From NCBI GenBank assembly GCA_965649765.1, contig OZ287748.1, forward strand, positions 34,720,001-34,784,000: a stretch of DNA of 64,000 nucleotides. The letters run 5' to 3'. This document shows positions 1 to 64,000 of the stretch, in pieces. The notes under the pieces were generated by a model that saw only the letters and a program-made list of their open reading frames with translations, had not been told where the DNA came from and searched no databases. Every line of letters starts with the position of its first letter. The stretch's first letter is position 1. The DNA is from Bispira polyomma (lineage: Eukaryota). The position numbers and the translations under genes were made by a program.

Positions 1-2499
1 TTAACATTGTGATTATTAGTATGTGTGCTGAGGAGATGTATATAGAGGGTAAAAAGCCTGACGACTGACCCCTGGGGTAGTTTGTATGGCAGGTTGAAAG
101 AGGATGATCAGTATATATGTCTGCCCATTGGTCTTGATGATATATTTTGCAAAGTGTTTATTTTCATGCCATATTTGATGAATTGATGAAATGTTTTTCA
201 CTCCCTTTTGTCTTAGAAAAGTCAAATAAAACTAGATGATAAATGTTGCCCCAAAGGAATTGGTATTTGCCATTTGAAGAATATTTCACATTGAGATACT
301 GGACAGAACTTTATAGCACCACTAAAATATTTTAAGACATTGTAAAAATAACTACATGTCAGGAAATAGGGAAAAGATCAAAACGTAATAAACCCAGACA
401 CACACTTTTGTGAGTCATGGTAAAAATATCGGTGCAATTATGTGAAGATAACTATTTGCCTGCTGTGATTATAGCTACAGGGTAATAATTTTCTGTAGTT
501 AGTTATCCATTTTTAAAGGGATGTATATGATTAGTTAGTACATGTAATGCCCTATGCTTTTAGTAGCTCTGTCTAGTCTGCAGATGCCATGATGATGGAT
601 TGTGTTACTCGGCACATATGTTTTGATTTGCAAACACTAAAAATTATCAGGATATATTTCACTCATTTTATTTTTTATTTTTTATTTATAACAAACTACA
701 GACTTTCAATTGCATTCAAATATTCACTATTTCAAATATATTCACTTTATAGAAAGAATACATATAAAAGGTAATGATAAAATGTCTGAAATGAGAATGA
801 ACTTTCAGATGAGACAGTCTCCATTTTAAGTATCTATCATTTTGTACATGGTTAAAATAGTTTTGATTTATAACGAAGTTGTATTTAATAATTTTGGGTC
901 TAACATCGTTGTCATAACAACCAGTGGTACACTTGCCACCTGTACGTATATGACAACAATATGTAACTAAATAGCCAGAAATAGCTATAGTTCAAATTCT
1001 TGCCTAATAAAATAACAAAAACAATCCATTACTATTTTTTAGGACCTGGTGAAAAAACAACATTTGATATTTTTGGAACTTATCATTAAATGCAGTATTT
1101 ACTCATTTATGAAATTCCCTTTTAAAATATTCAAAATTCTTTTGGAAATCAATCAATTGTTAATTAATTGCGAGTTATTTATTTTTGTAAAAGTCAAAAG
1201 GTGAGTAGTTTTCTGAGTATTTCACCTTTTTCTTGGATTGTAAAAAAGGCACGATGAAGCCATCAGGATACAGTGAGCAGTGCAGGCAGGTATTTTCCTA
1301 GCACAGTATTCACCAGTAAATGTGTAGTAATATTGATCAGACAGATTTACCCCTTTAATTGATACCCCACCTGACGTGTGGAATCTGAAACCTCTCTACC
1401 ATTCAACAGGCTCAAAGTTTGAAATTCTGAGTGATATAAACCTACATTTATACAACATTTTACAGGGAGCAGCTGCATTCATGCATTGCACACCTAGTGT
1501 TTGGTTACATTTGATTTTCACAAACATCTAAAATAAGTTTGTAGAATTCTGTCAGTACTGTCAAATCTACAAGTACCTTACTGGGTAACATCTACTATTA
1601 GTTCCCGATTATTTAACTCATCATTATATCTTTCCCTTTGTCTGAAATACATTCATTCTCTTAGTTACTGTTGTTTATTGTCAATTTTCGTTTGGGCAGG
1701 GATAGAATTCCGTAGGAAGTCAGGACAAACTCTCAAAGCAGTACCGAGAGAAGTAAGCATTTGATTAATGTGTACTGTATCAATACTTCGAACCATTGCA
1801 AAACTTTTATTAGAAGGCATCAATTGTTACCCAGTGACAGACATAAGCTAGCAATAACACCCGAGACAGAAAAACTGTAAATGTGTGGATATACAAACAA
1901 AAGAATGGTGTATCTTAACCTAACAGAGAAATTTCACCTTATTTAACTCCAAACATTGTGCAACGAAACATTAAAAATGAGATTAGATTCTGTTTATTCT
2001 ATGCGTGAACAGTACTGATAATGTAGACATTCTTAGGACAAAGAGTTCAAATGTAATCTCATCGCAAGAGCACAAAATGATAAAGTGGATAAAACTGCTG
2101 CCAGACACATTATGGTGGGTTAAAAATATGTTTGTACTAGACACATTAGCATGGGTAAAAATATGTACCAGACCAATAAATCTAATTTATATTTGACTAA
2201 AAATTATTTCCTATTAGATCCACAAACCCCTCCTATTTTAAAGACCTAAAACAGCTACAAAGAATATGCCAAGCAATGGATGTACATTTTTTGTAGTTTC
2301 TGTCTAGGTATTCAGTTAATTGTATTATAAAGTTACATTTAACACATAGTACACTTAGGGGTAGTCTTTGTTTAATTAGTAGTTTCGCAGTTTCATAGGG
2401 TTATAATACAATGTTGTTCAGGCTATTTCAAAATGTCATTATGCATGGAGGTATGAAATTATTGAAAAATGTTTTCACACCTCAGGTCTAAAATTAAAA

Positions 2500-3130
2500 A
2501 TTCCCCCAAAATTTGAAGGTATGTTGTTGGGCCTATTTGAGGTGGTCTTGAAGCCATCCGTCCTGTTTACTTGCCGGATGATGTGAGGCTACAGGAATTT
2601 AAAGTTGTCCTTCAACACCCGTCAACTCAGCGGGGGGGGTTGACATGACTTGGGCACACTTAGCTTACCGTAGATGCCATTTGCTGATGTGTACTCTTAG
2701 CTGCTAAAATAAAGGTGAATATTACTGTCACGGCATCCTTTTATATGTTTCTCATCCCTCAATTTGACTCATGAGCAAATAAAAATACGCTCCCGAGTTA
2801 TCGTTGTCAGCCCCTAGTTGTCTTCTATCTTCCCAAGTTATCCTTACACTCAGCCGTGACTTTCGACTTGTCAGAAATCACGTCAGAGTTATCCTTACAC
2901 TTGGGGGTTTGTTCCCGAGCTATCGGAAGCCACGCCCAAATTATCTTTACACTAACAAAAAGTTGTTGCAAGCTCCTGATTGCTCACGATTGGTCCTGAG
3001 TTATCGACCTGAGCAAGTGGCCCGATTGCCTCCGATAGTTAAAGATAACTCGGAAGCAATTCTTAATCCTCACGATTATACTCCCGAGTGGCTCCCAATT
3101 GGGACAATCGGGAGCTATGATAGGGGTATT
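2500..3130 (-). mobile_element. Remnant of a probable PIF/Harbinger-type DNA transposon: decayed Myb/MADF-like ORF fragment plus repetitive subterminal region
   Basis: Minus strand around 2560-2680 reads like YGKLSVPKS...DNFKFL*PHIIRQ, resembling Myb/MADF-like accessory ORFs. 2780-3130 has many short TCCCGAG/TTATC/ATCG repeats typical of transposon subtermini. Confidence 0.4.
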
Positions 3131-3389
3131 AAACACAACTGAAATGGGGATTTGTCTATTTGCATTCGTTAAACTTTTTTATTGAGCTATTCAAAGTGCC
3201 TTTAAAAATTTTATTTTGTTAAAAGGTTGAATTAGAAGTAATATAGCCATAAACAAATAACAATGATTATTGAAGCTTATTGCATCGTTTGAAACATTAT
3301 TTAATTTTTGGCTGCGTTGAATTAATCTTTGCTAAAATTAAGAAAATGTCCACATGTATGAAATAGAAACTTTTGCTAAAACTACAACA

Positions 3390-3527
3390 GTACCTACGGA
3401 AGAGTATAAGGGTCAACATTTTTTTTGGATTTTCCAAGATAATTTATCTTAATTTATTGAGATATTATCTTGGCAATTCAAAAATAAATCAATAAAAAGG
3501 TTGGCCCTTATACTCTTCTGTATGTAC
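3390..3527. mobile_element. MITE with ~30-bp terminal inverted repeats
   Basis: GTACCTACGGAAGAGTATAAGGGTCAAC at the left end is the near-perfect reverse complement of GTTGGCCCTTATACTCTTCTGTATGTAC at the right end. Confidence 0.75.
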
Positions 3528-4099
3528 GAGAACAGAAATATAATGTTTAATTTTCAGGTGCACGTTGTAACAAAACGACAGAACAGATTCAATTTGTACC
3601 ATGCAACATGTAGTAATTAGCCATGGTTCTAAGGTATCCATTAAATAATGGCCCACAATCTAAGAAAGGGGAATCTGGATTAAAAAGGTGTAGGGGCGTT
3701 GATTAATCCAGGGATAACTTTGTATGAACAATTTTCTATATATTTTTGTCAGTATAGTACAGAGGTACAATTTGAAAAAGCACTGATGTAATGAAAGAGT
3801 AAAAAATGCTATATCATTTACAGTATAACTTTTAGTTACTTCATTTTGTTAAAAAACTTGATGCAGATGAGAAGGAAATGACAAATTACATAGATGACTT
3901 TAAGACTCCAATGCATAAAAAGAATTATGTAACCACACATGAAAAGTTGGATTGATGTCTATTTTTAGTGTCAGGACTAATATGAATACCTTGTAAGACG
4001 TTTACAAGGGTTAACCTAGTGTTGTATTATTCATCTAACATGTTTACAATTGGCATGTTTTCATGAAGAAGATTAAATCATTAAGACGTTAGCATTAGA

Positions 4100-4330
4100 T
4101 TGGTTATGACCTTTAGGTTCTGAAACTGTATGACAATAAGTCATATTATCACTGGCCTCTCACCAATGTGGGTTTTATTCCCGCTTATTCCTTTATTTGG
4201 GAAAGTTTTAAAGGTACGACGTGGGTCGGTGGTTTACAGTGCTCTAACACTGGCGTTTTCCACCATTGATTCTGGCAGACAAGATATGACCTAAACTGAT
4301 CAAAGCACCATAAATCACCACTAAATTAAC
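4100..4330 (+). mobile_element. Old tRNA-derived SINE copy
   Basis: ATCACTGGCCTCTCACC...GGGAAAG...GGTTTACAGTG...GATATGACCTA motifs are shared with the SINEs at 17569 and 38794. Confidence 0.55.
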
Positions 4331-5177
4331 ACTAACTGATGTGTAAAATAATTACTAATGGGATAAGGAACTAAAGCATTTTACACAGTGAAGTATCTCC
4401 CTGACAAACTTTATGCGGTCAGAATCGGAACATTCAGTGTTGTTACATGTCAAATTATAAGCGAGTCAACTACTTCACACATGTATGCAAAAAGTGAAAG
4501 TTTATCTGCGGCATTTAAAATGGAATGCTGTTAAGGCTATGACAGCTCTGTATAAGTTTCTTGACTCTGGCATGCCTACTTACTTCGATCCATACTCAAA
4601 ATACTACAAATACAGTGTTTTCGCCAGAAGAGAGAATACCCAAGAAATAATTTATTAAGGGTCCTATTTAGCTCCATCCTAAAATATCTTTTACCGTAAA
4701 TTTAAAACATATATTTGTTTAATGATAGATTCTGGTGATCTCAACCTTCAGTTGTCGTCCCAAACCATTTGTGCTATCTTACATTTGCAACTTATGTAGG
4801 TAAATTGTCAATCGTCAATGCCTAAACCAAAATTATCTGGTTTTATTGCCATTAGGTAGGCTTTTCAACTCTTCAACTTCAACATTTCAACTTTTCAACA
4901 TTGGCATCTCAATTATCACCAGCGTACACATCAATGCTATGGTATGTTGTTTAGCATATACTGATGCATGGTCGTAGATAATTGTTATTGGTATTTTGTT
5001 TGTTGTTGATTAAAAATGATAAACAGGTCTTTTGAAAGTCGATTTGGAGAACTAGCATTAATTACACAAATAGCATTATTTTTTAGGAAAGCTGTTTTAT
5101 TGGATTTGTATGGGTTTCAAAGAACAGTAAATGTTTCATCTATAATATTGTAAACAAATAATAAATTCCAAGTAGTC

Positions 5178-5402
5178 GTATTCTCGAAAAGAACTCAAAC
5201 TCAAATACAAACTCAAAGCTGAGAGTTTAGAGTTTTTTTCTCAGTTTGGTACTTTTGGATATGAGGAAAAATCTCAAAATATTTGAGAATACACAATAAT
5301 TCGATATTTAATCTCACCTCAAATCTGAGTGTGTCACCATGGTAACTGAGCAAAAAAGGTCATTATGACTATAAGTTTGAGCTTGAGTTTTTTCGGGAAT
5401 AC
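5178..5402. mobile_element. MITE with terminal inverted repeats
   Basis: GTATTCTCGAAAAGAACTCAAACTCAAA versus TTTGAGCTTGAGTTTTTTCGGGAATAC; internal AAACTC/GAGTTT repeats. Confidence 0.7.
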
Positions 5403-6536
5403 ATCATATTTTCACCAAAACCAGTATTTAAGTAGCATCTGTGTTTTAAGGTCTTGTTTAAAGTGTGATTAGATACACGTGCTAGTATAGTAAAATTGTT
5501 AGAAAGATACAGATATATTAATGATTAATAATTTATTAATAATTATATTAATAATTAATTCAATAATTCCAGATTACGTTTTCGCTAAGAACCGTTTGTC
5601 TATGATTGCACAAATAGTTTTTACATTTAACATTGTCACCGATACTTTTAAATTGATGTATCATTTACTTAGTTTAACATTTTATTTTAAAACTTATTTA
5701 TTATTATTGTTCGTAAGACCACCCACCGGTGTATACCCAAACATTCAAGTATCTATAAATCGTATACCAATTTTACCGCCATTTCAACAACTGTGGGCAA
5801 TATGTTCACCTTTAGTTTCAGGGTCAATCATAATATAATTAAAACATGAATAAGAACAGTTTGCAAAAATTATAATATTGACATATGTGATATTTTTATT
5901 TGAGGAATTTCTGGTCAATATATGCTACCTAACTGACATTAGACTGTAGACAATAGTTTTAGTGTAAAACTGTTTATCTTTGGTTCTTTGTTTGCCCTTG
6001 TGTTATATGCTGGACTAGACACAAAAGACATTATTGGAGAAAGCGCTTCACACTCTGCCCCTGCTACAAATAGTTTTTGTTCTACCCAGTAACACTATGT
6101 AATAAGTAAAATGGCCTAGTTGGGATCAGTTAAGATAAATACAAGCACACAATTGATGGGCTGTCTATGGGTTTTCGAGGAAATGATGAGCCCATTTGTC
6201 ACTCTCTAGAAAGAAAGCCATAAAGATTATAGGTAAGGCAGGGTGAGACCTTCATAATATCCTGAATGTCTTTCTGGTTGAATATCATTTCTCACCTAAG
6301 AACAAACACAGAGCGAGGTCAGAATAAGTTACCAAGGACGTAGCCACCATTAACGCCAGTACGCCCAGGCGTACCAATTTAATGACAAGAAAAAAAAATT
6401 TGAAAAAAAAAAAATAAATAAATTAAGTTAAATTTCTTTCTATTCTGTTTGTTTTATTAGTAACATAGATTCTTGTTGTTAAATAAAATAATTTGATTTG
6501 GCACTCCCCAATTAAACCACAATATTATGTTAATGA

Positions 6537-6541
6537 CCCCC

Positions 6542-6572
<31 letters not shown>

Positions 6573-6574
6573 AC
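6537..6574. repeat. poly-C plus (CA)n microsatellite
   Basis: Directly visible. Confidence 0.95.
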
Positions 6575-8558
6575 AAATTGAATTTTTGGTAGGACAAAAA
6601 AGAACCTAATATATTGGTTTAATTTGGGAGTACTAGATGAAATATCCTGGCTACTCCCGTGGTTAACACACTTAACATCAACAGCACACACCAGAGTAGA
6701 CAGCTCTGCCAAAGGGTAGAACATACAAAGGGTGTGTTCTTCGTTTAGCTACAAATCTAGACCGGATAGTATATCAAACAGTACAGTAACTACTCATTTC
6801 TGACATAGATAAGTACCTAGATGTATCATAGTCGTCAATCTGATACCATATGAAAAGGGTAGATGCATAACTTATTTGATCAAAAACAGTCAGTTTTTGA
6901 GGAACAACATAAATACCGATTTAAGTACAGAGTTAGTACTAAGTCAGCCCTCATTATACCCAGGTCCCATAAAAATAGAGGGTGCTGCGAGTATGAAGAG
7001 AAATGTTGAAGAATTTCTATTCTTCATCATTCTCCGTGAAAAACATTGACTATCAAAATTTGTGAATGTGTGACCCAACATTGTGGAGAAGATAGACGAG
7101 GAATGGTGACACAGAGGCGAATGTCTGTGTGAGGAATTTCCCACTTTAAAAAAGCTGCTACCAATCATGGCGAGAAAAAAAAGACAGCAAATGGATATGA
7201 CAATTATAAAAAGCAGTTTGAAATTCTCATAGCCCTAAAGAGAGGATGGAGAATAGGGAGGAAAGACAAAGAATCGGAAGGAATTGGTTACTAACCATGA
7301 AAAATTTCAGGTTCTCCGGCTTTTGTGATCAAAAGTCACCACTGTGGGACTTGGACATAAGTTCAAGTCAAAATAGTCTTGTGATGCCTTAGAAGGGGTT
7401 TTCGATGCACTAAATTTAATGATTTCTTTCTTGGCCCATTCCCCATGACACTAAAAAGTTTGATCAAAAGTGATTCTGTAGTTTCTGCATACTACTGAAG
7501 AAATACTTTGCCCTACTCGTTCCTGTTGTGCCATGGATGAGGTATGCCCTTCACTAAAATGTCAAGGATTTTCTTTTGTCCATTACTTGGGATCCATTGC
7601 CCGAGCCATTAAAATTGGTGCAATAGTTTGAAGAACAAGGGGTATACATCTTGATATAAATTGCAATGTGTGTATGATGTGAAACAAAATGGAGTTTACC
7701 TGTTTCTTTTGTGCCAAATTCATTAAAACAAACTTCTTTTTACAGCAAATCTTAATAATTACTCAAGTTAACGGAGTAAGGTAAAACATAAAAAGTGTTT
7801 GTTAATCAAAAACTGTAAAACTGCTAATGTTTTCTTGGGTTACCATTTCATGCGACAATTAGCCTAAGTTTACAGTCAAGTGCCAAAGTCCAATTGAGAC
7901 TTCCCAGTCTTTGAACCATTCTTAGTCAATAAATTAATGGCATAGAATAAGTAGTTCAGTAGTTGTAGAGAATAAGTTATACAATGAGAAAAAAGCCCTA
8001 CAAAGTTTTAGCGTGTACCGGGGGAAGACCGCTACGGGAAAAATACCATAAAATTTTGTGAAAGATCGTCGTTTTTGGCTACATCTTTACGTTTATTTGT
8101 TACTATTTATGTTTTTCTACCCTTTTTACATAAAATTTGAGTGATTTTGCTGTTTTACGTTGTGAATTTAGCTAGATAAATATAATACCCAATTATCGCC
8201 CACTTCATTTGGCGGGAGTGGGCCATACTCTACTAGATCTATAATATTGTGTAATAAGATCTACATCTCCACGGTTATTTGTTGGTATTTATGTTTTTCT
8301 ACCCTTTTTTACATTAAATTCTGTACATTCTGTACAATTCTGTACATTTATTTATTACTATTTATGATTTTTCTACTCCTTTTACTTTGACTTTTTATCT
8401 CATTTTGCTGTTCTATATTGTAAATTTACCAATATAACCAATATTTACCAATATAATTATTGTCTCATCTTCTGTCTCATCTTCTGTTTTGAGACTTTTC
8501 GTCTCATTCTGTTGTTCTATATTGTAAAGTTGCCAATTTAATTATTGTCTCATCTTCT

Positions 8559-11243
8559 TTGCTACATGTTGGTGTGGTTGTACTTAGCTTAAGGTCAGGC
8601 TATAGTGTCATCAGATCCTCCTACAAACCAAATAAAATAGATTCTCCTGTCTATCAATCCTTTGAAAATATGGTGGTGTCAATTGGGCTTCATGGCCGCT
8701 CACTGTTGCTTGCCTGCGTCTATCGCCCCCCAGGATCATGCACCTGTAATTTTTTAGAAGAATTTATGTCTTTTGTTGGTTTCTTGTCTTCCATTGACAG
8801 TTCATATCATATCTGTGGTGACTTTAACATCCATGTTGATGCACCAGTTGGTGACGGTCATAAATTTATGACCTTTCTTGATTCATGCGATTTAAAACAG
8901 TTAGTTAGACAACCTACCCATCTGCATGGTCACATTCTGGACCTTATTTTATCTCCTTGTGATCAGGATGCTATTGTGGATGTCAAAGTCTGTGATTTCA
9001 TATCGGATCATGCATTAGTCAAATGCTCAATTGCCTCTCCCCCACAAATGGCTCATATTCCCAATACAGTGCATTATAGGAGGTACCACTGTATTAACAT
9101 GTCTGACCTCCGTACTGATCTTGAGAGTACTTCCTTTATTAAGTCACCTGCCAATTCTGTAGCCAAACTTTATGAACAATACATACATGACTTGGGTGAT
9201 GTACTAGATAAGCATGCACCACTTGTATCCAGAATGTCAAAGAATGATTCTGTGCATTGGCTCTCTGATTCTTACCGACGGGAAAAATCTCTCAGGCGCC
9301 AATATGAAAGAACTTGGCGAAGGGCCAAGAATCCATTAAATAGAAGTCGACTACGTCGCCAGATTGCTCAGTGCAATGTACTTGTTAACGAGGATAAGTT
9401 GGTGTATTACAGCAAACTTATCTCTGACAACAGTCACAACTCCAGGAAGCTGTGGCACGAACTGCGCAAGACCCTTAATATGGATACCAATGTGGCACTC
9501 CCGTCCCATGATTCTGATAAATCACTAGCTGATAAGTTTGCTTCCTTTTTTTCGGACAAAATTAAGAGAATTAGAGATACTTTTGTTGTCTCTGGAACTA
9601 AAATTGATGTTCATCCTCTTTCTGATCCCCCAGAAATTACTGCCTTTACCAGAGTCTCTGAAGATGATGTTAGTAAGATAATAAGTAACTCGCCTACAAA
9701 ATCCTGCACGTTGGATACATGGCCAACATCTCTTATTAAAGAATGTAGTGATATATTACTACCATCCATTACAAAACTTGTAAACTGCTCACTTACGGAG
9801 GGACATGTACCTGATGGTTTTAAAACAGCTGTGGTTACTTCTCTTATTAAGAAGGCTTCTCTTTCGGTTGATGACCTGAAGAATTATCGCCCTGTGTCTG
9901 GTCTTAGTTTCATATCAAAACTGGTTGAACGTGTGGTTGCTAGGCAACTGTTAGATCACATCGTTGTCCACGACTTAGACAACCCGTACCAGTCTGCGTA
10001 TAAAAGTGGTCATTCAACTGAGACAGCTCTTCTGTCTATAAAAAATGAAGTTCACCTATCTTTGTCAAGAGGGGAACCTACTGCCCTGGTATTGCTCGAT
10101 CTCTCTGCTGCCTTTGACACCATTGATCATTCCACGCTTCTCAGTTGTCTTCAGACTTGGTTTGGAGTTACGGGCTCTGTTCTTAAATGGTTCACTTCCT
10201 ACTTAACTGATCGTTATCAGTCGATAAAAATTGGCTCTACTCTGTCCGATCTTTGTAAACTCTTGTTTGGTGTCCCTCAAGGTTCTGTTTTGGGCCCTCT
10301 GTTGTTCTCATTATATACTGCTCCTCTCAGATTGGTTATTGGCAAATACACAGGAATAAAGTTTCATTTTTATGCAGATGACACCCAAATTTATGTGCAC
10401 CTATCCAATAAAAATACATCTACTGCCTTTGAACAGTTGAACAGGTGCCTTGATGATGTGAAAGAGTGGATGTCAACTGGTAAACTCAAACTTAATCCCG
10501 ACAAGACTGAGTTCATAATCTTTGGCTCAAAACAACAGAGGGATAAGTTGAAAGCATTGTTTCCAGTTGACATCCTGGGTAGCCCTTTCAGTCCAGCTGA
10601 TTCTGTCAAGAACCTGGGTGTATGGTTTGACTCTGACTTTTCTTTCTCTAAACACGTTCAGAGTGTCTGCAAAAGCTGTTTTATGCAACTTCGTGACTTT
10701 AGACGTGTCAGACGGTTTCTCACTTATGATGCTTCTATACTTGTGGCCAATGCCTTTGTCAGTAGTAGACTGGATTACTGCAATTCACTTTTTAGGAGTC
10801 TCTCAAAGTTTAATTTACGCAAATTACAATGCATTCAAAATAGTGCAGCTAGAATTGTGTCAAACACCAGTCGATACACTAGTATAACTCCTGTCCTTAA
10901 GAAATTGCATTGGCTCCCTGTTGAACAACGTTCAGTGTTTAAGACAGCTACACTTGTTTATAAGTTTCTCCACACTGGGTTTCCAAAGTATTTTGCCCCA
11001 TATCTTTCCACTTACAGTAGTTCCTACAATACCAGACGTAGTCAGAGTGGTAGTAATTTCCTTGTTGTTCCGAAGTTCCACCCATCTACTCAAAAGTCGG
11101 TTAAACAGTTTGGTCACAGCTTTGCTTTTGATGCTCCCATTGTTTGGAATGGTCTTCCTGATGTGATTCGTGCTTCCCCCTCACTAGCCTGTTTTAGAAA
11201 GAAGCTTAAAACCCACTTGTACACTAAAGCATATCCACCTTAG
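8559..11243 (+). CDS. L2/CR1-group LINE ORF2: partial APE endonuclease plus reverse transcriptase; N-terminus of the endonuclease missing
   Basis: EN motifs VYRPP, GDFNIH, GHILDL, ISDH; RT motifs NYRPVS, LLDLSAAFDTIDH, GVPQGSVLGP, YADD; C-terminal SRLDYCNSL and LHWLPV typical of L2/Crack/Daphne-type elements. No stop over 894 codons. Confidence 0.93.
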   Translation: MLHVGVVVLSLRSGYSVIRSSYKPNKIDSPVYQSFENMVVSIGLHGRSLLLACVYRPPGSCTCNFLEEFMSFVGFLSSIDSSYHICGDFNIHVDAPVGDGHKFMTFLDSCDLKQLVRQPTHLHGHILDLILSPCDQDAIVDVKVCDFISDHALVKCSIASPPQMAHIPNTVHYRRYHCINMSDLRTDLESTSFIKSPANSVAKLYEQYIHDLGDVLDKHAPLVSRMSKNDSVHWLSDSYRREKSLRRQYERTWRRAKNPLNRSRLRRQIAQCNVLVNEDKLVYYSKLISDNSHNSRKLWHELRKTLNMDTNVALPSHDSDKSLADKFASFFSDKIKRIRDTFVVSGTKIDVHPLSDPPEITAFTRVSEDDVSKIISNSPTKSCTLDTWPTSLIKECSDILLPSITKLVNCSLTEGHVPDGFKTAVVTSLIKKASLSVDDLKNYRPVSGLSFISKLVERVVARQLLDHIVVHDLDNPYQSAYKSGHSTETALLSIKNEVHLSLSRGEPTALVLLDLSAAFDTIDHSTLLSCLQTWFGVTGSVLKWFTSYLTDRYQSIKIGSTLSDLCKLLFGVPQGSVLGPLLFSLYTAPLRLVIGKYTGIKFHFYADDTQIYVHLSNKNTSTAFEQLNRCLDDVKEWMSTGKLKLNPDKTEFIIFGSKQQRDKLKALFPVDILGSPFSPADSVKNLGVWFDSDFSFSKHVQSVCKSCFMQLRDFRRVRRFLTYDASILVANAFVSSRLDYCNSLFRSLSKFNLRKLQCIQNSAARIVSNTSRYTSITPVLKKLHWLPVEQRSVFKTATLVYKFLHTGFPKYFAPYLSTYSSSYNTRRSQSGSNFLVVPKFHPSTQKSVKQFGHSFAFDAPIVWNGLPDVIRASPSLACFRKKLKTHLYTKAYPP

Positions 11244-11401
11244 TCTCAATCATCCCCCGGCGCGCTCTATGTTGCTAACCCTTTTTCTGTCCCTTGATTT
11301 TGGAAATTGGATAACTGTCTTTTGTGCTGGTGCGCCTTAGAGTCCCCTTTGTTAAGGGGAGATTAAGCGCAATAAAAATCTAATTACAATTACAATTACA
11401 A
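8620..11401 (+). mobile_element. L2/CR1-group LINE, 5'-incomplete, with 3' stem-loop and (ATTACA)n tail
   Basis: ORF2 as above. 3' UTR ends with the hairpin TCCCCTT-TGTT-AAGGGGA, then GATTAAGCGC and three ATTACA repeats. Confidence 0.88.
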
Positions 11402-11758
11402 AAATAAACTCTGGACAGGGCATTGACTACATCAGCAGCAGTTCTAAATAAAGAACATGTAACTGTTAGTCTGTTATAATTTAATTTGCCGTTCAAAGCC
11501 AAGTTGCCTGTGTAAAGGTCATACTCAATGATCATGTATATATGTCTAGACAGATAACCAAACCTCTCAAAAAAAAACAAAAAAAACTGTCACTTTCCTC
11601 CAATTTTGTGGCTGGTTTTCTTCAGAATTACTGTCCTTGAAATACAGTTATTTGTGTAACAATCAGGTATGAAGAAAGTAGAACTGGGAAACGACTACAG
11701 AATTCACTTAGAGGACCGCCATTTTGAATGTAGTTATACAAGATCTGAATAAAAAAAA

Positions 11759-11900
11759 NNNNNNNNNNNNNNNNNNNNNNNNNNNNNNNNNNNNNNNNNN
11801 NNNNNNNNNNNNNNNNNNNNNNNNNNNNNNNNNNNNNNNNNNNNNNNNNNNNNNNNNNNNNNNNNNNNNNNNNNNNNNNNNNNNNNNNNNNNNNNNNNNN
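11759..11900. other. Assembly gap (N run)
   Basis: Run of N. Confidence 1.
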
Positions 11901-11924
11901 ACAGGTTTACATATGAAGTTATTA

Positions 11925-11990
11925 TTAATCCCCCAAGAAGGAGAGATTAAGCATTATAAAAGTTACATTAGATTAGATTAGATTAGGTTA
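11925..11990 (+). mobile_element. 3' terminus of an L2-type LINE or L2-dependent SINE with (ATTAG)n tail
   Basis: TCCCCC-AAGAA-GGAGA-GATTAAGC..TAAAA followed by ATTAG repeats mirrors the tail at 11343-11401. Confidence 0.6.
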
Positions 11991-12025
11991 GATAGACATA
12001 TTTTTTTTGTTTTGAAATTAGTGAT

Positions 12026-12200
12026 TGACAAGTAGACAGGTCAAAAATGATATTAAACTGTTTACCTGTCAACCTGTCTTCTAAAAAAAATAAAAATATG
12101 TTATATTGAATTGTCTACCTGTCGACCTGTGTACTTTAAAAAATATAAAAATAGTCTTGAACTGTCTACCTGTCGACCTGTAAACCTGTCTACATGTCAA
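12026..12200. mobile_element. MITE-like element with internal CCTGTC repeats
   Basis: TTGACAAGTAGACAGG at the left end versus CCTGTCTACATGTCAA at the right end; several ACCTGTC(G/A)ACCTG repeats inside. Confidence 0.6.
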
Positions 12201-14505
12201 GCTATCCATATGGATGATATATACTATAAATGAAAGAAGAACTACTTTTTTACTATATGAAGACCTATTTTGCCAAAACTACTTCCTTAATTCAAAATGG
12301 CGGCCCTCTGCGTAAATTCTGAAGTTTAGCCAGAATAGGCAATATGTAACATAATAGATCAATAGTATAGTGAAATAATATTGTAGATCTCAATCAAGGG
12401 TAACAAATGAAGTTAAAATGTCTTCACACAGTTTAATAAATGGTCAGTAGAAGCTATTTTGGGTAAAAAAAAAAAACATTTACAGAAAAACACACTTTTT
12501 AACTCTGCAGAAGACAAAATTATTGGCTTCAGCGAGAGTAGATAATAGAGATAATACCCTATTCTGTACATCGGTGACTGACTCAAAAATAAGTAAATGT
12601 TGCAAAAAAACTAAAGAAACACTTGAGACAGTCTGATTGATGTTACACTGATGTCACCACGACCTCTGCCCAATCCTGAAATAAACAGTGCTTTTTGATC
12701 ATGATTGCGAAAATAGGTAAACAAACTAAACCTCTCTTGTAACTTCAAGGCATGAATTGGGTGAAACTAAATGTAGAGAGCTTTGAAGTAAGTGCCTAAT
12801 TGAGTTAAGTGGTTTTCTCTGCGTATATTCTGGGATAATGGTGTTGAAATTCCCAGAAAAAAAACAACCGAATATATGTATTAAACATGATAGCCATAAT
12901 GTAAATATGTATATGGTTTAAATTACTAAAAGAGACAAACTAAAAAAACTAAAATAGTTATGAATCATTTTGTATAGAGGAAATTACAATAAAAAACAGC
13001 CTTGCAAAGGCTGAGCAAAAGAAGGTTGAAACAATGTACACATTATTGATCTGAATAGTTTATAATTTGAAGAAAACCTCGGCTAATTTTAATCTGTATC
13101 ATTCCTTTGGTTCTTAGGAATCTGCTCACAGCAGCAATATACATTAGGTTTGCTACAAATGGTACATAACAGCCCTGAATTGAGAAAAATAATTGGATTC
13201 ATTTAATGTTATCTGATAATAATCCAGTAAAACACTAGTTTTGGGTCGCCTTAGGTAATGCTCTTTCATTACGGAATGTACATTTTAAATCAACTTGTAC
13301 AAGCGTCAAAGAAAGAGTTTAAAAATTGACCCCAAGGTTATTACAGACAAAAAGTATTGAAAGTATATTCCAACATTATAAAAATTTAGATGCTCTACGT
13401 ATAATTTTTAGCAACCTTGTACATATGCGTTTTGCACAACTATCCAATACAACCCATCATGTCAATCGCCAGAAATGTTATAAGAATAAATATCAATCAC
13501 TTTAAATGATTCCCCCCATGTGGTTCTCCATACATTCATTTCATCACACTACTTTATTAGCCAATTAACCTTGATGACATGTGGTGTAGTAATTATGGGA
13601 ATTTACACCTAGTGATGTCATAACACTAAAATTTGCGGAGGAAAGGCCAACACTTATTTTTAACATTGAACTGTGTTAGATAAAAAAATACGGCTAATTT
13701 AAACTCTAAGCAATTTTTGGTCATTTTTCAAAAACCTTGCACATTTTTTTCTACATTTTTGTATGAATCACTAGTATCTGAAAAAAAGAAACAAAAATAT
13801 TAATGTTGTTTGTAAAAATCCCCAATATAGTTATCCTACTAGATACAAGCCTTCACACTATGTTTATAGCCTACATCAGGAAATAAACTGTCACAATTTG
13901 TCTTCTCCTGGATGAATGGCTTAGCTTTATCGCTTTAGGAAATAAGACCTTCTACTATAATATTAATTTCAACATGACACATTTTAGCTGAGCAATATTC
14001 TAGTGACACAGTGCTTTTTGGAACTTATTTGTTCATAAATTAATACATTCAGTAATTTTTATTATACTTGATTTTGCTTTTCAAATTCATAATATATGTA
14101 TAGTTAGTTTAGAACTTCAGTGTAGGCCCAAGGTATTGCACTGAGAATTGTCTTTCAATAAGCTTGCATTTATGTCAACCTTGGGTTGCATACGCCACAA
14201 GAATCTCATTGCTATACCTTAAAGCTGTGAAACCACCACACATCCATCGACGCTAATGCCACTCCAGACCGTATCACAAATGCCTTCATTGATATATTCC
14301 TCGGAATACTGGTATGGTCTAATGGTTGACAGCAGCACCTACAGATCCATACACATCTGTCACTGTTTTAGCACTAATATAATTATTCTCAAAATCAATC
14401 TCACTAAAATGTGGGTGCATACATTTTTAAAAATCTGACGTAATATTTGAATTCAACTGAAATTCCAAATAAAAATCTCTTCATATTCACTTTGACAACA
14501 GGGTT

Positions 14506-14657
14506 CTGGGGCTGTATTCATAACTAATAGTACAAAACAATTCTTATAATTTTCTTATTCTAAGCCAATCAAATTCTTTGAAATAATAATATTTTTGGCC
14601 AATCAAATTGGTTGAGTCAAAAGTTTAAGACTAAAATATTTGTGAATAACAGCCCAG
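14506..14657. mobile_element. MITE
   Basis: Imperfect TIRs CTGGGGCTGTATTCATAA / TTGTGAATAACAGCCCAG. Confidence 0.65.
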
Positions 14658-15477
14658 ATTAACAAGTGTGCATTTGATTTAGTAACATAGACATGGCACT
14701 GAAAAAATAGATTCGGACAAGAGTAAAATGGTGACTTCCTAAATCCTGACATTATTTAAAACAAACTAATGGTATGGTTATCCATTATAGCATTTAAGCC
14801 AAAGGCATTTAACTTTGAAGGGAACCTCAAGCTATCTCTTTACACATAATGCTACAGGAAATCAGTCAAGGTCAGTGAGATTTCCTGTACTTTTAGTGAC
14901 TATTTACAGGACAGCTAGAAAAGCCATAAGATGCATTTCGGATTGCTGCGCTGAATGGTAATGAGGTGGTAATTATGGTTTCTTTTATTTATACCTTCTT
15001 TTAAATGTCACCTACATTCTGCATAGAGGACAAGGTTTTAACTTTCAGCACTGATGTAGATCAATTAGTTTTTATCAGTTTAGGACAAAAAAAATACCAT
15101 AAACCTAATAATTCTCCTGCTAAAACTGACACAGTGTTTAAAGCCTTGGTGCAATTTATTACAATGAAAACAAATGACAACAGATAATTTTTACTATAAC
15201 TAACATTTTCTAGGTAAAGCAACATACTAACTTTAATATGTAAAACAAGACAGAATGTTAGGCTTGTATGAAATCAAAAGGCAGTCATGTTTCTAAATGA
15301 CATAGGGATTTATTTTTATAATTAGTAAAATAATTACAAACATTGTAGTGCATATATTGGTGTGTAAACCTTTCCTTTGTGGCTGGCACCAACAACCACG
15401 TATGGGCCTACTTTTACATTGAGATACTAGTGTAATAACGATGCAATGACTAAATAGCTCAAAGGTGGTAATCATAA

Positions 15478-15987
15478 AGGGGAGAATAAACATGTCCGAT
15501 TTTGCTTCCGAATCCGTCATCTGACGTCTGTTTCCGTCATCCGAATTGCTATATGTATATTTAAAAAAAAATCAACTCTCCAAACTGAGGTGACGTCGGC
15601 AAGGTGTATTCTACTTTTACTTCTTCTCTATTTCTTGATATTTTGATTTTTTGGATGACGGAAAGGAGTAAATGGCTCAAAGATGGCAATCATAAAGGGC
15701 AAATATACCTGGCCTATTTTGCATCCAAATCCGAAAACGTTTTCGCCATACGATGTCCGAATTTGCAGATACACTACATCCGAAAAACTGTCCATTTTTT
15801 CTAGTTTATTACATAAAAACATCACCAAACTCACAAAATAAATTAAATTACTTCATATTCTCGAACTTCATCCGAAAGTTTTGGTGTATTGTACTACTTT
15901 ATTTTCTTTGATTTTAATTTTTCGGATGACGTAAACTGACGTCGGAGATAGATGATGAAGGCCAAACCGGATAGGTATATTACCCCA
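15478..15987. mobile_element. Non-autonomous DNA transposon, Kolobok-like (TTAA-type target)
   Basis: Imperfect TIRs AGGGGAGAATAAACATGTCCGATTTTG / CAAACCGGATAGGTATATTACCCCA, flanked by ATAA and TTAA; internal CGTCATCCG/CGGATGACG repeats. Confidence 0.6.
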
Positions 15988-16559
15988 TTAACTGATCCCT
16001 GACAGCCATTAATTCATATAACATAGAAAGAATATCAGTCACATATCCAGCATAATAGAAGGTTTTGTAAGAGATTTGCAATCTACATTTATCTATCAGT
16101 GTTTCTCTAGTGGTCAGGCTTTGATCAGAAACATTGCAACCAATACCAGATAATTTTTTATGAATTTGAACACTATAGTAGTAGCTAATTGTAAAAGTAG
16201 TCTCCGTATGTTGGTAAAATCAAAATAGTAATCTATCAAAGGAATTTTTTTATCAGTGTATTATAGTATATTATAGAATTAAGGTGGTAGTCCCAGTTGG
16301 CTAGTAAGACCAGAGTCTTTTCTGTCTAGATAGATCAACTTTTTATTATAATCTCACCCGGTAAATACACAGCCAGCCAAGTATGGCTGATGAGAGAGTG
16401 AAAATATACATACGTTAATATAAAAAGATCATTTTGTTGCTGGATGTACAACTGATTTTATGTTACATATTTACACATCTATTAGATTATTCATTGACAT
16501 GAGAGAAATATTAGCTCCTATTATCAGTAATTTGCATATTTAAATTTACAATCCATTTA

Positions 16560-16865
16560 CCATGGTTATTCAAGAGATCTACATGTTTATCCTATTTGTG
16601 CATTTTGTCTTACTTTCAAAATTTGTAATAAATAGTTACTAGATTTATAAACATTTCTTTTGTTTATAAGTACTTTCCATTTAACTAAAACATCTTGTTT
16701 ATCTACCTCAAAATTTATTTTATCAAAGAACCCTCTTCGTATATTAGTATGCTGGGAACAGTCATATAGAAAGTGTTTTTCATCTTCCACTACTTTACAT
16801 AAACTACATAGTCTGTCTTGTGGTTTACACACCTATCCATATCTCATAATTTCAATATTCAAATG
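16560..16865 (-). pseudogene. 3' fragment of a non-LTR retrotransposon ORF (C-terminal CCHC zinc finger); duplicated at about 23440-23690
   Basis: RLCSLCKVVEDEKHFLYDC...IR motif. Confidence 0.75.
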
Positions 16866-17568
16866 GTAGTATACCTGTATGCAATTGTGCAATAACTGAC
16901 CTTTGAGATCTACTTAAATTAACATTATGTCTATGTGGCTGTTGTATGTCATTAAGGTGATTTTAGGGTCACACTCAATGATGTGAATGTAAGTCACCTA
17001 TAGCTCAAGGTTCTAGAAGCCAGTGAGAAATCATTCTGTTGCAAAGTGTCAATTTTAATATTCTACAAATAGAAACTTCATATACATAAAATGTTACATA
17101 AAATTATAAAAGTGGAATAATAATAATAAAATTGATATACTAAAAAACACTAATCAATCCAGATCAACTAATCTGCTGTCTCTTTACAATACCAGATTGT
17201 CTAATTATGGAACTAAAATAAACCCTAAATCCTTTAAGGTTTTTTTGTTATAGTCTGAAAACATTTACATATGTCCTAATTCCAATGCCTTTTGCTTATA
17301 AGCTGAATTATGGAACTTGGCAGAGATGTGGCGCCAAACCGGATTGACAGAGGACATGCCCTACAAGTAAGCATTATCAGCCCAAAGGCTGACTTGAAAA
17401 AGACATGCTATAAACTAATATAAAACTCATACAGTGGCCTCTTTAACAGCCCCTTTATATAGAAAAAAATATAAAAAAAATATATTATTTGATTCACTTA
17501 CTAGCTCTATTGTGTGTCAGACAGGTATTGCGAGTGGCTTTTATGAAAGGGTAATTTTCTGTTCTCTA

Positions 17569-17750
17569 TTAGCCCAGAAGTTAAAAGTGCCTGCTTAACA
17601 ATCACTGGCTTCTCATGAATGTGGGTGTTTGTGTGGTACTTGCTGTTGTTCGGTGGTCAGTGGTGCTTGAGCACTGTCACCATTAACTCTGGCCCTCATG
17701 ATATGACCTAATCTATTGAAAGCGACGTAAAAACCCAACTAAATAAAAAT
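17569..17750 (+). mobile_element. Old tRNA-derived SINE
   Basis: tRNA-like head, CAATCACTGGCTTCTCA, and tail GATATGACCTA...TTGAAAGCGACGTAAAAACCCAACTAAATAAA. Confidence 0.6.
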
Positions 17751-17989
17751 TATATTACTCAGAAGAAGACAAAACTATGATAAAGTATTTTTTTAGTAAA
17801 GCAAATATAAGTGTAAATGTGTAAATGTAAGGTAATATTAGATAAAATTATAATCATGTTATAAAATAGAAATTTGTATCTCCCCCCTTTAAGTATTTTA
17901 AACTCTGAACCCATATTGGGGACCTCAAAACCAGATTGCCTTTAAAAACATATATAAAGGGGCTGGAACTACGTTTCCAGTCAATAAAG

Positions 17990-18999
17990 TGAAAAAGCTG
18001 CTTCCAGAGGCTAATAGATATTGCGAGAGGTCTTCAAGATTTGGTTGACTACATGCAACTTCAATTAATGGCTATTCTAGACGTTGAAGGAAGGAAGGAA
18101 GAAGAAGTATTCGAGTGGCAGAGAATCCAGATGTTTAAGAGAAGTTAGGCAGAAGAGGTAGGTTCTTAGTCAGGCCTGGGTATTTTGTAGTGGGCAGGTC
18201 AAGCATCACCAAGTTTATGCCACAGGTTTGACAGGCCATCATAGACCTAGGTTATGGGTGAGGCTTAGGTATTTTGTAGTTGGCAGGTCAAGCATAATCA
18301 AGTTTATGCCACAGGTTTGCCAGGCCATAATAGATGAGTAGATTCTGTTTGCAGGAACACATGGAATTTCCCAAATTCTTTGGGGGCCATAGATGGGAAA
18401 CATATTGCTATTCCATGTCCAAGAAAAGGGGAAGTCAATATTTTAACTACAAGGGCTTCCACTCCATGGTGATGCTGGCCTTGGTGGATGCAGAGTGCAG
18501 GTCGACCTGGAATCTAGTGAGTCCTGCCCAGATTCTCAGATATTCAATAGGTCAGAACTAAAGGAAAAGATAGAAAATTATGCCTTTGCACTGAAGACCT
18601 AGCTCATGAAACCCATCTCCAAAGATGGGATGGACCAGAATGAGAGGATTTACAACTACAGGATTTCCCGGGGGGAGAATGGTGGTAGAAAATTCCTTTG
18701 GGATCCTAGTACAGAGGTTCACTGTTGTACTTTCTACCATGCAGCAAGAACCACCTGTTATAGCCACTGTAACCCTAGCTTGTGTCGTCCTACACAATAT
18801 GATGAGAACCACTAGCATAAACCAGGCAATTCAGCACCCAAATCCAAAAGAGGAGCCATCCATCCCACAGGAAGCCCTTACAGGAGATAACCAACATATC
18901 AATAGGAATCCTAGCAGAACAGCCAAGGAACAGAGAAAGATACTCATGGGTTACTTTGTGAACAAAGAGGCAGTACCTTGGCAGAATGACCGAGTATGA
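17990..18999 (+). pseudogene. PIF/Harbinger (DDE_Tnp_4) transposase remnant, copy 1
   Basis: Across frameshifts: GAIDGKHIAI, YFNYKGFHSMVMLALVDA, MKP...ERIYNYRISR, VVENSFGIL, ACVVLHN. Contains a ~70-bp internal tandem duplication at 18180-18335. Confidence 0.88.
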
Positions 19000-21900
19000 A
19001 CCCTACCCTGAGTCTACACCTGAGCAATTGGTCCTTGTGAGGACCAACTAAAAAGGGCCTTTTCAGGGCCACCCAAAACTTGCAAATACAATTACTGAGC
19101 TATTGTTGTTCGTTTAAAAATTAAAAGAAAACAAACCCCCAATGACACGAAGCACACTGCCCCACAAATAACTTACATACACACAAAAACTACTTGCTCC
19201 CTGCACACGAAAGGTAAGCCAACATTCTAAGTGAAAATACGCAAAAGTGCTGCCGACATGATCACGGTTCTTGTCCCCACATCATCTCTGGTAGCCCAAT
19301 CCTCGATAAAAATGCCACTCTATATGCATAATACTAGCACACAACTGTATACTTAAGTATTGTCACATTGTAATATTTTTTGCATTGGGCATATACCACC
19401 CACTTTATCTGTTGAATATGTCACCGGATCAAGCAGTTGTGATAAAAAAATCAAGGCTTCTACGGATGTTATCGTTGTAGAGACATTGCCAAGGCCAATG
19501 AGATCTATGGTTTTTGCTGAGTACAAGTAGGGAGACTGCCAAGCTATATTATACCCCTGTGTGTATTACCCTGAATTACGTTGACATAGCATTTATGAGG
19601 TGCTATGTAATGGCCCATTAGATTTTATGTCCTCACTTGATAGAGAACAATCCTCTGCCAATGTACATTTTTTGCACATATATTCCAACTGTAACATAAA
19701 GATACTCCACAGACAGGTTAAAATATTCACAGATTTCAAATATTTATCATGGTTAAAAGTGTCAGGAGTGCTGTATTTAAATAAAGTATTATCCATGGTG
19801 ATTTATGGTAAAGAGACCAATAAAAGATACAAAATACCACACTGAATGAAATAAATCACATAACAGTAAGATTTACTTTTTATTTTTGCGAGCAAGCAAC
19901 ATTGAAGCCAAGGATTAGGCCATTCTTTTGTACAGTTTACAGATGGGCTATTTCTGATTAGACTTAAATGCTTAAGGTGTTCATTTCAATTCTTGAAAGA
20001 ATGTCAGTTGTATTTATTGACCAATAATGCTGGCATTTCTCTCTTTATCTTCAACAACGTCTTATCTGATGATGGCTGTTTGATGATCTACAAACACTGC
20101 AATTCATGGTTAGTTTGGGATATGAATGTTTATGAGAGCTATAAAATTGATTGTGAAAAGGTAAATGTCTTGGACCCCATTAAACAGAGTGAGAAAGAAT
20201 TATGAGTTGGTATTTATATCAGCAAAAGTGGACATTCAGTTTATCTTAAAATTTTGAAGTCAAAACAAAGGAGGTTGTAGTTTTTCTGTCTTTTTCTGTA
20301 CAAGTACAAATAGGTCTGTGGTAAATAGGATTCTAAATATAGTATCAATTAAACAAAAAAGTACCCTTCCATGAAAGGAAAAGCTACCTTGAGGTGGTGT
20401 AGTTGTACAAATAAACGTCAGTTATAAATAGAAGAAGGGGTTTGATTTCAGGCTTGAACAATAATAATTCATTACCCTACTTGCAGTAAATGAGTTTCAT
20501 GTTTAGCTTACACCATGTCTATAGGCACAATAAAATCATTGTTATATTATTACTTTTTGTCCTGTGGCATTTCTTTTCTGAGTGTATTCAAGCTAATGTT
20601 GTTAAATAAATCGCCATGTTATTACAATAGGGGATATTCTTCCCAAGTTTTTCTTTTGCTTCTTTTGTCAATCTCATTTCTTGTGGAAAGAAAAAGGATT
20701 TTACTGGAAGTGGTAGTATTATCACTGTTGTGCCTTGGCATGGGTTTACACTTTACAGAGTGTTCATATACTTGCTAGGATATATATCCAGTTAAAACAT
20801 TATCAACGCTAACATAACCTAGACAGTGCCTCTCTTGTGACCTTGGCCTTAAATTTGACGTTTTGAATGCACAAGCAAAGACTCTCAGGATTGGGATATT
20901 AGTTATATTCTATGTTATTTTGTACTATCTATATACAAACTAACTAAAATATAAAACATAAGGGCCACCTTAACTTTACTAATCTATTATAATGTAAGCT
21001 GCCTCAAGATAAGGTGGCCCTAATTTAAAGGTGGTTTGAGTTCAAGTTCAGCTTATATTTATGAGCTTTTGTTGATGCCTTACCTGCTGGTGGTCTAAAT
21101 CTAGATTATAACTCTTCTTTTCTTTTGACACGTCTTCGTCCGTCATTCGTCTGGTGTCTTAGTGCAAACCCTAAAAGTAGATGAAGTAACTGACTAGGCT
21201 GTAATTGACAAATTTTACGCTGGGAGTTACACAGATTTTCGTCAAGTGTATCATAAAAGTATACATGGTAAAGTACAAGTAATAAAAAGTCAGGACCTTC
21301 TTTCTCCAAAGAAACTGAAAGTCAAATCAAGGCTGTATGAAAGTCCTTGTACATGGAATAAAAAAATGTTTTTTAACCACCTGTTTAGCACTAGATTCAA
21401 ATATGCAGTTAGTGCAAGGTAACACCCTCGGAGTTAGCCTGATAAACCCTGATCAACCTGATTTCGTAAGGAAACTCATGTTCACGCATTGTCCTAGACC
21501 AAGTTTTCTGTTCTCGCTTATGCTGTGATTAACTGACGGTATGCATGGTGAGAAACATGAGCTGTTACCATAAGCGAAAGTTAACAAATCTGATACCGCA
21601 CCTATAACAAAAAAAATCATCTTTCCATTAGTCTGTTGTTGTCTATTGCTTAGTACAATAGCCGTACAAAATATTAAAACTTATGGCCAACATTAAAGTA
21701 CTTGATTAATTAAATATCACTGTTTGAAAACATTTAAGGATTTTCCCGTAGAGAACACAATAAACTGCTATGTGAGATTTGTTGAGTTTTGCTTATGGGA
21801 ACTGCTCTGCCGCTAACAGCCACATCAGTAAAAACACGGCTGTTTTGGCGGCATATAACTTGGTCTTACATTGACCTACAAATACACTGGACTTGGAAAA

Positions 21901-22022
21901 AAATACACTTGAAAATCATGATTTTGTTTACTGGTCTCTAAATGGTCTTGAGAGTGAGTTTCTCAAGGTATAAACACACAAAGCCACATTTGGAGATGGA
22001 TCGCCGATGGTTGTTCCTCATG

Positions 22023-22497
22023 GACACTGTAGGGGGGACACACTAGGACGTATCCAGATTTATCGATCGCATCAGGATTTTCTTTAAACAGATTTAGTTT
22101 CTAAATAGACGACAGATATTTTCAGTGGATTGCCATGATTAATGTACATCTATTATTTTAAAGGCAAATTTACAAGATCTAGATAACATCTTCATCACAC
22201 ATAATTCAGCCGAATCATTTATGTCAGTATAGCTGCAAAGAGAAAAAATCCTATATTGGATTTAAATCCTAATCTACCAGTAAATTCGGGTACAGTTGAT
22301 CCGGATCCCCGATCTGGTTGTTTATAAGTTGACACTGTAGGGGACACACTAGGACAAATCCGGATCTATGGATCAAGATAACATCTTCAGTACACCTGAT
22401 TCAGCTGAATCATTTGTGTCAGTATAGCTGCAAAGACGATCATTCTATATATATGGGATTTTAATTCCATTCCACTAGTAAATTCAGATACAGCTGT
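22023..22497 (+). repeat. Two-copy imperfect direct repeat inside a block absent from duplication copy 2
   Basis: GACACTGTAGGGG...ACACACTAGGAC and AGATAACATCTTCA...GTCAGTATAGCTGCAAAGA each occur twice. Confidence 0.75.
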
Positions 22498-25059
22498 GTG
22501 GTCATGTTTAAGCCAAGTATATACCATCATATTACATCATATCTTTAATTAACCTATATCTATACCCACGTCAATTGAATTATTCAGAAAAAAAAAGCTT
22601 ATTATAACTTAGAAGTCACGTGGGTTATGTGTTTTCCCTATGATTGTATATATTTTGTGATGTGAGTAAAAAAATTGCTTTGCCTAGATGTTAGCAGGGC
22701 GACCTGGCATTGATTGGTATTATTCTAACAATGTTGTGCTATATGCATGGCACGTTATGTCATTATCGCTTGTCACTTATAATTGTACTATGCATAGCCA
22801 CTTAACTGTCAAAAGTAATCTTTTATCTTATTAGTAATTTTAATGGGATCCAGGCTTACCGACCATGAATTAAAATGTTACGTGTATGATTTAAACCCTC
22901 TAAGACACTGATTACGTTTGAGTGTTATAACATATGTAGTCCCTTGGGCTTTTTATGTAGGTGATATAGTATTATTATTATCATGTTATTTAGTTTTTAT
23001 TCACCTGTTGTATGTTATGATTGCATATTAATCTCTAGATATATAATAATAATAATAAATTAGATGCTTCACATCCCCGTCTCTTTTACTGACTTACTGA
23101 TCTTGACCTATAGGGACAACGCTGTGCGTGTTTAGACCATTGGTCACATTAAAATGGTGATAATCTGTATTTCACACCAACCAAACACACGCATATGAAG
23201 GTTATATCAATTTACATCCATTATTTTTTGTGTTATTATGCAGCAGACAAAGGGATACAAACAATGCAAAATTAACAATAAGGTGATTTTTATTTGCAAA
23301 ATGTGATTAGTACAATTTTATGTTACATATTTACACATCAATTAGATTATTTAATAACTTGAGAGAGATATTAACTTCTATTAGCAGTAATTTGCATGTT
23401 TAAATTTACAAACAAATTACCATAGTTATTCAAGAGACTTTACATGTTTATCCTATTTGTGCATTTTGTCTTACTTTTAAAATTTGTAATAAGTGGTTAC
23501 TAAATTTATAAGCATTTTTTTCGTTCATAAGTACTTTCCATTCAACCAAAACATCTTGTCCATCTACCTTAAAATATATTTATCAAAGAAACCTGTTTGT
23601 ATATCAATATGCTCTGAACAGTCAAATACAAAGTGTTTTTCATCTTCCACTACTTTACATAAGCTACATAGTCTATCTTCAGGTTTACAGTCACCTATAG
23701 AAGTATCAATTTTATTATTCTACGAATAGAAACTTCATATACAAAAATGTAACAACTAACAACTGGGATCAACTAATCTACTAAATCTTTACAACACCGG
23801 ACTAGCTAATTATGAAACTCGAATGAACCTCTTAAGCTTTAAGGGTTTTTTGTCATGAGGGTTAAAATTTAAACACAAAGACATGCCCTACAAATAAGCA
23901 TTATTAGCCCAAAGGCTGCCTTTAAAAAAAAGATATACTGAACACTGTAACATAATATCAAACTCATACAGTTACCTTGTTAACAGCGCTTTTTTACCCA
24001 TCAAGTTGGCGGATGAAATATATAGAAATGTAGCCTAGTATATAAGAATAGTTATCTTAAAAACCCAAGTAAAATAAAAATTATATTGTGATGCTGCTTT
24101 TACTACAACAGTCAAAGAAGGCAAATTCTAGTTATTTTGTAGAGTTAACAGAAAATGTTTATACTATAATAATAACATATATAGATAGATTTAAGCCTCT
24201 GCTAAAATTTTAAAAAAGTTCATTAATTTTTTTTTTTACATTTGAAATCACATCTCCTTGATTCTCAATGATTTAATGTTTTGAAAAAAGGAATAGCTTT
24301 CCAGTGAGATTATTTCAACTGATGGCAGTGCTAATGAATGTGACAAGACACGACTATCTTTATGCGGGTTCTTGTGTTCCTTTAATAGGCCACTTTAGTG
24401 CACTGACTTTCCTGATTGCTGAATACATTGCCTCATAACACTTAAAAGAAGACAAAACTATAAAAAGGTATTTATTTATTAAAGCAAATATGTGTAAATA
24501 TGAGGTATTATTAGATAAAATTTGAATCGTGCTATAAAATATAAATTTGATTCCCACTCCCTTGTAATTTCCACAGTGTTGCAAGTACTTTGAACTCTGA
24601 ACCCTTATTAGGGATTTGCTGATTCTCTATTTCCGTGATAAGGTTGTGTCTCAACTTTTTATGCATGGCAAGCGTAGTACTACCATTAAAATTACGAATG
24701 GAAGTGGGCGGAACTTATGTACATGAGATGTAATATTGGCTTCTGTACAATTTTCATAAAGGTTCACAAGACCCGAATGATTTTATATATTGCGATAAAT
24801 CGGCCAGATTGGTCGCCAGAACCAAAAATCCATGACCTAACCTCTCCGACTGACCAAGTTAAGTTCTTCCAGCCTTTATCGACCCCAAAAATAAGTTGTA
24901 ACCACACCACAACCTATTTTTCGTACTAAACTTCCCAATTGTCCTTGACCAAGTCCTGGTCATCAACACTCAGGAATCTCGAAACCTCCAGATTTTCCTC
25001 AAACATATATAAAAGGGCTGGAACCATTTATTCAGTCAGTTTTTATTATTCAGTCAAGT

Positions 25060-25716
25060 TAAAAAGATGCTTCCACAGAGTCTAATAGATATTGCCAGAG
25101 GTCTTCAAGGTTTAGTTGCCTACATGCATACATAGATGAGTTGAGTCTGTTTTCAGGAACACATGGAATGTACCAAATGCCCTGGGGGCCATAGATGGGA
25201 AACATTGCCATTCAATGTCTAAGAAAAGGGACAGTCAATATTTAAACTACAAGGACTTCCACTCCATAGTAAAGCTGGCCTTGGTGAGTGCAAAGTAAAG
25301 ATTCCTGTGGGTCGACCTTGGATCTAGTGGGTCATGCTCAGATTACCAGATATGTATTAGGTCAGAACTAAAGGAGAAGATAGAAAATCAGTCTATCAAT
25401 TTCCCCCTGCTGAAGCCATAAGCCCTTTTAGACCTCCGTCCCCTACTTTATCCTTGAAGATGATGCCTTTGCACTGAAGACCTGGCTTATGAAACCCTTC
25501 TCCAGAGATGGGATGGACCAGAATGAGAGAATTTACAACTACCGGATTTCCCAAGGGAGAAGAGTGGTAGAGAATTCCTTTGGGATCTTAGTACTGAGGG
25601 GCAGGGTTCTTCTCTCTACCATGCAGCAAGAACCACCTGTGGTAGCCACTGTAACCCTAATCTGTGTCGTCCTACACAATAAGATGAAAACCACTTCTAT
25701 AAACGAAGCAATAGAG
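25060..25716 (+). pseudogene. PIF/Harbinger transposase remnant, copy 2, interrupted by E1
   Basis: WNVPNALGAIDG, DDAFALKTWLMKPF, ERIYNYRISQGRRVVENSFGIL; homologous to 17990-18837. Confidence 0.88.
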
Positions 25717-25963
25717 CAAGTCTTAAGTTAAGGTCACCCCATTTAATTTAAGTTAACCTTAACTATAAATAAGATGGGGGACTTAAGGTCACCTTAAGTA
25801 AAGGTTCTTTTACTTTAAGTTTAAACTTAAACAAAGGTTAACTTAAATATTTTAGTTTAAGGTTACCTTAATGTAACCCATTCAAGTTTAAAGTTTACAA
25901 TTAACTTTAAGTATGCAATATATATTAATAACTGTAGTTGAAATATATATATTAAATTGCCCA
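25717..25963 (-). repeat. E1 repeat B2 (3' end truncated)
   Basis: Direct repeat of 26891-27137. Confidence 0.95.
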
Positions 25964-26513
25964 TTAAAAGCACTAATAAACATAAAAGAATTATGATAAT
26001 AATCAGACAACAAGATAATAAAAGAGACTTATTAAAACAACTTAAAAGAGAGCAGAGACGAAAACGTCATGTAAAGATTTGTCAAATACATAGTACAAGC
26101 AGTGTTACTGGGATACGTTACATATATACTAAAATCATTAAAATATTTGTTACTTGAGTAGATAACTTCAATGCCCCGAGACCCGGAACTGTGTCTCCCC
26201 TTAACTCTTAACATGAAATAGCTCACTCAACCTTGAGGCGTGTCTTTGTACAGGTCAACAAATAATGTCCATTACTTGTAATTGTTCATTTAGTATTGCT
26301 TATATGTAAACTCCAGGTTTTAACACTGCAAACTCCATGAGTGCGACGTACGCCCCTTGGGTCGTTGTTAAATGGCATCAGTCTCTCTCTTTTGTCTCTC
26401 TACGTCAGATTCCCTCAAAATATACACAAAGTTTTACAATTTGAGATACATGCAACATTGCAATATACACATACATATTATTTAACTTAACATTACAGGG
26501 TGAGGAGGGTGGG

Positions 26514-26725
26514 CTTTGAAGGACTGCTCCCAGCAAACACTTATTGACAACTGAGGTTGGGGCGCTCCACTGCTGGTTTTCCCGCCCATACTTCTTGACA
26601 CTTAAACAGTGAGTGGGGGAGTCCATTATCAAGCCTAGGGAAAGAAGTGGGGGGTTTAGGTTTAAGTGGATTTAAATGTGGCAGCCACTTCTGACTGACA
26701 TCAAGTGCTGGCGCCCCTTGTACAC
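26514..26725 (-). repeat. E1 repeat A2
   Basis: Direct repeat of 32025-32236. Confidence 0.95.
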
Positions 26726-27137
26726 CAGTTAACAGGACAAGCCCCAGAGCAAGGCAAAAAGTGATATGAATAACACAGTAATAACAACACCAGTATAATA
26801 GTCATTGGGCATTTAATAAATGTCTAATCTAACATTAAGTATTAGTGTGTTATACATTTACTAACTATTTACACTATGAAGAAGGGTGACCAAGTCTTAA
26901 GTTAAGGTCACCCCATTTAATTTAAGTTAACCTTAACTATAAATAAGATGGGTGACTTAAGGTCACCTTAAGTAAAGGTTCTTTTACTTTAAGTTTAAAC
27001 TTAAACAAAAGTTAACTTAAATATTTTAGTTTAAGGTTACCTTAATGTAACCCATTCAAGTTTAAAGTTTACAATTAACTTTAAGTATGCAATATATATT
27101 AATAACTGTAGTTGAAATATATATATTAAATTGCCCA
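26726..27137 (-). repeat. E1 repeat B1 (full length, ends ...TTAACTG abutting A2)
   Basis: First 247 bp match B2. The ACTG end matches the B ends of E2, E3, the solo unit and the fragment. Confidence 0.85.
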
Positions 27138-27154
27138 AACACCATACTATAAAC

Positions 27155-28128
27155 CTAGTGTTGTATTATATTTTGTAGAGATTTGGCTACAGTGGAGGAA
27201 GCGTTGGGAGTAGACTGGAGATAAGCCCATACAGCGGATGATCTCCAGCCCCCATGGGCCATAATGGCTTGGAGTTCCACATTATTGTCAAAGGCCAGGG
27301 TCGCACCCAAGCGACGGAAGGAATGGAACCCAAAAGACTGAGGGTTGAGAGACATTGACACAATTATTTCCCTCAGAACTCGCCTGATTTTATAAGCAGT
27401 CAACGGCACTAACTGCCTATTGACTTTACACATAAATACTGGAGACTCATCTTGGTTTTTATTCTTTGCAAACATATACCTTAATGCAGAAATAGGGCAC
27501 AAATCCGACTTTCCCAATGTCGGCAGCTGGACCATGTGGTACTGGTTGTACTTCTGCAATTTTTTAGCCCAATTGAGTACTATGTGTACTCCAGGTGAAC
27601 CCCTCACAAAATCCTGGCAAGTGAGATGTCTCTCAGGATTGAATTGAGTAATACTAGTTGGGACTAGATTAGATAGACGGAAAAATCCGAAAGAAGCAGT
27701 GAGAAACAAAGCTTTGTAGACATATGCATGGGGAAATGCAGAAGAGTGGTGAATGATGGAAGTAAGGATAGGAAGAGTAATTATGCCCTTCAATCGAGGT
27801 GCATAAGGGGTAGAGAGAGAGAGGGATTTGAAAAACAATTTTATTTGAGGGTGAGAGATGTTTTGAATAGGCAGAAGCCAAAGGTGAAAGTGGTATTTAA
27901 TGGCTGAAAAGTAATTATGAATAGAAGGAGGTTTGAGGCCTTGCTGTGCTAGATACTCCACAAATTGCAACAAGAAATGAAGAGAAGAGATCTCAACTTC
28001 CCCAAGGAATATGGCAAATGCCAGAAACAATCTAATACAATTGGAGTAAGCCTTTTGTGTTCTGTCAGTAAAGGCCATTTCTAACCGAGAATGTGCTGCA
28101 TTGGTTAGGAAATTTTTCAGTGGTGAAC
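27155..28128 (-). CDS. E1 tyrosine recombinase; open frame extends 5' of the ATG at 28078 to a putative splice acceptor
   Basis: Catalytic residues present: FFRLSN (R), FHSFRR (HxxR), AHGGW (H), VWAYL (Y). Confidence 0.92.
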
Positions 28129-28141
28129 CTGAAATAGTAAA

Positions 28142-30013
28142 TTACAATGAATTATTTAATACAAAATGACTTTTGGTGACCACCCACCATTTCTTTTTAG
28201 CTAATTCATCATGCACTGCTACATTTTTCTGCCCTGGTAGGAGCATACGCGACAAATAATCAGCCTGTACTTTTTTAACACCAGGTATGTGGACTATGTC
28301 AAGTTTAATGTTGTTTTTTGCCATTTCAAGCCAAATTGATCTTGCCATGACCCCTAGCCCCTGATCATGAAACCTACCGGAGTTAAGTCCCGCAACGACT
28401 GCACCATTGTCGCACCACAATTTTACTGTAGAGTTTTTAAAACAATGACCCCACATACGTAAAGCCACTAATACGTTCCACATTTCATAATGCACTATTC
28501 CAAATGTTTCAGGTTTTTCAGATGGGAGAGCAGCAGCATATACATTACTGCCTCATACCCCCCCAATGCCCACCAGGGATGCATCCACAAATAACTCATG
28601 TACAGGTTCACTCTTAAGGTGCATTTCCACCACCCCGTTGAAAGTCGACAGAAATTGATGAAACCAATTTAAATCTGCTTTGAAATCCCTGGTGAGGATT
28701 ATTCTTTCACTGGGGTAGGTTTCTCTCAGTAATTTTAACATTCGGCTTAAAAACAAACGAGCTGGAATGACGCATCTGTGAACGTATAACAGTTTACCCA
28801 GAATTGACTGAAGTTCCCTTCTGGAACATTGGGTTTTATTTCTCCATTGTTTACACATAGTTTTAATTTGATCAAGCTTTTCTTCAGGAATTTTGAGAGT
28901 ACCTTTGTTTGCATTCACCAGTATGCCCATACACACCACCTCCTCTGCTGGGGGAAATACCTTTTTGGGGTTTATGGATAGACCGAGATACTCAATCAGA
29001 CTGTATAATTGATCAAAAGATTCATGGGCTTTTTCACTTGTTTCTATGGCAACCAGATCGTCTGTATAGTTCCATATATGGTATTGTTTCCTACTCATGA
29101 GGCGGCTTATACTGTCAGTCATCCATTCACAAACAGCCGTGCCGTGCTTATAACTCATCATCACTGCTAAATCAATATAAGTAAGATCTCTCCAACGCAA
29201 GCCTGTGTACTTATAATCTCCTGGGTCAATGTGCAGGTTTCGAAATGCGCGGGAGAGATCCAGCTTGTATAATTTAGCAGTGGGGCCAATTTCGTTTATG
29301 CGATCAACCAACATATCTATTGTGGGAAGTGTTAAAATGCAGTCTTGCCCATCATACACACCCTCTGTAACTGCACTATTAACAGATGTTTTATCATGTG
29401 GCCATGAGAGGTCAACAATTAGTCGCCTGGTATTGTCATCTTTAGGTCTGGTCATTACAGGTGAGCAGTGCAACTGCTTGTAAGGAATTGTATTAAAAGG
29501 ACCTGCAATTGCTTTGTGCAGACGCTCAGTTACAAAATACTTGTCCACACTGTCAGGGAATTGCAATGCACTATCATGATTGGTTACACTATTATTAAAA
29601 ACAAAACCCTCAGTTTTCATATCTAGGGGAAATCCGAATTCCAAATATTCAGGTAACAGGATATCCCCATCCCCTTTTAATACTTGTCGCCATGCTTTGA
29701 TGTTCAATTCAGAAGGGACAGGTATACGTGCCCCCAAGTAATTAGGGCACCCCAATTTGGTAACTTCTTCATGGGCTTTCACAGCCCACTCCTCAAGTGA
29801 GTTGAATTCTACATTGTTTCTGGCAATAGGAATTTCTCCAACGTGTTTATATATGCACATAAAACCAAAGTTGTCACTTGATTTAACACCTAGACCTTTC
29901 ATTCTACCTTTGCCTTTCAAGGGATTAGTGCTAGCAATTGCCTCACACTTTGAACTGTCATTAAGGGGTTCGCCCTGATTGTTAGGTTTGCTAACACACA
30001 GTTGATTTGACAC
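28142..30013 (-). pseudogene. E1 reverse transcriptase / RNase H, one premature stop at 28553-28555
   Basis: RRLIVDLSWP, LYKLDLSRAFRNL, YTDD, ELQSILGKL; RH motifs FVDAS, YEMWNV, WCDN, HIPG...ADYLSR. The two ORF pieces are in the same frame. Confidence 0.92.
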
Positions 30014-30572
30014 CTTTGGGGTTTGCCCTGAATAGATTTTGATTGAAAAGGGGGGGGGGGGGAAACCACCCCACCTTTTTCCTTGTGAAAGGGTTCTCCA
30101 CCCTTTCCACTCTCAAACCTTTCACTACTCGTACTGGGAGTATCAACTTGTTTACTACAAGACCTGTCACTTTGTTTAACATTGTTTTTGTTTACACACT
30201 TCACATTTATATTGTTATCAACATTTCGCGGGTAACAACATTTGTACACACAGATTTCCCGCCCTTTTTACCAGGAGGGAAGCCTCCCACATAGGCCTTA
30301 ATTACACTGGTTTTGCCGCCCTTTTTACAAGGGGGAAAAACAACATTATTTACATTGTCATTTGTTCTACTTTCTACTACATTCTGCTTATGCTTCGTGC
30401 ACACTTTGTGTGGTTCACCCACAACAGTAACATTGCTAATGTCTCTATGAATATGATATTTCTCAACACTTCTTCCACTACAACTTTGAACACTATCTAC
30501 ATTAACACTATCCTTACTCTTAAAAACTCGTTCTTTTAGGTCATAACTACTGTTCCAAATCACCCTTGGCTG

Positions 30573-31784
30573 TCAGTTGTTAGAACCCTTGTGGAAATCT
30601 TTGGAGTAACTACTCCCCTTACACTGAGTCTCCCTGTGGAGCTGGATACGTTTGTCCTTAGTGTAGCACTTAGCACACGCATGTTTCAAGGTCAAATTGC
30701 CAAATATATGGTCATCACTCTGGCTGCAAGTGCCTTTGTTATAGGCTTTGCACATAACTATGTTTCCTTTACTGCTATTTTTTGAGTGAGTAGCACCCTT
30801 TTGAGAAGATTCGGATTGATTATTGTCCTTAAGAGTACGCTGAGTCAACCTGGCACGCAATTCATGTATTTCACTAAGATTATCCCAACTGATTTTGCCT
30901 TTTTCCATCTCAAGCAATAACTGACAGTGTGCACTTTTTACCGTGTACCAGGATGTTTCAAGTGCATCTCTCATGAGCTGCATCCCGTATTTTAACATGT
31001 TATCACGAATTTTGGCATTTTTCTCTTCATACACACAACCCATATACCCCTGAAACCACATGAGGGGGGTTAATTCCTCATAAGGAGGCTGTTTTTTACC
31101 AGCAATATTGTAACACAACTCATGGGGCCAATTAATTACGTGTTTTACATGATACTCAGATGTTTTTTGTAACCCAGATTTAAGTCTCTTACCATGTTCT
31201 GGTGAACGATACAGCTGAGATTTGTGACGTCGCAGTCTCTGGTCAACCTGGGCCTGGATCTGCTCATTGGTCTTTAGGAAGTACTGACTTGGTAGAATGG
31301 TGTCTTCCAGATCAGAGTCGTCTTGCTGCCTGGCATAATGTGGCTTGTGATGAGAATTTTTCTGCCTCCTAGTCTGTGGCACATAATCAATATAATCATC
31401 ACTGTCCTCCGAAGTATCCTGATGATAGCCACGACGTGGAGGGGAACTGTGTGAGGGAACTTTCACTGATTCTGCTTTCTTCCCTTTTTTAACTTCACAC
31501 ATATCACTTTCCAGTCTATTAAGTTTATCCAATATAAGGTCCAAGGTACTGCTCTGCTCCTTTCCCTCTTCGGTAACATCCTGCCTGGCTTCGTGTAACA
31601 AATTGTCTTTCTTCTTAGACTTGCCTGGTCTCACTGGTGTCTCTGGTTCTGCCTGGGGCTGAGCTCGCTTTTGTGCACGCGTCGCGGGGCCATTATCTTC
31701 CCCTGAGTCCAAAGCACACAATCTTCCAACGGGCCTCGGGTGGATCACTTGACATCTCTTGCAGTATCCTTTTTTGATAGGCAT
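30573..31784 (-). CDS. E1 Gag-like ORF1; likely start MPIKKG at 31784
   Basis: N-terminal CKRCQVIHPRPVGRLC, central KSG..WPH block, C-terminal Cys/His fingers (CKAYNKGTC..H; HACAKC..H); homologous to E2 and E3 ORF1. Confidence 0.85.
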   Translation of the reverse strand: MPIKKGYCKRCQVIHPRPVGRLCALDSGEDNGPATRAQKRAQPQAEPETPVRPGKSKKKDNLLHEARQDVTEEGKEQSSTLDLILDKLNRLESDMCEVKKGKKAESVKVPSHSSPPRRGYHQDTSEDSDDYIDYVPQTRRQKNSHHKPHYARQQDDSDLEDTILPSQYFLKTNEQIQAQVDQRLRRHKSQLYRSPEHGKRLKSGLQKTSEYHVKHVINWPHELCYNIAGKKQPPYEELTPLMWFQGYMGCVYEEKNAKIRDNMLKYGMQLMRDALETSWYTVKSAHCQLLLEMEKGKISWDNLSEIHELRARLTQRTLKDNNQSESSQKGATHSKNSSKGNIVMCKAYNKGTCSQSDDHIFGNLTLKHACAKCYTKDKRIQLHRETQCKGSSYSKDFHKGSNN

Positions 31785-32024
31785 TTTTATATATATCCAC
31801 TCTACAAATAGTCTGAGTAAAATCCATGATTTCTGTAACAATAACACTTCGAATTCTGCAGGTTATGCTTGTAAAATTAGGTACGAATATTTTAAAATGA
31901 TAAAAGAATAAAACTTCAGAAAGAAATCTGAGAATTGAACACGCCAGGCGTGGATAATTGAAGGTTATACGTCCCCTAATAAAAGGTTAAAAAAGCCATG
32001 ACAAGCATAAATTGCAGATTTCCA

Positions 32025-32236
32025 CTTTGAAGGACTGCTCCCAGCAAACACTTATTGACAACTGAGGTTGGGGCGCTCTACTGCTGGTTTTCCCGCTCAT
32101 ACTTCTTGACACTTGAACAGTGAGTGGGGGAGTCCATTATCAAGCCTAGGGAAAGAAGTGGGGGGTTTAGGTTTAAGTGGATTTAAATGTGGCAGCCACT
32201 TCTGACTGACATCAAGTGCTGGCGCCCCTTGTACAC
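32025..32236 (-). repeat. E1 repeat A1 (element 5' end)
   Basis: Direct repeat of 26514-26725. Confidence 0.95.
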
Positions 32237-32898
32237 ACAAATAACTTGTAATATAACTCACATACACACAAAAACTACTTGGTCCCCACACATGAAAGGT
32301 AAGCCAACATTCTAAGCAAAAATACACAAAAGTGCTGCGAACGTGATCAAGGTTCTTGTCCCCACATCATCTCTGGTAGCCCAATCCTCGATAAAAATGC
32401 CAGTCTACATGCATAATACTAGCACACAAACTATATACTTAAGTATTGTCACATTGTAATATTTATTGCATTAGGGCATATACCACTCACTTTACCTGTT
32501 GAATATGTCACCAGATCGAGCAGTTGTGATAAAAAAAATCAAGGCTTCTACAGATGTTATCGTTGTAGAGACATAGCCAAGGCCAATTAGATTGATGGTT
32601 ATTGCTGAGTACAAGTAGGGAGACTGCTAAGCTATATTATACCCCTGTGTGTATTGCCCTGAATTACGATGACCTAGCATTTATGAGGTGCTATGTAATG
32701 GCCCATTAGACTTTATGTCCTCACTTGATAGAGAACAATCCTCTGCCAATGTACATTTTATGCAAATATATTCCAACTGTAACATAAGGATACTACACAG
32801 ACAAGTGAACAAATATTTATCATTGTTAAGTGTTAGGAGTGCTCTGTTTAAATAAAGTATTATCCATGATGATTTACGGTAAACAGATCAATAAAAGA

Positions 32899-35800
32899 CC
32901 CGTGGAAAAGGTTTCTGGAAATTCAATACAGCACTCTTGAGAGATGTTGAATATATTGATATGGTTAAAGCAACAACAAAAGAAGTTGTAAAACAATATA
33001 CAGTGTTGACACACGATAATGGTGAAGCTTTCAGTGTCACAAACCAAATGTTATTAGAAATGAGCAAGTTAGGTGTTCGAGGTAAAACAGTACCATATTG
33101 TGCAAAAAGAAAAAAAAAGATTAGTGATTGAGGAAACTGATCTTAAAAAGAATATAAGTAGACTTGAAGATCTTCTTAGTAAAGGAAATATGGCAGAAAA
33201 TGATAACGTTAGTTGTATAAATGATATAGAAAAATTTAAACAAGATTTGGAATTGGTGAGACAAAACAAACTAAACGGGTCCCTGCTTAGGTCAAAGGCC
33301 AAAATTTATGAAGTAATGGAGAAACCATCCCGATTTTTCTGTAATCTAGAGAAGCAAAATTATACAAAAAAGCTAGTCCATAGAGTAAATAATGGTACCC
33401 GGGTTGTAACTGATCAGAGTTCAATATTGAACGAGATATCTAGTTATTATAAAAAATTATACCAATCAAAATACTCTCTGTAAATCTGCAGCATTTCAGG
33501 AAAATTTTTTGAGAAACAATCTTGTTAAAAAATTATCACATAGCGATAGAATAGTATGTGAAGGAAAATTGTCTCTATCAGAATTAAGTCTAGTATTAAA
33601 AAATATGAAAAATGGTAAATCACCATGTACAGATTGTTTCTCAGCAGAGTTTTACAAATTATTTTGGAAGGATCTTGGTATGTATATTCTAAATAGTTTA
33701 AATGAAGCTTTTGAAATAGGGGAGCTATCTATCACACAAAAACAGGGCATTATAACTCTATTACCAAAAGGAGATAAACCAAGAGAATTTTTAAAAAACT
33801 GGAGGCCAATATCTTTGCTAAATGTAGATTATAAATTACTGTCGGGTGTTATGGCCCAGCGAATGAAAAAGGTTCTACCAGGTATTATCAATGAGGAGCA
33901 AAAAGGTTTTTTAAAAAAAAGATACATAGGGGAAAACATTAGAACTCTGTATGACACAATGCGATACCTTGATGAAAAGCGTAAGCTGGGAATGTTACTT
34001 CAAATTGATTTTGAAAAAGCCTTTGATTGCATTGAATGGCCATACATAAAATCTCTATTAGTAAAGTATAACTTTGGAGAGGATTTCAGAAAATGGTTTG
34101 ACATTCTTTATAAAAATTCTTGTAGCTGCATAATAAACAATGGATTTTTTTCAGAACTCTTTAAATTGGGTAGATCCTACAGACAAGGTGACCCACTTAG
34201 CCCATATCTGTTCATTTTAGCCATAGAACCTTTATCTAAAGAAATTATAACGAATCAAAATATAAGGGGTGTTTCAGTTGGTAATGAAGTTATTAAAATT
34301 GCACAGTATGCGGATGATACTTTTTTACTGTTAGATGATACTGAAAGCTCACTTATTGAAACTGTGTCGGTTATAAATGACTTTTTATATTATTCTGGTC
34401 TCTGTATTAATTTAGATAAAACTCAAGCAGTATGGCTAGGTACAGGTAAAAATTGTAGAACAGTTATTTGTTCAAATTTAAGACTTAATTGGGTGAATAA
34501 ATTCACAGTGCTCGGTATAATTTTTAGTGTTGACCTTGATGACCTCGAAAATTTAAATTATGAGAAAAGATTAAATGAACTTGGAAGACTCTTCAAAGTA
34601 TATAGTTTATATAACCTATCTTTAGTGGGGAAAATTACAGTAATTAAAACCTTGGGGTTACCAAAGTTAGTATACTTAATGTCAGTTTTACCCAATCCAA
34701 GTACTGATATTATACAAAGAATCAATACTTTAATACAAAACTTTATCTGGAATGGGAAAGGTGAGATTAGTTTAGCACAATTGGAAAAAGATATACCAAA
34801 AGGAGACCTAAAGCCTACTAACATACAAATGTTCAACAGAGCATTGAAACTGAGCTGGGTTAAACGATTGGTTGAGACTGGTGAAAATTGGCATACTCTC
34901 TTCGAGGTAACTTCTGGTTTGAATCGAAAACATGTATGGGAACTTGATACACAGTCTCTATTGGAGATAGAACAAAAAACCAAAAATATATTCTGGAAAG
35001 ATGTAATATCAAGTTGGCGCTATTTTTAAGGGCAGTTTGTTCAAGACATTGACCCAAGAACACTTCCAATTTTTGGGTCCAGTTACCTATGTAATTCAAA
35101 TTTACTACAGAAAAGAAAATCTTTTGAAGAAGCTGGTCTGGTATATTTCAAGGACCTATTTGATCAGAATGGACACCTGTATGGTTTTGAAACATTCACT
35201 CGCCTTTGCAAGGTGAACATAAATTTTGTAGAATTTTAACTCACAGTATTCCCAGAAAATGGAGAAACTGTGGCAGAACTGACAACCCAGTTGATATTTG
35301 TCGAGAGCCTTTAGAAACTTTGCCTAAAAAGAATCAAGTATGTAGAGCCTCGTATAATATTATGATGTCGAATGTAGACTTTCAGAGAACCCATTTACTA
35401 AAATGGAATTTAATTTTTGGAACAGTGATTTCAGAATCGGATTGGGAATTTTATCACTCTATTATTTTCAAGTGTACCATAAATAGCAAAATTAGAGCTT
35501 TCCAATATAGGTTACTATTAAGGGCAATTCCAACAAATAGATATCTTTATTTTTGTAAATTAAGTCATACTGATAAATGCTATTTCTGTGGAATAGAAAC
35601 TGAGACAACAGAACATCTATTTTGGGATTGTATTATTGTTAAAAATTTCTGATTCAGAGTATTTGATTATTTTAAGGAAATATTTTGTGCAAAGGATATT
35701 TTAATTGGAAAATATATACTTTTGGGATATAAAAATGGTACACATGACTTATTGATTAATCATATATCAATAATTGTTAAACAGTATATCTATAGCACAA

Positions 35801-35935
35801 AATGCTAAGAAAAAACACTACAGTTTCATTCTCTAATAAATAAAATTGGTTTCCACTTGAAATTAGAGCAAAAGGAACAGAGAAATCTATTGATCTATTT
35901 AATCAGAAATGCGGTCCAGTTTTAAATAAGCTGAT
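32899..35935 (+). pseudogene. L1/Tx1 ORF2 (RT plus CCHC finger), disrupted by stops and frameshifts
   Basis: GKGFWKFN, NWRPISLLNVDYK, IDFEKAFD, RQGDPLSPYLF, QYADD, CYFC...ETTEHLFWDC. Confidence 0.92.
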
Positions 35936-36262
35936 ATCAGCATAGATTTTTGCTTAATTGTGTTGGTGCAGTTTTTTTTATAGTTTTTATATTTTATCAC
36001 TGAAGTTGTGAAAAAAAAAAGTTTATTTCCTATGACGAGACGTCATAGTGATAATTAGATTGGAGTAAGGGGAATTTTTTGTCATAACTTGAAACTTAAT
36101 TTGTTTTTCTGTTTTTTTTTATGGAGTGTTAAAATGCATCCTGCGAGATGTAATTTTTTGTGAAAGCCACAGAAAGAGGTTTTGTAACCCCTTTACTCCT
36201 TCTGATGGTGTTGAGAATTTTTAAATGGGGGAATAAACTATAAAAAAAAAAAGAAAAAAAAA
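32899..36262 (+). mobile_element. 5'-truncated L1/Tx1-clade LINE with poly-A tail and 14-bp TSD
   Basis: TSD AGATCAATAAAAGA (32885-32898) / AGACCAATAAAAGA (36263-36276), single copy at the empty site 19814-19827. AATAAA at 36232 followed by an A tail. Confidence 0.93.
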
Positions 36263-37129
36263 AGACCAATAAAAGATACAAAATGCCACACTGAATGAAA
36301 TAAATCAGATAACAGTAAGATTTACTTTTTATTTTTGCAAGCAAGCAATATTGAAGACAAGGATTAGGTCATTATTTTGTACAGTTTACAGATGGGCCAT
36401 TTCTGATTAGACTGAAATGCTTAAGGTGTTCATTTCAATTCTTGAAAGAATGTCAGTTGTATTTGTTGACCAATAATGCAGGCATTTGTCTCTTTATCTT
36501 CAACAACGTCTTATCTGATGATGGCTGTTTGATGATGTACAAACACAGTAATTCATAGTTAGTGTGGGATATGAATGTTTATGAGAGCTATAAAATTGAT
36601 TGTGTAAAGGTAAATGTCTTGGACCCCATTAAACCGTGTGAGAAAGAATTATAAGTTGGTATTTATATCAGCAAAACTGGACATTCAGTTCTTGGCTAGA
36701 GCGTTGGCACCACTAGATGTTAGTCCCAGAAGTGATACTGAATAAACTAACCCCCTTTCTTTCCCCCTAGGTGGGCTAATGACCACTGTTCTCTGTATGA
36801 GGACTTATGCCTGCCAGCCCTGGTTGGGGGCTATAAAAACTCCTGTTTTTCCAGGAAAATCATCAAATTTCATTTGCCTCACAAAGTGCTGCTCAAATTG
36901 TGTCTCAATTTCGGGGCTCTGCTTTTGCTACTACTCCAGCACTTTGAGCGAATGTCAAAATGCTTTAACAGATTTCAAATAAATTTTAATTATTTTAGTG
37001 TTTTATCGTAATTTTATTTGTTTATTTGTAACATATTTTAAATTTCAACAAATGCTCGTTGGAATTACTGTGGCAGAAAGAGGTTCCCAATGTGTTGTTG
37101 TGATTACGTGTTGTGTTAAAAGGGAAAAA

Positions 37130-38233
37130 TCTAGCAACGGCCTATTTTCGAAAGTGTGATAAACATCACACATGACCTGTGGATAAAAACTGTACTCCGG
37201 ATATAGCTGAACAAGAGTCTTCTCCCGTGTTAAATCATGGACGTGTTCCTGGTACTAAAGCGGCTGGAAATCCAGCTACCACAGGTCGGCCTCGCCAGCA
37301 GACTGAGTACACGGACACCGATGCAGTGTCATATACATGTGCAGAGGGATCAGAGAGGTAAGAATGTAACCTTTCCTGACACCAGACGTCGCCCCACGCA
37401 GCCTTCTCCTGAGAGATCGGGCTATGTTCCAAAAGCAAGTAGTAGGGTATGCCATAGCTCCCCTACCCGGACAGGCTATCATCCTCACAGTATTGAAGGT
37501 GATGAGACTATTATGGCTAATCGAGATTGGGAATGACTAATAGATGACATCAAATCTGAACATCGAGGGGGCCTCCCTGTTGAGAGAGGACGCCAGGTGG
37601 ATGACAGACGTGCTGATATCGGACAATTTGATCACCTTGACTCTGAAGATTTCTTATTACCTAGCCAGCAATATCTACGTACCAATGACTATACTTAAAG
37701 TCAAGTCGACGCGCATTTGCAACGTCATAAAAACAGATGGGCCTCCTCACCAGAGGAATTAGGTAAACTTAAGTCAGGCTTACAACGCACTGGTGAACAT
37801 ACTATAAAAAGCACATTAATTGGCCCCATGCAGTACGGGTTACAGTTAATTGAGGGATGCCATGGAAACTTCCTGGTATACTGCTAAAAGCGCCCATTGT
37901 GTGTTGCTCCTTAAGATGGAGAAGGGTAAAGTTGATTGGAATGATTTAAAATCAGCTCATGAAATCAGGGCTTATCTTACCCAGAGAACTATAAAACAAA
38001 GTAACCGTGATTCAAATACCACTGTTGCAAAAATAATGGGCAAAACTGTACCCTGTACGGTATACAACAAAGGTACCTGCACCCAGACAGGTGATCACAC
38101 ATTTGCAGGTATGACATTAAAACATGGTTGTTAAAATTTTTTCAGTTCTACCAAGAAATTCAGTACTTATAGGGAGATGAGGGGCCAGAAAATGGCAAAA
38201 GCCTCCAGCCAGCTCCAAAAACATAAGTATTAA
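37130..38233 (+). pseudogene. E2 gag remnant
   Basis: SPEELGKLKSGLQRTGEH, MRDAMETSWYTAKSAH, CTVYNKGTC match E1 Gag; frameshifts and an internal deletion at about 37830. Confidence 0.85.
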
Positions 38234-38599
38234 GTCAAAAACTTTTTGGAACGCAGCTTGAAAGTTTAAATTCTCAAAATGTCAATTTTGTGGGAAACGA
38301 AAAGGGCAAACATGGGGTAGTTAAGGGAATAAAACAAAACAACCCACCCACCACTACCCTTACAATTGACCCTAAAAAAGTAAACAATGTCTCTAAATGT
38401 CAAGAAATATGTCTACAAAAAATATGTCAGGTGGCACAGCAAATCTCTTCTCCCCCACAGAGGGGGGGGGGGGGATATTGTTGTATTACCAGTGTCTCCA
38501 AAGTTCAATTTGGTTCACCATTCATCTCAAGTCAATTCAGCTTAACCTCGGGGCAGTCCCCCTTCAAAGCAACATAAAAATGACATTTGTGCCCCAGTG

Positions 38600-39945
38600 C
38601 ACCAAACCCATGACAAACAAAAGGGTCACTCTTTCTTATGAAAAGGTTAACAATTATGGTTGCCCTAATTACCTAGGAGCTAGATTGCCAGTCCCTTTAG
38701 AGCTAAATATCCTTCAATAGAGAAATTTATTGAGAAATGACCCCAATGTTGTGCTCCCAGAATATATAGAGTTCGGTTTCCCCTTGTGTATACGGGGCTG
38801 CAGTGACCTAGTGGTTAGCAAGCATTGCACTTCACAATCACTGGTTTCTCACCTCTGGACAGCGTGAGTAGGAAAGGTGGTAGTTCCTTACTGTTGGCCA
38901 CTGGTTTCAGTGCAGATCCTTGACCGACTGTATGCAGTGTTTCCTCCAGCGTTTCCAACTACCCGTCTCAATATAACCTACTAAAAGGTACTAGAGTGGA
39001 TGTTAAATATCCAAATTCAAATTCAAATTCAAAACCCCTTGTGTATACAAAAAGAAAGCTTTGTGTTTAATACTGCAGTAAAAAATCATGACTCAGCCAT
39101 ACAGCATCCACACAGTGTGGATGAATATTTCGAAACAGAAAGACTTCACAAGGCCATAGCAGGCCCTTTCAGTGTCCCCCTTTTGATAAATTGCACATGA
39201 CCCGGCAAAAGTGACAACACTCGTAGAATCATTGTAGACTTGTGTTGGCCTCACAATAACTCTTCTGTGAATAATGCTGTATGCAATGGGGTGTATGATT
39301 TTCGACTTACTCTTCCACATATAGACATGTTAGTTGACAAAATTAATGAACTTGGCTCTAATTGCCTATTAAATAAAATCGATTTATCTAGGGCATTTAG
39401 AAATTTGCGTATAGATCCTGCTGACTATAAATGTACTGCCCTTAATTGGAGAAATCAAATATATATAGATCTCTCTGTAATGATGGGCTACAGACATGGC
39501 ACAGCCTTATGTGAAATGGTAACTGATTCATTACGTTGGCTCATGAATACTAAAGAATACCATATCTACAATTACATCGATGACGTTTTTGCGGCAGAGA
39601 CTCCTCAAAAATAAAACAATTATTTGACACGCTATATGACCTCATTCAAAAGTTAGGACTTCCCATCAATGCTAATAAGGTGGAAACCCGGCAGAATCAA
39701 TCACATGTATGGGCATTATAATCAATGCGCGCACGGGAATATTGAAAATCTCACAACAGAAAATGTCAGATATATATTGGTAAGGACGTTCCAGCTGTAC
39801 CAGAAGACAGCTCCAGTCCTTATTAGGAAAACTCCTATATATACATAGATGCGTCAAACCTGCCCAGCTTTTTCTCAACAGAATGTTGGCACTACTACGA
39901 GATTCCTATCCAAAATGTAAATATAAACTTCAGATGATTTCAGAA
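38600..39945 (+). pseudogene. E2 RT remnant; SINE inserted, RNase H deleted
   Basis: GCPNYLGARLPVP, NHDSA, KIDLSRAFRNLRIDP, YIDD; sequence jumps directly into YR at about 39945. Confidence 0.85.
38794..39034 (+). mobile_element. tRNA-derived SINE with (AAATTC)n tail and 14-bp TSD, inserted in E2 RT
   Basis: A-box TGACCTAGTGG; TSD CCCCTTGTGTATAC at 38780-38793 and 39035-39048; same family as 55776-56031. Confidence 0.93.
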
Positions 39946-40836
39946 GAGCCATCTTCATAGTCTCTTACCTACAGGGTATTAGATTATATTTAGCCCTCTC
40001 TGTGGCTTTATCTCTGTAGGATTACACAACCATAAAATATATATTAGTTTTTCTAGAATACTTAGCTCAATAAGGGCTTAAGCCCCCTTCTATTGAACAT
40101 TTATATCTCATCAATGAAATTTTATTTACAATTATGGGGTGTCTCCACCCTTCCATTTAAACACCCTCAGATTAATTTGTTCTTAAAATCTCTCATTCTC
40201 TCTACACTTTACAACCCTCGGTTGAAGTCAATCATTTCTATCCCCATACTTACTGATATCATTAATCAATGTGAAACCTTCCACAATGCACACGTGTATC
40301 AAGCTATATTTCTCACTGCATTTTTCAGTTTCTTCAGACTGTCTAATTTAGTCCCAACCTCTCTATCCACATTTAACCCCATTAGACACCTCACAGTACA
40401 AGACCTCATATGGGGGCATCCTGGGGTCCACATTATACTCAGATGGGCTAAGTACCTTCAGTGTTACAACCAATTTCATGTGTTACATTTTTCATTTATC
40501 CAAAACTCCCTTTTATGTCCAGTCACTGCTCTACGTGTGATGTTACCTATAAACAAAACAAAACTTCATCCTCTTTTAACTGAGGCATCCCAATTCTCAA
40601 TACAAAATCGGAAAAGTCTTCATCAAATCATCATAAGGCTTGGCTTGAATCCCCAGGCCTTCACATTTCACGCATTCCATTGCTCAGGAGCGACTTTTGC
40701 CTTCAAGAATGATGTCGACCTCCAATCCATCATAGTGCATGGGGGTTGGCAGTCTCAAGCCGTCTGGGCTTACCTTAATTCTACACCAAATGCTGCAGCA
40801 ACAGTAGCTACTTCCCTCCAACATAACCTACAATAA
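39946..40836 (+). pseudogene. E2 tyrosine recombinase, degenerate
   Basis: FFRLSNLVP, FHAFHCSG (HxxR lost), HGGW, VWAYL. Confidence 0.9.
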
Positions 40837-40886
40837 CACTACAACACCAAGTCTGAGCTCTTTGGGGCAATCTTTCTTTATATATA

Positions 40887-43324
40887 CAGTCTAACCCACT
40901 TATCACAATCTCGGTAATTTTGACTTCCTGCTAATCTCAATCATACACCTTCAGTCCCAACCTCATTAAATATAATAATATAAGGAAACTGGGAGATATT
41001 TCGATCTAAAATGATGGCATTTACTGGTTATTTCAATGAGTTTTTCTTAAGTTCAATGGGGATTTGTTTACTTTGTTTACGTAGAATATGGAGGGATTTG
41101 GGGGGAAAATCAACATAAAAACACCTTTATCATTTGTAGAAATAATGTATAACTTACATCAGGTCAAAAGTCAAACAAAACATGAGTTTCTCCGGTCCTT
41201 GGCACTGACATAACATTACCACACTGCCATTTTCATAATGAGAAGCCACATTGTTTGGTTTTGCGCCATTTTTATCAATAGCCGTAAAGAAGTCTGCACA
41301 CTGCATATTGTGCTGGGATTAAGGTACACAGCAAATAACGGTGTTCCAATTGCAATTAGTGCGCAAATCTTTCTCTATATAAACCCCCACATTTTTCTCA
41401 CTGGTATCAGTGTTTAATTGAAATTAATCACAGACATTTTGATCAATTTAGTGAAATGATGGCTACAAAATGTAAATTAAACTTAAGATCAATTGAGGTC
41501 AAGTACAATGCTTTATGTGCTGTGGAGAAAGGTGTCAAGACAAAATCAGAGATAGCCAGGGAGTTTGATGTTCCTTCTAACACTTTGTCAACTTGGCTAA
41601 AAAATTCTGATAAAAAAAGCCTATGAGGGTGAATGTTTTGGAACTTCCAGAAAAAATATGAGACTGGCAAAATATGAAGATGTTGAGAAAGCTTTGTATA
41701 ACTGGCTGCTTGTTGCTAGAATTAGTAATGTCCCTGTATCTGGCGAAATTCTTAAAAAAAAGGCTGAACAATTGGCTGTGAAACTTGGTGAGACAGAGTT
41801 TAAGTGCAGTAATGGATGGATATGCAGATTTAAGGAGAGACATTCTATTGTGTACAAGTCAGTGCAAGGAGAGAGTAAGGACGTAAATCAGGATGTTGTG
41901 AAGGAGTGGCATTCCAGTGTTTTACCAAACATTCTTAAGGATTACCAGACCAAGGATATCTTCAATGCAGATGAGACTGGCCTATTCTTTAAGCTGTTTC
42001 CTAACAGAACTTTCACATACAAAGGGGATGCATGCAGTGGGGGAAAGAAGTCCAAGGAAAGGCTAACAGTCATGGTCTGTGCCAACATGGATGGCTAAGA
42101 GAAGCTCAAGCTTCTAGTCATTGGTAAAGCCTTGAAGCCTCGCTGCTTTAAGAATGTTCATACTCTACCTACAGACTACACAGCAAATAAGAAGGCTTGG
42201 ATAACTATACATTTTCATAGATTGGTTGCATAAACTGGACAGAAAATTCCTTGCCCAGAAGAGCAATGTTGCCATGATTGTTGATAACTGCCCACCTCAC
42301 CCCCATGTGAAAAAGCTCAAGGCTATCAAGCTTTATTTTCTGCCACCCAATACAACCAGTGAGAAACAACCAATGGACCAGGGCCTGATTTAAAATTTAA
42401 AGGTCCACCACAGGAAGCTTGTTGTGACCAGACATTTGCAGGCCATTGATGAAAACGAAGAAGTCAAGCTGAGTGTATTAGACGCCCTGCACTACATTAA
42501 GCAAGCTTGGGATGTTGTCAAACCAGAGACAATCTCAAACTGCTTCTTCCATGTCATTTACAACGAGAAGCTAAATGACAGCACTGACAATTCTGACAAG
42601 GTTGACACTGGTATTAGTGCAGAGGACTTTGAGGAGTATGTGAGTGTTGACAGCGAAGTCAATACCACAGAACAAGTGACAGATGACACCATCATTGACT
42701 CTATTAAAGACATTGATTCCCAGGAAAATGAAAGTGACAATGAAGATGATGAAACTGAAGTCCAAATTCCAAGTTTTAGCCGTTGTCTCTCCATATGTGA
42801 TGAACTTACACTTTTGATTCAGTCCAGAAATAACAGTTTTGAACAATATGAGAATTTAGTAAACATTGAGAAGTTTCTGAGAAATGAAATGGCCATAAGC
42901 AAATCTCAATCAAAAATTGACAGTTTTTTCACCCCTGCAAAATGTGATTAGTGGTGTGTGTCCTTTTAGTGACATTTGTGGTTTAGTATTTGCCAAGCCA
43001 TGCGGTTATAAATCGTTTTATTGATTGATTATAAATAGTGTTGTTTGTACAAAGTTAAACTTGCTGTAATGTATATTTTATTGGATTTATGGTAAAAATA
43101 AAAGATATTGAAGGTTAGTATTGCTTTATTTCTCTTATATTCTAAGTGCAGTCCCTCGAAATGCATATTCAATGTATTTGGTTAAAATCCTTTATTATCG
43201 CCGATGGACTCGATCTGCACACTAGTTTTTATTCTTCCCAGGCCCCAAATTGTTATTTCGAGTTCTGGTTATGTCGAATTACTCATTCTAGTCCCCTGAA
43301 TTTCGAAATAACGAGGTTAGACTG
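40887..43324 (+). mobile_element. Full-length pogo/Tigger-type DNA transposon (2438 bp) inserted in E2 repeat B
   Basis: TIRs CAGTCTAACC..TTAT / ATAA..GGTTAGACTG, TA on both sides. Confidence 0.92.
41456..42951 (+). pseudogene. pogo/Tigger (CENP-B/TIGD-like) transposase, DD30D, disrupted
   Basis: N-terminal HTH (SEIAREFDVPSNTLSTW), CENP-B HTH (FKCSNGWICRFKERH), FNADETGL, IVDNC...QPMDQG with 30 residues between the second and third D; stops at about 42096 and 42390 plus frameshifts. Confidence 0.92.
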
Positions 43325-45365
43325 TATACGTTTTATAGCATTATTTTGTCAATTATATGTTTATAGTATCATCTTTTATTATTATTATCTTGCATTTTTA
43401 CATAAATTAATTAATGCAGTGTTCTTACATAAATTAATTACTGCATGCTCTGTACCTAGTTATAAACTTGCTTCTAGTATAAATCATCTAGCTTATAATT
43501 AAAGTGTAATTATAGTTATAATGAATGATATTACCTTATAATTAAAGTGTAATTATAGTTTGAATTAATCATAGCTAAATGCATAATGCGTCACTTAACT
43601 GATATGAAAATAATATGGTTATAGTATTGTAAATGTTTATTAAGCACAGCTAAGTGCATTAGTCATTAACTTAACTGTGATAATTACATATTATTTTCTA
43701 TCAAAAGCTTGTATATATACTAGTGTTAGAAAACTAATTTTAGAACGGAGATATGTAGAATTAATAAAAGCCCAAAGAGTGCCTTTTTAATGACTTGGTG
43801 TTCCCTTCTCTTGCTGCTCATACTCAAACCAGAAAGCTGGATTATATTACAGGTACTTAACCTTCAATGGAACGCACATGGACTGTATCTTAACAGTTTG
43901 TATTAAAAACAAAGGAGGTTGCAGTTTTTCTTTCTGTTTTATGTACAAGTACAAATACGTCTGTGATAAATAAGATTTTAAATATAGTATCAATTAAAGA
44001 AGTAACCCTCCTTTGAAAGGAAGGCTACCTTGAGGTGGTGCAGTTGTAACAAATTAACAGTTATAAATCGAATAAGAGGTTTGATTTCAGGTTTGAACAA
44101 TAATAATCATTGCCTTTCTTGCAGTAAATGAGTTTCATGTATAGCTTAAACCATGTCTATAGGGACAAGAAAGTCATTGTTATATATTGCTTTTTATCCT
44201 GTGGCATTTTTTTCAGAGTCTAAGTGTATTCAAAGAGCTACTGTTGAAAGAAATTGCTTAGGGGGGTTGCAATGGGGCTATTCTTCCCAAGTTCTGCTTT
44301 TGCTTCTTTTGTCCATCTCATTTTTTGTGTGTATGAAAATACCCTTGTGGAAATGAGAATTCACTGGAAGCGATGGGTTGAAACACATATTAATATATAT
44401 GAAAGTTAAAGCCAGAAAAAAAAAAACAACTAATTTTTCCAAATTTGGCACTTTTGCGCTTTGGCAAAGGGATGCACTTTACCGAGTGTCCATATACTTG
44501 TCAGTATATCTTTTAGAACAACTTTCGATTTGTTGTGGTCTTGTAACATAATGAAAAGGGATACATACCCAGTTTTAAACATTATCAACGCTAATATAGC
44601 ATAGACAGTGCCTCTCCTCTGACATTGGTCTTAAATTTGACCTTAGGAATGCCCAAGCGAAGATTCTATGGTTGGGGATATTAGTTTTATTTTTATATTA
44701 TATGTTATTTTGTACTACATATACAGACTAACTAAAATATAAGATATAAGGGTCACTGTCTATTTTAAAGTAAGCTGCCTCAAGATAAGGTGAACCTAAT
44801 TTAGAGGTGGTTTTGAGTTTAAGTTCAGCTTATATTTATGAGCTTTTGTTAATGCCTTCACGTCTGGTGGTCTAAATCTAGATTACCAGAACGCATATGT
44901 AAGGCCATCATCTATCACAGTAAATGGAAGAATTTTAATTTCTTTTGACACGTCTTCGTACGTCATTTGTCTGGTGTCTTAGTACAGGCCTTAAAAGTAG
45001 AGGGGGTAATTGACTAGGCTGTAATTGGCCAATTCTACGATGCCCTCTTTGTTTATGCAGACAATGGTAATCCGTTAAATGGCAGGAACTCCCAATTAGC
45101 CACAAAATTATCCACACAAATCTCTAATTAGATTTACCTACTAGTGGACTGATGGACTGATAATCAAAAACTTATACAATGCTGGGAGTAACGCAGATTT
45201 ACGTCAGGTGTACCATAAAAGTATACATGGTAAAGTACAAGTAATAAAAGTAATCTTCAAAAAACTGAAGGTCAAATGAAAGTCCTTGTACATGAAATAA
45301 ATATTTGCTTGATAACCAATATTTTTAGCCATAGATTTAAATATGTAGTTAGTGCAAGGTAACAC

Positions 45366-45535
45366 TTATTAGCAGCCAGGTACCCATTTATACACCTGGG
45401 TAGAGAGGGACAACTTTATGTAAAGCACCTTTTTCAAGGGTACAATTTCCAGGCCTGCAGTGAGGATCAAACCGGGGCTCTGAGATCACTCAGATCCAAA
45501 GTCCGACACTCTAACCACTAGGCCACAGCGACCAC
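45366..45535 (-). mobile_element. tRNA-derived SINE of a second family (Deu/Nin-like core)
   Basis: Minus strand: A-box TGGCCTAGTGG, B-box-like GGTTTGATCC, core CCCTTG..AAGG..CTTTAC...CCCAGGTGTATAAATGGGTACC; absent from copy 1. Confidence 0.75.
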
Positions 45536-46537
45536 TCATGTAAGTAAACTCGTGTACACACATTGACCAAGACCAAGTTTTCTGTCCTTGCCAATTAACT
45601 GACGGTACCCACGACGAGGGGCAAGAGCGGTTACCATAAGTAAAGTCAACAAACCTGATGCCACACCTACGACAAAAAAAATCATCTATCCATTTAGCCT
45701 TTGGTTATAAATTGAATAATACAATAGCAGTACACAATATCATAACTTATGGCAAACGTAAAAGTGCCTGATTATTTAAATATCACTATTTTAACACATT
45801 GATGTATATTTCCTGTTGAAGAGAACATAATGAATTGCCGTGTCAGATTTGGTGAGTAATTAAGTATATACCATCATATTACCTCATATCTTTAATTAAC
45901 CTTAATCTGTAACCACGTCAATTGAATTATTCAATAGAAAAATGTAACTTATTATAACTTAATAGTCACGTGGGTCACATGTTTTTCTATGATCGTATAT
46001 ATTATGTGATGTGAGTAAAGGAATTGCTTCATCAATATATTAGCAGGGCGACCTGGCAACGATTAGTATAATGAGGAATTGTAACGTTATTGTAATGTTA
46101 TACCATGCATGGCATGTTAGGCGCTTATGGCTAGGCACTTATAATTGTGCTATGCATACCTACTTACCGGTCAAAAGTAATTTTTTATCTTATTAGTAGT
46201 TTTAATGGGATCTAGGTTGTACTGGCCTTTGATTAAAACGTTGCGTGTATAATTGAATCCCCCTGGGACACTAATTATGTATGAGTGTTAGCATATTCGT
46301 GGTGTCAAGGGATTTTATGTATGTGATATAGTAATAATATTATCATGTGTTAAAAGTTTTTTATCTACTTGTTGTATATTATTATTGATATATTGTTTCG
46401 CATTCCAAGTCTCTTTCACTGACCTTGACCTATAGGAATATAGCTGTGTCTTTATACTATTAGTCACATTAAAATGGTGTTAATCTTTATATCATAACAC
46501 ACATATCAAAGTTATATCAATTATCATCAATTATTTG

Positions 46538-47520
46538 CAGTCCCTAGCACTCCAAAGTCAAGATTAACCAATTTATGCGGGTATATATGTATGTTTATTT
46601 ATAAAAAAAAGGAAAATTGTGTAAAATATAAGTTCTATACCACTAGCTATGTACATTTTTTGGTAGAGTATACAATAATAAAAAAAGTTACAACATTTAA
46701 TACTTAAGCTGAGGTCAGATACTTATATTTCAGTTTAAGTTTATGGTTATACTTAACTTTTAGTTTTGAGTTTTAGTTTAAGGTGCTCTTAAACTAATGA
46801 CAAAACCCTGACCAGAGAAGTTTTAGGTGATTCTAGATTGAGCGGTCACCAAATTTAACTTAACCAGTTTAAGGTTACCTAACCCACAAGTGTGGATTCT
46901 GAATTTGAGATGGCAATGTTTTAATACTCAGTTGACCTCAACTTTTACAATAGTTTATAATTTTTGACAATAATAAATGCAAAAAACCTCTGTTAAAACA
47001 CCGAGGACTATAACATAACTGTTTAATACTTTAAAAACAAGGGTTCAGTGAAGCTGTGCATTGTCATATGACTTATAATGTTTAAGCAAATTCCTTACTA
47101 ATAACCTTGTAGCAGAATTAGATGCGATTCAAGACATGACATACTTTTCTATTGAGCTCATACCGTTTAAATGTCTCTGTTGAGCATAGGAGTATGCTGT
47201 ACACCTCAATCCTAAATGGTTGTTTCTTGGACTAGCTTATCTAACACTAACCTACTCCAAGGGAATAGGGTGGGTGGGAAATCAGAAAAATTCCTGCCAC
47301 ACTTGTCTGTGGCTAAATTCAAACTAAACTTATTTTCTAATAAGTCTCTTGTCCTTAGGGTCTCATCCAATCAGATTCAGTTACCTGAATTTTCACTTAA
47401 CGACACGGGGTTTGTTTATTATTGACTTAAGTTTCTACCTGTGCTGAAAACAGGCAGGTACTCCCATAGATTAAAGGTCGTGGACGACTGACAATGGCAA
47501 TGCCTTAACACTGCCCCGAT
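46538..47520 (-). mobile_element. Solo A-spacer-B unit of an Ngaro-like element (~980 bp, non-coding)
   Basis: Absent from copy 1 (empty site about 23227). On the minus strand it starts ATCGG like E3, has the TCAGTC motif and a CCCACCC..TTCCC tract like repeat A, has a TTAA/GGTTACC-rich segment like E1 repeat B, and ends GGGACTG. No TSD. Confidence 0.75.
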
Positions 47521-48779
47521 TGTGTTACTGTGCAGCAGACAGAGGGATACAATGAGCTGAATTGTGATAGAAGAGCATTTTTTATCTAACATTAACAACA
47601 AGGTGATTTTTATTTGAAAAATGTGATTAGTATAATTAAAATTAATATCAAATAAAACCTGTTCTTGTAAATTAAATTCTTATTGCAAGGGACAATCTTT
47701 GAAAAGACCAATGTTTTTTTTTAAATGATTGTCTTTCTCAGTTTCACTTTACACTTTATCTTTCATTTTAATCAGAATAATGACAGTGTTGTCCGCTGGT
47801 AATTTTATAGATGAGTATGAAATATAATATGAGAGGAGGATGGATATATGGGTGGAGATTTCTCATGCCATTTTTTTACTGTCTGTAAGCATCACAAAAC
47901 GAAAATAACCTACTTCCTTGAACTGTCGTATACATCACATTTTAATATAATTAAATCGTGTTCGAACTTCTTAATTTTACCCATAGCATGAACAAATCAT
48001 GTACAATTCATAAAATACTGCAGTTACCTGAACTTGCCCTTTAAAGCTGAGGGTTAAATTTTGTAATAATAAAGTGCCATGTTTGTTTTTACTTATTTTA
48101 GCAAATATGTGCATTTGATTAAGGGGCATGGTGTTTAACCATTATGTTGTATTATCACAGTCTAACGGTTGTGACCTTGAGGTGAGAATTCCGATACAGT
48201 TTGGGATAATATTTCTATATACACAAAATTTTAAAATTAAAATTGTTTAAATTGTCAAATTAAAAGTTAAAGAGATGATAGTGGAAAAGGTGGTATGAAT
48301 TATTGAAGCTGCATGAGATGTAGCTTGAAGGTCTGACAAGACTGCATCAGATTTGAAACAACCATGTTTTCGTATTTTCACAGTCACAACAGCTACAAAT
48401 TTTTACAACCAAGAAAATCTGTTCTTTTTTCTCCTATATCTAATTGCAGTAGATAGGACAATCATAGTACTGAAATTGAATTTTCTTATAATGAGAAAAG
48501 AGCTGACACCTTTTCAAAGCCTACTTTTACACATTAAATGTCAAGCTACTGCTTATCCAGAACATCATATAATTGGTAAAGGAACATACTTTCTTGTTGT
48601 ATTTAAAAAAATTTACAAGATATTTTAAATAGCTAGTCTTTATCTACAGAATCAATCATAGTTACTAAAATCCAAATGAAGTCACTTTAAATTTACCCAT
48701 ATCCAGAACACAGATATGGTTTCTACTGTCTATAACTGTCACTGTCATACTTAATACAATGTCTCTGTTATGTGAAAAT

Positions 48780-49010
48780 GACTGACACAAAAAAGTTACA
48801 ATTTTACTCTCAAAAAACTTAAGAAGTGACCTACTTTTTTGGCTAATGTAACTTATTTGTCAGACAGAATGGGAAATAAATTGCTGTCTGCCACTGGCAT
48901 ATTTAATAAACTGAATCTCTGTGTTACACAAAATTTTACTCTAAAAATATCAACTAGTGTGACCTATTTTGTTTGCTAATCTAACTTATTTGGCAGACAG
49001 AATGGGAAAA
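48780..49010 (+). repeat. Two-copy ~135-bp tandem repeat
   Basis: AATTTTACTCT...GTGACCTA...TAACTTATTTG.CAGACAGAATGGGAAA occurs twice. Confidence 0.75.
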
Positions 49011-50459
49011 AATAGCTTCCTTTTAAATTCATAGTGAAAAGCATTCCTTGTTGTGCAGTATTAGCAAAACAAATATGTCGAAACTGCAACATAGTCTAAA
49101 TGCATTCTATTGTATATAGTATGTGATTTAGATCGCTAACTCATGTCAGTCTTTATCTTTAATTTTTTATTTAAAATTTTACTCAGCAAAAGATGGATCC
49201 TGTTCAAATAGAACCTTGTCACTTCCAAGTCACCTTGTCATTTTAATCAATCAACCATCTTCCCTAGCCAGGCTGAGTTGTTTAACTAGAGAAAATAGAC
49301 TTCAGTAGGGACTTTTAATCCCAGCATACAAATTGGACACTGTAGCTTTCAAGTTGCCATTCCTGTGAAAAGGAACAGGTTACCACCAGCTCTTAGCTGT
49401 CAGACAGAAAATACTTCTTTCAAGATTAAACCAAAAAATATATCTCTTTAGACTGGCATACCAACCATACTATCTTGTTTTTCTTGTATTCAGGACTGAC
49501 TATCCCTTCTTGGTCAACAAATAAGACGTTTACCAATCTGGTGCGATACAAACTTATCAGTAACAATAATAGACTTTATGAAAGCATATTTTTTTCTGTT
49601 CAAAATGACAATTATTGTTTTTACAATAATCCCAGATGCAATGTTAACTATTTCATGCACATATAAGTGTGTCCTTCATACGTTGGCAAATGATATGGTA
49701 AAAAATGTAATATTTGCTCATTAGAAATTCAAGGCGAGTTAAAAAGTCATCCATCACAAGAATTGTGGAAGACTGCACTGTAAGCACTAATTGTACCACA
49801 AATCTTACCTGTCAGGTTCACTATTGCATCAGTGGAAAGACTTCTAATAATTAAAAAAAGACCAAGTGTTGATTTCATTTATTACATTTTAAAATTTGTC
49901 TTAGCATGTTAAATATAATTAAAATAGACCCATTCTTCTTGGGATTTTCCCATTCCTTTCAGGACCTGGATAATTTACTCTATTTTAACACCAATGTCTT
50001 TCTTAGCCTAGAAATAATGTTAGAGATAAGAATGGAGACACTATAGCTATACTAAAAATGTACTAATTGCAATGTCGATGAATTTTACTATAATTTTCTT
50101 TTTCTCTACAGATATGGTGACCAGATAAAGATTCTTTCATTATCTACTGGTTTTAAGAATCGCATTCCATGAAGGATTAACCATTCAGTATAAATCGAAC
50201 CGCCTGTTGTGTCCCATTACTTGACACTAACATCAGCAGCTGACAATCACAGTTTGTTACAACAAATTTTTAGTTGTAGTAACTTTCAGAGCTATAGTAC
50301 TTGCTTGTCTGGGTGTGTCAGATGAATAAGGTAAATTCAGCGTTATCAAGATTATGTTGCTCAGAACTTTTGCTGCAGAACTTTTGGCTTGTTTTTTAAG
50401 TCATTATTCTTGGCACATTGCTATACCCTACTGATAAAGTGAGTAACTTATGAACTATA

Positions 50460-50784
50460 GATCTTAGAAGAATCAGTTGTTAATCTGTTGCAATTAAAAC
50501 TGCCGATACTTTGGTCACTAACAGTCTTGACTACTGCAATTTACTGTTTCAGAGTTTGACAAACCAGGATTTTAACAATTTGCACTGCATTCAAATCTCA
50601 TTGGTCACTGGGTATTATTACAAGTGCAGTGCTATTACCAGGCAAGAAACCAAATACAATGAATTCCTTCTCGTTTCTGTTTGTAAGTCCAGGAAACACA
50701 GGTCAAAAATCATTTTTTTTTTTTTGGTATTTAATGGTCGCGCCCTGTGGAATAATTTACCTCAGCACATCAGGAAAACTTATC
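50460..50784 (+). pseudogene. Old L2-type LINE 3' ORF fragment, host of the 50785 insertion
   Basis: LVTNSLDYCNLLFQSL...LHCIQ...LWNNLPQHIR aligns with the C-terminus of the 8559 ORF. Confidence 0.8.
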
Positions 50785-51975
50785 CTATGACTATATAAGG
50801 TAGATACTAAGGCATTATCACTATTGAAATTTCAATTGATGTTTGACTTTTGAGGAAACCACTGGGTTACCTCAAAATAAAATGAAGGTCCTCACTTAAG
50901 TCAATAAATAAATTATGACTTGTGGATAAGTATTATATGGTTAGGCTCTGGATTGCTGCAGGAGCCGGAGCCCACTGACCGTGTGGAGGATCCTGTCTCC
51001 TAAACCCCCCCTGCTCTACACGTTTAGGGGGCCAGGGTTGAATAGGAGCTCTGGGAGGCAGGACCCTCTGCTAGGCGATTAGGTGCCCTAGGACCGGGGC
51101 TCCTAGCCCTGGGGTGGGACGGAGCATAACTGAAATAACTGACAAAATGGAATGTTAAATAAATTCAGAAGGCAGTTTATGGCTAGATTATGACTTGACG
51201 AATAGGGAAAGTGTAATAGTTTATGGCATGTTTATGAACAGCCGTACATGGTTTCTAGACAGAAACTTGGTTGGTGCAGAACCGAGCTTAAATGAAAAGA
51301 CAGACAGAGGGACTGTTATACAGGGAAGTCACAAAAGTGGTATAGACTGAAGTTATGACCAGACTAATAGAGTAAAGGGATGTCAAACTATGGCATGTTT
51401 ATGGGCAAAAGTACATGACTTTAAAATATGTGTTTATTAATGCAGTCTGAGGCTGCACATGTGTAAATATAAACCCAGAAGGGGAATACATCACTAACAC
51501 AGGCATGTGCCATGTATGCAGAATAATTGAATAATGTACCAATATGTATGTATGTGAAGTACTAGATGTTCAAAATTCTATGTTTTAGATAGGCTAGTCC
51601 TAATTGTGTGAACTAAGATTGAATATAATATAATTTACGTAATAGCAGTAAGCATGAAGAGATACGAATGGTTATGGGTAATCCACTGTAGGGTTACTAT
51701 TTGTATTACTGTTATGCATTTTATTGGTTGTTACTTGCCTGTTGGGGCATTAAAATTTTACTTATCTTAAAAATTTTAAGCAATTTTATGATATGTTAAT
51801 GTCAATTGTAGAATATATATATATGTATGCTAACATGTAAAAATAAACACTCAATCGAAATCTTTTATTACCTCTTCACCATCGCAATAAATATATCAGA
51901 GCTGGAGATCAAACTTGACCTTTCTCAACTCATGACCTTGTAGCTTAAAATCTTGTTTTCAACATTTGGGGACTG
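50785..51975 (+). mobile_element. 3' fragment (putative spacer plus repeat B) of an E3-related YR element, flanked by a perfect 52-bp duplication
   Basis: 51740-51975 aligns with E3 62862-63093 (TTGGGGC..TAACATGTAAA..CGAAATCTTTTA..TTGGGGACTG). Duplication 50733-50784 = 51976-52027. Confidence 0.8.
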
Positions 51976-54900
51976 AATGGTCGCGCCCTGTGGAATAATT
52001 TACCTCAGCACATCAGGAAAACTTATCTTACACAAATAAGAAACATTTTAGTTCAATGATATATTCCCTGTAAAGTCATCACGCAAGTCTTGCTTGATAT
52101 TTTAGTGTTGATTTTTTTCTTTTCATTATTTATGACCAATGGATTCTGAAGTTCTAGTGCTTTAAAATTATGCATAATTAAAACTAAATGCCAAAACAGT
52201 TTAATTACATTTAAACCTGAGTGTTATTTCATGTCAAGTTGTGTTACTTTCAAATGGCAGGCAACAAACCCACAAAACTAAGATTCTAATAAATATTGGA
52301 GGCACTTTTTGATTCATTGCCACTACAGAAAAAACGAACCTTATTTTTTTCTTCCACTTAACATGTTATTCTTGCTAAATTTTATGCAGAAAATTTATAA
52401 TTGCATCCTAGCATCCTTATGAAACCCATTTGTATTTATTTTAAAAGTAAAATGCCAAAGTACCATTTCATAAAAAAAAGACCTGGTCAAATGTCAATTA
52501 AAGTAAATGTCAGTGTGTGACAATTCGTTTTAAACTGCCAGTCTTTATTTTCATGGATAATAAATTAATTAACTGTAACATTAATATACTATCCACGCAC
52601 ATAGCAAAAAGAACCTGTCACCTGAAACCGTGAAAATAGTGATTTTTCTGATTTAGATATTTTTGTATCTATTATTGTCAAATGCATTAATAGTAAATTT
52701 TGTTGACAACATTTCCCCTTTTATGGAACAAGTGTGTTTTCAGACTAAACTACTAAGCTGCTGAAACAGACAGAATAAGACAAAAAATGACTGTTCCATA
52801 TTAATTAGGCAAAAAGGATGAAATAAAAATTCTTCCAAAGCAGCCATAAATGTTTTATGTTAGTGCATTAACTCAAACTCTACTGTGTGTATGGTACACT
52901 AAATGGTGGTTGTTCCAATGTAAAACATGGTTTGTTGGATAACTATGAAGTTGAAATCTGTCTTCAAAATAGTTTAGCTAAGTGGTCGAGCAGACTAATG
53001 CCATTTTATTTGGTTAGTTCAGTTTTTTTAATTTATTTGTTAACAGAAACAAGAGTTTACAAAAAAGACACATGCACACAGTGTGAAATACACTTCAGTT
53101 GATATTGCCACTATACACTCAGGCAAATCTCACACCCCTCATTTTGGATGGGTCGGTTCCTTCCAACTAATCCATAAAGGCCTTGCATAGTACTTTCAAG
53201 ATGGCGGCGTCTTTTTTAGAATGAAAACATCAGGCTATGTCTGATATAAAGAAAAGGGACTAAATCAAAAAAACCAGTAAATTGTCTACTGATAGAGCTT
53301 TTTTCGTGGCACTATTGTCTTTTTTGAAGTTTCGAGTAATCTAGGAGCCCTGATGAAATTTATAGGCATAGGTGGACTGTTTGTTTCTCTTGTAACTAAT
53401 TGGGAACATGGTTCAGTTGCTTCAGTAGCCATATTGGAGTCTTTTGGCCTAAATCGTGCTGAATTTAATTAAACAGATTATCAAATGTTTATTTCGTGTA
53501 ACATTTTTAAATCAAGATGAGAGTTTTGAAATACCACAGATTAAATTCCAAAACCAGTAACCTTGAATCAAAGCGTAGTCAGAAATGTACACAGTAAGTA
53601 AAAGAGTTTGGAAATATATTTATTAGTAACTATCTCCTGTAACTACCAAATCTTTAAATATTCACACTTTACTTTGAAGCATAACAATTAAACTATGATA
53701 AAGACACCATAACTTATCAATGGCACCAACAAGTTAAATTGTTCAGTTCATTGTGTACTTAGAAAATACTGAAGTGTAAGTGGGCAGGATTGAAAAACGT
53801 TAGCCCCAAACCATAGTCTAATATCTTTATTATATTAACTTATAGTATTTGTAATCATATTTGTACTCAGCGCATATATCTACCTTCATCTGGTATTCAG
53901 AATGCTAATTAACCCTTTCCTTACTTTAACGGTCAACTGAATCAGTTACGGTTAGAGAGAGGCATTTAGCAATTTTTAGTCGGCCAGTGGGGATACAACC
54001 AAGTGACAGGGGATTACTATTTTCAGTGGTCATGCGAGCCACAATGTAAATGCGTTTACACATCTTACCCTAAAATGATATTATCCCACAAATGTAACTA
54101 GCGCAGTGGACCCGAGGACTTTCTGATCATTAGACCAACTCCACATTATTATAATTAGACCACAATATTATAATAGTATAATAATTTGCCTCACACAAAA
54201 CTTAAATAATGAAGCACACTCATAATATCTACCAGTGCAGGTGTTACTAATAGCAAAAATGACATGCATGGTTTCATGTTGGTTGATCTTAAACAATAGC
54301 ACACATTTCCAACAATACCTAGTGTTTTAGAGCTACTGTTAGAGATGTCTGTGTGTTTTACAAGTATCAGTGATGTCTAATGGCATCTATTAATTGAAAA
54401 ACCAACGCTGTTTTGACTATGTAAATAGATTTATATAATGAGGAATGTAAAACTTTCCACTAGTAAAATCTTTAATTTCAGAAAATCTATTTTTCTGTCT
54501 CCAAAAGAAAGACATGTTACTACGATTTACTGCCAAAAGAGTAATGACACCTTTCATGTTATGAGGAGCATTTTGTACAGTTTGGATTCCCTACTGCAGT
54601 GGCTTGATCAACTGCATAATCGGTTTTCTGGTGTGAGTGAAGACAATCTGTGTATGATACAGATATCCTTGGATATATTAGAACGTAATTATTACCAGCA
54701 CCCTTGTTTTGCCATTGGGATGATAATTATGCCAGTAATTGCTCCTGTAATTAGCAATAATTTTGTCATCCGATATGAATGTTTTGCAAGCGTATTGTTT
54801 TATCACCCTCCCTTTCCCCAACCATTACAAAATCCTGGATCCGTCTATGCAACTTTTATTATTTAGATCACACAACTTTGTCCTTTAGGTTTCACTCCCC

Positions 54901-55775
54901 CGCAGATATAATAAAAAAAAAAACCATCATTCTCATTTGGAATTCTGGGCAAGCCAAAGCACAGATTCATCATAAGCTTCCTGGCAGGTATAAATGCTCT
55001 TTTTCTTTGTGTCTGCTTCCAAGATATTTGTGAATGGGGAATTTAACTCCTTGGTAACTTGCATAACATTCACAATTAATGACAATAATTAATCCTTTTC
55101 TGGTAAAACATGGTAATAAAACGTGGGCCTATTTTTTGTAGAACCCTTACATAACCGGTTATAATGTGTCCCGTATATATAACAAAAAAAAAAATGCATT
55201 CTCAATAGAAGCCGCAAACTCAATCTCTAAAATGAAGGTTCAGGTAATTAAAAATTCCCTAGTAAAAACCCAGAAAAATGCAAATACTGCTCATGTCTTG
55301 CAAAACCTCATTAAATGTAGTTTTTGCCTGTGAAAGTAATGATATAAAACCTATGTCTAGACTTTGAATTGTGGTTTATACATTTTCCCTTATCCAACAA
55401 TGTCAGTGCAAACGATGGTTAATTGCTATTCACTGAATGTGCGTCAAACCAATATGCTCGGAATGTCAACAATATACACATAGGACATATATTTATAGAA
55501 TCTGTGAATGATTTACAGAACTATCACAAATATAAACAAAGTAATAAGTTTTTTGATGTATGTTTATTGTTTCCGAAAATCACCCCATAATGCACATAAA
55601 CTCATGGTAGCTGTGAATAGCTTTGTATGATGAACAACCTCGAGAACAATCTCTTCTTAAGGAATTATAACTTAAACCTGACCTGTTTTTGAAAAGTTAC
55701 ACTTTTTTGGCTGGGTAAATGAATGAAAGTATATGTTGTATAAATATATTGTTTCATGCCACTATAATATTTAAA

Positions 55776-56031
55776 TTTTTTTTTTGAATTGGGATATTTA
55801 ACGACCACTCTAGTACCTGTCTAGGTTATATTGGGACGGGTAGTTGGAAACGCTGGAAGAAACACTGCATACAGTTGATCAAAGTTCTGCACCGAAATCA
55901 GCGGCCCACAGTAAGGAACTACCACCTTTCCCACATAGGCATCGACAGGAGTCGAACTCAAGCCGCCCAGCAGTGAGAGACCAGTGATTGTAAAGCGCAA
56001 TGCTTGCTAACCACTAGGCCATCGCAGCCCC
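55776..56031 (-). mobile_element. Full-length tRNA-derived SINE with A tail and approximate TSD
   Basis: A-box TGGCCTAGTGG, B-box GAGTTCGACTCC; flanks TATAATA(T/A)TTAAA on both sides. Confidence 0.92.
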
Positions 56032-56229
56032 TATATAATAATTAAAATCTCATGTCCTTGATCTTATGTTGTTCCTTTCAACGTTACAACTTTGTTATAT
56101 GTAAATTTTAAACAATTCCTCCCGCTTTGAATTCTGTGATATAATGTGCAAAGTTTAATGTTATTTGTGGTTCATTAGTTAAACAAGTTACAATTTAAAA
56201 AAAAGATAATCCACATATAAGATAAAATT

Positions 56230-57282
56230 GTAAATAACATTATCTTTCCTCATTGATAAACTCTCAAAAGTCAAGGTTGTCTGTTGTAAAGGCCTCGATA
56301 GTGTAGAGGTAGCCCTTAATCTGAGACAAAGGTTATTCTACAGGGGACCTAGATATTTAGAGGACACCAATTTTTAAAAGCTGTTTTTGTTGTTGTTCAT
56401 TGTTTTCGGATCAGATTAAAACAAAATACAAATTTAAAACTTTAAGTTTATTAGTGGGACATACAAACAGTATGAGGATTCTGGGTTTTTAAATATATAA
56501 TGTTCAACTCACCAGTACCTACTATACAGCTCTTCTATTCATGCCCTGCTATCATGGTCTTGCTACTATGATAAATATAAAATGCCAACTAAATCAGATA
56601 CAGAAACCTCCAGAAAAAACAGTCGGTTCTTGGAGGCACTTTTGATTCTGATTTTTGCTACTATATAATTCAGGACTCTCCAATGGTTCATCGGCACCTA
56701 GCTTCTTGTCTGAAAGTAATTTTATGTACCAGCTCATAAAGTAGGTTCAACTTCTGTAAGTATGAGTCCAGGACTATTCTGCACCTGTTTTCAGTGTTCA
56801 TTAATTTAGTTACCCATGATGCTTTCAGAGCTAGTTCCTTACAGAATATGTCTACTATATTTAAACAACCATTTTTAATATCTCCAATCATTGTAACTCT
56901 CTTAAAGGGCCATCTGTTTCCCCAAATAAACTTAAATATAATTATCTTTGGTACTGATAATATGTTCATATTTTAAACAGGCTTTGGTAGCACAAGTTTG
57001 TTAACAACCTTAAATTTTCCATACAAGGTTGCTTTCTGGTATTCCATAAAAGGAGTATATTTTTAAAATCTTTAAGTTTGTATTCCCAGTTCTTTGAAAT
57101 GCATTCAATTCTATTGGCCCCAATGTGCAAGCCGAAGCTTTTTGTAGGTTTATCAGTAAAGATGATTCCTTCAAATAATTCAGGGCCATGTTTAAGAGGT
57201 CCAAGCCATATACCTCTACATTTTTGTAGATTAAAATGTAAACCAGAGAGAGACGAGAAATTGTTAATTATTTTAAGTGCAG
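56230..57282 (-). pseudogene. Decayed L1/Tx1-type LINE, part downstream of YADD; split by E3
   Basis: Minus strand SALKIINNFSSLSGLHFNLQKCRGIWLG and FKFIWGN...GCLNIVDIFCKELALKASWV. Confidence 0.8.
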
Positions 57283-57571
57283 ATCGGTAAGCAGGACACC
57301 TTTAGGGCACTGCTACATCAGTCCACAATCCAAAGTTTAGGCTATACCTTAAGTTTAATTTTGCTACAACGTGTATTATGCTACTTTTCTGTCCATCATT
57401 GGATAAGCCATATAATTACTAGAACTCCAACTTTCCATATTTATTATGAATTTGAAGTAACAACAAGGAGATTTAAAAAAAAAGGAAAATTTTATTTTAA
57501 AAGAGTACTTTACATTGTTTTATCTTTTAACGAGTTTATATATTGTGTCACACAGTTAGTGCTTGGTATAA

Positions 57572-59068
57572 TTGTTCACTCTGGGAAAAACAACAAAAGA
57601 ACCACTTCACACGGTTGTAAAAGCAAAGAAACCGTCCACACGTAGGAACAAGGTGTTAAAGATCACAGGGGACACAGTCGCTGATCAGGTATCCACTTCT
57701 TTCTCTACAGGCTTACAAAGCCCCCCCGACAGCGTTACTCTGGGTCAGAGCACTACACACCCAGTTACTGATAATATCACCCTCGGGCAGTCAACGACTG
57801 ATAACTCGGGTTCTAGCGAGATGCTGGCCATACTGAGAAGGCTAGAATCATCTAATATTTCCCTGTCTCAGAGTATTGAAAGAGTAGAAGCTAAAATGTC
57901 CTCCAGTACGCCCTCTCTTAACCCATTCACAGAGTCGACATCAGAAACAGGTCAACACACTCACTTGCAAAACAATGGGTTAGGCGCCAGTCTCACCATA
58001 CCGACTACACTTAATACATTGACCATACAGCAGAGTTTAGGCGCTAGGTGCAACTCCTCATTACAACCACAATCCCAGAGTATGAACCAATTCAGCTTAG
58101 GCGCCATACACAATGCAACGGTACAAGGTCACTTGCCACAGCCACATATGCAAAACCAGCTTGGATCGAATGCATCACACATTACTCCGTTGCCGAACAG
58201 CATACAGAACCCGCTAGCTGCATTACATACCACTCCGTCGCACAACCAGCTGGCATTTCCTTCACAGTCGTGATTGGGGGCGACACAGATCCCACAAGCA
58301 CAACAACTTGGCATCAATGTGCTGGACTACCAAAAGGATGGCATTGTGCCTAGTGTTGACGCCTTAAGAGCCATTCCCAGTGTGTAGTCAGCCGTGTCAA
58401 GACAGTTGGCTGAATACGAGGCTTTAGCCCAAAGACACTTATTGCAAGGTAAGGTCAACCCTCGAACCAAATCCGGACGTTTCAACAGCACTGATGTGAC
58501 TACAGATGATGCTCAGTTTCGGTGGCCGAATGAGGGCTGGGTAGGGGGCTCTGCGCGCAAGAGGCCAACATACGACACACTTACATTACCCCAATGGGCT
58601 GCACTGCAGATTTTTAATGCGATGCAAGTACAAGATAACTCACTCATGCGAAGTATGATGTCACAACTTGTCCACGCACTTCGGGACGCCGCTTTGTTGC
58701 CATGGCCTGTAGTCAGGACAGCCTGGGCCCTCAATATGAAAGAGGTAGAGGAGGGTCGGCTGTCCTGGCTAGACACCACACAATGGGTGCTCAACAGGAT
58801 GAACGCTTCACAGCTCACACTAGCAAATAATGGCCACAGTCACACTGCAAACAACAACCAAGGTGGGGGCATGAATGAGTCCAAGGTCATTTGAAAACTC
58901 TTCAATAACGGAAAATGTTCTAGCAAATCAGATCATGGTAACTACAAACATAATTGCTGGTACTGTAGTAAGGTATTGGGTAAGGAGCAAAATCATCCCG
59001 AGTTGAAGTGCTATCGAGCTAACGCCAATAAGCAGTCTGAAAACTCAAGTAGTACAAGTATTAAATAG
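57572..59068 (+). pseudogene. E3 gag remnant
   Basis: QGKVNPRTKSG, RWPNE, RPTYDTLTLPQW, EEGRLSW, and C-terminal Cys/His fingers after a premature stop at 58892. Confidence 0.8.
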
Positions 59069-60159
59069 GAGGCCATTTGGCTAGCAGAATTGCAGCAGGT
59101 AAATTGTCAGTTGAATAGTAGGGGTATGAAGAACAGTCACATAATTGCTATAAAAGATGTAGATAATGGTGAAAAGCAGCAATTAACTGACGTTATGAAC
59201 AATTTGACTTGTGTGAGCACAATAAGTAAAGTAGTGATAAAACAAATATTAAACCTAGAACACAGATATCCATAAATTGCAATGCAACTGATGTAAAAAA
59301 TAAAATTAAAATGAATAGTAACGAGTACATTAGAAGTCATAATATAACCAGTGTAAAAGGTAAGACTGATGTGTATGACAATGTGTACATACAAGCTTTT
59401 TCAGGTTTGAAGCATTATGTACCACATTTGGAAAGCTTGTGTGCAGTTCAAGGTCACAAGGGTCAGTATTATAAAGTCAACAATGCTAATGATCTAGAAG
59501 TCAATGACTTCACTATGAATAGCAGCAACAAAACACAAAAAGTAAGAATAGATGTAACTAATTGGAAATTTATAGAGAAAATTAGGGGAGCAACGTTCCC
59601 AGTAGTTTATATTTCCAGTCACAATGACCTTATAAAAGTTTTTTTTTACCAAAATTGGGATAATGTTGCTGCTGTTCATACTTACACTCCAATCGAGTTT
59701 AGTCCTAATGGTTTATTGCAAATTTTACATTCTTTCACAGTGATCATTGATTATGATAAGGAATTAGTAAGGGGAGAACATGTAATTTGCAAACCAGTTT
59801 CTGCAATGGACAAGAGTAAAGCTAAAGATACAAAAATGTTTTATGATAAAGATTGTGGGTAGTTTAAAGTCATATAACATTGATTACACTGGTTACATGA
59901 AGGAGATCATTGATTCTACGATAAATGATTGTGGGTTGATTGGTAATGAAAATTCTAGTGTTATTACTAACACATGTATTAAAAATGACAGGAGGACAGT
60001 AGACACGACTAACACAACAAAAAAAGGTAAGACTCATCTGCTAAGCGAAACAGTCACCAACCCGTCTTCTTCAGAACAACTTAAGGAAATTATGGCAACT
60101 GCCAGTGAACACGTGACAAGGAATCATACTGACTTCAATGACTCTGGCAAAACTATAGG

Positions 60160-61874
60160 GTTCTTAGCTCTTGCTCCCACTGAGTTTGAATTTATTGGGC
60201 CTGATAAACAGCCCATTAGCATTAAAGAAATTCCAGAAATTTTAAATATAGCTATGGCTACTAGAGACACAGGTTTACCCAACTACAGGCAGGCCAGAAT
60301 ACCAATCAGTTCTGGCCTGCAGGTGGAAGCTTGGGAGAAACTGCTACAAAACTACCCTGATCAGTTGTTATTGCAGTACATAAAATTTGGTTTCCCTCTA
60401 TCCTTAAGTCAACCTGATAAACATTACAAACAGTAAGGTACACAATCACTTCTCAGCTTTACAACACCCACAGGCTGTAAAGCAATACTTAGACACAGAA
60501 AAATCATTAGGAGCCATTTTAGGGCCAGTTAAAGAAATTGAAGAAATTCATTATAACTGCTCACCACTTCTCACGAGGCCTAAAGATATCGACAAGCGTC
60601 GGGTTATTTTAAATTGATCTCATCTGTACGGTGCTTCACTAAATGATAACGTCAACAGACAAGAATTTGACGGGGTGCCTTTTGCATTAAAATATCCAAA
60701 TATATTACACAGGCTATTAGGAACACCAAGGACCCAGTACTGTTCAAATTTGATGTTGCGCGAGTGTTCAGAAATTTGCTTGTAGACCCAGTGGACGCAG
60801 TCAAACTAGGCATTTTCTGGAACAATCAATATTATATTGATCCAGCTATTGCATTTGGCTGGGTACACAGAAGCGCGGCCTTTCAGCGTTGCACAGACGC
60901 AATTACGTCACACATGGCAAATCGAGGCTTCAAAATTTTGGATACATAGACAATTATGTTTGCGTTGCGTCACATGAACACGCACAACTCGGGTTTGAAA
61001 TGCTATACGAGTTAATGGAAAAATTGGGTTTACCAATGAACGCAGATAAATTAACTCCCCCTACTAAAAAATTAACGTGTCTTGGCATTGATTTTGATAT
61101 TATAGCAGGCACTATAAGTATCCAACCTGACAAGGTAACTGAAATACATAACACATGACTCGAAGTTTATAATAAAAATATATTTCCAGAACTAAAATTC
61201 AATCACTTCTGGGACAGCTACTCTACATCCATAAATGTGTTGCTCCTGCGCGTATTTTCATAAACAGGGTTTTGTCAGTGTTCAGAAATAACAATACCAA
61301 TATAAAATTTCTGGTCAATACTGAAATGAAGGCGGATATTCAATGGTTCATAAAATTTCTGGAAAAATTCAACGAAATGACTTATATTGAACACAATGCC
61401 ATACCTCACAGTAATGAATTACATTTAGACGCATGCCTCACTGGATTCAGGGGAGTATGGAACAACGAAGTATATGCAACCCAATTTTATGATATTTTCA
61501 ATGGTGAATTGACAATTGTTCATTTAGAAATGTTGAATATCATTATCGCTTTAAGAATTTGGGCCGAGAAGTGACAACACCAGAAACTGAGCATCAACTG
61601 TGATAACATGGCTGTGGTTCTGGTAGTCGAATCACAAAAAACTAGGGATAAATTTTTAGCACTATGCTTAAGGAACATATGGCTCATTACAGCAGAATAT
61701 GACATTACTCTTGAGATCAAACACATTCCTGGTAAAAAGAATATAATTGCAGATGCTCTGTTCAGAATTTATTCAGTTAAAAGTTCTAATAGCTACACAC
61801 TACAAACAGTTAGGGATAAATTTACATGGCTAACAATTCCCATTGAGTACTTTAATTTAAATCTAACTATTTAA
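60160..61874 (+). pseudogene. E3 RT / RNase H remnant
   Basis: GLPNYRQARIP, FGFPLS, NHFSA, CSPLLTRPK, AFGWVH, YIDN, HLDACL, HLEMLN, CDN, HIPGKKNIIADAL. Confidence 0.88.
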
Positions 61875-61880
61875 TTTCAG

Positions 61881-62896
61881 GGTCAACTCCTCTTTCACAG
61901 CAGTTCATGGATACAGCATGGACCAGAATGAACACTGCATTAATACCTAAAACCAACTCAGCTTGTGAGAGACAATTTAAAACTTTCCTTTCATTTTTAC
62001 AGTTTTGAGGCATTGCACAGGTGACCATCCATGCTGTTATAGCATTCTTAGAATACCTAGTTCAGAATCAGTTATCACCTGGGGCCATAAAGAATTATAT
62101 GGCTGCATTGAGATTTTCTGCCCAAAAGTTTAACTGGGACTTATCTCCTTTCATTCATAATACTGTGTCTCTGTTCTTGAGGAGTTTATCTCACAATTCA
62201 AACTTTAGGCCTAAACCTGAAGGCATTTTCACTATTCATCAAATTTTGCAGATCTCAGCGACATGCGAGATCCTAGATGGTCCTATGCTCTACAGAGCTA
62301 TTTTCCTGGTGGCATTTTTTGGATTTCTTAGACTATCCAACATGGCACCTCATTCTAGGACTGCTTTTGATGCATCCAGGCACTTTCTTAGAAAAGATGT
62401 AATTTTTGGCCACCCAGGAGCACATATCATCATGAAATGGGCTAAAAGCCTACAAAATAGAACAGATACACATATTATACAAATCCCAGTCTTGAAGAAC
62501 AAATTAATTTGCCCAGTTAATGCACTTAAAGCACTGTTGAATTCCAGAGTATTGAACAATAAATACCCTTTATTTGCAGAAGCGAAAATGCCTCATTCAA
62601 CAGTGGTTGATTCCCATGTTAGGACGGCCTTGCAAAAGGTTCTTTCCAACATAGGCTTACAATATAGTTCTCACGGATTTCATACATTTAGAAGGTCAGG
62701 AGCTACTTTTGCCTTTAATAACAACGTATCTTTACAAAATATTATGTCTCATGGACTTTGGAGATCTTCTGCAGTTTGGGCTTATTTACAAAAAAATTCT
62801 CAGGCTGCCTCTGTGGTACCTCTCACTTTTGCAGCTGCAATTCCCCCTACTTTTTTGTTTGGCTTGGGGCTCAAAATTTTTTTACTCAGGTTTTAA
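61881..62896 (+). pseudogene. E3 tyrosine recombinase; one in-frame stop at about 62006 in the N-terminal part
   Basis: FLRLSN, FHTFRR, SHGLW, VWAYL intact; the frame extends back to the acceptor at 61880. Confidence 0.9.
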
Positions 62897-63093
62897 AATT
62901 TTTAGCTCTTGTATACTATATTAAGCTCAATTGTAAAATATACATACTAACATGTAAATAATAAATGCTCAAACGAAATCTTTTACTACCTTCTTTATCA
63001 CAACTAATAGATCTTGACCCTAACAACTTACAACTTGACCTTTGGATCCATGACCTCCCATGCTATGAATTGAATTACACCAGTTGGGGACTG

Positions 63094-63620
63094 ATAACAG
63101 ATTTTTTGGATCCTTGTGTTTGTGTTGAATCGTCAGCATACTGACAAATAATTGATTTGTGTGTTCTAAATAATTTGAAGTTGAGGCATCTTCTGTCAGT
63201 ATCTGTACTGAAACATGATTATAAGCTTTTGCAAAATTTTCCAAACCTATCTGTATCAACTCAGTTTTCTATCTCAACACACATCTGTTTTTTTCTATCA
63301 GATGTACTTTTGGATCATGATTGGAATGTGTGCCACAATACATGGACATCGATTGTGGTGCTATAGAAGTTTAACTTAAAATTTAAACAATGGTCCAACC
63401 ACAAATGTTTATGATGTAAAATATTTTAAAAACATAAATTGGGTACCAAAATGGGCCCCGGAGGCATATTCTTTTTTACATAAACATGTACCTTTAAAAA
63501 GGCTCTTAAGTTTATTATTTTAAGTCAGGCTTTCACAAGGACGAGAACAATTTTTGTGATCTCAAAGTGGTACATTTGAAAGGTTATTTTAAAATAGGAA
63601 ACCTATCTGGCACATACATT
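63094..63620 (-). pseudogene. Decayed L1/Tx1-type LINE, RT part including YADD; continuation of 56230-57282
   Basis: Minus strand IICQYADDST at about 63125-63155. Confidence 0.75.
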
Positions 63621-63857
63621 TACCGAATATAAATACAATCCATCAAGTCCATTTCTACAGCGATGGGTGCAGCTCAACAAGGGCAAATCCAATACATCCA
63701 TGACTTTCAACTTAAGTTTAATAACTGGACCCCTTACAATATTGCATTAAAATACCATTGTGCCAATGCTTCCAATTTTACTATATATAAAAAATCTAAA
63801 TCAACTGTAATTGTACTGTAAAATATCTTTTTAACAACATTAAAAAATATCTAATAT

Positions 63858-64000
63858 TTTTTTTTTTTTTTTAATTTGGATATTTAACGTACACTCTAGT
63901 ACCTGTTTTTAGGTTATATTGGGACGGGTAGTTGGAAACGCTGGAGGAAACACTGCATACAGTTGATCAAGGTTCTGCACTGAAACCAGCAGCCCATAGT
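63858..64000 (-). mobile_element. tRNA-derived SINE (same family as 55776), cut by the window end
   Basis: Near-identical 3' half and poly-T. Confidence 0.92.

Follow-up and report, generated by a model that had tools for sequence, protein, structure and literature searches.

Where the B repeat of a Ngaro-type tyrosine recombinase (YR) retrotransposon is joined to its A repeat, the sequence can fold into a two-tier hairpin, which is conserved and covarying in 11 families. The crossover point always lies at the 3′ end of the 5′ arm of the outer stem. Such a foldable sequence arises at the internal B1|A2 junction and also at the B2|A1 joint of a replication intermediate. This hairpin is probably the site of the recombinase or a part of it. 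The further proposal that it would be the core recombination (att-like) site of Ngaro elements, used in folded form, stands at about even chances on comparison of sequences. To our knowledge, the insertion mechanism of DIRS, Ngaro and PAT elements has been open since 1985, and the site of the recombinase was never defined. In a full-text literature search, which did not extend to Goodwin & Poulter 2004 and Poulter & Butler 2015, no account of such a hairpin at a Ngaro junction was found, and an earlier mention is possible.

Ngaro-type elements and their split repeats

The window, i.e. the whole 64,000-nt stretch of DNA analyzed, belongs to an assembly of 1.035 Gb in 75 contigs, which was searched for sibling copies. 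The YR retrotransposons in the window (E1, E2, E3, a solo element and a remnant; Table 1) are Ngaro-type. E1 has the architecture A1-[ORFs]-B1|A2-X-B2, in which 550 nt of X separate A2 from B2, and its ORFs follow the order gag-like, reverse transcriptase (RT) fragment and intact YR. B1 matches B2 at 99% (27137-26888 and 25963-25714, respectively) and runs on to 26726, abutting A2. The B2 of E1 is without the last 162 nt, including the ACTG end; other copies of the family have a full B2, their B measures 412 nt, and B2 normally ends at the same ..ACTG. The same three proteins are encoded by E2 and E3, with YR identities to E1 of 52 and 36%, respectively.

Domain searches were consistent with this classification. 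The RT of E1 matched RVT_1 weakly (E 2e-6, below the cut-off), and its intact homologues scored 43–45 bits, above the cut-off. The six catalytic residues of the YR (Table 1) were invariant in 9 sequences, with Pfam Phage_integrase matches below threshold. With its ORF intact and this hexad conserved, the E1 enzyme looks active as judged from its sequence. Split direct repeats (A1-[ORFs]-B1A2B2) were found downstream of the YR gene in E1, L092, L095, L098, L099 and L103, in a variant in which A2 and B2 are separated by 49–1800 nt of X. No methyltransferase domain, which is present in DIRS/PAT, was found in Pfam scans of the pol ORFs at E ≤ 0.01.

Segment 16455-23317 is a diverged paralogue of 23315-47637 (77–95% identity) and was the source of empty sites. 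E1, a LINE-like insertion (about 32899-36258), E2 and the solo break up the latter copy. Because the paralogous site 20241|20242 is empty, the limits of E2 (36691-43885) could be defined and no target site duplication was found.

The A starts carry the right half of the hairpin. In E2 (36691-36726), an inner repeat CTAG/CTAG is accompanied by TAGTCC. In E3, the inner stem is GTAAGCAG/CTGCTAC, plus CAGTCCACAA. The solo has GGCAGTG/CATTGCC and then CAGTC, and a related real junction is present in L099. A covariance model built from 15 representatives (R2) matched the A1 start of E1 at 32195-32251.

Table 1. Positions of the elements, repeats, ORFs and hairpin parts in the window
Feature	Position	Strand	Remarks
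E1 B1|A2 junction hairpin	26691..26732	-	from sequence and sibling copies
E1 hairpin, outer 5′ arm	26732-26726	-	TTAACTG; crossover 26726|26725
E1 hairpin, 5-nt spacer	26725-26721	-	
E1 hairpin, inner stem	26720-26717 with 26705-26702	-	CAAG/CTTG
E1 hairpin, loop	26716-26706	-	contains GGCGCC
E1 hairpin, 4-nt spacer	26701-26698	-	
E1 hairpin, outer 3′ arm	26697-26691	-	CAGTCAG
E1 repeat A1	32025..32236	-	first 46 nt are spacer, inner hairpin and 3′ arm (right half of the site)
E1 repeat B1	26726..27137	-	412 nt, end AACTG
E1 repeat A2	26514..26725	-	99% identical to A1 (32236-32025)
E1 repeat B2	25714..25963	-	first 250 nt of B only; stops after AAGACTTG
E1 YR ORF	27155..28078	-	307 aa; R134, K172, H252, R255, W278, Y286 conserved among homologues
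E1 RT ORF fragment	28553..30013	-	
E1 gag-like ORF	30573..31847	-	
E2, single-unit A-int-B	36691..43885	+	B end GGACTG at 43885
E3, single-unit A-int-B	57285..63093	+	B end TTGGGGACTG at 63093
Solo A-X-B element	about 46538..47512	-	B end GGGACTG
E3-like A-X-B remnant, 5′-truncated	50961..51975	+	end TTTGGGGACTG

Real junctions in the genome share one end and one fold

A sequence-only reading of the window had claimed that all intact B ends terminate in ACTG, and this holds for the B1 of E1, E2 (43885), E3 (63093), the solo (46538) and the remnant (51975), the last four reading ..GGACTG. The E1 junction, which is the sole real one within the window, also reads letter for letter as that reading gave it (minus strand, 26732-26691). 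On the other hand, the start that it assigned to the A of E3, ATC, proved to be two flank bases plus a variant first base, and A in the E3 family starts with T-GGTAAGCAG.

The genome was then searched with the A starts of E1, E3 and E2, which gave at least 90 loci. From these, 19 real B1|A2 junctions were recovered in three family groups and their subfamilies. B ended in ..ACTG in all 19, mostly as GGACTG, with TTGACTG in E1 proper and TTAACTG in the copy of the window. The B2 of the locus, where present, ended at the same nucleotide, and A1 started at the base following the ACTG of the junction. The right end of copies always kept ACTG. Sibling copies at other loci of the genome have real B1|A2 junctions, and these show the hairpins of E2 and E3, which the sequence-only reading could only reconstruct.

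The alignment of these 19 sequences was tested with an imposed outer helix of 11 pairs and an inner helix of 5 pairs. Paired cells amounted to 79%, versus 25–47% for slid partners, and the covariation score was 0.39 versus a maximum of 0.22. The inner pairs differed by clade (CAAG/CTTG, CTAG/CTAG and AGCA/TGCT), with four of the five changed on both sides between clades, so that here too the sequence varies and the pairing is kept, as had been proposed. Bulges were present, e.g., an extra A in the inner stem of E3, and varied across families.

Some features of these copies were noted in addition. The copies at L093:3925-11811 and at G000 C11:27516022/27521617/27523051 contain one A-X-B unit more (A-int-B|A-X-B|A-X-B), and their junction copies are perfect; A-X-B solos are abundant in the genome. 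Recombination at the junction site, or unequal homologous exchange, would give such extra units, single-unit copies and solos. A TG was common to the B end and the A1 start, with a single TG at the junction, in all five copies from three families (ends of L092, L093, L095, L103 and L104), and a TG was likewise shared in 6 of 24 E3-like copies (A1 flanks of L032-L051). E2 and several old copies have other bases in the first 3 nt of A1 (in E2, CTT in place of GGG). A model of a 3-nt overlap or heteroduplex for this variable start was rejected, as the CTT of E2 is absent from its target and from the consensus of the family.

The design is conserved in independent families

A search with the E1 YR returned homologues at 32–42% identity. 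The contigs of 12 were examined, 11 from ENA assembly ERZ22147071 and one from ERZ26167708. Clear split direct repeats were present in six of these families, and their junctions all had the same design. The outer arms were family-specific. P0004 has a perfect outer stem of 14 bp with a 5′ arm ending in CTACTG; P0009 has the arms CAACTG/CAGTTG; and P0007 has the 5′ arm CGACTG with two G.T pairs. In P0018 (GCACTG/CAGTGC) and P0023 (GGACTG/CAGTCC, related to the solo of the window), the inner stems are perfect over 7 and 9 bp, respectively. P0024 carries GCAATG/CATTGC. In six further families, from two other data sets, the z scores of the minimum free energy (MFE) ranged from -2.3 to -8.1.

The same structure was present 200 nt past the YR stop codon of L107, a metagenome contig whose YR is 39% identical, with the arms CCACTG/CAGTGG, pairing extending to 17 bp and a z of -5.2; this junction was placed only by its fold and its position after the YR gene. 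L110 showed a candidate stem of 10 bp 173 nt past the YR stop, at a junction position unsupported by repeats. No hairpin was found on folding the junction of the more distant element L102 (16789|16790).

Scans with the covariance models R1 (three clades) and R2 found only known junctions and A1 starts, and neither matched the elements without split repeats, L091, L096, L097 and L100-L102. Brute-force pairing of candidate B ends with A arms in loci without split repeats was discarded for too many chance hits, with only L102 (first element) and L096 as plausible candidates. A scan of a viral contig collection gave no relatives, a metagenome scan gave short contigs only, of which one (L107) was usable, and an Rfam search gave no match at the junctions.

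Taken together, the families come from this genome, ERZ22147071 and one metagenome contig, and all belong to one YR clade (27–42% identity). In all 11, the end of B pairs with a stretch 28–36 nt into A, with an inner hairpin between the arms, which confirms the complementary arm that had been noticed inside A. The B end is ACTG and the A arm starts with CAGT in 10 of them; the remaining one has AATG(TG) and CATT. The base preceding the CAGT arm is always T. The structure at B|A consists of an outer stem of 6–17 bp, the 5′ strand of which ends in ..ACTG, an interior loop of about 5 × 4 nt, an inner stem of 4–9 bp and a variable loop. When only Watson–Crick pairs were allowed, the geometry was constant, the interior loop typically having 5 nt in its 5′ strand and 4 nt in its 3′ strand, and the terminal loop measuring 4–15 nt.

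Two observations concern the terminal loop. T(C/T)A(A/G)GG occurs in the inner-hairpin loop of three related families (the solo at about 47490, L098:9631-9636 and L099:5604-5609), and the loop of E3 contains TTTAGGG; the shared motif may be a sequence-specific contact. The palindrome GGCGCC in the loop of E1 (26706-26716) has no such counterpart in other families.

The arms of the hairpin covary

Counted from the cut, positions 1, 2 and 4 of the outer stem are invariant (G.C, T.A and A.T). Position 3 is C.G, or A.T in P0024. On the other hand, position 5 occurs as G.C, C.G, T.A, A.T and G.T, and position 6 as G.C, C.G, T.A and G.T. The sequence-only reading had proposed covariation across families as a check, and the result was positive. 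Ten cognate arm pairs were scored at positions 5–12, leaving out the conserved 4-bp core. The cognate arms scored 51.5, versus 31.5 ± 4.8 for swapped arms, and this value was reached in 2 of 100,000 permutations. The duplex energy of the arms was -95 kcal/mol for cognate and -60 ± 7 kcal/mol for swapped pairs. Moreover, RNAalifold, run without structural input on 15 representatives aligned with plain MAFFT, recovered both helices (6-bp outer and 4-bp inner helix), and 6 of the 10 pairs were compensatory.

The hairpin of E1 in the window, in contrast, is the weakest case, with 4 + 2 bp, a z of about 0 and no place in the MFE fold. The siblings L011 and L012 have a G at position -5 and an outer stem of 7 bp, whereas the window copy has an A and hence an A.C mismatch; this mutation accounts for the missing hairpin in its MFE fold. 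The pairing claimed for E1 is present, but it is no more stable than shuffled sequence, as z was +0.5 for the sense (top) strand and -0.5 for the antisense (bottom) strand with dinucleotide shuffles. With the same shuffles, the sibling L012 folds as proposed at a z of -0.1, E2-like junctions gave about -1, and E3-like junctions gave -2.5 (-3.5 to -4.3 with mononucleotide shuffles).

These values bear on a neutral origin, in which the palindrome would be due to chance and have no function. E1 and E2-like hairpins are no stabler than shuffled sequence, and an inner stem of 4 bp is expected by chance in about 30 nt. However, chance does not account for compensatory changes in 11 families from three data sets and for cognate pairing matched so rarely in the permutations, and we regard it as scarcely credible.

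The crossover lies at a fixed position of the structure

In each of the 10 families that have split direct repeats, one nucleotide of B1A2 marks both the A1 start and the B2 end, namely the inner end of the outer stem. Because the B|A boundary is defined only by the ends of integrated copies and takes the same structural position in every family, the structure is tied to the recombination step.

The hairpin could instead act at the RNA level, where the B1|A2 hairpin would fold in the genomic transcript and serve reverse transcription (recognition by RT or Gag, priming, template switching or packaging), the coincidence with the crossover being secondary. Every full-length transcript contains the B1|A2 junction, and the fixed interior loop could bind a protein. 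Both strands were folded, as had been suggested, and both fold in the further families; the sense strand was slightly more stable in nearly all families (15 of 16 cases with DNA parameters and most cases with RNA parameters). G.T (G.U in RNA) adjacent to the helix outnumbered A.C on the sense strand by 17:3. On the other hand, the bottom strand also folds significantly, Rfam offered no match, and the G.T excess is weak once composition is considered. Moreover, an RNA element leaves unexplained why integrated copies start and stop at one fixed structural nucleotide in 10 families. We therefore consider the RNA-level role unlikely.

The spacing of the arms disfavors an unfolded duplex site

A single protein that binds both arms on duplex DNA would also be expected to make them covary. 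In that case, GGACTG and CAGTCC would be inverted recombinase-binding arms (a terminal and a subterminal inverted repeat) on a double-stranded circle, with the intervening DNA bent or looped. YR sites such as loxP, FRT and dif as a rule have inverted arms that co-evolve with their recombinase. For this order of elements, the standard model assumes a duplex circle (PMC7192593, PMC3266345), and recent work on DIRS-1, in which the intermediate was single-stranded, still assumes one for integration (PMC7192593). DIRS1-like junctions are palindromic, because the ends of the inverted terminal repeats abut.

The arms and the cleavage at an arm/spacer boundary are shared with loxP, FRT, dif and the attP core, but the spacer there is 6–8 bp, and the Ngaro arms lie 28–36 nt apart unless the DNA folds. 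Since this distance is too large and too variable, a loxP-like duplex site is unfit. The spacing of the arms is incompatible with a fixed duplex geometry, whereas the stem/loop/stem geometry is constant. No second arm-like sequence was found 6–8 nt past the cut when the sequences were inspected for a canonical duplex core. Moreover, the nested family-specific inner inverted repeat, the constant interior loop and the variable loop would have no role on an unfolded duplex. These results make the duplex site improbable.

A proposed folded site and its probable reactive strand

In the folded-site proposal, the element-encoded recombinase would exchange strands at the end of the 5′ strand of the outer stem (ACTG|). 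Its two binding boxes would be the outer and the inner stem, separated by the interior loop as a spacer, in the way that IntI recognizes a folded attC. Folding would join the arms and make the length of the loop irrelevant, giving box, spacer and box with the cut at a box/spacer boundary, a layout common to all YR core sites and, more particularly, to a folded attC. Either single-stranded DNA or a cruciform extruded from a duplex circle could supply the fold. The sequence-only reading had suggested a folded site of this kind, and what stands of it is a conserved, covarying, bulged hairpin with a fixed crossover and a spacing unlike that of a duplex core site. Against it stand the thermodynamically unexceptional hairpins of E1 and E2-like copies and the lack of a hairpin in L102.

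The reactive strand would be the sense strand. With a cut at ACTG| and the canonical polarity (3′-phosphotyrosyl, from arm into spacer), the sense-strand hairpin is the one expected to be acted on; if the antisense strand were the folded one, the corresponding cut would be expected about 30 nt into A. The lean toward the sense strand thus comes from YR polarity and the G.T bias, the latter being weak evidence. Strand choice from G.T versus A.C was dropped as a criterion, as the sense strand is G/T-rich and composition explains most of the bias.

The only experimentally characterized single-stranded cDNA of this order, that of DIRS-1, is antisense, and it can complete retrotransposition when transformed into cells (PMC7192593). 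Folded single-stranded cDNA, which the sequence-only reading named as a possible substrate, is a candidate only; polarity points to the sense strand. Either Ngaro differs from DIRS-1, or a cruciform on a duplex circle is used, or the antisense strand is used with an unusual polarity.

The single-stranded state of DIRS-1 cDNA, which is mostly linear and in which the internal complementary region (ICR) is essential (PMC7192593), also fits an end-pairing device. Here, the intermediate would be linear and single-stranded, with the 3′ end of its B2 paired to the arm that A1 contains, and the panhandle would align the ends at a nick, ACTG|N, as a self-splint like the ICR of DIRS-1. The outer stem forms only between the B end and A, and the nick would lie exactly at the element ends. 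Moreover, the 10 A-A pairs 5.6 kb apart among the E2-like copies listed (best 40 matches) were all A-int-B|A-X-B and none was permuted, which is unexpected for a duplex circle because it would have two equivalent junction sites. However, end pairing requires the cDNA to end where the element ends, and the split-repeat model makes no such prediction. A plain nick is not something that a recombinase can seal, and the conserved inner hairpin and fixed interior loop stay unexplained. The device is rather improbable as the role of the structure.

If the folded site is used, integration could proceed through an attC-like single strand, the sense strand by polarity: it would be cut at ACTG|, one strand would be exchanged with a duplex target, and replication would resolve the product. 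By analogy with integrons this route is conceivable, and we hold it only tentatively, with the chances against it. Flanks of about 40 insertions showed no target consensus beyond a frequent TG in the left and right flanks.

Comparison with known recombination sites

Integron attC sites are recombined by IntI as folded bottom-strand single-stranded DNA. Like them, the Ngaro junction is an imperfect inverted repeat with bulged bases, in which an unpaired spacer separates two stem boxes below a variable terminal loop. The structure is conserved and the sequence is variable yet complementary, except for a short core at the base of the stem (ACTG / T-CAGT in Ngaro). In both, the crossover is on the 5′ arm of the strand that folds, where the outermost box meets the spacer, and the Ngaro element ends there at ACTG|. 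Unlike attC, however, the structure is that of a eukaryotic retrotransposon and is shorter (about 45–75 nt), its targets are not one fixed attI-like site, and its single-stranded substrate is hypothetical.

The attP(+) hairpin of CTX phage is used by XerC/XerD. It likewise builds, from single-stranded DNA, a recombinase site that is absent in that form from the duplex. CTX relies on host recombinases and a specific dif target, whereas the Ngaro recombinase is element-encoded and its targets are many.

The circle junction and the ICR of DIRS-1 were reportedly described by Cappello in 1985. DIRS-1 belongs to the same order and shares with Ngaro an internal copy of the joined ends, a self-complementary junction and the absence of target duplication (PMC7192593; PMC3266345). 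A short motif is common to junction and target in both, a trinucleotide in DIRS1-like elements and often TG in Ngaro. The cDNA intermediate was reported to be single-stranded for DIRS-1 (PMC7192593) and may be so for Ngaro. The self-complementarity of DIRS-1 follows trivially from its inverted terminal repeats. The repeats of Ngaro, on the other hand, are direct, which makes its hairpin a separate, selected feature; moreover, about 30 nt of A, including the inner hairpin, precede the right arm.

A covarying structure bounded by the crossover point gives a candidate minimal site of about 45–75 nt and predicts both the scissile bond (ACTG|) and the reactive strand. Whether a duplex circle or a folded single strand is used thus becomes a question at the scale of oligonucleotides. 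The hairpin can also serve as an annotation signature for exact Ngaro ends, and the families, each with arms of its own, may be a source of compact recombinase/site pairs. If attC-like single-strand integration is true, this would be the first folded single-strand recombination site beyond bacteria and their phages.

Other features of the window

The B2 of E1 stops at 25714, 162 nt early, right after a look-alike of the GGACTG cut motif (Table 1). This early stop could be a recombinase-made deletion or the use of a pseudo-site.

At 18831-19167 (minus strand), the paralogue holds an unrelated 337 nt exactly where E1 sits in the other copy. The insert starts with GGGGCAGTG, like the A of the solo family, and ends with TTTGGGTGCTG, like a B end, and by its sequence it resembles a mini A-B element that has degenerated. 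Either two insertions struck this site, or E1 took the place of an element already there.

The target of E2 (36675-36690) reads AACTG-6 nt-CAGTT, an inverted repeat of 5 bp with loxP-like spacing that ends exactly at the insertion point. The empty paralogue reads AAGTG at this site. This is a single case, and the repeat may be due to chance.

LINE-like ORFs with RVT_1 were found at 8559-11243 and 33509-35029, the first also with an endonuclease domain.
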